DNA of 64,000 nucleotides from Strigamia acuminata (Eukaryota), in contig OX442314.1 of the NCBI GenBank assembly GCA_949358305.1, positions 10,292,001 through 10,356,000 of the forward strand, in the 5' to 3' direction. Positions within the stretch are counted from its first letter, which is position 1. Each line of letters begins with the position of its first letter. Below the pieces are notes generated by a model. It ran no database searches, was not told where the DNA came from, and saw nothing but the letters and a program-made list of their open reading frames with translations. A program made the translations under genes and the position numbers. Below, one piece after another: positions 1 through 64,000 of this stretch.

Positions 1-587
1 AAAACGACTCGCTGAATATCGTGCAAGTAAAATAACCAAACCAAAACCCCAAATCAAAGTTAACAGAAAAGAACCCGAACAAAATAGCAGTGAACAAGTA
101 CGTATAAAAATTAAATGTCGTAACACCAAAAAATAGAAAAAAAATATCAATGTATTTAATTTTCCAATAGAATTCATCAGATAAAAGTGCGCCCATAGTG
201 AAAGAAGAGCCTAAAACGGACGAAACGGACATTTCGGCGGCCGTAAGCAAACAAACACTCGAACAAACACCAACTACAACATCCGATACGACAAATTTTT
301 CCGTTCTGGGTAAATATAAACGCGAAATCGACATTTTCGTCAACCTGCTCAAATTCGTGTTATGGCTCTTGCTCATGACCGTGTTTGTTGAAGTCGAATT
401 CGGCGCCGTGTTTCTCATCTGCTCCATTTTTTACATCATTTTTCGCAATTTCCGAAGCGGCCCTAAAAAAGAAGGCGAGCCGAGCGCTTATTCAGTTTTC
501 AATCCGAATTGCGAGGCCATCGACGGAACGTTAACCGCCGAACAGTTCGAGAGAGAACTCTTACGAGGTCCGAAATCGTTACAGTAA
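1..587 (+). CDS. SAYSD1: SAYSvFN domain-containing protein 1, 5'-truncated by the window edge; exons <1-97 and 171-587
   Basis: N-terminal KRLAEYRA, GT..AG intron 98-170 in phase 0, hydrophobic hairpin, and signature SAYSVFNPNCEAIDGTLTAEQFERE; TAA at 585-587. Confidence 0.93.
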
Positions 588-589
588 AA

Positions 590-856
590 ATGGCGACGAA
601 TACGGTTGTGGTAAAACTCCTTTTTTTCGCCAAAGCGCGCGAATTGGTTGGTAAAATCGAAGATTCAATCAAAGTCAATTGCCACATGAGCGGGGGAGAA
701 ACTATGAAATTAATTTCAGAGCTATATCCAAATTTATCTGTTGTTTTGAGCAATTGTATCCTGGCTCTTAACGAAGAATATGTTGCGAATGACGATCAAT
801 TGGAGCTGAAGAGTGGAGATGTGATTGCTATTATTCCTCCTTTGAGTGGAGGATAG
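590..856 (+). CDS. MOCS2A: Molybdopterin synthase sulfur carrier subunit (MoaD/ThiS-like), 88 aa, single exon
   Basis: ATG at 590; VKLLFFAKARELVG ... ILALNEEY ... GDVIAIIPPLSGG* with C-terminal Gly-Gly; AATAAA at 899-904. Confidence 0.93.
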   Translation: MATNTVVVKLLFFAKARELVGKIEDSIKVNCHMSGGETMKLISELYPNLSVVLSNCILALNEEYVANDDQLELKSGDVIAIIPPLSGG

Positions 857-953
857 GCTGATTTGGTTTTGTGTGTAAAATTGGATTTATTTTGTGGAAA
901 TAAAGTTGTATTCATTTATGTTTTTCTTTTTTTATTTAATTTAATTTATATTT

Positions 954-3900
954 TTAATTTGATTTTGGAGGAGGAGTTCGTGCAGATTCGACCATTTCAA
1001 CGAGGTCTTGGTAATGGTCGACGGTTGATTTGTCGAAGTTCAGTGCGTTTATCTGAAAGATTGGAAATAAATTTGAAGGTTTTAGACGATTTAGAGTTTA
1101 GACTCGGTAGGGGAACTACATATTGTGGGGGTTTTGGATAGGAAGGTAGATTTTCGGAGGAAATAAATAATTTTCCGGAAAAATGTTGACTTTTCAAGCA
1201 TTTTTAGGGATGAATGTTGATTTTTCACAAATTTTCCGAGGTAAACATTAATTTTTCATTAATTTTCCTGGAAGACTATCGATTTTTTATTAATTTTCCG
1301 GGACGAATATCGATTTTTCATTAATTTTCCGGGACGAATATCGATTTTTCATTAATTTTCCGGAAAGAATATTAATTTTTCATTAATTTTCCGGGAATAC
1401 TATCGATTTGTCGTTAAATTTCCGGGAAAACTATCAATTTTCCGTTAATTTTCAGAGAAAACTATCGTTTTTTTATGTAATTTTCCGAGTAAACTATCAT
1501 TTTTCATTAATTTTCCGGAAAAATTATCGATTTTTAATTAATTTTCCGGGAAAACTATCGATTTTTCGTTAATTTTTCGGCCTAAACGGTAATTTGACAA
1601 CTGTTTGGTGAAAATATTGATTTCTCTTAAATGTAACGGATAATCCTTTAACTTTTTTTTTACAAATCTTCCGAAAAACCAATGATTTTATTGGAAAATT
1701 AATGATTTTTCTGCATTTTTCCATTATGGTTACGCCACCACATTAACCAACTAAACTTACAATCGCCCCATACTCCTGGACATCGAAAATCAACTGCAGT
1801 CTAATTTTATCGTCATCACTCATCCCGATTATCGATCCAACAGCCGAACTACTCCCCTTTTCCCTCGCTTTTTTCAACCGACTCAAACTTTCCTCCATTT
1901 TCTTCACCGATGTCAGAACATTTGACGTCGCATTATAATACCTGAAACAAAAATCACCAATTTCATTCCTCTAAATTTTCAATTTAAAATAAAATCTCAT
2001 TTTACTGTTGCGTAACGTCAGCGAGAACTAACGACCCCCATTTTTCCTTCATTTCCGGGGATATAACTTGTTCCTGTTCTTTAAAAAACGACTCGAGTGG
2101 CGACAAAATGCTGCGCACGTAAGATGACGGTTTACTCGGAGCCTAAACGCGCAGAAGATTATTAAAGTCTACAAAATATCGCCATAAAAATTCCGAATTC
2201 GAAATTACATCTTTATTTGTCCGCCTGTAGAGTCTGGGGATATCGCTGACTAGTTTCAAATGGTTTCCACATTGAAGTGAAATATCTTTCGTCACATATC
2301 CTGTTAAATAAGGAACTTGTTCCGTCAAAGTATCTTGAAACTCTCCCATACTTTCTGTAAAAAATAAGAAATACACAAGAATAAATGAAAATTAACATCT
2401 AAACAGTGGCGCATTATCCTACACCTGGCAACACGAGACATTTATGCATGTTCTTGCATGAATGAATTTAATTTTAGCCTAAAATATGCATTTTGGATAT
2501 ACAAATGTGTTTGGATATTCATAAATGCATTTTCAGCTTAACAAAAGTATTATTTTGTCTAAAAAATCTAATCTGTGTAAGAAAATGCATCTTTTGGGTC
2601 GGAAAATGTGTTTTTCATGTGAAAACACACCTTTTTGAGTCTAAAAATCTTTTTTTCGAATTGAAAACTCATTTTTTGGGTCTAAAAATATATTTAATGA
2701 TTTAAAAACACATTTGTTTTGTCTCAAAATCTATTTTTTAGTCTAAAATTGTAGTTTTTTAGTCTAAAATTGTAGTTTTTTGGACTAAAATTTTAGTTTT
2801 TTGGACTAAAATATCAGTTTTTTGTATTAATATGCGTGTTTAAAGCTATTGCAGCAACAGCCTCTCCATGCTACTCTCTGGGGCCCCAAAATACCACAAT
2901 GCGCCACTGCAATATAAAATGTACCCGTTAAAACATGAACATCGCTGAAACCCAAACTTCGTAGTTGAGGAAGAACCGCGTCATCGCAGAAAGTGGACAA
3001 CTAAATAAAACCGCAGCATTCTAAACCCGTTTCCAATAAATTTAAACGAGCAATTCATACTTTCGGGCCTAAAACTCGGACATCGGAAATCAATAACACC
3101 ACCACCGACACCGACACCGGCACAGATTTCGCAGCATCAGAATCCGTCACTGCATTTTCATTCCCCGAATTTTCATCAGAGTCCGACTCGACGCGCTGCA
3201 ACTGTACAAAATAACTATTTACCTTTAGACAAAACCAGAAAATTAACCAAATTTCAACTTTCAACACTCTTACCTCCGTTTTTACAACATTTCCTATCCA
3301 ATTAACATAGCGAGACACCAATTGCAAACTCAACTTCCAAAACCGATGACACAACTGATATAAATAAATCTCCTGCGACCAACAAACATTCAAACATTGC
3401 CACAACGTGTGCGTTGAATTTAAATTAAAATCGCTTTTATTATCTAAAAATATAAGAAAAATATAGAAAACTTAGAAAACCAAAATTGTAAAACTGTCAT
3501 GGCGGCCACTTACTTCCGGTATATGGATCCCAAGGAGTAGCTAAAGCGCTTTCCAATTTGACGGCGATGTTTTGGAACCTGGAGAAGACAAATTTCCATT
3601 TTATTTGTTAAATAACTTTTAAATGAAATATTCTCAACCTGATTTGAAAATAAATGGGTAAATTCCATTTGTTCATGAAATTGATGTAACTCTGATGCTC
3701 TCGTAACCGTTTGACGCTCGCTTGCGAGGCGCAGTGGATTTCGAATTTCTCTAAAAATTGCATCGTAGTTGTAAACCTCTGGAAATAAAACATGAAATTA
3801 GTCGACAAGAATATCCATAGAATCGTTTTTTAAATGTTAAATTACTTGGTGGAATTTGTCGGGGTTTGCAGGAGCGAATAAACAACTCAAGCGCACTTCG

Positions 3901-5227
3901 GTCGATTGCGCAAATTCGGGCCAGACGGCATTCACGAGGAAATCGTAGCCCTGAATGTAATCCACGGTGCTAGAAAACACTTTAAATTAATTATTATTTA
4001 ATTATTTAATTCGTTCCGGGTTACTTTTGGTTTCCCATCGTCGCTTCTTTCAATAATTCACAATATTTGGGAATAAATTCCAAAATTTGGTCGTAAATTG
4101 CTCGTAAACTCGTCGAATTCATTTTCTCCTCCGAGATTATCTATAAAATAAAAGTTTTAATTGAATTATTTTGTTTGATTAATTTTCCTACTTCGTCTAT
4201 GAAAGGTTTAACGACATGTTTCCTGAATAAATTCTCAACTTCCTTCATTCTGTCGATTGTGGCGTGAATTCGAAGACACTGTCTGAGTTTTTCGATGTTT
4301 TTCTCTTTGATTCCGTCTAAAAACATCGTCTCTAAGCTGCTTTGAAGAACTTGGGTTATGGAAACAATTCTCGGTTTGATTTCGTCCACAAACGCGTGTC
4401 CTTTGCTCTTCGTCACGTGGAAATGAAGTTGGTTGAATTCGACCGCGACTCTTTCCATTAAACTCCCATCGATTTCCCTGAAATAACCAACAAACGTTGC
4501 GCTAACAATTTCAAGTTATCGTTTATATTTATTAAATTTTTCACTTTGGTGCAGAAATGTCCGGATCGTTGTTTTCGATCCCTAATAACTCCTCGATTTT
4601 ACTCACGCAAAACGAGATTTGGACGAGATGTTGTAAACTAACCTAGAAAATAGAAATTTAAATTTAAATTAAAACAAAAAGCAAACAAAAAATTAAACAA
4701 AATTCACTTTTTTATCACGAATTAATTTTTTCCTTTCCAATTTCTCATTTGCCTTGTTTACAATTTCGTCCATATGATATTTAACGGTCTAATAAATAGA
4801 TAGATAAATACATAAATAAATAAGTAAATGTTATTTTCGTTATTTTTGAGTGTACCAATATTTCTTCTTTGAGCTGTCCAATCGGCAGGATTAAATTATT
4901 AATCATTTTCTCTAAACCGATCAAGTTCGTCGATAAATTAACAAAATCGGCGTAATCCTTGTTAATTAATTCGATCATGGCGTTTTTCAAAACGATCAAG
5001 TATTTGTTTAAATCCTCTCGAACTGTTTCCAGCGGTACACTTTTACGACAGTCGTTGACGAATTGATAAACGTTGAAATTATCCTGAAAATAAAAGGAAA
5101 AAAAAATCATCACAAAATCCAAATTAAATCGATATTAGCGAAACATTACCTTTAGAAAATCATTTTTATTAAAACAAAGATTCGCTGGGCCGTTAGGCAA
5201 CGGAATTTCGTCGGTAATTTCACTCAT
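954..5227 (-). CDS. COG2: Conserved oligomeric Golgi complex subunit 2, multi-exon
   Basis: Exons encode LCFNKNDF, LKNAMIELINKDYADFVNLSTNL, ERVAVEFNQL, KWNLPIYFQIR, IPRLYRRTNK, DKIRLQL; last exon ends ...RTPPPKSN* at 954. Confidence 0.92.
1165..1580. repeat. Degenerate ~31-bp tandem repeat in last COG2 intron
   Basis: Recurrent TTAATTTTCCGGGA..ATCGATTTTTCA units. Confidence 0.75.
2404..2909. mobile_element. Non-autonomous TIR element (MITE, hAT-like termini) in a COG2 intron
   Basis: 12-bp TIR CAGTGGCGCATT (2404) / AATGCGCCACTG (2909); flanks CATCTAAA vs CAATATAA match only partly as a TSD. Confidence 0.55.
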
Positions 5228-5547
5228 TTTAATTAATTAATTCCACACGAAACGAAAATCACGAAATAACATCGCCGTCCAAGTTATAAACACACGGCCG
5301 CCATCTTTGCTGTCGTGGCCACCATTAATATTTCTAAGTCGCTCTAAAAATAAAATTAAACGTATTAATTTTTAGAAATTATTAAACAAAAATATTAATT
5401 CATAAAAATTAATAAGAATTAAAATTTTCTTTTTAAAAAATAATATCTAACGAGAGAGACAATCTGTCGTGAACATGGGTCTCGGGCTAGACATTTGCTC
5501 GCACTCTTTTGTTATGAAGCCGCCATGAATTTAAGTAGCCGCTTCTC

Positions 5548-5561
5548 GTTTCCTTGGCAAC
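5548..5561. promoter_or_regulatory. RFX X-box upstream of IFT43 in the divergent COG2/IFT43 promoter
   Basis: GTTTCCTTGGCAAC, 14-bp X-box form, ~120 bp upstream of a ciliary IFT gene. Confidence 0.7.
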
Positions 5562-5679
5562 ATAAACATGTAAGTGTATTTCCCAGCGGACTGGACAACG
5601 GTCAATAAGTTTATCGATTATTAAAGTGCCAACCATGGTATTTTCTAATCGCGGATAAAAACATTCATTACGATTCATT

Positions 5680-6839
5680 ATGGATGACGAATTTGATTTT
5701 GACTTATCTCCAATTCATAAACAGACGAACCCGAAGAAAGGAAAGAAAACAACTCTCTTTCAAGCGGTTCAACGAACCAATGACGACGACGACATTGGAA
5801 ATTCAGACGACCTTCTCCTCAGTCCAACCGCCAGTCCGGACCGAGAAGTCAAAGTAAAAAAAAAATTAAATTGAATTTGAAAAAAATAATTAATTAATTT
5901 TTGTTGTTGTTTTTAGGGAATACCACCACCAAAACCTCGAAGACGGACAGGTGGTTGGGGAGATGAAATACCCAAAAGTGGCAAAAGGTTGAAGAATTGA
6001 ATTAAAATTATGAAAATATAAAAATTTTAATGAATTTTGATGTTTTTTTGTAGACGGGGATCTGTTTTTGAGCTGGAAGAGTGAGTTTTCGTGTCAAATC
6101 AATGGAAATAATGGTTAAAAATGGCTAAAAACTGTTTAATTTTGTAGCGAACGACTCAAACCTGTTGAGTACGACTCCGATAACGGTGAAAATAATTTTT
6201 ATTTTTTTTTAAATAAAAATCAAATTAATTCGATTCAATTGGTCTAGATATGCCGTTAATTCCCGACCTGGATGACGTGCAAGACGAAGATTTGTCGCAA
6301 CAAGTAGCTGAAGCGCCACAGTAACTTAAAAATACAATTAAAATGAAATAAAATTAAAAATTTTAAATTTATTTCCATTTTTTCAAGAGTTATGATGAAC
6401 CGAGTTGCGACCTACAAGGAACTGGACAACGATCTATTGAAACACGCAGCTTTTGCAACTTTTGTAAATTCATTTTTATTAAAAAAAAAAAAAAATTACA
6501 AAAAACTTAAAATTAACATTATAACATAAAAATTAATATTTTTTTTTTTTAAATTTTTTAATATATTTTTTTTTTTAAGGACGACATCGATCTACGAATC
6601 CTAATGAAAAATCTATCACCAGAGGCGGAAATAAACGAAGTAATTTCAAGAAATTCAAGAAAAATGGCCACAAAAAAATCAAAATTTCGATAAAATTCAC
6701 TCAAAAATGTCAATTTTAGCTGGACGAGCCATGGATTTGGGACGTTCTATACACGGAAGTCTCGTCCGAAATCAACTCCGAAAGGGAAATGGAAGAAAAA
6801 ACGCTCGAGGAACCTCCAAATCAAACGACATCGGAATAA
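5680..6839 (+). CDS. IFT43: Intraflagellar transport protein 43 (IFT-A), multi-exon
   Basis: Exons encode PPPKPRRRTGGWGDE, IPDLDDVQDEDLSQQVAEAP, NRVATYKELDNDL, DDIDL, DEPWIWDVLYTEVSSE; TAA at 6837-6839. Confidence 0.88.
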
Positions 6840-6946
6840 TCTCCGTATCGCTTCTCGAACAACTTGCCGATCGGGTCGGGAAAACTCGGCACCTGAAAAT
6901 CCTTTAAAACGACCTATTTAACTGTAAATTACGTGCTAAATTCTAT

Positions 6947-8566
6947 TTATTTTGCTATAAATACCTTCTCGTGAATGCCGTAATCGCGTTGAGCACTTTT
7001 AACCACAACCGCATCACGATCCTTATGCATTGTACTTAGAAATATACTGTAATTCTCGCCAGGACAGGGCTTGGAATCCCTGATATTGAACCTGAATTGA
7101 TAATGTAACAATTTATACGGACGACAAACCACCAAACTCGTGTAATTTTTCTGTAAAAACGAAATGTTTTTTCTTTCTGTGGCTGCGGTAACAAAACTTC
7201 TGTTTTTTTTCTGAGTTTGTTTACTATTTTTATGATTTTTATCGCCATCAGATGGCGCCGAGCATCAACTTTTAAGCCTACTTACGCTTTTTCGTGTAAA
7301 TAAAGTCCTTTTTCGTGCATTTTTTCCTGTTCTATGAAAACTCTCGCTCCTTCCGCATCGTCTTCCATTCGTAGAGGGATTTTAGGTCGGGTTTTAATCG
7401 TGTAGATTTGTTGCGCGGTTTTGAAAGGTCCCTAGGAAATGGAAATGTAGAAATTAAATATGAATAAATTTGAATTTTCCGCCATTTTGTATCTTACTTG
7501 GGGTTTGATTGGGTGGACGGTCGGGAGCATTTTGGTGACGAGTGGAAACCGTTTGGTTCTGTCGATACGTTCGCCTTTGACAGCGGGTTTCATTCGTTTG
7601 ATCCAGGATTCGACTTTGGCATAATCGCTGAATAATAAAAAATTAAATTAAATTTTAATGATTTTAAAAAATAAATAAATAAATAAAATGAACTACATAC
7701 GGGTGTTTTTCTTGTTGGTAAATACCCGGCTGTGCATCGGTGCTCAGCAAGTAGTGTTTCTTTTTGTTCTCGAATTTGAGTATTTTCAAGAGTCTTTGAT
7801 TTTCTAAGCATTTTGGATTCTGATCACTCGCCCAATAGTCCTCTACTTGTTTCCTTAAAAGCGTAAAATTAAATTAATAAAATTAAAAGAGAGGTTTTAT
7901 TTTATTTTATTTTTTTCCACCTCAATGCTTCGTTTTGCTGTCCGATTATCACGAAGTAATTCTTCCACACGTAAAAATCGAAAATATGACTGCGAACAAA
8001 CCATCCGCGAAACACTTTCTGAAGCTATAAAATAAATAATAGATTATAAAATAATGAAATATTAATTATTAAATGTAATTCCAAATTTTTACCAGGGTCG
8101 CTTTCTTATTGTAGTACATGAATTCCGATTGCCGAACTATTACCTAGAAATACAACAGCATAAGCGCCATTTTTTGAAATAAAAATCATTTTCTGTAATT
8201 TACTCTGAGTCGCGATAAATATGCTTTCCGGCCTAGTACACCTCTCCAAACCTTCTGAATAATAATTATCTGCCTATTAAGTATTCTATAAACAATGTTT
8301 AAATGTTAATTAAAACTGGAATATTCGAAAAAGTGTGAAAATACCTCAAATAACTACGAAGTCGAGCTCCGCGAAACCAACTTTGTATTTTAACGGCCGC
8401 TTTGAATTCTAATTGGCGCCATTTTTCGGCTATTCTGCAAATAAAAATACGTTTAGTTATGTATAAAATCAATTAAAATGTATTATTTTCGTTACAACTG
8501 CCGTTCGTGGATCCAATATTTGATATTTTTCGACTCCCTCTCCAATCGAATATACCGTTGAGCCAT
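6947..8566 (-). CDS. SPATA17: Spermatogenesis-associated protein 17-like IQ-motif protein, multi-exon
   Basis: Three IQ motifs (AAVKIQSWFRG, IIIQKVWRGVLGRK, LQKVFRGWFVR) followed by HLLSTDAQPGIY, in the SPATA17 order; start and last exon less certain. Confidence 0.78.
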
Positions 8567-8953
8567 AGTAATCTGCATCGAGATAATTGTAATGTGCAAA
8601 CAATACCAAAAAAATTTAAAAAAATAAAAATAAATAATAAAAACAATAATAATCAACAGCAATGATTTTTTCAATTGTTAGTAAAAAAAAAATAATAATA
8701 ATAATAAAAAAAAACCTTTTCAATATTTTCGACTTTTTTAACGAAATTTTCAACTTTTTTCATCAGATTTGAACATGTAAACACAAATTTTATTTTTAAT
8801 ACTTCAATATAGTTAACAATAGATGTGAGGCAGGGTTTAAAGGTCATTTCTTCAAGTACCCTGCCCCTTTTTTCAGGGGGTCGAATTGAATTCACCCATC
8901 AAAACAGCATTTGATGCTCCAATGATTTGTCACCTTTTTGTTTGTTCCCGAAA

Positions 8954-10380
8954 ATGAACGAGCACGATCGACTCAAATTCCCAATTATTTACACCGATGT
9001 GAATTTGCAGGCTGAAATGGAGTGTTTATTGGGGACTGGTAAAATGCATTGATTTAAAAAAAAAATAGTGTAAAAGTTTATTTTATTTTATAAATACTAC
9101 TTATAATAATTATTTCAGGTTATAAGGCGGAAAAAGAATCATCGGTTTGGTCAAATCAGAGTGCGGATATGTGGGCAAATCAGTCAGTGGCACCAATACA
9201 GTTTGATCGAGAAGTTTGGTTCAGAAAATCACCAGTTTTTGGAAAACGAGAATCACCGCAAAATAAATCGCCAGTTTTTGGAAAACAAGAATCACCGCAA
9301 AAAGAATTTCCAGTTTTTGGAAGACGATTATCACCGCAAAAAGAATTTCCAGTTTCTGGAAGACGCGAATCACTGCAAAATAAATCAGAAATTATATTCA
9401 CGGAGCATCAAATGAGGTAAATCAACAACAACACAACAGCCGAGTTTGTATTCGGGTCGATTTTCCCGTAAACTGACACTGAACTCAATTAAAACTTGTA
9501 GATTTAATTTTGGAAATTGAAAAAGTCCAAACTGGAACGTGAAATTTCGGGGTAAAATTTGTTGCAAAATTAGAAATTTTTTTTTTCTTTTTCTTTTTTT
9601 TTTTGTGAAATTAGAAAAATGTTTTTGCGAAATGAAAAAAAAACATTTTTACGAAATATGCACATTTTTAAAAGCGAATTTTGACATTATTTTCTGCAAA
9701 CTTTTAAATTTTTTTTGGAACATCATGTTCGGCTGGGGGGTTGTTTCAAAAGATTGGACGTGACGCTTTCCCGCAAAGCACGTGTTGTCTGCTGTTCCTC
9801 GGCGGCGGCAACAACAGTTTAAAGGATTAGTCCCGCAGGGGACGCTCGCCTGTCGCAACGAGTCAAAAGAAGTTCCATTCCGACCCGGATTAGCGGTGCG
9901 TTTGTTACGCTCCTTTGCAACCGAAAAAACCATTTTTCTCGAAATGTTAAAAACAAATGCATTTTGTGTCAAACTCGGCCTAAAAAGTCAATTTTTGCAT
10001 TTAAAAACCCTAAAAACTTAATTTTTTTTGCTGAAAAATCATCAAATAGCAAAACTAATTTCTATTTCTATTTTTATTTTCGTTTCAGTTCAACTTTTGA
10101 AACAATGGTGACAAAGTTTTGCGTTTTGTGCAAGAAGAATGGCGAACCAACAGTGAAATACATGAGTCACTGTCTGAAGGACAGCTTTAACAAAGTTACG
10201 TGCCCAGTGCTTTTTGCACTCACCTGCAAACATTGTGGTGCCAGTGGATCCAACAGCCACACCGAGGCGTACTGTCCAAAAATTCGTCGGGCCTACATTG
10301 AAAATGCATACGACAGGCCGCCGGTCGTTGGAGTCATGTTAAAGCAAACGAAGCGCAATAGTACCGGATGTCGCCGCTAA
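8954..10380 (+). CDS. nanos: Nanos-family CCHC-CCHC zinc-finger protein; exons 8954-9038, 9119-9416, 10089-10380
   Basis: Exact nanos spacing C-x2-C-x12-H-x10-C-x7-C-x2-C-x7-H-x4-C in the last exon; GT-AG introns join the three exons in frame. Confidence 0.88.
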
Positions 10381-10935
10381 TATATTTTGTGTATTTTCTA
10401 TTTTCTATTTTTTTTCTGGCATGTTTTTTATTGAGAATAAAGTGTATGAATTGAGTTTTCGAAATTAAACTTCTGGAATAAGGTATGAACAGATCTAAAA
10501 TGATTAATTTCAAAACAAATAAAATAAAATAAACGAGAATATCACAAAAAAATTTAATATTTCTCACCAAAACTAAAAAAAATTCTCTAAATATTTAATG
10601 ACCCAATTGCATTAAGTCTCTATCCGAAATTATAACTTATTTTTATGCTAATAATTTTTTATTAATCTCGAAAGTACTCGTAAATTGCATCGCACCGTAA
10701 ACATCTCTAAAGCCCTGCTAAAACATCCAGGATCCGCCACTGGTCCGCAATATACATTATACGCACAACTGCGATACTATCGTAGGCCTAATCCTCGGCC
10801 TAATCGGCCCTGAATCTACTATAACAAATGTGGCTATGATTCGCTTCGAAAAACGTCTACGAAAAAACCAAAATTAACACCAATCAATAATAAAAACACC
10901 AATTTCCTTCCCTTAATTGAATAACAACACAAACC

Positions 10936-11153
10936 GAACAACTCCATAGCAACACTTGGTAAATTGTCATCAAAAGAAAAGCGACTTTGGCTTTGATTGC
11001 GCGGAATTGCAATTGAACGAGCAGGAAATGGATGCACAGTACGCACAACGCTCAATGGAGTTGCTCGATGGGGATGTGTTGTTTCGGGTGGCATTTTTCG
11101 TGCTGTTTACTCACCCAGGACAACTCGGAGGTGTTTTAGACAAGTTGCCGTGT
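10936..11153 (+). repeat. Copy of a dispersed repeat also at ~13757-14142
   Basis: Shared TTGGTAAATTGTCATCAAAAGAAAAGCGACTTTGGCTTTGATTGCGCGG and CAGTACGCACAACGCTCAATGGAGTTGC blocks. Confidence 0.85.
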
Positions 11154-13199
11154 CCTTTTTGCAGTCTAGGATCTTCTGCGTCGACTTTTTGATGTCTGCA
11201 TGCGGCTTCTTGCTAAACATGACTACCTTGATTAGAACTAACACCCTTTTTTATATGTCTTAAAACCTTTATTTAATTTACTCAAAAATAAAACTACAAA
11301 CGCTTAAGCGATACCACAATGGACGACTTTGACTGTCCCCGCCACCTCTTCTTGGAATCGCTGTTTAAAATAAGAAAATAATGAGAAAATTGCACAAAAA
11401 ATAAAAATTAAAACACTTTTATTTACTCGTCGACGAACTCTTCGTTCGGATCGATACTCGGTTTTAAACTGAGTAACGACAAGTCGGCCGTGGCAGTTAA
11501 ATGAGTGTACGGACGGAATTGAATTTGTTTGGATGAATCATCGCCGTTTGAAAAGCGACCAAAAACCAACCATCAAAAACTACCAAAAACTACCAAAAAG
11601 CTCCAAAAGGTGCATCAAATAATATTCTTGCCAAATAAATACTCAATCGCCACACACCTGAAGAAATACAGAAGAAAATACAATTCGAACTAGGCCTATA
11701 GTAGGCCTAAGATGGCGCCAAACAATATCAAAAGAAAAAAAATGGATCATTTAGAAATATGAATTCAAACTTGCTGAGAAATTTGCAGAAATGTAAATCC
11801 CATGCTTATGAAACCAACCAACCTTTTTGAAATCAAACCCGAGTAAAATTCCGTGAAAAACGAACACAGCATGTCGAACAGCAAAATCTTGCTGTTCATC
11901 TCGCCTTGTGCTGAGCGAGACGAAATTACGTGACAGATTATTGTTAAGCGCTGCCCATGCGCAGAAAAGAAAACAATCCGACGACTACGGAGACTTGTTG
12001 GGGCCATCGTGTCTTTTTCTTGCATCATGGAGACTTCACTTTCTACAACTCCTGTTCTGCGTCTTAAGAAACCATCCATCATTTCACGGCTTATTTTTCA
12101 ATTGTTGCAATTTTTTCCGACTAATTTACCACATTTGTTCACATTTTACTGTCGGAGTTTTGGTGTTCGCTCGTGATAGCTGGTTGCCGTGACCTCGTGG
12201 ACTATGGGGTAACAATTAAATGCGGCGCGCTTGTGATCGCGTGTTAGTGTCGAGTGAGCCAAGCAAAAGACAAAATGATTTTTCCAAAGCTCGGAAAACT
12301 TTTTAAAATTATTATTTTATGAATTGTATTAAATTACACAGACTATATCTGCGGATGCCTCGCTGCGTTTTTGCGAGTTGTCATGTTTTAATTAGGCTAA
12401 TAGTGTATGTTAAAAACGTAAAAAAAATATACAAAAAATTGATTTTAAAGCTATATTATTTTATTATATTAGCCCAGGTAAACACGTTTAGAGGAGTTGG
12501 GAAAACCTGGCAATTTTACAGTTGGAACAAACTACTCGAATCCGGCGCCACAGAAATTTCGTGGTGGCAGTGGGAAATTTTGGCAGGAATTTTCGCAATT
12601 ATCATTGTTTTTATTATCGATTAGAAACCACATCTCACAAAAATGAGTTACAAGTTACAAAATGAGTTATAAGCCCCGGCGCAGCACAGGTGATTTTGCA
12701 GCTTTAATTTGATTATTTTTATAGTAAAAGTCAGGATCACTACTCTCCCCGCTACATTTTCATGTTCGTATTATTCATCATTGCAATAACTTGTCTTTAT
12801 GCGTTTGGCGATATCGATGGGAAATGCCATCTTTAAAGCCGGTGCAGGACATTTAATGTTCGTGGGACAAGAGATTAAGCCGAGGAACATACATCTCGAT
12901 CACTCGCCGTCGGAGGAGCTCATCGCAGATTTCTTGATGAAAGCGGTACCAGCAACAAAGTTGGAGTCGGGACGAGAGTAAAGTCAGGCATTAGACCGTG
13001 ACACAATCCAGAGTGTTATAGCAAGGAACCTTGCAAGAAAGCACTGTTGTGATTCCAAATATAGCACAAGCGTTAAGCCTTAATTTGGACAAACTACACC
13101 GTAGAGTTAACTCTTTTTTTTTTACAATGTGTGTCTATTGGTTTATCCGCTGGAATTCTATGTTTATAGTTAGTATCAATTCAAGTAAACCTAAGAAAT

Positions 13200-13705
13200 T
13201 CAGGCACTGTTATTTGTCAAAACAATTTGTAACATTTTTGGTCATTGAGATAAGCCAAAAAGATTACAACAGCGTGGAACAAAAACGAATTGGTCATCTG
13301 TAACTTGTGTAATACTGTAGAACTGCTCAAACGGGATTTAATGAAGTGCCCGACCACCCACTGGTTTTGTCAAAATTGCATAAGGTAGCAGGCCGAGAAG
13401 GAAGTGTCCCGAGGCAACTGTAAGATCGATTGCCTTCACCCAGCCCAGATTGCCGAGAAGTGTACTCAGTAGTGGACCTGAAGGAAGTTTTATCGGTTGC
13501 CTACCGAAAATTGTATTTAAAATCACAACTGGAATTAAAGTTAATAGAATTTAATTTGGTTTTGTCAGAGAAAAGGATTTATAAAGGACGAAAGATGTGT
13601 GTTTTACAAAAAAGTTTATATAAGTTGACATGGGAGTGCCAAGTCACATTTTTGGAATGAAGATTTGTTTTAACAAGAAGAGATTTATATTGAGCCAAGA
13701 AGATC
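13200..13705 (+). mobile_element. Highly decayed Ty1/Copia-like remnant
   Basis: KRIGHL..FCQNCI resembles the GAG-pre-integrase motif and FGMKI...ILSQ resembles Copia RT; broken by stops and deletions. Confidence 0.5.
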
Positions 13706-13854
13706 AAGAAGAACAAGAAAGCGCCACTACCAACAGACCAGGATCTGGACATGTACCCAACAACTCTACAGAAACATTTGGTAAATTGTCATCAAAAGAA
13801 AAGCGACTTTGGCTTTGATTGCGCGGAATTGCAATTGAACGAGCAGTTAGCCTC

Positions 13855-13998
13855 GACCGAACCCGTTTCCAGAAGGCGCAAGCCAGCCCAGACGAAACCA
13901 GTTTCCAGAACGCGCAAGCGGGCCCCGACCGAACCTCTTTCCAGACGCGCAAACGGGCCCCGACCGAACCCGTTTCCAGAACGCGCAAATGGGCCCCG
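13855..13998. repeat. ~36-bp GC-rich minisatellite, ~4 copies
   Basis: GACCGAACCCGTTTCCAGAACGCGCAAACGGGCCCC-type units; absent from the paralogous copy near 11020. Confidence 0.8.
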
Positions 13999-14650
13999 AT
14001 GATGCTCAGTACGCACAGTACGCACAGTACGCACAACGCTCAATGGAGTTGCACGATGGGGATGTGTTGTTTCGGGTGGCATTTTTCGTGCTGTTTACTC
14101 ACCCAGGACAACTCGAGGTGTTTTAGACGAGTTGCCGTGTCCTATTTATTCTCATCAAGTGTATTTATTTAGTAAGTTTAGTTTAGTTAGTTAAAATTAG
14201 TAAGTCTCGAGGAGTCCAGGGAAGCATTTTTACACTAGCGCTGAAAATTTGGCCATTTGGCAGCTCGAACAGACGGTCTTTAGTACTTTAGTCAACCTTC
14301 ACAAATTACATATAGAATAGGAATTAACGCCTACTCTGTTTCTGAGGTTGTCTTTCCAAAGTAAAAAAAATGTCAGAATAACATAAAATATGTCCAGTGC
14401 AAAGAAATCAACCTCCAGAGTTAACAAACTAAGGAATAAAAAAAAAAACAGGAAAAAAGCATCGCTAAGTGAATATTTTAGTAAATATAAATTTATAATT
14501 CACGTGTACGGTATTCTTAGTTTTAATGTGTTTAGAATAGAATAAATTTATTTATTTGTTTGTTAATCTGTTTTCATTTGTCAGTCTCATTTGTTTATTT
14601 GTTTATTTTGGAGGTGGTGTTAGCCCTTCTTAGGAATTAAACCTACAATA

Positions 14651-15461
14651 GGGGGTTTCATTATATGAATGATTTTGCAATTTTGTGATTTTGCATTAAT
14701 CACAAAATCATTATTTTTTGATGCCTCCAAAAATGAGTTTACATTGAATTAACCCAGTCAATTTTGCAATTGTGTGATCTGGACAACTTTGTGATTTTTG
14801 AGTATTGTCATGTGATATCTGTTCTCCCAATCACATTCACATTCACTAAAGTACAAGAGAGTGAAAACACAAAATCCCAAAATCATCTAAAAGGTAGTTT
14901 TTGTGATTTTGATGAGAAGTGATTTTGAGGCTTGTGAAAGTCAAAACAAAATGGAGGCATCCAAGCTCTATCTAAGTGGCCAACTTGTATCCTTGTATAT
15001 CATCAATATGCTGATGCATCCATGACTGTATAACAGCTAGGAAACTCAATTAATGGCTCTGGTACAATCTGTGAAACTTATATTTATTAAAATGCACCTT
15101 ATTAAAAAAAATTTTGTTCCATCACACAAATAGAACTAGTTATTTTGCATCACATTTTAAAATTGGTTGGGTATAACTAAAACCCAATATGGTGGATAGG
15201 AAGTCATGTGACTATTTAAATAATTGTTTTTGCACCTAATTGTTAATCACAATTTGTGATGGCCACTTGGATTGAGCTTGGCTGCTGTCATTTTGTCAAA
15301 ATAGCAAAACTACCTTTGATTTTGTGTTTTGTGTATTTTTTCTGTTTTGTGTTTTTGCAATTATGCACATGATTGGTGGAACTGATACCATGTGACAAAT
15401 CCAAAAGTGCAAAATTGCTAAAGTTGCAAAATTACAAAATTGTTTAATTAATGAAACCCCC
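14651..15461. mobile_element. MITE / foldback-like non-autonomous DNA transposon
   Basis: TIR GGGGGTTTCATTA / TAATGAAACCCCC flanked by TA (or AAT if the termini are 1 bp wider); further imperfect inverted blocks internally. Confidence 0.75.
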
Positions 15462-15474
15462 TAATATACGTAGT

Positions 15475-15577
15475 CAGTTTCAAAAGTAGCTGTCGCAGTT
15501 TCAAAAGTAGCTGTCGCAGTTTCAAAAGTAGCTGTCGCAGTTTCAAAAGTAGCTGTCGCAGTTTCAAAAGTAGCTGT
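15475..15577. repeat. 21-bp tandem repeat, ~4.9 copies
   Basis: CAGTTTCAAAAGTAGCTGTCG repeated head to tail without spacers. Confidence 0.95.
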
Positions 15578-15804
15578 AGACACGTGTCGCGATAGATTGT
15601 GTAGGCTAGATGACACGCCCCCTGCAACAGGGCAAAGGTTGAAAAAACTAAAAATAATCCAAGAGCCAGCATATCTATTTTGCAAATACAAGTGGAGCTA
15701 AGAAATTCAGGCGCATTTTCGATAAGCAAAGCATAAACATTTGTTGGATATTAATTAGAAGTGCAATTTCCATCTCACGCAAGTCGTGGAAGAGCTGAAT
15801 ATTC

Positions 15805-16402
15805 TGTGACCGTCAGGCCACCTGGGTGACCTGCGGCACTGCCACACACCACCATACGGCCCCAAAGGTCAACCCCTCTGTGGGTGATTGACCTAGCCCG
15901 GGGAGGAGGGAGTGGAGTGGTGTGGTGAGGAGGGAGTGGAGTGTGAGAGGAGAGTTGAGTGTTGGACACGGCCTGAGAAGGACGTGTCTGCAGCAGCTCC
16001 CAGAGAGGAGAAGTAGTCATCGAGAGGGACGAGAAGTGTCCCAGGTTGAACCCCACACTCCTCACCATTCACCACGTTGATCCTCAGTGCTATGGCGGAG
16101 TCCGTAGTGCAGCCTCCATGAGCGGATACGCGGGTCGCAGGTAAGCGCGACATGAATGTTAAGTCGAACCGACCACGTCACACATTGGACTTCTGCCCAG
16201 TGTGTGACGGGTCGGTTGCCGGTGCGGCGCGCCTTCGTGGCGCCCCTGCAACGGGTAACGGGATTCCCCATACCCCTAGACAACGACAATAAAGGCCAAC
16301 CAACCAATATTGTGGGAATCTCTGTTATTATTACGTGATGTATGCGTCCCTACCCAGTGTGATTAGTCCCCTAGTTACATTGGCGAGACCATACCAGTCA
16401 CA
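15805..16402 (+). repeat. 5' LTR of element 1
   Basis: Same length and no differences seen by eye versus 27672-28269; contains CAG|GTAAGC donor at 16141 and AATAAA at 16288. Confidence 0.95.
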
Positions 16403-16404
16403 AT

Positions 16405-16429
16405 TGAGGGCCCTGTCCGAGATTTGAAC
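16405..16429 (+). promoter_or_regulatory. Degenerate tRNA-Pro-like primer binding site of element 1
   Basis: TGAGGGCCCTGTCCGAGATTTGAAC resembles the tRNA-Pro complement TGGGGGCTCGTCCGGGATTTGAAC, with mismatches. Confidence 0.6.
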
Positions 16430-18537
16430 TTGGAAAGTTTTTTTTTGATCCGCCATTTTGTTTTGCCTTGTGCTCAACCCTTTGTTTCATTGTGGTTAGC
16501 TTTTTGTCTCAATTTTATCGTTGTCACGTATTGTTTTACTAGTTGTTTCAGGTTTTTGTGCATTTTGCTTTATTTTTTGGCGGGGGTCAATTGTATTGTT
16601 TTTCATTTTTCTTTGTTTTGGACTTGGGTTAATTGCTTTTTTATGACCGGAATTGAGGGGGTATTCTGTTTACCACTTTGGGTCCTGGTGGGTTTAGTTG
16701 TGGGAGGCGGGGTGCTTTTTCATTTGAAGGTTGTTAAATTGTATTTTTCTCAGTGCTGGTGTGGTTGGGGCTCTGAAATTAATTTTTTCAGACGCACTGC
16801 AACCAACCAAAACATTGTGATATGTGTTTCTCTAATTGGCTTTGGGAGATTTGCTCACCCCTCGGTCAGTCACAGGGGTGCATGTCACGGTGTCTTATCT
16901 TTTGTGTTTTTCTCCCCTTGTACTGACTTGACCTCGCAGTGCTTTTGTCTTTATTTTTCAATTGCACTGTGTGTCTATTTTGGTGCCGGGTTGGGAAACA
17001 TTTGTTTTTCTTCTGCCACATTTTTTTCCTTGGTTTGAGCTGGGTATTGCTCAGATTTTTGGGAGATTTGTGCAATTTTCTTTTGTTTTATGGTAATTTT
17101 TCTTTTTGTTGGTCTGGCTGGAATTTGTTTGACTTGTTTTTTTTTCTGGTTTTGGCTTGGGTCGACCTGGATGTTTCCTTTAATCATCTTGGGGCGACGT
17201 TGGCCAACCAACGCATGAGCTTGATACCATTTTTTATTATTTTATAATTTTTCATTTCTTGGTGTGCAACCTATAGAGGGAGGAACCAGTTGGGGGTGCT
17301 CAGTTTTTGTGGTTTGAGGTGTTGGAATAGATCTGTTTCATCATCTCAAGGGCAATTGAGAGTGGCTGTTGAGTGTCTTAGAGGGTCGGCACCACACCGG
17401 ACAATTGGTGGATTTGGTTCCTTGATTCCTCTCTCAGGGTCGGGCGATTTGGTGCCTTTTCCGAGTGTGTTTTTTTTTGCGGGAAACGTGGTTGTGGTGT
17501 TGTTGTGGTGGGCGGGCATGCTGCTGGGTGCAGTATATCCCAGTTCAGCCCTGTGCCTCGCCCGGACGATGATAAACTAATGCGGTATATTTAGGGGAGC
17601 TCTGTTCATTACTGGCCAGAGGTACATTCCTGGTTTCAGCGGTTTGAGTAATCTTTTGAATCACAGGCGCACGTACTTCCTTGGAGCACACGGAGACTGG
17701 GTTTCCAACCCTGTCCCGGGCACTGGTGGAAGCAGTTTGGCATGATTTTGGCTTTTTTGTGTTTTTGTGGCCACTTATGGCACGTTTTTGTCAATTTCGC
17801 TGCCATTCTGTCGAAATTGGGTCTCGGATAGCGGGGAAGGCGGCCCTTGCAGGGGACTGCTTGGGTGTCGAGCCTAATGGTGTTTGCTCTCGGACCGCGC
17901 GTGGGATGTTTGCAAACACGAATTGGGTGGCTAACGGCTTTGAAAAGAGACCGTGAATCCAGCCCAACATTCTTTGTTTTCAATGTGCTGTGTGTAGATG
18001 ATTTTGTGATACACGCCACATTTTTCTCCTAACCTTTCTCTTATACTATTTCTACTCTATTTTCATATCCGGATTGGATTGGGAATGTGACACTCCTGGG
18101 GTGTGGACCTAACACATCCTGGCGTTGGGCCGTGTTCAACAGTACTCTGCCCGGTCTAATCCAGATTCAGTCGCCGATTTCTCTTCACTCTTTGTCTGAG
18201 GTGACTGAGTCGATTTTTGCCTCATCAGGGTTATCGCGACCTTGATGGTGTTTTGGGTGTGAATTTGGTGCTTGAGCTAGCTATGCCAAAGGAAGCCTAA
18301 AATACGCGATTTTAGCGTTTTCAGCAGGGGTTAAAACTGGTGGCAGATGTATACACCAGCGCAAAGGAAAACGTACGACCTTAGCATCGAAGCTGTGGGG
18401 CGCGATGAGAAAATGCCACGAAAAATCGATATACGCAGTTTTTTCTACTTGGTTCTGGCGCGAATAATTTAGAACACGAAGGGAAAGACAAACCGTGCAT
18501 TGTGTTTGTTAGTTTGGGAGTGTCAGTAAACTTCCAG

Positions 18538-18754
18538 TCGCCCATTTCTATCTTCTGGGGCGTGGATAAATGCCGGAAAGGTGTTCGCCAGTTTCTATCT
18601 TCTGGGGCGTGGATAAATACCAGAAAGGTGTTCGCTAATTTTTTATTTTTTGGGGCATGGATTAAAAATACCAAAAAGTGTTCGCTAATTTTTTATTTTG
18701 GGGCGTGGATTAAAAATACCAAAGTTTAACCGCTAATTTTGTATTTTGGGGCGC
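18538..18754. repeat. ~46-50-bp tandem repeat, ~5 copies, with GC-box-like cores
   Basis: TTCGC..TTT.TAT.TT.TGGGGCGTGGAT.AA.ATACC units. Confidence 0.85.
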
Positions 18755-19287
18755 AGAGAAGAGCCAAAATTTGTTGTTTTTATTGTTGTTCAATAATTAA
18801 AACTATCTTGTAATAATTTATTATGTTTTATTCTTTATAGTACATTTTAAATCAGTAGCAGATTTGCATGACGCAGTCAGGGTATTGAACCATTGACCTC
18901 GCAGTTCTTCTGCTTAATCGACTTTTAACCCTAAAAGCATGAACTCTGATGAAAGAACAGGATGACACCCCTGGTGCATACCTTTTGTCTTCGCCAGATG
19001 CTTCATTGCCAAATTACTAAAAATAGCTTTGTAGATCTTTGAAGCACCGTTAAGGCGCCCGAAGGTCCAACACATGGCCGGTGGTTGGACATCCCATCTG
19101 AAGGGGAACTGGAACCTTTTTGCAAATTACGGTTGACCTAGTTGTGGGCGGCAGTGATTGGTTAAGGTGACCCTGACGTTTGTTTGTTTATAGGAAGTGG
19201 AGAAGTTTTCGAATAATTCCCCACTCCTAGCTTGTGCGTGGTCTTGATCACACTCACGAGATACCACTGACAAGAATCGGAAAAAGA

Positions 19288-22197
19288 ATGGCAAGCACGG
19301 AACTTGACCCGGCTTGGGCCAGAGAACTGGCCATTCTGTGCGATGTTTATCCATGCGAGATGAAGACGCAGGATGACGTCGTGAGAATCATTAAAAAATA
19401 TCAACGCGACAGGCGGCAGGCAGTGCTTGGCGCCGCCGCTGCCCGTAGCAGCGCGCGTTGGTCCAACTTTGCAGCGAAGCGGGCGCGTAAAGCAGCTGCT
19501 CGCACTCAGAAGGAAGTTACCGAAATGGTGGAAGCTTGGGCAAGATCCACCGTTTCACTCCGGAACGATTTTTCAAAACGCATCTTTGAATTGTCCAGGA
19601 GAGCGGCTGTTGCTCAAGCCGTTGCTCAGGACGACTCGGATGTCGAGGGTGAGCAGGAAGATGCGCCAGATTTGATCGCGGGGAACGACGTGGTTGACCC
19701 CGCCGAACTCTACGACCGGATCTCGCCCTTCCAAGCTCTAAGAACGACTGAAGCAGACGAAGGCGTCGTAACAGACGGCTCGTCGCCCGGTCAAGTTTGT
19801 TTTGTCGGCTTAGCCGTTGGTGCGGTCTGGGATACTGTGAACGTGGCCGGACTGGGGAAGGATCTGCCTCTCCCGTTCGTTGACATTCATTTTTCCGACC
19901 GCAGCGCGGTGGCACTCATGGATTCTGGTGCTTCTGGGCAGTATATGAGTAGTGCCGCGGCCGAGGAATACGGACTAACAGCCTCGATTGAACCCTGCGA
20001 TGATTTTGTTAGGGTTATGACGGGCGGTAGAGTCACCAGTCCCGTCGGGACGGTGAACGTGCATGTCAGCTGGCAGACGGGAGCTGATTGGTTACGGTTT
20101 GCAGTGCTACCTTCCGCGTCTAACTTCATCCTTCTCGGGTGCAGTTGGCTTGGCGAGAATGGCATTGTAATTCGCATCGCCCGGAATGATTGGTATCATA
20201 TCGACAATCCGGGAGTAACGTTTCCTTTCGCCCCTCAGCCTGATCAGCTGGACGAAAAAGGCGCGGATGTTGACAAGTGGGCAAGGGTCACGCTGGAACA
20301 CGGCGTTGATGCGGCCGCACTGTCGATGTCATCCAATCAATTAGATCTATTGGAAGCCTGTAAAATAGAAGACATGCGGAAAGTGAGACTGACTCGTGTT
20401 CTCGACGAGTTTGGACACACCTTCAGCGAGACGGGAGGTTGTCATCCAACAGTAGAGTTGTTAATTCCCACGGGTGATACGCCGCCTTTCTCGTGCAAAG
20501 TCAAACACACATGCCCAGCGGAGGCGAGAGCTCTCCGCCGTTTAGTGCGTAATGCGCTGAAAAGGGGCGAAATAGAGGAAAGCGTTAGTGTCTATAGGAG
20601 CCAGCCAGTCGTAAGTATGTTACCTGATGGAACCTTTGATGCTTGTATAGATTTCAGACAACTGAATGCTATCACGGAGAGGGATGGGTATCAAGTCCCG
20701 TCGATCCCCATGATTTTGGCTTGTCTGGAGGGGAGTATGTTTTTCTCGACGTTAGATCTGGCGATGGGGTGTTTCCAATTACGGATTGCGCCGCTAGACA
20801 GACCTAAAACAGCATTTTATACACCCCTTGGTACTTTTCAATTTGTGAAGTTACCTTACGGTTTGTTGAATACTCCTATGGCGTTTCAACGACTGATGGA
20901 CAAAGTACTCGGCGATGCGAAGTTTAAGTGGGCATTGCCCTACCTGGACTCGATCGTCGTGTTCAGTAAAACATTCGAAGAACATTTAACGCACTTGTCA
21001 GATGTGCTAGGCAGGTTGAACAAGCATTGTTTGACCGCCAGCCCGTCTGGTTCGTGTATTTTATCGACCTCTTGGGATTTTCTGGGCTATTCGATGACTC
21101 GGTACGGTTTCCGACCGAACGAACGCCGCGTTCAGGCGATTGTGGATTATCCGCAACCGAGGAATGTCGCTCAGCTGCGACGTTTCCTTGGCATGTTCGG
21201 CGGAGACACACCGGCGGTCGAGGGTCTCGAACATCTCTCGAATCCACTGGAAGCGCTGCTTAATGACGGCGCTGCGTGGAATTGGTCCAATGAGTGTCAG
21301 GGTGTGTTCCAGCTCTTCAAGGATCATCTTGCGCGTGGGAGCGTGCTTCCTATGCCTGAGTTCAACAGAACTTTTGTCATCCAGGCTGCCGCAAGTAGAG
21401 TTGGGCTCGGAGCAGTCCTCACACAGATGGATCATCAAGGAGTCAAAAGGCCCGTTGCCTACGCGAGTCGTGCGCTGCAAGGCGCCGAGACAGCGTTCAG
21501 CCTGTCAGAATTGGAATGTCTGGCGGTTCTGCAGGCAGTCGCTTCCTTTCGACCATTCATCGCGTACTCGAAGTTCGTCATCGAAACAGGTTGTATGGCG
21601 TTGCTCTGGCTTTTGTCATCAACGAGCGCGTCAGGTCGCCTGGTGCGATGGGCGATGCAACTGCAACAGGTGAGATTTTCGATTAGGTTTAACGAGCGTG
21701 CGGACGACAGGATCGCGGTCGCTCTTTCAAAGGTTGGCCTAGATGACGTGGAAACGACATCGGCGGCTACGCCCGAGGAAGAAGCTGCGATCATGCTGGC
21801 CCACGCGCTCGTTACGGAGAGTCTCGCTGGTACGATCATGTCTTACGACGAGGTTAGACAGGTCCAGCGAGATGACCCGGACTGTAGCGCTGTCATGAAA
21901 TGGTTAGATGAAGGGCAAAGAGACGACCATCTTTTGTCCCAACTCCCACCATCCATGGCGCAATACAAACCAGATTTCGTGTTCGGTGGGTACGGAGAAT
22001 TGTGCATCAATACCCCGTTTTCACCCAACACACCACTAAGCAGGGCGGAGCACGGCTCGGATGTAAAAATCTTGATGCCTGCACCACTGCTTGATTGCTG
22101 CCTTGACGTCATTCGACTGCATCCTCGTTATGCGCAGGATAACGCGGCCGACATGGTGAAAAGGTTGCGACGACTGTTTTTCTGGCCAGGAACGTAG
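19288..22197 (+). CDS. Pol-like protein (969 aa): protease, catalytically substituted RT and RNase H, stop at the start of integrase
   Basis: ALMDSGAS (PR), CIDFRQLN, FSTLDL, LPYGL, YLDS instead of YLDD, IQAAAS/ELE/ETGC/IAVALS in RNase H, ends FFWPGT*; ATG in AGAATGG context. Confidence 0.88.
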   Translation: MASTELDPAWARELAILCDVYPCEMKTQDDVVRIIKKYQRDRRQAVLGAAAARSSARWSNFAAKRARKAAARTQKEVTEMVEAWARSTVSLRNDFSKRIFELSRRAAVAQAVAQDDSDVEGEQEDAPDLIAGNDVVDPAELYDRISPFQALRTTEADEGVVTDGSSPGQVCFVGLAVGAVWDTVNVAGLGKDLPLPFVDIHFSDRSAVALMDSGASGQYMSSAAAEEYGLTASIEPCDDFVRVMTGGRVTSPVGTVNVHVSWQTGADWLRFAVLPSASNFILLGCSWLGENGIVIRIARNDWYHIDNPGVTFPFAPQPDQLDEKGADVDKWARVTLEHGVDAAALSMSSNQLDLLEACKIEDMRKVRLTRVLDEFGHTFSETGGCHPTVELLIPTGDTPPFSCKVKHTCPAEARALRRLVRNALKRGEIEESVSVYRSQPVVSMLPDGTFDACIDFRQLNAITERDGYQVPSIPMILACLEGSMFFSTLDLAMGCFQLRIAPLDRPKTAFYTPLGTFQFVKLPYGLLNTPMAFQRLMDKVLGDAKFKWALPYLDSIVVFSKTFEEHLTHLSDVLGRLNKHCLTASPSGSCILSTSWDFLGYSMTRYGFRPNERRVQAIVDYPQPRNVAQLRRFLGMFGGDTPAVEGLEHLSNPLEALLNDGAAWNWSNECQGVFQLFKDHLARGSVLPMPEFNRTFVIQAAASRVGLGAVLTQMDHQGVKRPVAYASRALQGAETAFSLSELECLAVLQAVASFRPFIAYSKFVIETGCMALLWLLSSTSASGRLVRWAMQLQQVRFSIRFNERADDRIAVALSKVGLDDVETTSAATPEEEAAIMLAHALVTESLAGTIMSYDEVRQVQRDDPDCSAVMKWLDEGQRDDHLLSQLPPSMAQYKPDFVFGGYGELCINTPFSPNTPLSRAEHGSDVKILMPAPLLDCCLDVIRLHPRYAQDNAADMVKRLRRLFFWPGT

Positions 22198-22560
22198 TTT
22201 TCCTTGTTCCGGTCGGACTCAAAACTAATGAAACGTTTATCAGGCGTAGACTCGACGATGCTCTCGTTACTGTCACGCCGGCGAACATAATTTTGGAGTA
22301 ATAAATTGCCCTGGAACGGTGACTAATTTGTAATGGTTGTATGTTTTTTTTTAATCACACTCACCCATGTTCAAACACGCCACCTGTTGCTCGGCAAAAT
22401 CGGTGCGTCGATCGGGAGGTCCGTGGCTAGTCGCAGTGGCCGCCGATCGATCGGTACCAGTCACAAGCATGTGATGCTGCCAAAATAGGTAGAAAAAATT
22501 GCTAAAATTGGTCGGAAAAGTTGGTCTAATGACCGACTTCCCGAGGCCAGTTTCAGCAGT

Positions 22561-22638
22561 CACGTGCAATCTTCACCGATGAGCTCGCGACGCTCTTATG
22601 ACGTCACGAATATCACGGCGGATCGTAGCCATGGCAAC
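22561..22638 (+). promoter_or_regulatory. Putative internal promoter of element 1 (E-box, CRE, RFX X-box)
   Basis: CACGTG at 22561, TGACGTCA at 22599, GTAGCCATGGCAAC at 22625, in a CpG-rich patch. Confidence 0.45.
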
Positions 22639-24619
22639 GGTCTTACACAGCACAGCCGCAATTTTTGAGCGTGTTTTCTTTCACTGCCCGAAAATCGTGG
22701 GTGTTTTTTTTTCGCTAAAAAATTCGAGAAAATGCTGTGGTTGTGAAACAATTTTTTTTTATGAACTTTTATGGTGTTTTTCTCCACATCTGTTGCAAGG
22801 GATCGTCTTTCAACTAGGGGATTGTTTATTTCACCAATTAGAGGGGTGAGGGTGTCGTGAGACCCAATCACAGGTCACGGGTCGGGGATTGTTCTATGTT
22901 TAGACAAAGTTTCTTGTTTCTGGACATCACCCCGTGTGTCACTTGTTTTCGTGAGAGCGAGCCGACAACATCAGTTTGCTGTTCTTGTCTGCGTTTTTCT
23001 TTCGAGACGTTTTTTTTTCGTGTGTTTTCTGATCGATGAAGGTAGGCTGCAATTTTTTACATCATTTGCTGTGCTCTTCCCTCGATCTACGCCCGTGACC
23101 GATTGTTTTCTTACACCCGGACCCCGATCTTGTATAAACTAGCGCGCGGGCTGGCAGCCTTTGGCCGCCGCTCACCGCTAGAGATGCTGGCGAATTGAAT
23201 GGTTTTTCGACTCGCCGCATCCAAATATCTTCACTGAAACACGGTTGATTACGATCAACATGTGTTCGGCGAGTATTTCAAAGCAACTTTTGTGTGAGGA
23301 AACCCGAAAATTTTTTTGCTGTTCCCTCTCACGAAACACTTCGTAACAATTTCTTTTGCATCGGTTTCGATTTACCATTCCATTGTTTCCCTGATTTTCT
23401 ATCACTTCCGTTTCATTTTCTTGCTTCGTTTTCTTCCAATGTTCCTGTAAAAGTTTTTTTTTAAATTTTTTAATTAATCATTTCTAATTTTTTTTTTTGC
23501 GCTTTATTTTTTTTTTGCTCTTATCTTTTTTTTGTTTTTTGCCTCCATTCGCCTGGCCCCCTTTTTTTTCTGTGAAACAGGTGGGTATCGGCGACAGATT
23601 CACGAGTAGAGTGGCAGAGGTTAATTTTTTTTTTGGCCCGCGCCTAACCCCTTGGAATCTGTGCATCCCCATTTCTATTGTCCCTAATTGAGGTCAAAGA
23701 CCCGCAGCTGGTCACTTGAGTCATCGGCGGCTTGATCAGAGACTGTCAGTGTAGGGGAACAATAGCATGTGGCGAGGGGTCGACGCCGCGGTAAAAGGAG
23801 CCGGGAAGTTCGCTTTCCGACTCACTCGTCACTGCGGCGCGACTCGAAGAAATCAAAGTCCGCATCTGTTTGGAGCTTTTCGTTCTTTTCTTTATTCTTC
23901 GACCCCTTCTTTGCTTATTTTGCCCCGAACTCGAGTTTTTCGCTCTCGTTCGGTTTGGTTTTGTTTTTTTTTGTTCACGTTTAAATTGGAGTTTTATTAT
24001 TTCTTTTCTCTTTTCGCTCGCTCCGGGTTGAAAAGGTGTCTTTTCACTTTTTCATCCGCTCGCGTGCTTTCATTAATGTAATCCTCTTTGTCATCATCGA
24101 TGTTCTGCTCGTGTGCTCGCGACTTGACTGGGTTTTGGTGCCGACGCCAAGGACTACCGGCATGCCGGGCCGTTGTGCAGAACGGTCCGCCATGTTGGTT
24201 GCGATTTACGTTGGAGTCACCATCCCTTGCCTTGTCGTGTCTGGAACTCGAGCAACCATCGTACCGCTAACCGAGCTCTACGCTTCGGTCGGGATTCCGT
24301 CATAATCCCGGTTCAATTTTCTTGAACCCAGGAAGGACTTTCGCTCACATCGTCGGAGCGCCGAGGCTAGGCTTCCGCCAGCTCGGTACCCTCGACGATT
24401 GTGTAACGTCCGGTTACGTCACGCGCTCTGCGCATGATCGGGCACTTGGCGCTGCGAGGCTGAGTTTGTCGCCCCCGCGTGCCAAGTTTTGTCCCCATTA
24501 TTTCTCCAATTCTTATTCTTTACTCTACGCTATTTTTTAGTTGTTCTTTTTCAATCCCATGCGTTTTTCAGTGGTTTTGACGGTTTTATTAATTGATTTA
24601 TTTTCTGTTTATTCTTTAG

Positions 24620-26944
24620 AAATCAGGAGATTCTGGTGATGATGGTTCGGACCAGTGGCGCATCTGTCCCGTTTGCCTCGGCGAACGGTGTCAGGTTGCG
24701 GCCAGCGGCTGGGAGTCCCCTTGCGGGAATTGTTTGGGACACGGATTAGTCCACTTCTCCGTGCCCAGACAAAGATGGTTCGTGCGACATTTGTCGAGGC
24801 AGGGTGGAGATCGTCATCACACCCGCCCGACAACGACGTGGATGCAGGTGGATTCCTGGGAGTCCAGGACACAGACCCTGGTGAGGAACGGTTTCGCGCT
24901 TCTCCCGCGTTGGCTGACGGTCGAGGCGGTGAGGATTCGGGACCAGCTGACTGCCCCGTCGAGTATCCCACAACCAGCGCGCCAGGTTCAGGCTGGACGA
25001 GCAGCGTCTGCAGAGGCGCCAGCCCAGCCGAGCCCGAAGCGCCAAAGGCAGGAGCCACCGCCCTCCACTTGGACGGAGGAGATGACCGTGCGGCACGCAG
25101 CCGCGATGGTGGATTGGCGTGCCACTCACCCCAAGGCCACGCCGTTCCAGGTGGAGTGCGAAGAGAAGCGTCTGCGTCGCCGCTTCAAGGAGGCGGCGAG
25201 AAGAGCGCGTGCCGACGCCGTACGGGCAAAGGCGTTGGAAGAGGCCGAAGCTGCTGCCGTACCGGCAGTAGCCCAACCGGTCGGGGAACCTGGAGTCAGC
25301 GAACAGGCCGCACAGGCCGTGTCCGTTGCTCTGGATCGCCCCGACAACGTCATCGAGCTGCCAGCGGGGGAACCCGGAGTCGAGGAGCAGGCTATTGCAG
25401 CTATGCCACTCGCTTTGGGCCTTCCTGTGGTTTCCGACGAACCGGTGATCGGAGCGTGCTCGGAGGAAGCGATTGCTTGCGCATCGTTTGCTCTCGGCCT
25501 TCCGGTGGACTCGTTCAACGGAACAGGCGGCCTTCCGCACCGTACCTGGGGTAGCCTCGCATCGCTGGCAGGATGGTCGACTCAGTCCACGCCACGAGAC
25601 GAGTGCTCGGTTCCCCAGGAGATGCAAGGCGCTTGCGCTGAGCTGCCAATGGAGCAGTGCGAGTCATCTGCCTCGGTGGAGGAAGAGTTCCAGTTGGCTG
25701 TTTCGGAGGACGACGTGCTGGAGTTGTCCGTCTTGGAGGGCTTGTCTCTCGAGGCGCAGCTTCTGCAACTCGCCGACCCCGAGACGGTCGGCATGGAAGT
25801 AGAAACGGCGACCGGGAGTGAGGAACCTGCCCAGGTACCACACCCCCCTGAGCAGCGGGAAGGAGCGGAGTTCCTCGAGCCCGTAGGGGGCCCGACGCCG
25901 CTCGAGATCGCCGAATTGCCGCCCGGAGCCCCAGTTGTTTGTGCTGAGCTGCTCATACAGGGTGTTCCCCGTCTTGAGCACGCGCACGAGCAAACATTGG
26001 CGCTCTGGGTTGCAGAAGCGAAGCGTTGGAGGGAACTCCATTTACGCTTCGAGGATGCCAGGGGGAGTGACATCCGAATGACCCGAGCGGTGGCACTGAT
26101 AAGACAGAGAATGTGGATCATTCTCAGCATCCCCTCTGTCGCGTCAGCAGCAGCAAGGAGGCTCAGGTGGTTCGAGACTGTCCGGATCGTCGCATGGACG
26201 GTCGGGGCGGCCATGAACGCCTGGTACCTCCATCTGCCGTCACCGTTTGCGGTTCAGGAATGGACGCTGGAGGAGACTGTCGGGGCGGATTTCGCCGACA
26301 TCGATCCATCGGTCTGTCGCGGCTACGTGGAGACGCTGGCGAGTTTGCCCAAGCTGGTGGACAACCATGGCCATCAGCGGGTGTTCAGACCGGCATCCCA
26401 CGTGCCCGTCCCGATCGAGATGCCTCCGGAGCTGGCAACACTATCGCCGCCACCCCCACCTACTTACGAGGAGGTAATCGTCAAGCGGGTGCATAGGCGG
26501 AAGGCCTACAAGGACGACTTCAGCGCCAAAGTTTGGGACCCGGTGGAGGCCGAGTATGATGCGCGCAAGAAGGAGGTGGAACGCGAGCGGAAGAGGAAGG
26601 AAAAGGGGAAGAAGTCCCGCAAGGCCGCGTCCGGTTCCACCCCAACGAAGGGCGAGAAGGGAGCGCACTGCGCACCACTTTCGCCAGTGTCGACGGCTGC
26701 TGCACCAATGGTGGAGAAGGTTCGATCACATCCTTCCCCATCAACGTCAGCAGCTGAAGCGGAGGACAGGCGACTGATGCCACCACCACCATCCATACGG
26801 TCCGTGCTGGAGGCAGCGAGAACTTCTCCAGCCCCAGCAAGGCCCGCACGAGAGATCGCACCGGAGGTCGCGGCTGCGTCTGAAGAGGAGCCCCATGGCC
26901 CCTCTCAACCGCAGCCGCCGTCCAAGGATGCGCCGGAGCCGTGA
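24620..26944 (+). CDS. ORF3 of element 1, unknown accessory protein; terminal exon opening at a splice acceptor, upstream exon unresolved
   Basis: Frame open for 774 codons from TTCTTTAG|AAA at 24620; CPVCLG...CGNCLGHG, Arg-rich helix, acidic region, PPPPPTY, Lys-rich tail. Confidence 0.75.
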   Translation, partial: KSGDSGDDGSDQWRICPVCLGERCQVAASGWESPCGNCLGHGLVHFSVPRQRWFVRHLSRQGGDRHHTRPTTTWMQVDSWESRTQTLVRNGFALLPRWLTVEAVRIRDQLTAPSSIPQPARQVQAGRAASAEAPAQPSPKRQRQEPPPSTWTEEMTVRHAAAMVDWRATHPKATPFQVECEEKRLRRRFKEAARRARADAVRAKALEEAEAAAVPAVAQPVGEPGVSEQAAQAVSVALDRPDNVIELPAGEPGVEEQAIAAMPLALGLPVVSDEPVIGACSEEAIACASFALGLPVDSFNGTGGLPHRTWGSLASLAGWSTQSTPRDECSVPQEMQGACAELPMEQCESSASVEEEFQLAVSEDDVLELSVLEGLSLEAQLLQLADPETVGMEVETATGSEEPAQVPHPPEQREGAEFLEPVGGPTPLEIAELPPGAPVVCAELLIQGVPRLEHAHEQTLALWVAEAKRWRELHLRFEDARGSDIRMTRAVALIRQRMWIILSIPSVASAAARRLRWFETVRIVAWTVGAAMNAWYLHLPSPFAVQEWTLEETVGADFADIDPSVCRGYVETLASLPKLVDNHGHQRVFRPASHVPVPIEMPPELATLSPPPPPTYEEVIVKRVHRRKAYKDDFSAKVWDPVEAEYDARKKEVERERKRKEKGKKSRKAASGSTPTKGEKGAHCAPLSPVSTAAAPMVEKVRSHPSPSTSAAEAEDRRLMPPPPSIRSVLEAARTSPAPARPAREIAPEVAAASEEEPHGPSQPQPPSKDAPEP

Positions 26945-27671
26945 AAAGCCCTGATCGTCGTCCTTAGACGCCGGAATTGTACAAACGACGGACCTCTGGT
27001 CCCGATAATATTTTTTCCCTAAACAGGATTCCATGAGATGCCTGTCCCAAGACATGGACGCCGAGCCAGTGCGAGTGACGAGACGGTGACGCCGCGCCAC
27101 GCGCTCAGATGCCCGACGAAAGAAGACGTCGGAGGTTTCCAATGTTCCTGGAACCTCCCAACCGTGGGTCTTGGTCAGATCCCGGTTGATGTATATAGTT
27201 ATTTATTTTTTTCTTTCTTTTTTTTTCTTTTCCTCGTTTGTTTAACGTAATTGTTTTGAAACATTCTTGAGAGGCTTGACCAACCTCTCCCATCCTTGTT
27301 TTACCTTTTAATTTAATTTGTTTATTATTATTTTATGTCAATATTTTTCTTTTTGTTTTGTTTTATGGTTTGCTCCCGGGCTTGTTACGTTCAGGCCCGG
27401 TGAATTATTATTTGCATTGTAATACCATCAATAGTTTGTTTTGTTTTCGGCCAGTCTAGGGTTGGGTGTTTTCCGTTGCCCAACGTTGCTCGAACATCGT
27501 GGACCGACGGTGCGGTGATCCTTTGGACAACCGGCACCGGAAGTCAGCGCCGGTAGCCCGACAGTGTGTGGTCTTTGACCGACACTATTGCCGTGCTTGC
27601 CTCGACTTGCGTGTCCCCGTTGGTGTTGTGTGTGGCCCCTTGGAACCTACCTTTTTCGAGGGGGGGGGAGA

Positions 27672-28269
27672 TGTGACCGTCAGGCCACCTGGGTGACCTG
27701 CGGCACTGCCACACACCACCATACGGCCCCAAAGGTCAACCCCTCTGTGGGTGATTGACCTAGCCCGGGGAGGAGGGAGTGGAGTGGTGTGGTGAGGAGG
27801 GAGTGGAGTGTGAGAGGAGAGTTGAGTGTTGGACACGGCCTGAGAAGGACGTGTCTGCAGCAGCTCCCAGAGAGGAGAAGTAGTCATCGAGAGGGACGAG
27901 AAGTGTCCCAGGTTGAACCCCACACTCCTCACCATTCACCACGTTGATCCTCAGTGCTATGGCGGAGTCCGTAGTGCAGCCTCCATGAGCGGATACGCGG
28001 GTCGCAGGTAAGCGCGACATGAATGTTAAGTCGAACCGACCACGTCACACATTGGACTTCTGCCCAGTGTGTGACGGGTCGGTTGCCGGTGCGGCGCGCC
28101 TTCGTGGCGCCCCTGCAACGGGTAACGGGATTCCCCATACCCCTAGACAACGACAATAAAGGCCAACCAACCAATATTGTGGGAATCTCTGTTATTATTA
28201 CGTGATGTATGCGTCCCTACCCAGTGTGATTAGTCCCCTAGTTACATTGGCGAGACCATACCAGTCACA
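27672..28269 (+). repeat. 3' LTR of element 1
   Basis: Direct repeat of 15805-16402, preceded by PPT, followed by TSD ATTC. Confidence 0.95.
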
Positions 28270-28834
28270 ATTCTCTGGAAAGAGTTTTCCACTACAAGTG
28301 AATTAATTAAGCGACAGAGACTGAACGTTGTTGTACAGCCAATGAAGGAAAAAAGTCGATGGCAAGCAATGCCTAAAGAAACCGACGAAGGATTTTACTT
28401 TGAGAAATTTTTCGTCGAACATAGAGGTTAGAGGTTTTAGCAGTGAATGGCTGCAGCAGTGCCAAACCAATAAACAATTTAGTGTTTCATATAGTTGTAT
28501 ATTATTTCCATTTGTGTGATTATGCAGAAACACTAAGAGTTTTGCATTCATGAAGGTTCTGTATGGCGGGTCAATTATTATCATTCACACGCAAAGCGAA
28601 AATAGTAACACTTGCAACTAAAATGGTTCAAAGGAATGACAGCCCAAGAAGCAGATTAGGGAAACTAAAATGACTATCAGATTAGCCATTAGACCTTTAA
28701 TTTAGTTGCAGGAGCTAAAAAGCTAAAAAGCTAAAAAGCTAAAAGAACAAAAATTGTAAAAACTCAGAAAGAAAAAAGATTTCGTTTTTAAAGAAAAATC
28801 ACACGAGTATGGTTTGTCGTTCTTATAAATTGTT

Positions 28835-28991
28835 TGGGGCAGAATTCATATCGATTTTGCCGGTCCATTCCTTGGAAATACATTTTTACTTGCTGTCGAT
28901 GCAAAGTCGAAATGGTGTGAGGTGCGTGCAATGACTTCAACCACAGCTGCTGCCACAATTGAAGTTTTGCAAGACTGGTTTCGCAGCAATT
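28835..28991 (+). pseudogene. Gypsy integrase core fragment of an older element
   Basis: WGRIHIDFAGPFLGNTFLLAVDAKSKWCEVRAMTSTTAAATIEVLQDWF, then breaks off. Confidence 0.8.
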
Positions 28992-30404
28992 AGTGCAATC
29001 GGAGCCATCACTGAGGCGTAATTCATGGGAAGGAGTAAAGCCACACAAATTGATCACTTCTTTGAAAAAGAAAAATTTTACGTGGAAAACATTGACGCAT
29101 TCAAAGGTGTGTAATTAAAAAAATGGGAAATTTTTCGCTGGAGAAATTACTGGTATATTTTTTTTTATTTAGTACCAGGAAATCTGGATAGGTCGGGCCA
29201 CGGGAATAAATTTATACGAAGCGTCAAAGTATGAAAAAAATTTTACGTCCGAGACGCGGTTGGATCGGACGCCGGCGAGTCAGACGCCAACGAGTTAGAG
29301 CAAGTAATTCCTGGCCCACAGCCAAGAGAACATCCCGACTGGGTGCCCCAATGTCTGCGGCAATTCCTAGTGCCGGCTGAAAACGCAGCAGCATTGCACA
29401 GATTCGAGTCACCGGGCACCGGAAATTCCCGATATCCCACCCGGTCAGTCCAGCATTGGGGTTTTGTATCAGATAGGCAATAGTAGAACAAGTTATTAAT
29501 ATTGAACAAGAAATATAAATACAAACAAAAAGACAATCTGAAGGTTAGCCCAAGAAGTTTTAAAGGAATGAAAATTGTTGAAAGATTATTTTTTTTTCTG
29601 TCCATATATCAGGGAATTGCTAATTGCTTTTACCGTTAAAAGATTTTACAATTGGCACAAACACAGGTCCCTAAACGAAATCATGGAGTTTTTTAACTTC
29701 ATAAAACACTGTCATTGACTGAAATTTTCACAAACAATATGAAGAAGTTGAAATTAAGAAATAATTTAACTTCATTGCAGTTGCCAAAGATGCCAGCTAT
29801 TCTATGGCAACCCAACACTAGCACAGTCAGAAGAAACTGTGGAAAAGGTCAAAAGAAAGAGATAAAAGGATTCGAATAAAACAATAAAAAGTTGGATATT
29901 AACCAAACTGAACACACAAGAAGCGAAATCAACTTTCTACCACGTTGTTTTCCAACAGCAAAAAAATTTTCTTGCATTTCTTAATCTTAGAGGATTTTTG
30001 CAACTCTGGAGAAAGTTATTTTGAAAAAAGTGTTAGGTTCTCAAACGTTTACAAATATTTTAGTTTAACACTAGGACAGCTAGACTGGTCAAAATGACCC
30101 AATGGGTTTCCAATAGTGTTTTTAGATGCTTTACATCGTAAATCAGCAAAGGTGGCATTTTTCCTAAAGGTGACTGAAAATTTTCCACAGTCCCAGAGAA
30201 GTCCAACCAAGATGATTTGAAACAATTGATTACAATTAATAGAGCAAGAACCTTGACCATCCTTTGGTTTTGTCGGAGAAATATGTCAACATCACATCAA
30301 TTGTGGCTACCTCCTATAGATGCATGCACATTTCACGCGTCCCATTGCAGGTACCTTAATTTTTATGTTGGTCAGTTAGAAGGGAAAATTCATATGATTC
30401 AGCC

Positions 30405-31187
30405 AAAAGGATTTATAAAGGGCGAAAGATGTGTGTTTTACAAAAAAGTTTATATAAGTTGATATAAAAGTGCCAAGTCACATTTTTGAACGAGAAGGGA
30501 ATTGTATTGAGCCAAGAAAATCAAGAAAACGCCACTGCCAACAGACCAGGATCTGGACATGTGGAAACACTCCAAGAAAATTGTTTGTACAGTTTATCAA
30601 GAGATGATTGGAAGTGGGAACATCAAGATACACCATGTACGATGCTCAGTTGGACCGTAGGATCTCCATAAGCAAAGTAGAAAACGGCAGGGGTTGAAAC
30701 CCCACAACCGTCTCCATTTGAAAGCGCACAAACGCCTCCAAAACCAGTTTTCAAAAATCATCATTTAAGAAATATCGTTGAAATCGGATACAAAGTAAAA
30801 AACGAACCCGAACCATACCAGCTGTGCTGGAACAGAGCCGGACAGGGCAAAGGTAGAAAAAACTAAAAATAATCCAGGAGTCAGCATATCTATTTTGCAA
30901 ATACAAGTGGAGCTAAGAAATTCAGGCCCAGTGTTTTAGCGGTGAATGGCTGCTTTCTCACAGCTGCAGCAGTGCCAAACCAAAAAACAATTTAGTGTTT
31001 CATATAGTTGTATATTATTTCCATTTGTGTGATTATGGCGGGTCAATTATTATCATTCACACGCAAAGCGAAAATAGTAACACTGGGAAGTAAAATGGTT
31101 CAAAGGAATGACAGCCAAAGAAGCAGATTAGGGAAACTAAAATCATTATCAGATTAGCCATTAGACCTCTAATTTAGTTGCAGGAGC
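30405..31187 (+). repeat. Condensed duplicate of sequences flanking element 1 (~13572-13754, ~15627-15712, ~28434-28714)
   Basis: Shared blocks AAAGGATTTATAAAGG..., CAAGTGGAGCTAAGAAATTCAGGC, GCAGCAGTGCCAAACCAA...GATTAGCCATTAGACC. Confidence 0.85.
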
Positions 31188-32168
31188 AACCATGAAGTAG
31201 TCAACATTTCAGTCCCTAAACCAGCAAAGAGGTTGATTTTTAGAAAATTCGTGATAGTTGGTAAACGCTACATCCTTAATGCAGGCCTACAATACCAGAG
31301 CTTTGTTAGCACGATTCAATTCAAGCCTAATTTAAGCCTAATCTACACTCTTTCCACATCGTTTTGTCTCTTATGCCTCAATTTTACCGTTTTTTTTCCG
31401 TATTTGGACTAGGTTGTTTGAATTAAATCGCAGCCTGGAAACACCTTTTTTCAACAGTTCTCAAACCGAAGAGGAATGGAAATTGAGAAAAATATCGAAC
31501 CGAAAATGAGAGAATCCGAGAAGAAGCTACGATTGAAATCGATGCGCGAAATGGAATGAAGAACACAAGCACGTGACTTGTTGCTATGCCCACGGTAAAG
31601 CATCACTATTGGTTGGAATCAAACAGATAGTTAATAACAGTTGTTCCCACAAGAGCGGCGCTGCGATTCATTGTCACGAAATTTTGAATTTTTATGTTGG
31701 ATAAACGATAGATTCAATTTGAAATGAATAAATTGACGATTTAAGGTCAAGCTTTGAGGAAAGTTAAGTAAACTCAACGTTTTAAACGAATCATGGAACA
31801 TGCAGTTTTCAAATGTTGTCCAGCCGACTTAATAACACCGGAAATACCGTACTGAACATTACACATACGGTACAAAATAAAAAAAATTAAAATAAAAAAC
31901 AGTCAAAACGAGTCGAAATGAATTCCTCAGTTGGATAAGAAATTTTTTTATTTGGAAAAATATTGAAATTTGTGCAGACAGTATTGCGATTTTTACGACG
32001 AAATTGCATTTTCATGTTGAAATAAATTCAATTTTTAGTATTTTACTACAATTTTCAGTCAAAACAGTCAATTTTTCTACAATTATTTTACGATTTTATT
32101 TTTTCTCGTGAAAATTCATATTTCTTACAAACAAAACCGCTGATGAAAATAGGACCTCAGTCACTGGG

Positions 32169-34053
32169 TTATTTGAAAATGACGCTTCTTTGTGGACCAA
32201 TCGATTCCACCCGTTGATAGTTAGTGATCCCGTCTTGCATTTTATTTAATAAAAAATCAGACACCGTAGTCGGTAAATTGCGTAAAATATAAAAAAAAAT
32301 TCGATATTTGAAGGAAGTGCTGGTGTAATGAGATTTTGGTCTCGTTTCCATCACGGCGCTTTTCAAGTCTCCGAACACGGGCGACTGCTTGAAACTCATG
32401 AAACTCGTGAGTCCCGCCTTGGCACATATTTGAGATTGGGTTTCCCAGAATTCCTTTCCAACTCGGTCGCGGAATGCTGGAGAAAAAGAATCCCATTGCT
32501 CTTTGGCGCGCTCCTGTTGGCATTTGACGATGTTTGTGATCCGTGCGTGATCGCCAGGTGCAACAACGATCACTTTGACACGAGGGGTGCGACAATCAGA
32601 ATCTGCTTGTCAGAGATTCGAATCTTCTTTGGGATTCGAAAGATTCGGATGGGATTCGGAAAGATTCGGAAAGATTCGGGGGATTCGGCTGGGATTCGGG
32701 GGGATTCGGATAGATTCGGGGGATTCGGGGGGATTCGAATGAGATTCGGGGAGATTCGGATGGGATTTGGTGGGATTCGGCGGGATTCGGTGGGATTCGG
32801 ATGGGATTCAGAAAGATTCATATGATTTTTTTCAAATAAATTTAGTGAAGTGGAAATTTTTTTAATTTTAATTTTAACTCTAGTGAAATGTGGTAAAATA
32901 CGAGGTAAAATAACACGCAATCAAATGCAATCACAATTGCGAACAATGATGAATTCCGGGCTCGATTCCGGGATTAATTTGAAGTTCGCGCTAAATCATA
33001 AATGCGCATGCGCAGATACCGCGCAGCGAGGTGCGCAGGTATAATTTCTTCCGATGATGATTTTACTGATGATTTTACGGACAATTTCAAGGACAATTTC
33101 AAGGAAGTTTCTTGTAAAAATATTATTACATTTTTTAATCATAAATTTTGTTTTTATTTTTCTCGATTTGTATACAACTTAAAGATTCGAGATTCGAAGA
33201 TTCGGTGGGATTCGGAAAGATTCGGGTGGGATTCGGAAAGATTCGGGTGGGATTCGGAAAGATTCGGGCGGGATTCGGAAGCCATTGTCAGAGATTCGGT
33301 CGAATGTCGCCCCCCTCGCTTTGACACCATGTCGTGACAGCTCCACCCTGAGTCCATCTGAGAAACCTTCAATGGCGAACTTGGTAGCGCAGTAAATGGT
33401 GAACTTCGGATATGCCCAGCGCCCATTCACGCTACTGATATTTACCACACGACCTAAAAAAAATTAAAATTAAAATGAGGAAATATGGAAAAATAAAATA
33501 TTTACCTTTACTTGTTTTGATCGAGGGTAAAAACGCTTTGATCATTTTCACCATTCCGAGGAAATTCACATTCACTTGTTTCTCGCACTGTTCCCAAGTT
33601 TGCCACTCGACGTCGCCACCGATACAAATCCCTGCATTGTTTATCAGGCACCAAACAACTTGAAAATTAAAGGAAAAAAATGTACATTTTTAACATTTAT
33701 TTATTGTTTTTAAGATTAATACTTAGATTATTTTGTTGGCAATGTAGGTTGACGTGTTTTACGGCATTGTCCACTTTGATTTTATCCGTGATGTCAAGAT
33801 CCAAGACGAAAAGGCGGTTGGATGAAACTTGATTGAGTTGACGGGCACCGTCGCCATTAGGGAGAAGGCAGCCGGCAAACACCGTGAAACCGAGGCTGTG
33901 AAATACTTGAGCCGCTTCAAGGCCGATGCCGGAATCGCAACCCGTGATGATGATGGCTTTTTTATTCGTTGATAAAAGTTGACTCTTGTTACGAAGTAAG
34001 ATGTAGAAAAGCGCCAGAAAAACCAGGAATATCAACCACCACGAATAATCCAT
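32169..34053 (-). CDS. Short-chain dehydrogenase (BDH1/retinol dehydrogenase-like) paralogue 1, last exon interrupted by a MITE
   Basis: N-terminal TM helix, [25 protein letters not shown]; frame breaks at HGVK and resumes VIVVAPG after the insertion. Confidence 0.85.
32581..33318. mobile_element. hAT-like MITE (738 bp) inserted in an SDR coding exon
   Basis: 8-bp TSD CTTTGACA (32573-32580, 33319-33326); TIR CGAGGGGTGCGACA / TGTCGCCCCCCTCG; subterminal GATTCGG arrays. Confidence 0.9.
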
Positions 34054-35173
34054 GTCTGTCTTTTCTGAAGAAGAAATAGCCTGTACTTTTCAAATTCTAC
34101 AAACCCTGGTGTTGATTTGGTACAACTGTGATTTGGTTTCCTTGTCTTCGGCACTTTTTTTAGGCTTAAAATTGAATATTCTCGACGGAGGTGGGTTAAA
34201 AAGAAGGGAAAGAAAATTGTTTAAATTCTTACTTGGTTAAACTTGGACTGTCCTAGCCTCACTTTGGGTTGAAATGGAATATAGTTGTTTTACAGTGGTT
34301 TTACTAGATAAAATCTGTCTTGTTCTTGTCCTTGAATTTTAAATTTCTTGGAAAATTCAAAGTTGATTTTATAAATTCTCATCTTGGAGAAAATACAAAG
34401 GTCATTGTGATAAATTGAGCTTTATTAATCACAAGTCTTCCACATTTTTAATACTTATATAAAGAAAAAAGTATAGGCCTAGAATTCATGTTTTGAACTT
34501 GAGAATACAAAAAAAAATTGACTTTTTGTCACAAATTTTTAACCCAGTACAGAAAATCATAATCTATTTCATTATTCAGCAATGACTAACCATAGACCCA
34601 CATTTCATGACATGCATATTCAGCCTTGGATGGTCTATTTTCAAGACTGAAAAACCTTGTAAATATCTTTCAAAATTCAAATTCAAACCCAGTTATGGCG
34701 ATAAAAAGTGTTTCTTACTTGTTTAGATGTTACCTTTACCAAAATATTAATAAAAATTGAGCAATAGTTAATTTACATTTCATGTTTCTATATTTCTAGG
34801 TTAAAGACCAACATGAATATAACCCATCTCAAGCCTTTATGAATTTGATTGAAATAACAATTTTCAAAACATTTCTTGGATACCGTAAAAACAAAAAAAA
34901 ATCAGTGGAAATTTGGAAGACAAATGCTTCAGTACAGGAAGGTAATCGCACATTAAAGGTAAATTGGTAAACTCTGTCCATAAAATACACGCTTTCGGGA
35001 TATTCTGGTAGTAATTCAAATCTTACAAAACATTTGAAACTAAAACATAAATCAGCATTTGCCGAATTTGAGGGCGTTGACTCTTTCAGCATTGAAATAT
35101 CGAAAAGGAGATCAAAATACGAATGCTGATACCCAGAGTAGACTCAAAGTTAAATTTACTTGTTTAATTTCAA

Positions 35174-35992
35174 GGGCATAAATTAAAACCCCACTAAAGT
35201 GACTTGGATTTCCACTAAAAAAACTAAATCTTACACTGACTGGTTTTTCCACTATCGGTACTTTTTTGTCCCACTAATTCAACTAAGCCAAAAAAAACTA
35301 TTTTTTCCACTAAAAGTATTTATTTAAACCAAACTTATTTTTCCACTAAAAAAACTTATTACATCCACTAATCCCACTATTATAAAATGAAAGCCTTCTT
35401 GGCTTTCGATGGTCTACCTCGCTTACGTTTCTCACCCAAAGGCACGTTGTACGCTTCCGTCATAAGACTCAGAGTAAAAACTTGTTACATCCACTTTTTC
35501 CCCTATTATGAAATGAAGGCCCGGCATCTCGACGGGGAGTCCGAGGTCTTGTTGGGACTGGGTCCCGACACGGAACTAGGACTGGGGCCTTAGCGGGGAC
35601 TCGGTTGAGAGGGACATCGAGGTCTTGTTGGGTCCCGACACGTGACTAGGACTGGGGCCTTGGCGGGGACTCGCTTGCGGGAGCAGGCGACTGTTGGGGG
35701 GCTCGTAGACCCTGCGGGGGGGATGGTTGGTCGTCCTCTTTGCCCGCCGAGACGGACTTGAGGTGCAAAACGTTCGCAAAACGTTCGCAAAACTATCTTA
35801 CCAAAGTAGTAATAGTAGTGGTAAAATCAGTTTTTTCTTGCCAATTTAATTTTAGTGGAAAAAAATAGTTTTTTTTGGCTAAGCTAAATTAGTGGGACAA
35901 AAAAGTACCGTTAGTGGAAAAATCAGTCAGTGAGATTTAGTTTTTTTTTAGTGGAAATCGAAGGAAATTTAGTGGGGTTTTAAATGGGACCC
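35174..35992. mobile_element. Mutator (MULE)-like non-autonomous element
   Basis: 9-bp TSD TAATTTCAA (35165-35173, 35993-36001); ~200-bp imperfect TIRs rich in CCACTA/TAGTGG; GC-rich core with a ~57-bp duplication. Confidence 0.82.
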
Positions 35993-36176
35993 TAATTTCA
36001 ACATGGCCGACAAGGTTAGATGAAATATTAGTAAATGGAACTTATGTCAAGCAATCAAAATTAGTAAGAAATATCCACCAAATATCCATCAAAAACCTGC
36101 TAGATTTTGGTATACAGTATTAGTACATTTTGGTTTGGTTAGAAGCAATTGTGAGCAACAAATCTTCAGTTAAAAA

Positions 36177-39100
36177 TCAGACAATTCTTTCACTAAGAAA
36201 ATTCCTGTGGAAATGTTTAAGTAGCCTTTGTCTCCTCCATTCATTGGGCAACAAATTCAAAGCCGCTAGCCCAAATTTTGTCGAAAGAGACCCGATAACA
36301 TACGACTCTGCCGGTGATCTACACAACATGTGGTGATTCGGCATCACCTGAAGAAGTAATTAGCGGTGATTATTGTGTTACTAATACTCGCCACTAGAGC
36401 GCGCTAGAAATACCGACTAGACTGACTAGTCTCGTGTTTCTGCGAACCTGCATAATCGGAAGGATTTGCATATGACGTCATTTCCGGTTAGTATATAACG
36501 CCGATACTTGACCGGAAACGACACTACAGTTACCACATTTCAGCAAGAGCACCATTTACCTCACCTTTCAGGCCGTTTCACGGATTGATCGAGGACCGGT
36601 GCCCGCTGACCATCTCAACTGTACAACAGCCACATTTATTTAGCGTAGCCAATCTACGCTAGAATAAATATTCGAACGATATTCGTTTAATTCGCACGAG
36701 AAAGCGAATTCTCGCGTGTTCATAACAACACGTGGAAATACCCTAGACAACAAACATAGACCACGCGTAGGACTAAACAATTGGATCCGCCATTGTTTAG
36801 CGGCAACTCGTATTCGCAGCCGAATCCGAGGACCAACACAGGAAACATCTTGACTTATATTTGTATTAGTAAGCGTGTTTTAATAAAGCAGTATTTGAAA
36901 TATATTGTATTCCCGAGTGTATTATTTATTATCTTTAACCACAAAGTCGAATCACGACACGTGGGGGCCTGTCCGGGATAGATTTGCTAACCTTAAGACA
37001 ATACTTTAAATAATAACCGGGATCTTTCGATCGATCATTATATCGTAAGAAATGACAAAAACTACCGCAGAAGATAGAAAAAGGCGTAACGACGAAAAGG
37101 ATAGAAAAGAAGCCGAAGAAATCGAACGCCAAAAAGCGGAAGAAGCGAACCACGTGGAACCAGAAGTCGAGACTAACTCGACTAAAGTTTCAACGGAATC
37201 ATCAAGTGAAAGCCTTCCCCTTGCAAGACAACTTCCGTTTACGGGAGGCGAATTCGAAGGATCAGGAAGCTCTCACGAAGAAAACGGACTAAATAAATCG
37301 TTCGAAAACCCTCGATTCGGATTGAAAAGCCCAAGACCTGTCGAAAAGGATCCCAGTGAAATGGATCTAATGACTCTTCTAAATAAAGCGGCAAACACAA
37401 GTGCCGCAATGATCAACGAGGCTGCCCGCGCAGACCAAGCAAGAACAGTCGCGTTAGAGAAGAAGAAAAACGAATTGATGGAAGATTTAGCCAGAGAGCA
37501 TCGCGAGAAATTAGCTGCCATGGAACAGAGCTTGGCACAAGAACACCAAGCTAAACAAATGGCACTGGAGCGCGAGCTGGCTCGAGAATTGCTCGCGAAG
37601 CAGAAAATAATCGAACGAGAAATGGCAAAGGACTGCCAGATCCGGCCGCCAAGCAACGGGTTAAGCCAGCATTCGGAGCCAAACTCCGTACAGAGCTCCC
37701 CAGAACGGTCTCACACAGCTAAGGAGCTGGTAGCCAAAGCAATAGAAGTAACTCGGGTAGCTTGCGCACACGGCATCGAGATCGACCAGGACAAGGATCC
37801 CTACGCAGAGCTAAGCCGAGTAATCGACCTAGTAAATCAGAGGACTGAAAAACGATCGGCAGATAACACGGCCAGACGCGGAGAGAAACGACGTCGGGTC
37901 GGAGCAGATCGACAACAGTCCGAGACAGGCGGCGAAGCAACGTCAGACAGCGAAAGTATCGACTCTCAAGCATCTCACGGCAGTATCCGAGTCAACGGAC
38001 TAGATAGCATCTTGAACGAATCGGACGAAGTCAAAGGAGAACTGTACGAGGCGTTTATACAAGATAGGAGGAATAATCAGGGCGCGCAATCATGGGCAAT
38101 AAAAAACTCATTCGCAATGAAAACTGGCCAAACCAGTAATAACAACCCAGGCGACCCTAACGCAGAACTAATCAGATGTATAAATCAGAAGAATCAAATA
38201 CGCAACGAAGTAGGTCAAAATAAACTGGCCATGCCGACGCTCGAGGAGATTAACGCAGTTAAAAATCACCTCGAAAAGAAACACGCCGCCGAAGCGTATG
38301 CTGGGAGAGATTCCTACGTTTTTATCAAAAAAACGAACGAAGGCCTCACGGGGACCCGACTGGACGATCTGATACCGCCCGGAACAAAGTTGAGCCAAAC
38401 CTCCGCTCCAGAGAAAGCGAACCCAGATAACTCAACCATAGCGCAAGACCTCACGAATAACCCGAACACCGCGGAATCATCAGGGAAAACGTCGTTCCAA
38501 CACAATCAGTTCGGACTGACGGGCAACGGTACGCATTACCCAAGCCTCCCTTCCGACAATCCACGATCATCACCGCTGCTTAGTGAGACTGACTCGCTAA
38601 GCAACCAACTACGGACGATGAGAGACGAACTCCTTCAGGCCATGGACCAAAAGCTTCAACAAAGCCGTGGCCAAGAGACCGAGGAGGACGATCGAAGCGA
38701 AGGATTGTTGAAACGTTACTCCGCAGACCGATGGCTGTATTCTCGCAAGGATAACAACATCAAGTGGACGACCCTGAGACTAATTAAGTTCGACGGATCC
38801 TGGAACGCCGGCAACTTGTTTTTGGACGAAGTCGCCCTGACGATTAATCGCTTAGGAGCGGAACCCGACGAAATGGTTGCACGCGGAATACCAGAAATGC
38901 TGATCAACCGGGCCCGAAACTGGTACGCTGATGTCCAACCCCGAAACTGGGAAGATTTCGTCATAAAGTTCCACAATCAATATGGCGAGACGAGCCAAGA
39001 AATCCAGAAAAGAGTAAGCTCTATGAAGCAAGCTCCCGGGGAAACTCTGAGGGAATACGTACAACGAGCCGACAGCCTGTTCCGTGAAATGGACAAACCA

Positions 39101-42100
39101 TTTGACCAACACGCTCAGAAAGCTCTCTTCGAACAAGGACTAAACGAAACCGCAACCAAAGTCCTACGAGAAATGAACGCTCCTAAGGGGGATAATTTCA
39201 AAGCCATCCTAGCTTTCGTCGAGAAGAAACACACCGAAGTAAATGCTCGGTATAACGAAAATCTGACAAAAGAAGAGCGAGCTCTAGGAGTGGCCCGACA
39301 GCAACGAATACAGGAGCGCAGCATAGACTCCACTAAGCTGCTCCAATCGCGAAATTATCTAAACGGAAGTATAGAGCCACTCCCCTCAAAGAAAAACCAA
39401 CAAGCTTCTAACCCTTTACCACCTCCGAGTAAGGCCTATCGCACGCAAACTAACGCCGCCGAGGAAAAGTCGGAAGACGAAGTAAGCGAAGACTCTGAGC
39501 AATTCTCGGAAAGCGATGAGGCTGACGAAGGTATCAACGATGTGGTACACGCAAACATGGGGAAGGAACTGGCGCCCAGCTACCGACCTCAGATGAAGTC
39601 CAGAAAATCGGAACACCACAACCCGAAAACAGAGGCGACTTCCGAGAAGAAGGACTACCCCAAAAAACCTTTTGAGCGGGAGGGAAAGAAGAAAAGCCCT
39701 TGTAATTTCTGTAACGAAGACGGCCACTGGCGTCAGGCCTGCCCAAAACTGGCAAAGAAAAAAGCCGACGACAAGGCCGCAGAGCGTGAGGAGCTAGTGA
39801 AATTGCTCGCGAAGGAACAAGACAAAATCTTGAAGGAACTCACCGCCAAACTCGACAGTATGACAAAAAACTGGAACTCGCGGGCGGAACAAAAGTGATT
39901 CCACATCCGCTCGCGATAACTTCGAAAACGATGGACCTTACTCTGGTGGAAAAACAAATTAAAGAAATGGAAAAATTGTTGGAATTCTTCGAGGAAGCTG
40001 CCAACGAGGAAGTCACAACTCCAACCAAAAAACGGAAATTCGAAATTAGAGACGAAGACGGTATAGCCAACGCTTTCATGACTTTGCCGCTTGACCAAGG
40101 GGCCAATCCTCTTAAAAAGCGAATACTTCGTTGCAACCTATCAACAGAAGCGAAGAGCGTACTGGCTAAAATACCAGTCTCTTTCGGCAAAAAGGTGTTA
40201 ATGGGACTACTCGACTCGGGAGCGGATCAGTCGTTTATCTCCACCGACTTATTCGAATCACTCGAAGAAAAAATACAGAAAAAATTACGGGGAATGAACG
40301 AGAACATTCGAGTTCTTACAGCAGCGGGAGAAGTTAGAGCAGTGGGGACGTTATCAACCGATTTTGTATGGGAAGGAGGCACGATTAAGCATTTCTTCAT
40401 CGTGTTACCAACCCGAGACACAATCCTGCTGATAGGAATGGATTTGATGGAACGGATGAACATCCAGCCCAACCCAGTCACACGTTCGTGGAATTACATC
40501 GACAACCACGAGGACCCACGACTACCCATAATACCTCCGGAACTCCTAGACAAAGCTAAGGACGACGAGGAATGGGGAGGAGGCGAAATTAAGAAGTTCA
40601 TCCAAGACTATAATTTTAAGTCGTTTAATACTATCCTCCAAGAGGAGAATTTAATACATAATCTGGCCATGGACGCCAATCTTGGAGAAGAACAAACGAA
40701 ACTCCTCGAGGAAATGCTCAAGAAGCACTCGAAGAACTTAAATAAAGATCCAGGAAAGACTAGTTACGTAATGCACGAGATCGAATTGGTTACGGGAAAA
40801 CCGGTGCGAGTACCTTTTAAAACTATGAATCCCCAAAAGAGACATATCGTAAGAACGATGTGCAACGAGTTGCTCGAAAAAGGGATCGTGTCGCACGCCA
40901 TCGGAGAATATGGAATGAGGATTGTCCTCGTCATGCGACCAGGCTCCGAACCGCGCCTCTGCATCGATTATAGACCTTTAAACGCCATAACCGTCATCGA
41001 CCCCATCCAAATGCCGTCAATAGAAGCGATTCTACGGGAGCTCGCCCCATTTAACTGGGTCACGACCATGGACTTGTCCAAGGGTTACTGGCAGGTTGAA
41101 TTGCGGGAAGAGGATAAAGAGAAAACAGCTTTTTGGGCACCACAGGGTCGACTGATGTTTAATGTAATGCCCTTCGGGTTAGTAAACGCACCCGCCACCT
41201 TTCAAAAACTAATAGAAAAAGTTCTCGGCGATGCCTTACACAAATACGCATGGGCTTACCTCGATGATATAGTCATAGTCTCCCAAACTTTTGAAGACCA
41301 CCTGATACACGTGAATGACGTCATGGAGCGACTCACAAAAGCCGGTCTAAACATTCATCCAGGGAAAAGTAAATTTTGCCGCAAAGAATTGGCATTCCTG
41401 GGTTACACAGTCGGAACAGGTGGCCTATCCATCGACCCGAAAAAGACCCAGGCGATTAGCCAGTTCCCCGCCCCGGAAGATGTAAAAGGAGTCCAACGTT
41501 TCATGGGCATGATGAATTTCTTCAATCGATTGCTCCCAAATTTGGCAGACGTCGCGGCACCCATCACAGATCTGTTACGCAACGATAAAGATTTCGAGTG
41601 GACTGACCACTGCGAAACATCGTTTAACAAGATAAAACAAATGCTGATCGATGTAAAACGAATTCCCCTACCAGATCTTAATCGAGAATTCACTCTTCAC
41701 ACCGACGCCAGTCGAATTGGCCTAGGTGCTGCGTTGCTTCAAAAGCATGACATCGACGGAGTAGTGTTAGAGGTCCCGACGATGTTCATCAGCCGGAAAT
41801 TACAAGCAGCCGAAAAGAATTATAATGCGACAGAGTTAGAATGTCTAGCCGTCGTCTGGGCAATCCGAAAATTCAGACCATACCTGGAATTTACCAAGTT
41901 CAACGTACAAACTGACCACGAAGCACTAAAGTGGTTAATGGCGTTGAAGGAACCGTCCGGAAGAATGGCTCGCTGGCAGCTAGAATTAATGGCTTGTGAC
42001 TTAATCATTGAATACCGACCCGGAAAATTCAACGTCGTGGCAGACGCCCTCTCACGAGCCCCAGCTTCAGACCCCGAAGACGAGACCGACTGCGGAGAGG

Positions 42101-45100
42101 ACGACTCACGCCTCTTCTACTGTCCGAACCCCGTCCGAAAATGGGAATTTAAAAAGCTAAACGAATTACCCAAGGAGAAACTCGAGTCAGGAGACCAAAA
42201 TTATTACAATTATTGGCTCCGAGCATACCAGTCTGTCAAGGACGCTCACCCAAATTACGAGCTAACGATAGAACCTCGAATCTCCGACAAGTACGTTCGA
42301 GCATTCGTCGCCCACGTAAGCAAGGGGACGAATAGTAAGCCGCCCACCAGGGACGAATTAATAGCCGCCCAGATGACAGACGACTTCTGTAAAACTTATC
42401 GAAACTTCATCACAGATAAAAAATTTCCCGACGAGAATTTCGACGAAATCCAACGCGAAGAATTCGAAAGAGAAGCCTCCACGTACTTAATCGAGGATGG
42501 ACTTCTACTAAAACACCACCCGAATTTCCGCGATGATCTGACGGAGACGGGAACTTCGATGAAAGTCGTTATACCCAGGAGTCTGCTGACAAGGTTTCTG
42601 TGGATGGTCCACGGACACCCGCTCGCCGGACATTCTGGAGTGGCCAGAACGATCTACCGAGCAAATCAACTTTATTTCTGGCCAAAAATGACCCGAGATA
42701 TCGTTCGTTTTATTCATCACTGCCCCAGATGCCAAGCGTGCAAGCCGAGGACGCCCAAGAGCTACGAGAGAATCTCACTTGGCCCTTTCGCACCCTTCGA
42801 TTGCTGGAGCGTGGATTTAATGGGCCCAAAGCCCACGTCATCCAATAAAAACAAATATATATTAGTAATCATGGATGTCGCGACTGGATGGCCCGAACTC
42901 TTTCCAATGGAGAGACCAACTAAGCAAAAAATCATTCGATGTTTGTACGAAGTGGCGCTTCATTTTGGATTCCCTCGAAAATTAATCTCCGATAATGGAC
43001 CACAATTCGCGTCAAATTTGTACAAAGACTTCTGTAAAAAATTCGACATCGAGACATCATATACATCAACCTATAATCCACGGGCCAATCCCGTCGAAAG
43101 GTTAAATCGCGATATAAAATATGCACTAGCAATTTTCACCGATGTTCACTCCAGCTGGGACGAATATCTTCGTGAAATTGCCTTCAGCATCCGCACAACG
43201 ATCTCAAGGAACCGCAAATTTTCTCCCGCGTTTCTAAACTTCGCTCGGGAACTCAGAGTACCCTGGGACCCACGAATACCGGAGGAAATACTGGAAATTG
43301 ATCCTGAGAAGCCTCATATTTATGTCGACAGACTGGAGCAAATAATTTCGGCCACTTATCAGCACATGATGTCACACATATTCGACATGAGAGATCGTAT
43401 TAGCATTGCTGGAAAGGATCGGCCCTTCTGCAATTTTAAAGTCAATGACCTCGTCTGGAAAGACACACATATTCAGTCCAGCGCCAATAAGGGGGTCCAC
43501 GCAGGCTTAGCAGACAAACGCGACGGCCCGTACGTCATACTCGAAGCCCACGGCGGAAACGCTTTCAAGCTAAAAAGATTGGCAGACAACGTTAATTTTA
43601 GATCGATCCACGCCCGAGAATTAACTCCATACTTACCTGAGTTTCCTCAAGAGGCTTGGACGGAATATCAGACGAAACCAGCGCAAAATCCAATTATTCG
43701 CGACATGTTTTTAGATGAACAAACTGGCCCAACCAATTTAGTTCAAGATGAGTCACACGAAGCGGCCGACGCCCCGGATGAGATTTCGGAGAGGGAGGAA
43801 ATAGTCGAAGAATCTCCTAAAAAAGGAAAGCAATCAAACAAAAATAAGACTACAAGAATCCTCAAACCTGATAAAATATACGGTATGCGTCGACACAAGC
43901 CAAACCCGTTCATAAAAGACGGGAAACTCGTCGGAAAACAAAAAGCGACTCCGGCCATTGTCTCAAACAATCGATAAAAACAACCACAGGGGGGACACCT
44001 GTTACGTCCCACAATGCGTCTTAATTGGCCAAACCAATCAAAGATGACATGAGACTAATAGTTAACTTCTAACCCGACCCACATTTATCACTGTCATCTC
44101 CGACTAAGCGACGATCACCTCGAGGCAGCCGTAAATCAAAGTATCAAATTAATTTCCGAAAAATGAAAAGAAATGATTGGAAGAAAGAAATTGAACGGGC
44201 CGTAAACAACGCTTCCGAGGATGACGATGAAGATCAAGTGGATTTGTTACAAATCATTGTAAACAACGAAGAGGGAAATTGGGACGAACCCAATGAACCC
44301 GATGTCCAACCCGACGTAAGTAAAAAAAAAAATAGAAAAAATTCAAGTATCGATAATCAAAAATACGAAATAAGTTCGTGGACTGACCACAAACGAAAAA
44401 ATAATTTAACTTTAAGTGACAAATTATCAAAATTAATCAAATACCGAAAGAAAAATTAACTTCAAAACACGTGGTCGAAAAGCACATGGCCGACCATGAC
44501 GCCATCTTGTGTTAGACGAAAGAATCTCTACAAAAATATGACAAATTAATCAACGATCCTAATATATTTATTAATATTCTAATATTTAGGACGGATATCG
44601 CACTACGTGGGGGCAAATCGACCCGAAAAGAGTTTCCGCAGGCAGCTTATGGCGCGAAGTAATCCCCATACTGTTCCGACAAGCGCTCGAAGAAGCGGTC
44701 GACTTTGAACCATGGAAAATTCGCCTTTTATTGTCCCGTGCGATCAGCCGCTACTGGTCCAGCCAGCAAACGTTGATCCACTACATGCCGCGCCAATATC
44801 AAGCAGCTTTACGGGCAGTTATCTCGAGAAATATGGACCCGCCAGCGCCAATCCCGAATCCACTAATCCGAGCCGCCTTTCCTGACGACCAGCGAGGATG
44901 GGACGTTTACGAACAATGGCGCGACGCCGAAACAGATGAAGAAAAACACCAGATCCATATGGCATATTACGAAGAAGTAAGGCGGACCGCACATGACGAG
45001 GTTTTCAATTATCTACAGCCGGACGGTTACTCGACCGAGGAAATCAGGTTTTGGCTCCTTCAGATCCGCGAAGACCGGCCCGACCGCCCAGATTGGAGAC

Positions 45101-48100
45101 CGAGACACGGTTTCATCACCTCGCAACGAGCAATGCATCAATTGCATTTTTTGGGCTTCTTTGGTCGCAAACGCCAGAAAGCCGAGAAACGTCTCTCCAA
45201 CGAGCACGACGAAGCAGGCTGCTCAGCGAAGAAACAATGCCTGGACAAGCCAAGCACTTCCAGCAGCGCGCAGAATAAGAAACCCGCGACAGAGAAACGC
45301 CTGGCCAAACCAAGCGCTCTCTCTCGCCTGGGAAAGACGGAGGCCCCACAAACATCGCGATTTCAATCCAGGGACGCCCCGTCAACCAGCCGAAGAAGAG
45401 AAAATGTGCGCGAACGCCCCGACCGTCGAGAGGATCAACGCAGACGCGATAGGAACCAAGAAAATTGGGACGATTATCGTAGAAATTACTTCCGACGGCG
45501 GGAAGAAAACAAGGAATCCTGGAATAGACATCGAGAGGAGTTCCTACGCGAACGTGATGAGAAAGCCCGACGTGAACGAGAGAACCTCCGGTTACAGGAC
45601 GAACGAAGAAGGAGAGGATCGGAGAGTCGCGCACGTTCATGGAAAGCGTATCGCGAAGAGGAATTACGACAGCGAGATAGGAGACGCTGTGAAGTCATCA
45701 AATCGATTTGGGACAGTCCCGAACCGATGAAGATTGACGACGAAGTGATTATCGACGAGGTCCCCGAGCAGAAGAAGATGTATACTCAGGCGGATCTCCT
45801 CGCGGTGGTTATGAAATACCAACAAATGCAGCCGAAACCAGTCTACCGCCCGACTCCCTCGACCGCCTCGAGTCTAGAGACGGCGCCAAGTGCTTTCATC
45901 AAGCCGGAACTCTCACAGACGAGAAGCGTAACATCCAGCGTCAGCCTCCCAAGCGCCTTTCGCAAGAAAGTGATAATCGGCGCACCGACACTGAGTTCTG
46001 AAGAACAACTCAGACATCGAGAAGCTCGCTTTGGACCGACCAAAGTCGAACCTCTCCCAACTATCCCCGAAGCCTCAACTTCAACGAGAACTCCAATCGT
46101 TTGGGACAAGCCCGAACCGGAAAAATCAAGACGTCTGGTCAGATCTGTGCCTCAGCCAACGACATCCACGGGACCCAATCCGATGTTGCCAGCCCCAGCA
46201 GCCATCCAAGCCTCGACTCCAATCAACCCTTCGGAGGTAACGTTGCAACAGTTTCTGGAGGTAACGACCGTGGAGCAAGCTAGAGCGCTTTTGTGCGAGA
46301 TGGACTCCTACCAACAAAACGTGATCCAAAACGTCATCACGAACCTTCAGCGGATCTCAATTGAATATACGCAGAACAAAAATCGGGATCATCCAAATTG
46401 GAATACGAGGATCGTGGTTGCCATTACCGACTTGATGTCGATTTTGCTGGCCGCCGCCACCTTCCGAAACGCACGTGTTGCTGTAGCAGCCTGGATCGTG
46501 GTGGCCCACGAGGGTTTCCAAGTTCCGCCGGCTCTCGTAGACAGCTGGACACGTCTGGTGCCCTCTGCGGCAGTAATTCGAGCCCAAATGGTGGCCCAGG
46601 ACCCGGATCCAGAGGCCTCCTACCAGAACGTTCGAGCGATAATTCAACGCTCGCTCCCGTCACCTTCGGCGGCCACGCCAACCGCAGAGACTCCGGTTCC
46701 CAGGGATCCGACGCCTCCTCCTCCGCCTCCGCCGAGGGAGAAGGGACCCTCCGAGCCACTGGCCGAACCAGTCCCGCTCAAGAAGAAGGAACCCAAGAAA
46801 AAGATGCTCCTCCCAAAGTCGAGCAAGAAGGTTCCAAAGACGACAGAGCCTCAAATCGCCGCCAGACTCAGGATGTACTTCCCAGGGTTGTCCTTTACGA
46901 AGGACACGGAGGCAAAACTACTCCAGTCTCCAGATCGTGGCTATTCTCTTTACGTCTGGATGAAGGACGCTATCGAAGCCGGAGCCGGAGGCGAGCGCTT
47001 CATCCAACATCAACGACTACTCCGAGCCCATCGCGCACCAACCAGCATCGCCGAGGCCCAAAGAATCCACCACACCAATCAAGGTATGTCGGCCTTCCTG
47101 CCACCAATTTGGGCCCACGAACGAACGGGAAATCCGCTGGAAGCGCCGGGACACCTACGTTTCTACTTGAATGAGAGCGAAGACCCCTCGGACTACTCTT
47201 CAAGACTGACCACATCTCCCAACCTGGACGAACCAAGTTCGGAAGATAAGCCGAGTTATGCCGATAACTTGAAGAAATAAGTAATTAGAAATCGTGACGA
47301 GAAGACTGTCTTCTCCAAACTAGGAAATTATTATTATTCGTTTGCGTATCAATTATTTAAGAATGTAAAATATTTTATGCACCATTCATCATCATTTAAA
47401 TAAAAAGATTATTTTATGATTAGATATTGTTCCTCCTTTTATTTAAGGGACCCCGATGATTTATTCTCGGGGAGGGACGTGTGGTGATTCGGCATCACCT
47501 GAAGAAGTAATTAGCGGTGATTATTGTGTTACTAATACTCGCCACTAGAGCGCGCTAGAAATACCGACTAGACTGACTAGTCTCGTGTTTCTGCGAACCT
47601 GCATAATCGGAAGGATTTGCATATGACGTCATTTCCGGTTAGTATATAACGCCGATACTTGACCGGAAACGACACTACAGTTACCACATTTCAGCAAGAG
47701 CACCATTTACCTCACCTTTCAGGCCGTTTCACGGATTGATCGAGGACCGGTGCCCGCTGACCATCTCAACTGTACAACAGCCACATTTATTTAGCGTAGC
47801 CAATCTACGCTAGAATAAATATTCGAACGATATTCGTTTAATTCGCACGAGAAAGCGAATTCTCGCGTGTTCATAACAACACGTGGAAATACCCTAGACA
47901 ACAAACATAGACCACGCGTAGGACTAAACAATTGGATCCGCCATTGTTTAGCGGCAACTCGTATTCGCAGCCGAATCCGAGGACCAACACAGGAAACATC
48001 TTGACTTATATTTGTATTAGTAAGCGTGTTTTAATAAAGCAGTATTTGAAATATATTGTATTCCCGAGTGTATTATTTATTATCTTTAACCACAAAGTCG

Positions 48101-50547
48101 AATCACGACAAACATGGCCTCCTCCACATTAGCAACCAAAGAAACCAAAACGTTTGTGTCTGATTTTAATGCGGCCGACTTCATTCGTTGACAAAATGCA
48201 CGAAATTCGGTCTGATAGGTGCGTTTGCTGTCCGGTGTCATCGATCTCCACATGTCTTCGGCCAGTTCGGGTGAAGAAAGACTCAAGGCATAAGCGTCGT
48301 AAGATGCTGCAGTGCTCACTGTAATAGCTCGAACCATGTGTGGAGACAACTCCATTTGCAGAGATGCTGTAAATGCTTCAATGGCGGCTTTAGTCGCTGC
48401 GTAAACGGAGAATCCTGGGTAATTCTCTTGTCCTCCGAAAGACAAAACATTGATGAAACGTCCTGTGGATTAATTTTTTTTATATATATTGTAATATTAC
48501 ATCAGAAAAACGTGTTAAAACAATATGAGGACAATATTTGTCTCACATTATGTCTACTCAAGGCTGATTGGCTATAGAAATTGAAAGTTTCAATAGCAGA
48601 CACAAAGAACAAAGGAATTTTCATCATTTCCTGTTGAATTAACGTTTCTTCTAATGAATACAAGAAGATAGTTTATTATCTTTTTTTTTCTTTGGTGGAA
48701 TTTGCATGTGACCTAAATTCGGCTCAGGATTTCTTCTTCCACATTAATTAAAGGGTAATAAGCATGTAATTGGAAAAGGTTCTTACCCTGACATGTTCTG
48801 AGTAAATGTATGAACGATTTGGTGATTCGTAAAGTCGCCAATAGGTTGTGCGACACTTGTTGTTCGCATTGACTCCATGTCAACCATTCGAACAATCCAC
48901 TGACGCATGCGCAGGGTGTGTTGACGATCGCCCATAAACCTTGGAGAAATGAATGAAATAAAACGTTTCGATTTATTCAAAAATCATTTCGTAATAGTTA
49001 GACAAATGTATAATTACAGTGTTGTGAAACAAAGAGGTCACTAAAGTTTTCTTTTTTACACGTTTCATTGCACTTCTAACGCTTTTGGTTTTGGTGAATG
49101 ACACTTAGCGCCACACCCTATAGTGAGAATTTCCTGTGTTAAATAAATGTGTTTTACTCTTTTTGGGTTTTCGTGATTTTGTTGTTGCAAATTTTGTTGT
49201 GGAACTGGCTTTTTCTGACGTGTTTTTTGGCCTTGTGCAAATGGAAATGTTTTTAATGTTAAATATTTTTTTTTTAAGAATTTGGAAAAAAATAAATTTT
49301 GTATTATATTTTTAATTTTTTTTTACAATTATTTACATGGTAAGCTAAGAGTAAATTTAGGGTCAGAATGTGAACTCATTCAGTCAGTTATTTCGGTTAT
49401 GGTGGTTGGGTTAGTTTTTTGTGCCAGGCAGCAAATTTGGAAGTGCAATTTTGGTGTTAATATAATAGGTCTATGTCAATTAAAAATTAAAATAGTTTGT
49501 AGTCGTAAATTAAACAGACTGAAACATGAGATGCATATTTTTTGTGTTTAGCATTTAGTGATTTGTTTTGTACGGGTAAATTTACAGAAAAAATACTGAT
49601 GCATAAACGTTGTTATTTTGAAATTTTTTTTCCTAAATCTCTTATATTAATTTAGACGACAAAGTGCTAATTTACATCCTCCTGCATCTTATAAAGCACA
49701 AATTTACACTAAAAATTGCAAATTTACACAATTAATTGCTGATTTACACCCTCTTATACCTTTAAAAATGCAAATTTACACTATAAATAGCTAATTTACA
49801 CAATCAATTGCTGATTTACACCCTCTTATACCTTTAAAAATGCAAATTTACACAATAAATAGCTAATTTACACCATAATTAATTAGTTTTTACCTATTCA
49901 AACTTTTAAAATACGAATTTACACCTTAAATTTGTTAATTTAAATCTAAATCTCAAAAATACACATTTACATGTGAATTATTATTATTATTATTATTTAC
50001 ATCTAAATTGCTAGTGCCGGTACTAAAAATTTACACAGATTTTTCTTTAAAACAATCATTATTTACACAATATGTTTTTACACCACTCACATCTTTAAAA
50101 TTTACATTTACATCATTTACACTTTACAGCACACCATTTTACACCGTAATTAAACTAGTTGTCTTAAAAAGTTTAGTTGCACAGTATTTTACCTTTTTCA
50201 TCAGGCATGATATGCTGCTCCACATATTCCACAGCATTTAGCATCACTTCTTCATTCTTCGTATCCATATGCAGCACATGCATTCTTCCTGATTTCTCAG
50301 CTTTTAACTCGTCCGCAACAGCACTTTCCGTGTCGGTGCACGCCGCAAACACGCGGAAACCCAATTGATGCAGCCGCAAAGCGCACGCCAAACCCGGCGC
50401 CGTGTCGCAGTTCGCGACGAGCACACTTTTGCGACCGATGTCGATGCGATTTCGACGGAAGCGCAGCAGATACATAAGCAAAGCGGCCGCAATTCCCATC
50501 ACCACTGCTAATTGCACCGCCACCAAAATCGCTGTCTGTCGTTCCAT
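36177..50547 (-). CDS. Short-chain dehydrogenase paralogue 2, last exon split by LTR element 2
   Basis: MERQT...VLVANCDTAPG (exon ~50191-50547), LWAIVN..FEWLTW (~48787-48940), YAATKAAIEAF (48111-48463); removing the element restores EEAMLCRSPAESY...SERIV* ending at 36177. Confidence 0.85.
36329..36959 (+). repeat. 5' LTR of element 2
   Basis: Direct repeat of 47480-48110; octamer ATTTGCAT 36464, CRE 36473, ETS-like TTTCCGGT 36481, TATATAA 36493. Confidence 0.95.
37052..39898 (+). CDS. gag: Gag of element 2 (948 aa)
   Basis: Capsid-like KFDG...ARNWY...WEDFVIKF...QAPGETLREY and zinc knuckle CNFCNEDGHWRQAC; long coiled-coil N-terminus. Confidence 0.92.
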   Translation: MTKTTAEDRKRRNDEKDRKEAEEIERQKAEEANHVEPEVETNSTKVSTESSSESLPLARQLPFTGGEFEGSGSSHEENGLNKSFENPRFGLKSPRPVEKDPSEMDLMTLLNKAANTSAAMINEAARADQARTVALEKKKNELMEDLAREHREKLAAMEQSLAQEHQAKQMALERELARELLAKQKIIEREMAKDCQIRPPSNGLSQHSEPNSVQSSPERSHTAKELVAKAIEVTRVACAHGIEIDQDKDPYAELSRVIDLVNQRTEKRSADNTARRGEKRRRVGADRQQSETGGEATSDSESIDSQASHGSIRVNGLDSILNESDEVKGELYEAFIQDRRNNQGAQSWAIKNSFAMKTGQTSNNNPGDPNAELIRCINQKNQIRNEVGQNKLAMPTLEEINAVKNHLEKKHAAEAYAGRDSYVFIKKTNEGLTGTRLDDLIPPGTKLSQTSAPEKANPDNSTIAQDLTNNPNTAESSGKTSFQHNQFGLTGNGTHYPSLPSDNPRSSPLLSETDSLSNQLRTMRDELLQAMDQKLQQSRGQETEEDDRSEGLLKRYSADRWLYSRKDNNIKWTTLRLIKFDGSWNAGNLFLDEVALTINRLGAEPDEMVARGIPEMLINRARNWYADVQPRNWEDFVIKFHNQYGETSQEIQKRVSSMKQAPGETLREYVQRADSLFREMDKPFDQHAQKALFEQGLNETATKVLREMNAPKGDNFKAILAFVEKKHTEVNARYNENLTKEERALGVARQQRIQERSIDSTKLLQSRNYLNGSIEPLPSKKNQQASNPLPPPSKAYRTQTNAAEEKSEDEVSEDSEQFSESDEADEGINDVVHANMGKELAPSYRPQMKSRKSEHHNPKTEATSEKKDYPKKPFEREGKKKSPCNFCNEDGHWRQACPKLAKKKADDKAAEREELVKLLAKEQDKILKELTAKLDSMTKNWNSRAEQK
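39865..39916 (+). promoter_or_regulatory. -1 programmed ribosomal frameshift signal at the gag-pol junction
   Basis: In-frame slippery A AAA AAC, 6-nt spacer, 11-bp stem TCGCGGGCGGA/TCCGCTCGCGA; pol is in the -1 frame and open across the site. Confidence 0.85.
39895..43977 (+). CDS. pol: Pol of element 2 (PR-RT-RNaseH-IN), catalytic residues intact
   Basis: LDSGA, TMDL, YLDD, HTDAS/ELE/QTDH/VADALS, HGHPLAGH..CPRC, SVD..ISDNG..VER, GPY. Confidence 0.97.
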   Translation: MIPHPLAITSKTMDLTLVEKQIKEMEKLLEFFEEAANEEVTTPTKKRKFEIRDEDGIANAFMTLPLDQGANPLKKRILRCNLSTEAKSVLAKIPVSFGKKVLMGLLDSGADQSFISTDLFESLEEKIQKKLRGMNENIRVLTAAGEVRAVGTLSTDFVWEGGTIKHFFIVLPTRDTILLIGMDLMERMNIQPNPVTRSWNYIDNHEDPRLPIIPPELLDKAKDDEEWGGGEIKKFIQDYNFKSFNTILQEENLIHNLAMDANLGEEQTKLLEEMLKKHSKNLNKDPGKTSYVMHEIELVTGKPVRVPFKTMNPQKRHIVRTMCNELLEKGIVSHAIGEYGMRIVLVMRPGSEPRLCIDYRPLNAITVIDPIQMPSIEAILRELAPFNWVTTMDLSKGYWQVELREEDKEKTAFWAPQGRLMFNVMPFGLVNAPATFQKLIEKVLGDALHKYAWAYLDDIVIVSQTFEDHLIHVNDVMERLTKAGLNIHPGKSKFCRKELAFLGYTVGTGGLSIDPKKTQAISQFPAPEDVKGVQRFMGMMNFFNRLLPNLADVAAPITDLLRNDKDFEWTDHCETSFNKIKQMLIDVKRIPLPDLNREFTLHTDASRIGLGAALLQKHDIDGVVLEVPTMFISRKLQAAEKNYNATELECLAVVWAIRKFRPYLEFTKFNVQTDHEALKWLMALKEPSGRMARWQLELMACDLIIEYRPGKFNVVADALSRAPASDPEDETDCGEDDSRLFYCPNPVRKWEFKKLNELPKEKLESGDQNYYNYWLRAYQSVKDAHPNYELTIEPRISDKYVRAFVAHVSKGTNSKPPTRDELIAAQMTDDFCKTYRNFITDKKFPDENFDEIQREEFEREASTYLIEDGLLLKHHPNFRDDLTETGTSMKVVIPRSLLTRFLWMVHGHPLAGHSGVARTIYRANQLYFWPKMTRDIVRFIHHCPRCQACKPRTPKSYERISLGPFAPFDCWSVDLMGPKPTSSNKNKYILVIMDVATGWPELFPMERPTKQKIIRCLYEVALHFGFPRKLISDNGPQFASNLYKDFCKKFDIETSYTSTYNPRANPVERLNRDIKYALAIFTDVHSSWDEYLREIAFSIRTTISRNRKFSPAFLNFARELRVPWDPRIPEEILEIDPEKPHIYVDRLEQIISATYQHMMSHIFDMRDRISIAGKDRPFCNFKVNDLVWKDTHIQSSANKGVHAGLADKRDGPYVILEAHGGNAFKLKRLADNVNFRSIHARELTPYLPEFPQEAWTEYQTKPAQNPIIRDMFLDEQTGPTNLVQDESHEAADAPDEISEREEIVEESPKKGKQSNKNKTTRILKPDKIYGMRRHKPNPFIKDGKLVGKQKATPAIVSNNR
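44163..47280 (+). CDS. ORF3 of element 2, two exons (44163-44315, 44590-47280), ~947 aa, unknown function
   Basis: ATG at 44163, GAC|GTAAGT donor at 44316, TTTAG|GAC acceptor at 44589, both phase 0; R/E/D-rich region, poly-Pro, Lys-rich; no signal peptide or clear TM anchor. Confidence 0.82.
47480..48110 (+). repeat. 3' LTR of element 2
   Basis: Direct repeat of 36329-36959, followed by TSD AACA. Confidence 0.95.
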
Positions 50548-51919
50548 CCTGCAATACGATCTCGAATGTACAACCAGACACAGGTGCACTCAAGGAGGTG
50601 TGCTGAAGAGCCTCGAAATTAGCCAGTCGCGGCTACGGTAGGTCAATTGAAAACAAGAGGCTATGTGTGAATGACGTCACAGGCCGTGCCGCGCTTCACG
50701 AACTCCGTAGATTTTCCGTGATTTTTTGCTTAGAAATGTTTCATTTCTGGAATAAATTGTTGTTTTCCAATTTTTTTTAATTAGTGCATTCATCTCGGAA
50801 GTAATTTTGAGGTAAATTAAAGAAATAGATGAAAAAATGGATGGAAATTGTAGAGTTTTGGTTTCCTCGATGCTTTTGTTACTTCCTGTGTTTTGACTTG
50901 ACGTCCCCATTCCACTGTCGTGTTAAAGTGTCATTCGGGAGTTTGAGTGAGGTATTCGACCTTGACTAGCCCTGAGATGAGTTAAAGATTAACATTTGAG
51001 TAGTTTGAGTAATTTGAGAGTCCTAAATGCATTTATTTGGCATATATTTATTTTTGTTTTGTTTTTGTACAATTTGCAGATGAGTAGCTTCTTTTAGATG
51101 ACATCAATCTACTTATATTGAGGTTAGAATTGATTTTTTCTATTGAATTTCCTTTCAATGTTGAGTTGAAATTAAATTATTTTTTTACTTTTTATTTGTC
51201 TGTATGGTAATTACAAACTTAATTGTGAATGGCCCAAGAGGCAAATGCCCGGACATACGTATGTAAAATAAACGTCTAAAAATGCATTTTTGTGTCGAAA
51301 AATGCATGTTTTGTCGATAATTTCATTTATTTCCCATAAAAAAGCATTTTCCCGCCTCCAAATGCATTTATTTTTCTTGAAAATGCTGTGACGTTATTAT
51401 TTAATGTTTTATTAACTGAAATAATAAAATATAATTACTTCATTCTCGTTCTCATTCAAAACTTGCACCCCAAGATGGCCGTTGCGATGCTAGTTGCTAA
51501 GCAACTGCCATCCAGCATGCCCCGCACCAATCTTTTGACATATTTCGAAAATGCCGAGGAAAATTCTGATTTTGTTTAAAATTAGCTTTAAAATTGTGTG
51601 AATTGAAATAAAATTCAGTTACTTTCTTACATACGATTATTCCAAATTTTGTCGCTAGGAGGCCGCTAGTCGCAGACCGCATCATGGCGGACACTCGTCA
51701 AAGGTAAATGGCGAAATTACTTTCACATTTTACGTCTTAAAAATATGAGTTGAGTGCTGACACCTTTGAAATTTTTCTTTAATAACTATACTATACACTA
51801 ACAAAAAAATTACAAAAGTCAAAGTACTCTGAAATCTGAATTGTATCGATAAATTAATATAAAACGGTGAAACTACAAAGTAAAATGTCAAAAAAACAAA
51901 AAAAAAACATGAAAATATC

Positions 51920-54900
51920 CTAACGAATCTCATTACAAGCGTCTAATTCCTCTTTATCTCCTTCATCAGCACATGCGCACGTGCGCCCACCGTGTCCATT
52001 CGCCAAACAGAGACTCTTACAGCCGCCATTATTAGATGCGCAAACATTACTGACTGAAAAACACCAAAAACACCAAAAATCAATTTTATTAAAAATAAAA
52101 AAAATAAAATCAAACTCAAACCTCTGGGACACGTATCCGGCACGAAAACAATTCCGTACACCTTACTGTGCGTCCCTAGCGGCGATTTGATGGGTTTATT
52201 GATGCTGTATCCAACTTTTGAAGCGCTGTTTATCGTGTTTCTGTATGAATAACCCCAAATAAATTTTAAAAAACAATTTATTTAAATTGTAACTTTGAAT
52301 ATTCTCACGTTTCCCAATCGGTCCAGAACAGCGTGTCCCTACTATTGGCGATTCCAAATGGATAAGCGACAGGTGCGATGACCGTTCGTCTGTTGTGGCC
52401 ATGTAAACTGATACACTCGATCTTCTGCACACCAGCGTCGGCCCAGCACAGATCTTCGCGATCGTAGTCAACCGTGAGCAAATTCGGCAACCCGAGATTG
52501 TCAGACACGAAAACTTCTCTATTGGTTCCGTCCATGTTGGATTGCTCGATCTTTGGCGAGTCGCGGTCCCAATCGGTCCAATAGATTTTCCTTCAAACCG
52601 AGAGATCGAACAAGTAAATATAAAAAAAAACCACGTTTTTGGGAAAAGGCTTTTATATTGTCATGAGCCAAAAGTCGCCGACAACAGCAGTCATTTCAAG
52701 TTATATTGGTGCTTCAAATCACCACAGGAGTGAGCTGCTATTGCACATTCCCTAAAATCCTGATTAAAACCACTTTTTCTTGAGAAAATGCAAAAACAAA
52801 AAATACAGTTTCGTAGAGAATTAAATTCTCTACAAAATAGGCCTATTTTCAGAATTTATCGAAGCCTTTTTCATCTAAAATCAAAACTTATTCAGGTTGA
52901 AGCGGGCAATTTAGCCACCATTTTAGTTTAAATCACCGACAGATGGCGCTATTAACACACACACACACACACAAATATGGTCATGTCTCATGTCAAGTTA
53001 AATAAAAGCCTCTAAAATGGTATCTTTTATGTAAATTTCAATTACCCTCTGCCCGGATGTAACGTGATTCCACGGGGATTCGATAAATCGGTGTCGAAAA
53101 GCACTTTGCGCTCTTTCGTGTCGATTCGCGCAACTTCGATCGTGTCTTTCCCCGAATCGGTCCAGAAAACGTTCCGGCTGACCCAGTCCACGGCCACACT
53201 CTCGGGGGAAATGATATCTGTCAATCAAATTTAAAATTAATTAAAAAATTAATTTTTTTAAAAAAAATAAATTACTTGAGTTGATGAATGGATTCGGATC
53301 GGATCCGTTGTAGCCGGCTCTCATTATCGTACTTCCGGACACGTCGGTCCAGTAAAACTGACCGGCTGCACAGTCGACGTCGATGCCGAGCGCCGTTTGA
53401 TAAGGAACTAAACTGACGGGAATAGAGGAACCCGCGGATGGGTCCAAGGGCATCCGGACGGTCGCCATGCCTTGGTTGACCAAAAGAAAGTTGCCGTCGT
53501 ATGTTGGGATGACTGGAGGAAAATGTTGGAATTAGATTTTTGGTTTTGGTTTTTGGTTTCGGTTTTTTAAGTGACCATTGCAGGTGGATCCGTCGCCGAA
53601 ATAACCGTCTTGGCATTGGCAAACGTATTGGTGGAGAGATGGGTGCACTATACACTCGCCGTTAATGTCGCACATGGACGGATCGGTCCGGCACGACCGG
53701 TCAGGTACGCAGTCGAGTCCATCACCGGTGTAGCCCTAACATGAAAATTAGATTAAAATTCGAATTTTTTCTAACTTTTATTAATTTATTATCGGTTTTT
53801 CATGATTTTGTATGATTTTTTGGGGTTTTTCATGATTTATATGGGATTTTTCATAAATTTTTGGATTTTTCATGAATTTTTGAGATTTTTCATGATTTTT
53901 ATGGAATTTTTCATGAATTTTTGGGGTTTTCATAATTTTTATGGGAATTTTCATGAATTTTTTAGATTTTTCATGAATTTTTTGGACTTTTAATGATTTT
54001 TTTCGATTTTTTAAAGAATTTGTTTCGATTTTTTATGATTTTTTCATGAATTTTTTGGATTTTTTTAATGAATTATTTTCGATTTTTCATGAATTTTTTC
54101 GATATTTCATGAATTTTTTGGATTTTTTTAATGAATTATTTTCGATTTTTCATGAATTTTTTCGATATTTCATGAATTTTTTCGATTTTTCATGATTTTT
54201 TTCGATTTTTTAGGAATTTTTTCTTATTTTTAATGAATTATTTTCGATTTTTCATGATTTATTTCGATTTTTCATGAATTTTTTCGATTTTTAATGAATT
54301 TTTAAGAATTCTTCTGATTTTCTCCTACCTGATGGCATTGACACCGATAAGCTCGCTCGTTTTCGTCGTAAGCGCACACACCATCCCGATGACAATTATT
54401 GAGCACATTACACGAAGTAACCGTCGGTTCGCAGTAATGTCCATCCCCACTAAACCCTACATTGCACACACACACCCAACCGCCCGAAACCCCATCATAA
54501 CCACACACAGCATCGTGGTGACAATTATTATTAACATCGCACGAAGCCGCCGCTTGCAACCAACACTCCTTCCCACTCCCCGTGAACCCATGCTCGCACA
54601 CACAGTGATGTCGTTGCCCAACATGATCATACACGCACTGCGCATTCGGACTGCAATCGTCGATACTGTTACATTCATCTATAAAAAAAATAATCAAATT
54701 TTAAAAAATCATTTCGCGCCAAATTCAATTTTTCCTACCTTGAGGAAGACAGAGAATTCCGTCGCCGGAGTAACCGTCCAAACAACGACAACTGAATTTG
54801 TGCGTAGCCTCGTCTTCGACGCACTTCGCATAGATGGAGCAGATGCTCAGACTGTCGCAAGTTATGTCGGAAGGTGCGCATGTGTAGCCGTCGCCTTCGA

Positions 54901-57900
54901 AACCGGCCGTGCAGCGACACACGAAAGCGTCGTGACGTGAATCGTAGACGCAGAGCGCATTCTGGTGGCAGTTGTTGAGCAAATTGCAACTCACTTCATT
55001 TTCGTCTGGAATTTAATTTAATTTAATTTGATTTTTAATTTTTATTTTTTTGGTTTAATACCCGGATGTTTGTGGGGATCGATCGGATCGCAAGTTTCGT
55101 ATCCGTCGCCGCGGAAATCGGCGTTGCAGACGCAATAGTGTTGTTGGATGTGTTCTTCGTATACGCAGGATGCGTGTGGATGGCAGTTGTTGATGACGTC
55201 GCAACCCTCGATCTCTTCGGAGCAGGAAAGCCCGTTTCCGATGAGTCCTTCGAGGCATTGGCACTCGTGTTTACCGCTGTGCGGGTTGTATATGCAATCT
55301 GCGTTCAAGTCGCACATCTCAAGGTTCTCACTGCAATCCTCGTCTGAAAAAACAAAGCACAATAAAATTTTTGCATTTGTTTAAATTTGATAGAATTTGT
55401 TAAAATTTGTTAGAAATTGTTAAAATTTGTTAGAAATTGTTAAAATTTGTTAGAAATTGTTAAAATTTGTTAGAAATTGTTAAAATTTTTTAAGGAATTG
55501 TTAGAATTTTTTAAGAAATTGTTAGAATTTTTTAAGAAATTGTTAGAATTTGTTAAAAATTTGTTAGAATTTGTTGAAATTAATTTTTATGTATTTAAAT
55601 TTGTTAAAAATTATTAAAAATTGATAATAATTGTTAAAAATTGATAAAATTTGTTAAAAATTGATAAAATTTGTTAAAAATTGATAATAATTGTTAAAAA
55701 TTGATAATAATTGTTAAAAATTGATAATAATTGTTAAAAATTGATAATAATTGTTAAAAATTGATAAAAATTGTTAAAAATTGATAGAATTTGTTAAAAA
55801 TTGATAAAATTTATTAAAAATTTGTTGAAATTTGTTAAAATTTGTTAAAAATTTGTTGAAATTTGTTAAAAATTTGTTAAAATTTGTTAAAATTTGTTGA
55901 AATTTGTTTACTTTCATCAAACGTTGGTTTACAAACGACACCATCGCCCATAAAACCCGCTTTACACTGGCACTGAGCCGACTGTCCGGCTAAATGAACG
56001 CATTCGGCGTTTTCTTCGCATCTCAGAACATCACAAGTCAAAGATTCTACAACAACAAAAAAAAAATAAACAAATAAAAATAAAAAAATTATATTTTCAC
56101 ATTATCCTTCAACTTACGAACGCAATTAACCCCATCACCGGCGAATCCCTGTTTACACCGACAACTAAACGAGCCCTCATAATTGAAACACTCCGCATTC
56201 AAATGACAATTATCTCTCCCTTGTTGACATTCGTCAATATCTAACGAAAAAAAAATTTTTAAAAAAAATTACATTTATTTATAATTTTTCGACGTCGACG
56301 TCGTACCAACACACGCGGCTTCCTCCCCATTCACGTCCTGATAGAAATGCTCGAACCCGGGGTTGCACAGACAACTAAAACCATCGCCTTCCACAACGCA
56401 CGAACTGTGACGTCCGCACTGCTCTTTGGCGCCGTCGCACGGATTACTCGCGCCTGGAAACACAATCCGTCACCAACCGCCCGAGTCGCAATTAATTTCT
56501 TACATTTCACATACTGCTTAACGGCTCCACGGACGCGACAACTGCGTATCGAAGAACCTTCTCCCGCGCATCGTACACGATGTAATTGCGCGATACTTGC
56601 AACCGGGTCGCGTGATCCTCCTCCGAACCGATCGGCGCGAACGAACATTCGTCGAAATTCAACGTCTGGTCCACGATGAACGGAATGTTGATGCTGCTCT
56701 CCTCCAAATGGTAATTGTGGGTCGAATGCGAACGAATTGTGCCTGAAAAACGCGGGAAATTCAATTGAATTCAATTGAAATGTGAATTAAAAATCAAAAT
56801 AAAATAGGCCTAATTTTACCGGGCGAAATTCGCGTGTATTCTTCATTGAAGTCGTCGACTTCGATGCGGGTTTCGAAGGGGATGGACGGAGTGGTGCCGT
56901 GGATGACGACTGTTGCTCGCATGTAGTTGAATACGTCGAGTCCGAGGTAGTTCTGTTCGATGGTTACTTTGTGTCCGGTTTGCGGGAATTCTATGGTTAA
57001 GGTGTTGTTGAGGACTCCGCCGGTTATGTGGTATCCGTTGGGGAGGTTTGCGCTGGATGTTGCGAAGAGCCAGCCGATTGTGACGCCGAGGGATACGAGG
57101 GTTTGCATGTCGTAGCCGATTGTTTCGTCCACGCGACTGATGGCTGTGTATGCGCGCCCGTCCAAAGGAACTACGTACGAGTGCAGGTCGGCGTCTTCGA
57201 ATTTGATGTCGTTGAGGATGCCCGATACTTTGCCGTTGAGGCGCAATGGTTCTTCTAAAAATTAATAAAAGCAATGAAAGTGATGAAAAAAAAAATTCTA
57301 ACTATTTTCCAATTTTTTTATTTTTTTCTAATTTTTTTCTATTTTTTTTCTATTTTTTTTTCTATTTTTTTCTAACTTTTTTCTAATTTTGTTTAATTTT
57401 TTTCTATTTTTCTTTCTATTTTTTTCTATTTTTTTTCTATTTTTTTCTAACTTTTTACTAATTTTGTCTAATTTTTTTCTATTTTTTTCTACTTTTTTCT
57501 AACTTTTTCTAATTTTTTCTAATTTTTTCTAACTTTTTCTAATTTTTTCTAACTTTTTCTAATTTTTTCTAACTTTTTCTAACTTTTTCTAATTTTTTCT
57601 AACTTTTTCTAATTTTTTCTAACTTTTTCTAATTTTTTCTAATATTTTCTAATTTTTTCTAACTTTTTCTAATTTTTTCTAACTTTTTCTAACTTTTTCT
57701 AATTTTTTCTAACTTTTTCTAATTTTTTCTAACTTTTTCTAATTTTTTCTAATATTTTCTAATTTTTTCTAACTTTTTCTAATTTTTTCTAATTTTTTCT
57801 AATTTTTTCTAACTTTTTCTAATTTTTGCAGAACTTTTTTGAAATTCTTTTATAAAAGTTCAATTTTAAAACCTCGTTTCAAGCAATTTTTCCCGTTCCC

Positions 57901-59048
57901 GTAAAACGCATCATCGCATTGGCAGCAAAACCCCGGGTTGTAGTCGATGCATTTCGCGTTGATGTGGCAAAATGCGGCACCAATCGAACACGTTTGTGGA
58001 ACTTGCGACGAAATCGCAGCTGTAAAATAGAAATAAACCAAAATAATTCACTTATTCATTAAAATATTCAATCAATTACTCTCTCCGATGTTCAAATCCG
58101 CCGTGTTTAAATTCCCAACCAGTCCATTCGTACCGATATGGAAAAGCCAGAACCCTTTATCGCCAATATTCGATATCCTAAATTAAAAAATAAATTAAAA
58201 AACACAAAAATTCCACCTTTTCTTAACATTCACTTGTGAATATTTCGGATTTGATCGGTGCCCGACCCAGGTAAAAGCGTCGTTCGGGTTTCCCCAGACA
58301 TAAAACCCGCCTGGGCTCTCATTTCCGGTAAATTCGAGCCTTTTCCGTCGTAATAAATCCACTGAATGTCCACATAGAGGAATAACGCGTAGCTGCTGTG
58401 CCCGTCCGATGCTACGACCAATTGGAACGTGTTTACCTGTTGTTGTAAACGAAAAATAATTAATTCAACATCAAATTTTCATTTAGATCAATCGACTTTG
58501 TCGGTTTTCTGTTTGTAGGCTCCAACTTCGTCCCACGTGACGATCAGAAGACTTCTCGCTCTGAAAGATGCGGCGGTTGTGAAATGTTCTTGGATGTAAT
58601 TTGTCGCTCTGTCCAGTAAGTTTTGGGATGATGTTTCTCGGTAAAATACTCGTCCGGTTCCAGTTATGTCGATGTCGGCGTAAAAGGGAGCGATGATGGG
58701 GTAATCCATTGGAAATTGGATGTTGTAGAACACCGGGATGTCGGTGTAGAATGAAATTAAACCGTTGGAATTGATCTGTAAAATGGAGAAATGAATAAAT
58801 TGGAAATAAAATTTGGGTTTTTGTATTTGGGTTTGTTATTTTTGTGTTTGACTTACGTATACACTGCTGTGTGGTGTTTCGTAGAAGATTATCGGCGTGT
58901 CTAGGTAGAATTCGGTGGAACTTATGTCATCTTGAGTGTCGAGTTTGACGTCGCCATTGTCGGCGCCGAATGGGAAAATGTCCGTTTTGAAAAATCCGAA
59001 AACGAGCGGTAAAAAGACAAAGGATGCACAAAACTGATGAAGAATCAT
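51920..59048 (-). CDS. Ndg: Nidogen/entactin, multi-exon
   Basis: Signal peptide, NIDO domain ([15 protein letters not shown]), EGF, G2F domain ([17 protein letters not shown]), many EGF repeats, YWTD propeller (FYWTD, VFWTD, LFWTDW), terminal EGF. Confidence 0.93.
52820..53003. repeat. Dispersed intronic repeat, related copy at ~63699-63889
   Basis: Shared AATTAAATTCTCTACAAAATA..AGAATTTATC.AAGCCTTT..CAGA.GGCGCTAT..CAAATAT..CAAGTTAAAT. Confidence 0.65.
53790..54310. repeat. Low-complexity intronic satellite (TTTTTCATGAATTTTTTCGA-like)
   Basis: Degenerate ~10/20-bp units in a nidogen intron. Confidence 0.85.
55380..55910. repeat. Intronic satellite (TTGTTAAAAA/TTGATAATAA)
   Basis: 10-bp units in a nidogen intron. 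Confidence 0.9.
57300..57830. repeat. Intronic satellite (AATTTTTTCT/AACTTTTTCT)
   Basis: 10-bp units in a nidogen intron. Confidence 0.9.
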
Positions 59049-59274
59049 TTTCGTTTTAACCCTATCGTTAATAAATTAAAAGAAACATTGAAAAATTTAA
59101 TTATTGCGGTTAAGTGAAGAAAATTGGTGAAAAATTCAAATATTTTCGGTTAAATGAAGAAAATTTGTGAAAAATTCAAATATTTTCGGTTAAATGAAGA
59201 AAATTGGTGAAAAATTCAAATATTTTTTTTATTTGTGAAAAACTCAAACATTGCCTTGAAACGCCTCTAAAACT

Positions 59275-59353
59275 CGTTTCGTGTTTGTACGTGACGTTGA
59301 ATAACATGGGCAATTAATTCAATGGGAATGACGTCACGTACAAACACGAAACG
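59275..59353. repeat. Perfect 23-bp inverted repeat with 33-nt loop
   Basis: CGTTTCGTGTTTGTACGTGACGT / ACGTCACGTACAAACACGAAACG, interrupting a ~40-bp tandem array upstream of nidogen. Confidence 0.9.
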
Positions 59354-60273
59354 TGTTTTGCATACGTTTTAGAGTTTTTGAATGCACCTAGTGAAAAATT
59401 TAAATATTTTTTAAGAAATGAAGAAAATTGATGAAAAAATCAAGTATTTTAGATTAAATGAAGAAAATTAGTGAACAAATCAAATATTTTTGGGAAAACA
59501 AAGAAAATCGGTGAAAAATTCAAATATTTTCGGATAATTGAAGAAATTAGGTGAAAAACTCAAATATTTGCAGCTAAATTAAGAAAATTGGTGAAAAATG
59601 CTGTATAAACTTTGATAAGAATATCTTCAAATCGGGTTTTTAGATTTGTAAAAACAGGAAAAAAGGAAATTCTAATTTCAACAAAGAAAAATACACCAAA
59701 TTGTGAATTTTTATCTATTTTTTCTCCCATTTCACTCACCTTTTTCGGGCTGTAAGAATGAAATGCGTTTTCCAACAATTCCTTAACCGAATGATTTTTC
59801 AGTGCAACATTCACTGTCCCCCTGTGAAAGGAAATGATCTCTTGACTCTGAAGTGATAAGAGGACATGAGCTTTTCTTGCAGACCGAAATCTCATCTCCA
59901 ATTAGTGGTCAACATTCATTATCAGTTTCTGAACACAAGCGGAGGTGGTGACAACAAGACCATTAGGCCTAAAATTACAGCGGAAACTGTCGCAAACGAA
60001 AACGACCAACAAACTAGAAAGAAAATTATTTGATTTTATTTTTATTTACAACTTCTTCGATTGTTTTCGTTCGAGATTTTATTCGATTCCAACTTGTTAG
60101 GCAACACAATATCGTAGTCATTGCCCTTTGGGTTTGTGATAATGTTTCAATAAATAAAAATTTCAAATTATTTTTAGAAAAAAATAACCTCAATTCGCAC
60201 ACGTATTAAATTTCACCATGTTTGCAGTTTGCTATCTTTATTTTATTCTAAATTCATTCATGTACAAAAATTC

Positions 60274-63200
60274 TCAGCTTTGTACTTCATCGGGATTGTA
60301 GGCTAGAATTGGACTCAGCCATTTTTCTACTTCGCCAACGTCCATGTTTTTCCTAGCGGCGTAATCAGCAACCTAGAAATAATAAAAATTGATTTTAAAT
60401 AAATGATTATAGATGATTTTCTGATTCTAGTTTTTTCAGATTTCAATATTTTTTTTTATATAATATTTTTTGTTCAGTGCAGATAAAGCACTTGAGATGG
60501 ATATTGTATTACATATTTTAAATTTTTGTTTCGTTCTCTCATCTTCACTTCCGGTTAAAATGGCGTCGGACTTTGGAGCAACGGAAATGTTCAAAAATGT
60601 TCAAAAATGTCCAAAAATGTTCAAAATGTCCCAAAATATTCAAGTGTCCAAAAATGTTCAAAAATGTCCCAAAATGTTCAAAATATTCTCCATTATAAAA
60701 AATCGTTCAAACGATAATAAATAATAATAAAAAAAAACTGGTAAAAGTCAAAGTACCGACCACTGCCTCATTCTTATCATTGAAAAAATAATTACAAAAA
60801 TCTTTGAAAAATCAATTCTTAATTTGATTTTACCTGATCGATTTGGATCTTTCCAACGGAGAAGTATGTCGATTTTGGATGCGCGAAGTAAAGTCCGCAG
60901 ACCGAAGCTGCGGGACTCATCGCCAACGAATCCGTCAGTTCGATTCCCGTCGATTCGTAAACATTCAACAACTCCCACATTGTTTTCTTCTCGGTATGAT
61001 CGGGTTGACTGGGGTATCCAGGCGCCGGTCTTATGCCCTCGTACTTTATTCGAAACAAATCCGAACTCTCCATCTGCTCGGTGCACGAATAAGCCCAAAC
61101 TTCTTTCCGAACTCTTTCGTGTAACTCCTCCGCAAATGCCTAAAATCAATAAAAATAAATTAACAAAATGCCGATTTTTTCTAATAATTCACTAAAATAA
61201 TTCAAATTTTCTTTAAAAATCAAAAAAATTTAAAAAATTTAGAAATAATTTAGAAAATTGAGAAAAATTGAGAAATAATTGAGCAAAATTGAGAAAAATT
61301 GAGAAATAATTGAGAAAAATTAAGAAATAATTGAGGAAAATTGAGAAAAATTGAGAATAATTGAGAAATATTTGAGAAAAATTGAGAAAAATTGAGAATA
61401 ATTGAGAATAATTGAGAAAAATTGAGAAAAATTGAGAAATAATTGAGAATAATTGAGAATAATTGAGAAAAATTCAAAAGAATTCAAAAAAGTAATATTT
61501 ACTTCGGCGAGTCTATCGGCAAGGGCCTTTATCATTATGATCTTGTAGTCGTCCAACTCTTTTTTGTACCTAAATTCATTTAAAAGGAAGTCTTAAAACG
61601 GAAATAAATGTACAAATGTACAAAATTATCACTTGGAAACCAATTCCTCGACTCCGAAACCACACGACACCGCAAACATCCCGATGTAATCCTTAATTCC
61701 CGTCTCGACTGGTGCCACGAAATCGGACATACACAAATACGGCTCGTGCGGGTTGTCTTCTTTCTCCACCTACCGAGCAAAATTACACTTAATTAAAGCT
61801 TAAAACGTCTTTGCCGTGTAATTTGGTCGCAATACTTGTTGTCTAAGCCCGTAAAACGTAGCTATTTTTCTTCCATCTTGGTTGTAAATAAAAATGTCGT
61901 CACCGACGCTGTTGCAAGGGAAAATACCAACGACTCCGTGTGCTTTCAACCAGCGATTACGGATCACTGCTTTGAGCAAAGTTTGTGTTTCGTTGTACAA
62001 TTTCTTTGCTTCTTCACCTTAAAAAAAATTAAACAATTAAATACTTATTTATATATAATTTTTTTTTTTACCGATGGTTTTATCGTTAAATATTTTCGGG
62101 AATCCGCGATTCGGATATTTTCCTCTCAGCTGCCAAACGTCAAAAAATGGCTTCCAATCGATGTAATCGACGAGTCGCGATAAATCGTAATTTCGATACA
62201 CGAGAGTGCCGAGTTTTTGAGGACATACTGAAAATTAATTTATTTTTAAGTATAATTTTATAAAATTACTATTTTCTGTTTTACCGGGATTGAATTCTAA
62301 ATTTAATTTCTTCATCCGGGCGTTTTGTAGACTCAAAAATCGATAATCGGTTAAATTATCGTAATAATCGTTTCGAATTTCTTCATATTCCTCGCTAATA
62401 TTTTCGATAAAATCGTTCCGGTTGTTGATATCGAGAAGACTCGAACACTAGAGATAAAAATGCAATTTATTTGATTTTAATAAATTTTTTAAAATTTATT
62501 TGTTGTAACTTACTACGACAACACTTTTGGATGCGTCCAAAACATGGACCGTTGGTTGGCTGAATTTCGGCGCGATTTTCACGGCCGTGTGAGCTTTGGA
62601 TGTGGTCGCTCCGCCGATCAGAAGTGGAATCCGCATTCCGATTCGTTGCATTTCCTTAGCGACGTGTACCATCTCGTCCAATGAAGGTGTTATTAGTCCT
62701 GATAGGCCCACAATGTCCGCTTTTTCGCGAATAGCTGTTTGGATTATTTTTTCACATGGTGTCATAACACCCAAATCGATCACCCTAAATATATTCACAA
62801 ATATTTTCAAAAATATGTCAAAAAATGTAACAAAATGTCAAAAAATGTCAAAAAATGTCAAAAAATGTCAAAAAATGTCAAAAAATGTCAAAAAATGTCA
62901 AAAAATGTCAAAAATGTCAAAAAATGTTAAAAGATGTCAAAAAATGTTAAAAAATGTAACAAAATGTCAAAAAATGTAACAAAATATCAAAAAATGTCAA
63001 AAAATGTCAAAAAATGTCAAAAAATGTTAAAAAATGTAACAAAATGTCAAAAAATGTAACAAAATGTCAAAAAATGTAACAAAATGTCAAAAAATGTAAA
63101 AATAAAAGTTTCAACAAAATTTAAAAAAAAATTAAAGGGTTAAAAAAAAAAATATTTACTTGTAATTATTGCAACCCAAAACAACAGCTACAATATTCTT

Positions 63201-63648
63201 TCCTATGTCGTGCACGTCTCCTTTAACTGTAGCAAGAACTATTGTTCCGGAATAATGATTCTAAAACAGAAACAAAAGTCATCACTCGATTTACTGTACC
63301 CGTCAATCACGATTATATAATTACCGAATCGAAGGTACCAATTTCTTTCATCTTTTCTTGACGTTCTATCTCCATAAATGGAATTAAATGAGCAACAGCT
63401 TTTTTCATAACTCTGGCCGACTTAATCACTTGAGGCAAAAACATTTTACCACTTCCAAAAAGATCCCCGACAACACCCATTCCCTAAAAAAAATTAAAAA
63501 ATAATAAAAACCCAATAAAAATACATTTCCATCGACGATTATGGATTACTTTCATGAGTGGACCTTCGATGACATTTAAAGGTCGCGGGTATTTGATTAT
63601 GTTCAGTCGCGCCTCTTCCGTATCTTCTGTTACATATTTATCAATTCC
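60274..63648 (-). CDS. MTR: Cobalamin-dependent methionine synthase, 3' part (continues beyond the window)
   Basis: [75 protein letters not shown]. Confidence 0.97.
61250..61475. repeat. Intronic satellite (AATTGAGAAA)
   Basis: 10-bp units in an MTR intron. Confidence 0.85.
62810..63100. repeat. Intronic satellite (AAAAATGTCA)
   Basis: 10-bp units in an MTR intron. Confidence 0.9.
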
Positions 63649-64000
63649 CTAAACGATTTTAAAATAAATCAAAAGCCATTGAGTAAAAAGAAAACATAAA
63701 TTAAATTCTCTACAAAATAAAACTGGTTTTAGAATTTATCAAAGCCTTTATTTACATCAAACGAAACGGATTTATGTTTTAAGTGAGCAATTTGGTGTCC
63801 ATTTTATTTTAAGTTGCCCACAGACGGCGCTATCAAGGACGGAAGTTGAATAAAACAAACACACAAACAAATATCGTGGCAAGTTAAATCTTGGACGAAC
63901 ACTAGTGTATAGTGGTGCTGATGCGCCACCTACAAATTGAAAATTGAATTCGTAGATTGGTGGCCCTGAGCTGCCACCAGAAAAATAAAATTTGAAGTTG

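Follow-up and report, generated by a model that had tools for sequence, protein, structure and literature searches.

Structure of the element

ORF1 lies at positions 19288-22197 of the window (the whole 64-kb stretch of DNA that was analysed, to which all positions refer), and it is enclosed by a Ty3/gypsy element of 12.5 kb with the following features.

15801..15804, no strand: 5' target-site duplication ATTC, identical to the 4 bases at 28270-28273
15805..16402, forward: 5' LTR of 598 bp with TG...CA ends, identical to the 3' LTR; an AATAAA signal lies inside it
16140/16141, forward: consensus splice donor in the 5' LTR, read from the sequence and predicted to be used
16403..16428, forward: primer-binding-site-like stretch, resembling that of a second element of the window (element 2)
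19165..19193, forward: predicted 3' splice acceptor with a branch-like CTGAC, a pyrimidine tract and AG
19288..22197, forward: ORF1, a pseudo-Pol of 969 aa (translation, profiles, alignment, model)
19288..19632, forward: ORF1 aa 1-115, basic (22 K/R) and predicted to be helical, pLDDT about 40-74
19873..20223, forward: aspartic protease domain (PF13975) at aa 196-312, with an intact DSG
20413..21357, forward: RT fingers, palm and thumb, aa 376-690 (PF00078, E 6e-17)
21358..21735, forward: RNase H fold, aa 691-816 (PF17917, E 1e-27)
21844..22191, forward: remnant of both the RT-integrase linker and the integrase N-terminal domain, by alignment; zinc ligands absent
24620..26944, forward: ORF2, 774 codons from stop to stop, opening at a predicted splice acceptor (24619/24620)
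27658..27671, forward: polypurine tract, clear in the sequence
27672..28269, forward: 3' LTR of 598 bp, identical to the 5' LTR
28270..28273, no strand: 3' target-site duplication ATTC, the same as 15801..15804

The LTR-PPT anatomy with its PBS-like stretch, the direct TG...CA LTRs, the short (4-bp) target-site duplication, the Ty3/gypsy-type RT and the order protease-RT-RNase H-integrase are those of the Ty3/gypsy lineage (Metaviridae), the integrase being represented by an N-terminal remnant only. The primer-binding-site-like stretch presumably resembles, with mismatches, the end of tRNA-Pro; no tRNA gene for comparison was found in the 64-kb window. The first ATG downstream of the predicted acceptor is the start of ORF1, which thus begins at its own ATG and not, as in Ty3/gypsy elements, by a gag-pol frameshift. 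ORF1 comprises a basic helical N-terminus, an acidic linker, protease, RT, RNase H and the integrase remnant. No family match was obtained for aa 1-115 with Pfam, protein searches or the ESM Atlas, and this part may include a highly divergent gag remnant.

Inside the element, gag (Pfam, tblastn) and an integrase core (tblastn) gave no match when the three proteins of element 2 and 106 homologues were used in tblastn, which returned two short weak matches outside ORF1 (E 0.01 and 0.03). In contrast to an autonomous Ty3/gypsy element, with gag, an intact RT triad, the RNase H DEDD and the integrase DDE, no gag or integrase core was found here and four catalytic Asp residues are replaced. We read the whole as a Ty3/gypsy LTR retrotransposon that inserted recently and in which neither gag nor an integrase core is detectable. 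The N-terminus of ORF2 bears a CxxC...CxxC motif; ORF2 gave no Pfam match and no usable ESM Atlas match, has no clear transmembrane stretch (maximum 19-residue hydropathy 1.48) and lacks the fusion-protein features of the env ORF of errantiviruses, the env-bearing gypsy elements.

Element 2 was used as the comparator. Its gag-pol is intact and has its own DSG, its Pol (39790-43977) lies 14 kb from ORF1, and it belongs to the same broad clade; such elements are active in the genome. Like the element of ORF1, it has an extra 3' ORF that opens at a predicted splice acceptor, and the similarity between ORF2 and this third ORF is not significant (best E 0.07). In a quick tree ORF1 was sister to element 2 (SH-aLRT 94) on a long branch (2.0, versus 1.19 for element 2), and the best solved-structure match of ORF1 was Ty3 RT (PDB 4OL8, E 4e-58). 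Element 2 was rejected as a shown helper, given 31% identity to ORF1 over 640 columns of Pol, different LTR ends and a single 35-base DNA match.

Catalytic residues, fold and protease of ORF1

A preliminary description of this DNA had reported an open 969-aa frame with replaced RT and RNase H active sites, and both were borne out. ORF1 runs from ATG to TAG without an internal stop, and the five other frames hold 30-46 stops. Against the Pol of element 2, YLDD has become YLDS (Ser555), the TCG codon at 20950-20952 having no position in common with an Asp codon. In the same comparison, HTDAS has become QAAAS (Ala701), QTDH has become ETGC (Gly768) and VADALS has become IAVALS (Val811). The persistence of the protease DSG (Asp212) and the loss of the integrase zinc finger were likewise confirmed, the remnant having no His pair and the frame stopping ahead of the CxxC. 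Four of the seven RT/RNase H catalytic residues (the third RT Asp and all three RNase H Asp) are therefore replaced, and Asp490 and Asp554 of the RT and Glu743 of the RNase H are kept. Of 51 homologous RT-RNase H rows, 51, 51, 51 and 50 have Asp at the four replaced columns. Single-step changes explain three of the four replaced codons, several being needed for the Ser codon alone. Several dNTP-pocket and thumb contact residues of the RT are also replaced: the invariant fingers Arg is now Asp, and the Lys, the steric-gate Tyr and thumb contacts have been substituted.

The claim that the lost Asp residues are required for catalysis stood in part. In the portion of the Ty3 study available (PMC5371799), D358N and D426N abolish RNase H and D469N merely reduces it; substitution of the D214 equivalent leaves the polymerase active in vitro, as D214N and D214E show, at reduced processivity, and is lethal for transposition in vivo. 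Because Ty3 RT tolerates the lost RT Asp in vitro, the case for a dead polymerase also needs the other lost residues; with the third Asp, dNTP-pocket residues and thumb contacts gone from the sequence, the polymerase of ORF1 is very likely dead. Its RNase H would be dead as well, to judge from Ty3, where mutation at two of the three RNase H Asp positions abolishes the activity.

ORF1 keeps 7 of 21 catalytic or substrate-binding residues, element 2 keeps 15 and 41 intact references keep 15-20, the references having been picked for holding all seven catalytic residues, a choice that raises their scores. Among columns conserved at 60% or more, ORF1 kept 7/18 functional columns versus 111/169 others (Fisher P 0.038), and element 2 kept 14/18 versus 119/169 (P 0.60). 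At an 80% threshold, ORF1 kept 48/62 hydrophobic, Gly or Pro columns versus 15/31 charged or aromatic ones (P 0.009), the counts for element 2 being 46/62 and 27/31; at 95%, the difference in ORF1 between hydrophobic (17/21) and charged (11/19) columns was not significant (P 0.17). Hydrophobic-class columns were kept by ORF1 in 102 of 110 cases, inside the intact range (minimum 0.90), as were all 12 conserved Leu; basic columns were kept in 14 of 29 cases (intact minimum 0.62). Identity to homologues was 35% for ORF1 versus 36% for element 2 in the RT fingers and palm, and 36% versus 46% in the RNase H, where the lower value indicates relaxed constraint. Judged by the alignment, residue loss in ORF1 is targeted at functional sites, and we infer that selection keeps the fold. 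The earlier proposal that selection preserved the frame holds insofar as fold and frame look kept and functional residues were lost selectively; in one respect it is amended, the four Asp residues being not all strictly required.

The DSG and LLG motifs of the protease agree with those of 32 homologous proteases, and the domain was modelled with a pLDDT of about 90. The PF13975 match (E 3.6e-6, 27.9 bits) is slightly below the 28.2 cut-off. In 25 of the 32 homologues an Asp comes after the second Gly motif; ORF1 lacks it, and identity to homologues was 16% for both ORF1 and element 2. With aa 1-330, the ESM Atlas returned protease clusters only, under 0.9. The protease is probably active.

The AlphaFold models had a mean pLDDT of 75.6 for ORF1 versus 82.3 for the intact control, a confidence that is not independent proof of folding because the model leans on an alignment of intact Pols. 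The altered thumb helix of the preliminary description was recovered in the sequence; in the models it measured 9 residues against 12 in the intact control, a shortening of just 3, and pLDDT of the thumb block was 81/70 for ORF1 versus 90/89 for the control. The idea of an asymmetric dimer gained nothing from the models. ORF1 aligned to 4OL8 with a TM of 0.62 (subunit B) versus 0.56 (subunit A), and the intact control prefers subunit B as much (0.71 versus 0.58); the subunit-B-like shape was accordingly rejected as evidence.

Copies and relatives

The family and its 15-17% divergent subfamilies were found in three DNA runs, with many variant contigs; one further run, in which 6 of 30 bins were covered, was left out. 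LTR variants are abundant in the three runs, and one subfamily matches mainly in ORF1. The 15-17% divergent subfamilies align to ORF1 without net indels: listed contig pieces of this divergence within ORF1 had zero net length change in 5/5 cases, with 2-4 gaps each in three of the five, and listed pieces 9-13% divergent, situated outside the ORFs or extending beyond them, had a net length change in 4/4. These subfamilies may include intact helpers or stop carriers, and short compensated frameshifts may be hidden in them. None of the 12 best-supported of 379 indels falls in ORF1 or ORF2.

On a branch of 7.5%, half of the distance to the 15-17% divergent subfamilies, the neutral chance of no stop in ORF1 is 5e-4, and at 5% it is 7e-3, indels not being counted. 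Among the best-supported of 1986 differences from other copies, the 8 listed in ORF1 were 5 synonymous, 3 missense and 0 stop, against a synonymous fraction of 0.28 expected (P 0.045; a non-random sample). When five ORF2 rows were added, 9 of 13 were synonymous (P 0.003, again among best-supported rows); five differences at 25416-25427 were excluded from the ORF2 count because they form one cluster, probably from an internal repeat.

No protein with more than about 44% identity to ORF1 was found. Three word-based protein searches gave 58, 48 and 0 matches (best identity 42%), and a HMMER search of 1.84 billion representatives listed 150 matches with 27-41% identity. No orthologue of ORF1 was recovered by either kind of search. 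Among the 150 matches listed, one catalytic site was changed or gapped in 18, two in one, and more than two of the seven in none over the best-aligned stretch, 61 of the 150 being not aligned or not canonical over all seven sites.

A possible accessory role for the pseudo-Pol

Since no gag or integrase core was detected and four catalytic Asp residues are lost, the element likely depends on a helper. The reading we favour, at a little under an even chance, is that the product of the helper-dependent element is an accessory protein whose probably active protease is carried on a non-catalytic RT-RNase H scaffold. ORF1 would be translated alone, from a spliced message, as the predicted acceptor and the first ATG suggest, and the scaffold would dock on the Pol or particle of the helper. 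In place of a Gag fusion, the folded RT-RNase H body together with the basic N-terminus would bring the protease into this particle, where it would dimerise and the copying rate of the element itself would rise; delivery and dimerisation are the least supported step. As the spliced message would have no primer site, the protein would act in trans, and selection on each copy would be weaker. Foamy virus Pol, according to the portion of PMC6669543 available, is likewise expressed from its own spliced message apart from Gag, with the RT domain bringing about protease dimerisation on RNA. The analogy is limited to expression and delivery, as foamy PR-RT is fully catalytic and the genome autonomous, and the loss of thumb and basic residues counts against foamy-like RNA binding through the RT of ORF1.

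An unlikely alternative is that the pseudo-RT folds, enters and poisons the RT dimers of intact elements, and so holds the helper family in check, which would benefit the element lineage or the host. According to the available part of PMC5371799, the Ty3 RT homodimer is asymmetric, subunit A providing the polymerase and subunit B the RNase H, so that a doubly dead subunit would disable the dimer at either place, and the fold of ORF1 looks kept. Yet Ty3 dimers assemble on nucleic acid and the thumb contacts are lost in the pseudo-RT; besides, the element, itself recently mobile by its identical LTRs, needs helper RT, and such control would leave the kept protease site unexplained. It is slightly less probable that translation alone matters, the open frame shielding the RNA from nonsense-mediated decay or remodelling it while the amino acids are loosely held, for instance to avoid misfolding. 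This would account for the absence of stops and net indels, and it suits the long branch of ORF1 and the relaxed RNase H, but not the fingers and palm identity to homologues, near-equal to that of an intact Pol, the complete set of conserved Leu, the protease motif or the excess of synonymous differences; deletion of the ORF would also be a simpler way to the same end. A two-part mutualism, in which the family gives protease and ORF2 and a partner defective in protease or accessory functions gives Gag, RT and integrase, is doubtful to much the same degree, or fractionally more. Complementary non-autonomous plant pararetroviruses, some keeping protease without RT/RNase H, are described in the part of PMC5491270 available, and the abundant LTR variants and the subfamily matching mainly in ORF1 would fit; against this, no partner was seen, intact DSG-bearing gag-pol elements such as element 2 are active in the genome, and the keeping of RT-RNase H rather than its deletion is left unexplained.

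It is improbable that ORF1 decayed neutrally and recently from an intact close relative, such as a 15-17% divergent subfamily, its frame having stayed open by chance and through few replication rounds. The single-step codon changes agree with it, as does the frequency of isolated catalytic losses among listed Pols. The low chance of a stop-free frame speaks against it even before indels, as does the rarity of multiple catalytic changes among the listed matches, and random loss of two thirds of the functional residues would have lowered core identity, which is unchanged. Very improbable is an RT that keeps some polymerase activity with its two remaining Asp and is paired with the RNase H of a helper: in vitro activity of the Ty3 D214 mutants would favour this, but Ser is a non-conservative replacement, the fingers, steric-gate and thumb substitutions add to it, and the D214 mutants do not support transposition.

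Deletion or decay is the general account of how non-autonomous LTR elements lose pol; here an open pseudo-Pol frame is kept. LARD, TRIM and TR-GAG are such non-autonomous elements, and the internal region of LARD and TRIM is without protein coding; the element of ORF1 differs in having long open frames, one of 969 aa and one of 774 codons. In the non-autonomous Retand clusters (PMC11963269) and rotifer TelKA2n (PMC5408684), which resemble it in being recently mobile without essential domains and in that an extra 3' ORF may remain, the domains were lost by deletion, and the available parts of these sources describe no open frame for a full-length RT-RNase H whose active sites are replaced. The plant pararetroviruses eRTBVL2 and ePVCVL keep the protease, have no working RT/RNase H and depend on a partner; in the available part of the source (PMC5491270), these domains are deleted or replaced rather than kept as a pseudo-enzyme, and the virus family is another.

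The closest likeness is to RTL1/PEG11, a domesticated mammalian Ty3/gypsy gene under purifying selection (dN/dS 0.30) with a protease and a likely inactive, structurally conserved RT and RNase H, the job of which is unexplained in the available part of PMC10516033. ORF1 combines the same parts in one open frame, here at the level of sequence and model. RTL1 is a single host gene that is fixed and includes a capsid domain; ORF1 has no detectable capsid and lies in a multi-copy element with identical LTRs, and it is not a fixed single locus without LTRs that is conserved across species. The likeness is one of state, and sequence kinship is not claimed. A folded, inactive RT-RNase H has been described for fixed host genes, and here it likely occurs in a recently mobile element; a search of the open-licence PMC/bioRxiv literature, mostly at title and abstract level, yielded no description of such a mobile element with a pseudo-Pol (a mention in a repeat database is possible).

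We tentatively propose, with rather less than even confidence, that the element represents a class of mobile LTR elements in which Pol has turned into a pseudo-enzyme accessory that is expressed alone by splicing and whose working protease, on a dead RT-RNase H scaffold, engages the machinery of a helper, the state being common to the 15-17% divergent subfamilies and hence an old, selected strategy. If true, it would be a mobile counterpart of RTL1, and the pseudo-Pol state in a mobile, multi-copy element would be selectable before or without domestication. With many copies and an intact Pol so near, a non-catalytic role of RT-RNase H would become testable.

Element 1 and the catalytic sites of ORF1

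Element 1, whose lineage is Ty3/gypsy, was compared with element 2, a second LTR retrotransposon of the window that contains gag, a frameshifted pol with every catalytic residue, an integrase and a third ORF.

15805-28269, element 1: identical 598-bp LTRs, 4-bp target duplication
19288-22197, + strand, ORF1: open 969-aa frame
24620-26944, + strand, ORF2: 774 codons
36329-48110, element 2: intact young Ty3/gypsy, identical 631-bp LTRs, 4-bp duplication AACA

Pfam matches of ORF1 were to aspartic protease, RT and RNase H, and the closest solved relative was the Ty3 RT (E 4e-58). By alignment, with Ty3 residues numbered as in PMC5371799, the four replacements claimed in the preliminary description were located at residues 555, 701, 768 and 811, equivalent to Ty3 D214, D358, D426 and D469. 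The comparison set comprised 106 homologues, 50 of which span RT-RNase H in full; adding element 2 gave 51 rows. All seven catalytic residues were present in 48 of the 51, and ORF1 retained three of the seven: the glutamate of RNase H and, in RT, the first and second aspartates. The protease DSG persisted in the uninterrupted frame, as had been described (DTG or DSG in 32/32 homologous proteases). The reported loss of the integrase zinc finger agreed with the end of ORF1, which falls inside an integrase N-terminal domain that has degenerated; the rest of element 1 yielded no integrase core and no gag.

All four replaced aspartates had been described as required for catalysis. In the Ty3 mutants described in PMC5371799, this held for D358 and D426, given that D358N and D426N each abolish RNase H activity, and it did not hold for D214, given that D214N and D214E stay active in vitro with lower processivity (both are lethal to transposition). 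The ORF1 equivalents of D358, D426 and D469 are all non-acidic, so its RNase H is very likely dead; the tolerance at D214 demands extra caution for the polymerase. Among 41 non-redundant intact references (selected for holding all seven catalytic residues), a fingers Arg present in 41/41 is Asp in ORF1, a fingers Lys present in 39/41 is lost, and the steric-gate aromatic (Tyr or Phe in 41/41) is Cys. The thumb was altered as previously noted, with loss of a Tyr and an Arg through which the Ty3 thumb contacts nucleic acid. Positions compared in this way are labelled after HIV RT (K65, R72, Y115, Q151). All these losses together would make polymerase activity unlikely.

Pattern of loss and other copies of the family

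When 21 catalytic and substrate-binding positions were scored for the commonest residue kept, ORF1 scored 7, element 2 scored 15 and the 41 references, selected for the seven catalytic residues, scored 15-20. Other conserved columns were retained about equally (111/169 in ORF1 vs 119/169 in element 2). ORF1 kept 48/62 conserved hydrophobic/Gly/Pro columns vs 15/31 charged or aromatic ones (Fisher P 0.009; P 0.020 at a 90% threshold and 0.17 at 95%), a contrast absent from element 2; it also kept 102/110 hydrophobic-class columns, and its lysine content was below that of all 41 references. Mean identity to homologues was 16% for both proteases, 35% in ORF1 vs 36% in element 2 for fingers/palm, and 36% vs 46% for RNase H. 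In a quick tree, ORF1 adjoined element 2 (SH-aLRT 94; branch lengths 2.0 vs 1.19), although the long branches leave this placement unsure. The pattern fits a release of catalytic and binding sites while the fold stays constrained, and this is preferred to random decay because decay would wear the core and the active sites alike.

AlphaFold gave a pLDDT of about 90 for the ORF1 protease, RT and RNase H. This confidence was rejected as independent support for the fold, since the input included intact Pols. The model preferred the shape of Ty3 subunit B, which was likewise set aside because an intact control prefers it too; the earlier asymmetric-dimer idea thus gained no support from the model.

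Three DNA runs (one organism label, two studies; one run may be the source of the window) contained 57-65% of the words of element 1; no RNA run was among the matches listed. Contigs aligned on 15600-28500 numbered 1917, 3520 and 1094 per run, occurred in every identity band and covered 30/30 bins, which shows that element 1 belongs to a family with variants; contig depth is not convertible to copy number. The main family differed from this copy by about 0.3-3%, and these differences likely arose in replication, because the LTRs of element 1 are identical. The best 40 of 1986 differences left the four replaced codons untouched, and the listed main-family pieces spanning these codons carried only 1 to 9 other letters each (one piece across residue 701 had a single difference, explained at another position); the replaced state is therefore probably family-wide. 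Eight of the listed differences lay in ORF1: five synonymous, three missense and no stop; the mutation spectrum of the runs themselves would predict 28% synonymous changes (P 0.045).

Among 32 listed of 6688 pieces, five internal to ORF1 and 15-17% divergent all had zero net length change, and four outside or running out of the ORFs (9-13% divergent) all changed by 1-2 bases. All 12 listed indels, of 379, fell outside both ORFs (P 0.02-0.04 for 5-6 independent internal ones). In one divergent piece, the gap-free alignment reached 22197, where the stop codon ends, and the other 172 letters of the piece stayed unaligned. This hints that the relative shares the ORF1 end; a relative with a continuing integrase would also fit.

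Expression signals and surroundings

Downstream of a consensus splice acceptor whose last base is 19193, the first ATG is that of ORF1, which has a good start context; the LTR contains a consensus donor (16140/16141). ORF2 and the third ORF of element 2 each begin directly at an acceptor, and a spliced third ORF is a typical feature of LTR elements (PMC5408684). From these signals we infer that the predicted sites of element 1 are used. Joining 16118-16140 to 19194-19230 would create a short upstream frame in ORF1 phase (ATG 16118 to TAG 19228-19230), stopping 57 bases before the ORF1 ATG. ORF2 has its first ATG 75 codons from its start and is out of phase with the LTR donor. ORF2 has CxxC...CxxC near its start, an acidic low-complexity middle and a basic stretch near its end, with no match in Pfam, Atlas or element 2. 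It looks constrained as well, because 4/5 of its unclustered listed differences are synonymous.

In element 2, gag is unusually long (949 codons stop to stop), the slippery heptamer AAAAAAC lies in the gag-pol overlap near 39865, and the PBS-like site resembles that of element 1. Its third ORF (896 codons, opening at the acceptor 44589/44590) had no Pfam match.

Besides the two young LTR retrotransposons, the window holds intron-split nanos, nidogen, COG2, B12-dependent methionine synthase and short-chain dehydrogenase genes, which indicate its animal origin.

171-853, 4784-5134, 9823-10377, 33700-34089, 50176-50589, 58491-58835, 60822-62837: Pfam regions of host genes (SAYSvFN protein, ThiS/MoaD-like, COG2, nanos, two short-chain dehydrogenases flanking element 2 on either side, nidogen, B12-dependent methionine synthase)
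14641-15471 and 35183-35983: short regions with inverted-repeat ends (52 nt, 77%; 124 nt, 86%), resembling miniature DNA transposons
28562-28715 and 31034-31187: direct repeat of 154 nt, 95% identity, spaced 2.5 kb
10837-11260 and 13694-14170: related, with near-identical translations; the second holds an inserted 36-nt tandem repeat
53759-63150: introns with many AT-rich minisatellites (10-nt and 20-nt)

The flanks of element 1 (15600-15800, 28270-28500) were also repeated in the DNA runs, and contigs linked 15712 with ~28434-28450 with other letters in between; element 1 seems to be inserted within another repeat.

Known systems and possible function of ORF1

By the tests applied, element 1 was neither autonomous, nor a domesticated gene, nor a member of the LARD/TRIM class, which is non-coding. 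RTL1, as described in PMC10516033, combines a protease with an RT and an RNase H that are likely inactive yet conserved in structure (dN/dS 0.30); judged from sequence and model, ORF1 resembles it in domain state, but element 1 is mobile and has no capsid. Non-autonomous pararetroviruses retain the protease and delete RT/RNase H (PMC5491270), whereas ORF1 retains the RT-RNase H body. No close relative of ORF1 was found in the protein collections searched (top per-domain identity 44%), and no comparable element in the open-licence PMC and bioRxiv literature searched. The feature is real and unusual.

Selection on the ORF1 protein, whether as an adaptor, a dominant-negative, one side of a two-part mutualism or a residual polymerase, is quite probable. 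If half of a 15% divergence fell on the ORF1 lineage, neutrality would predict 7.5 stops and leave the frame open with a probability of 5e-4, and neutral decay is accordingly considered improbable. Selection on translation only is somewhat less doubtful than decay. A dominant-negative protein is unlikely, though slightly less so than selection on translation only, and a two-part mutualism falls just below the latter. A residual polymerase, to which the in vitro activity of the Ty3 D214 mutants would lend some room, is very improbable beside the lost fingers, gate and thumb residues.

Our tentative preference, at slightly below even odds, is that ORF1 is an adaptor, a protease on a non-catalytic RT-RNase H scaffold used with the machinery of a helper element. 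Element 1 alone cannot build particles, reverse-transcribe or integrate; because it has nonetheless moved recently, it needs a helper, a dependence also assumed for defective Retand elements (PMC11963269). The protease is the sole catalytic site remaining and, lacking a Gag fusion, would require another route to particle and dimer; candidate carriers are the basic N-terminus, where 22 of 115 residues are Lys or Arg, and the folded body of RT and RNase H. Foamy virus PR-RT sets a precedent on both counts, as it is expressed independently of Gag and its RT assists the protease in dimerising (PMC6669543). The foamy RT works by binding RNA; the RT of ORF1 has lost binding residues, so protein-protein docking would be the likelier route. 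The 15-17% divergent relatives of element 1 may be intact helpers or further elements with a pseudo-Pol.
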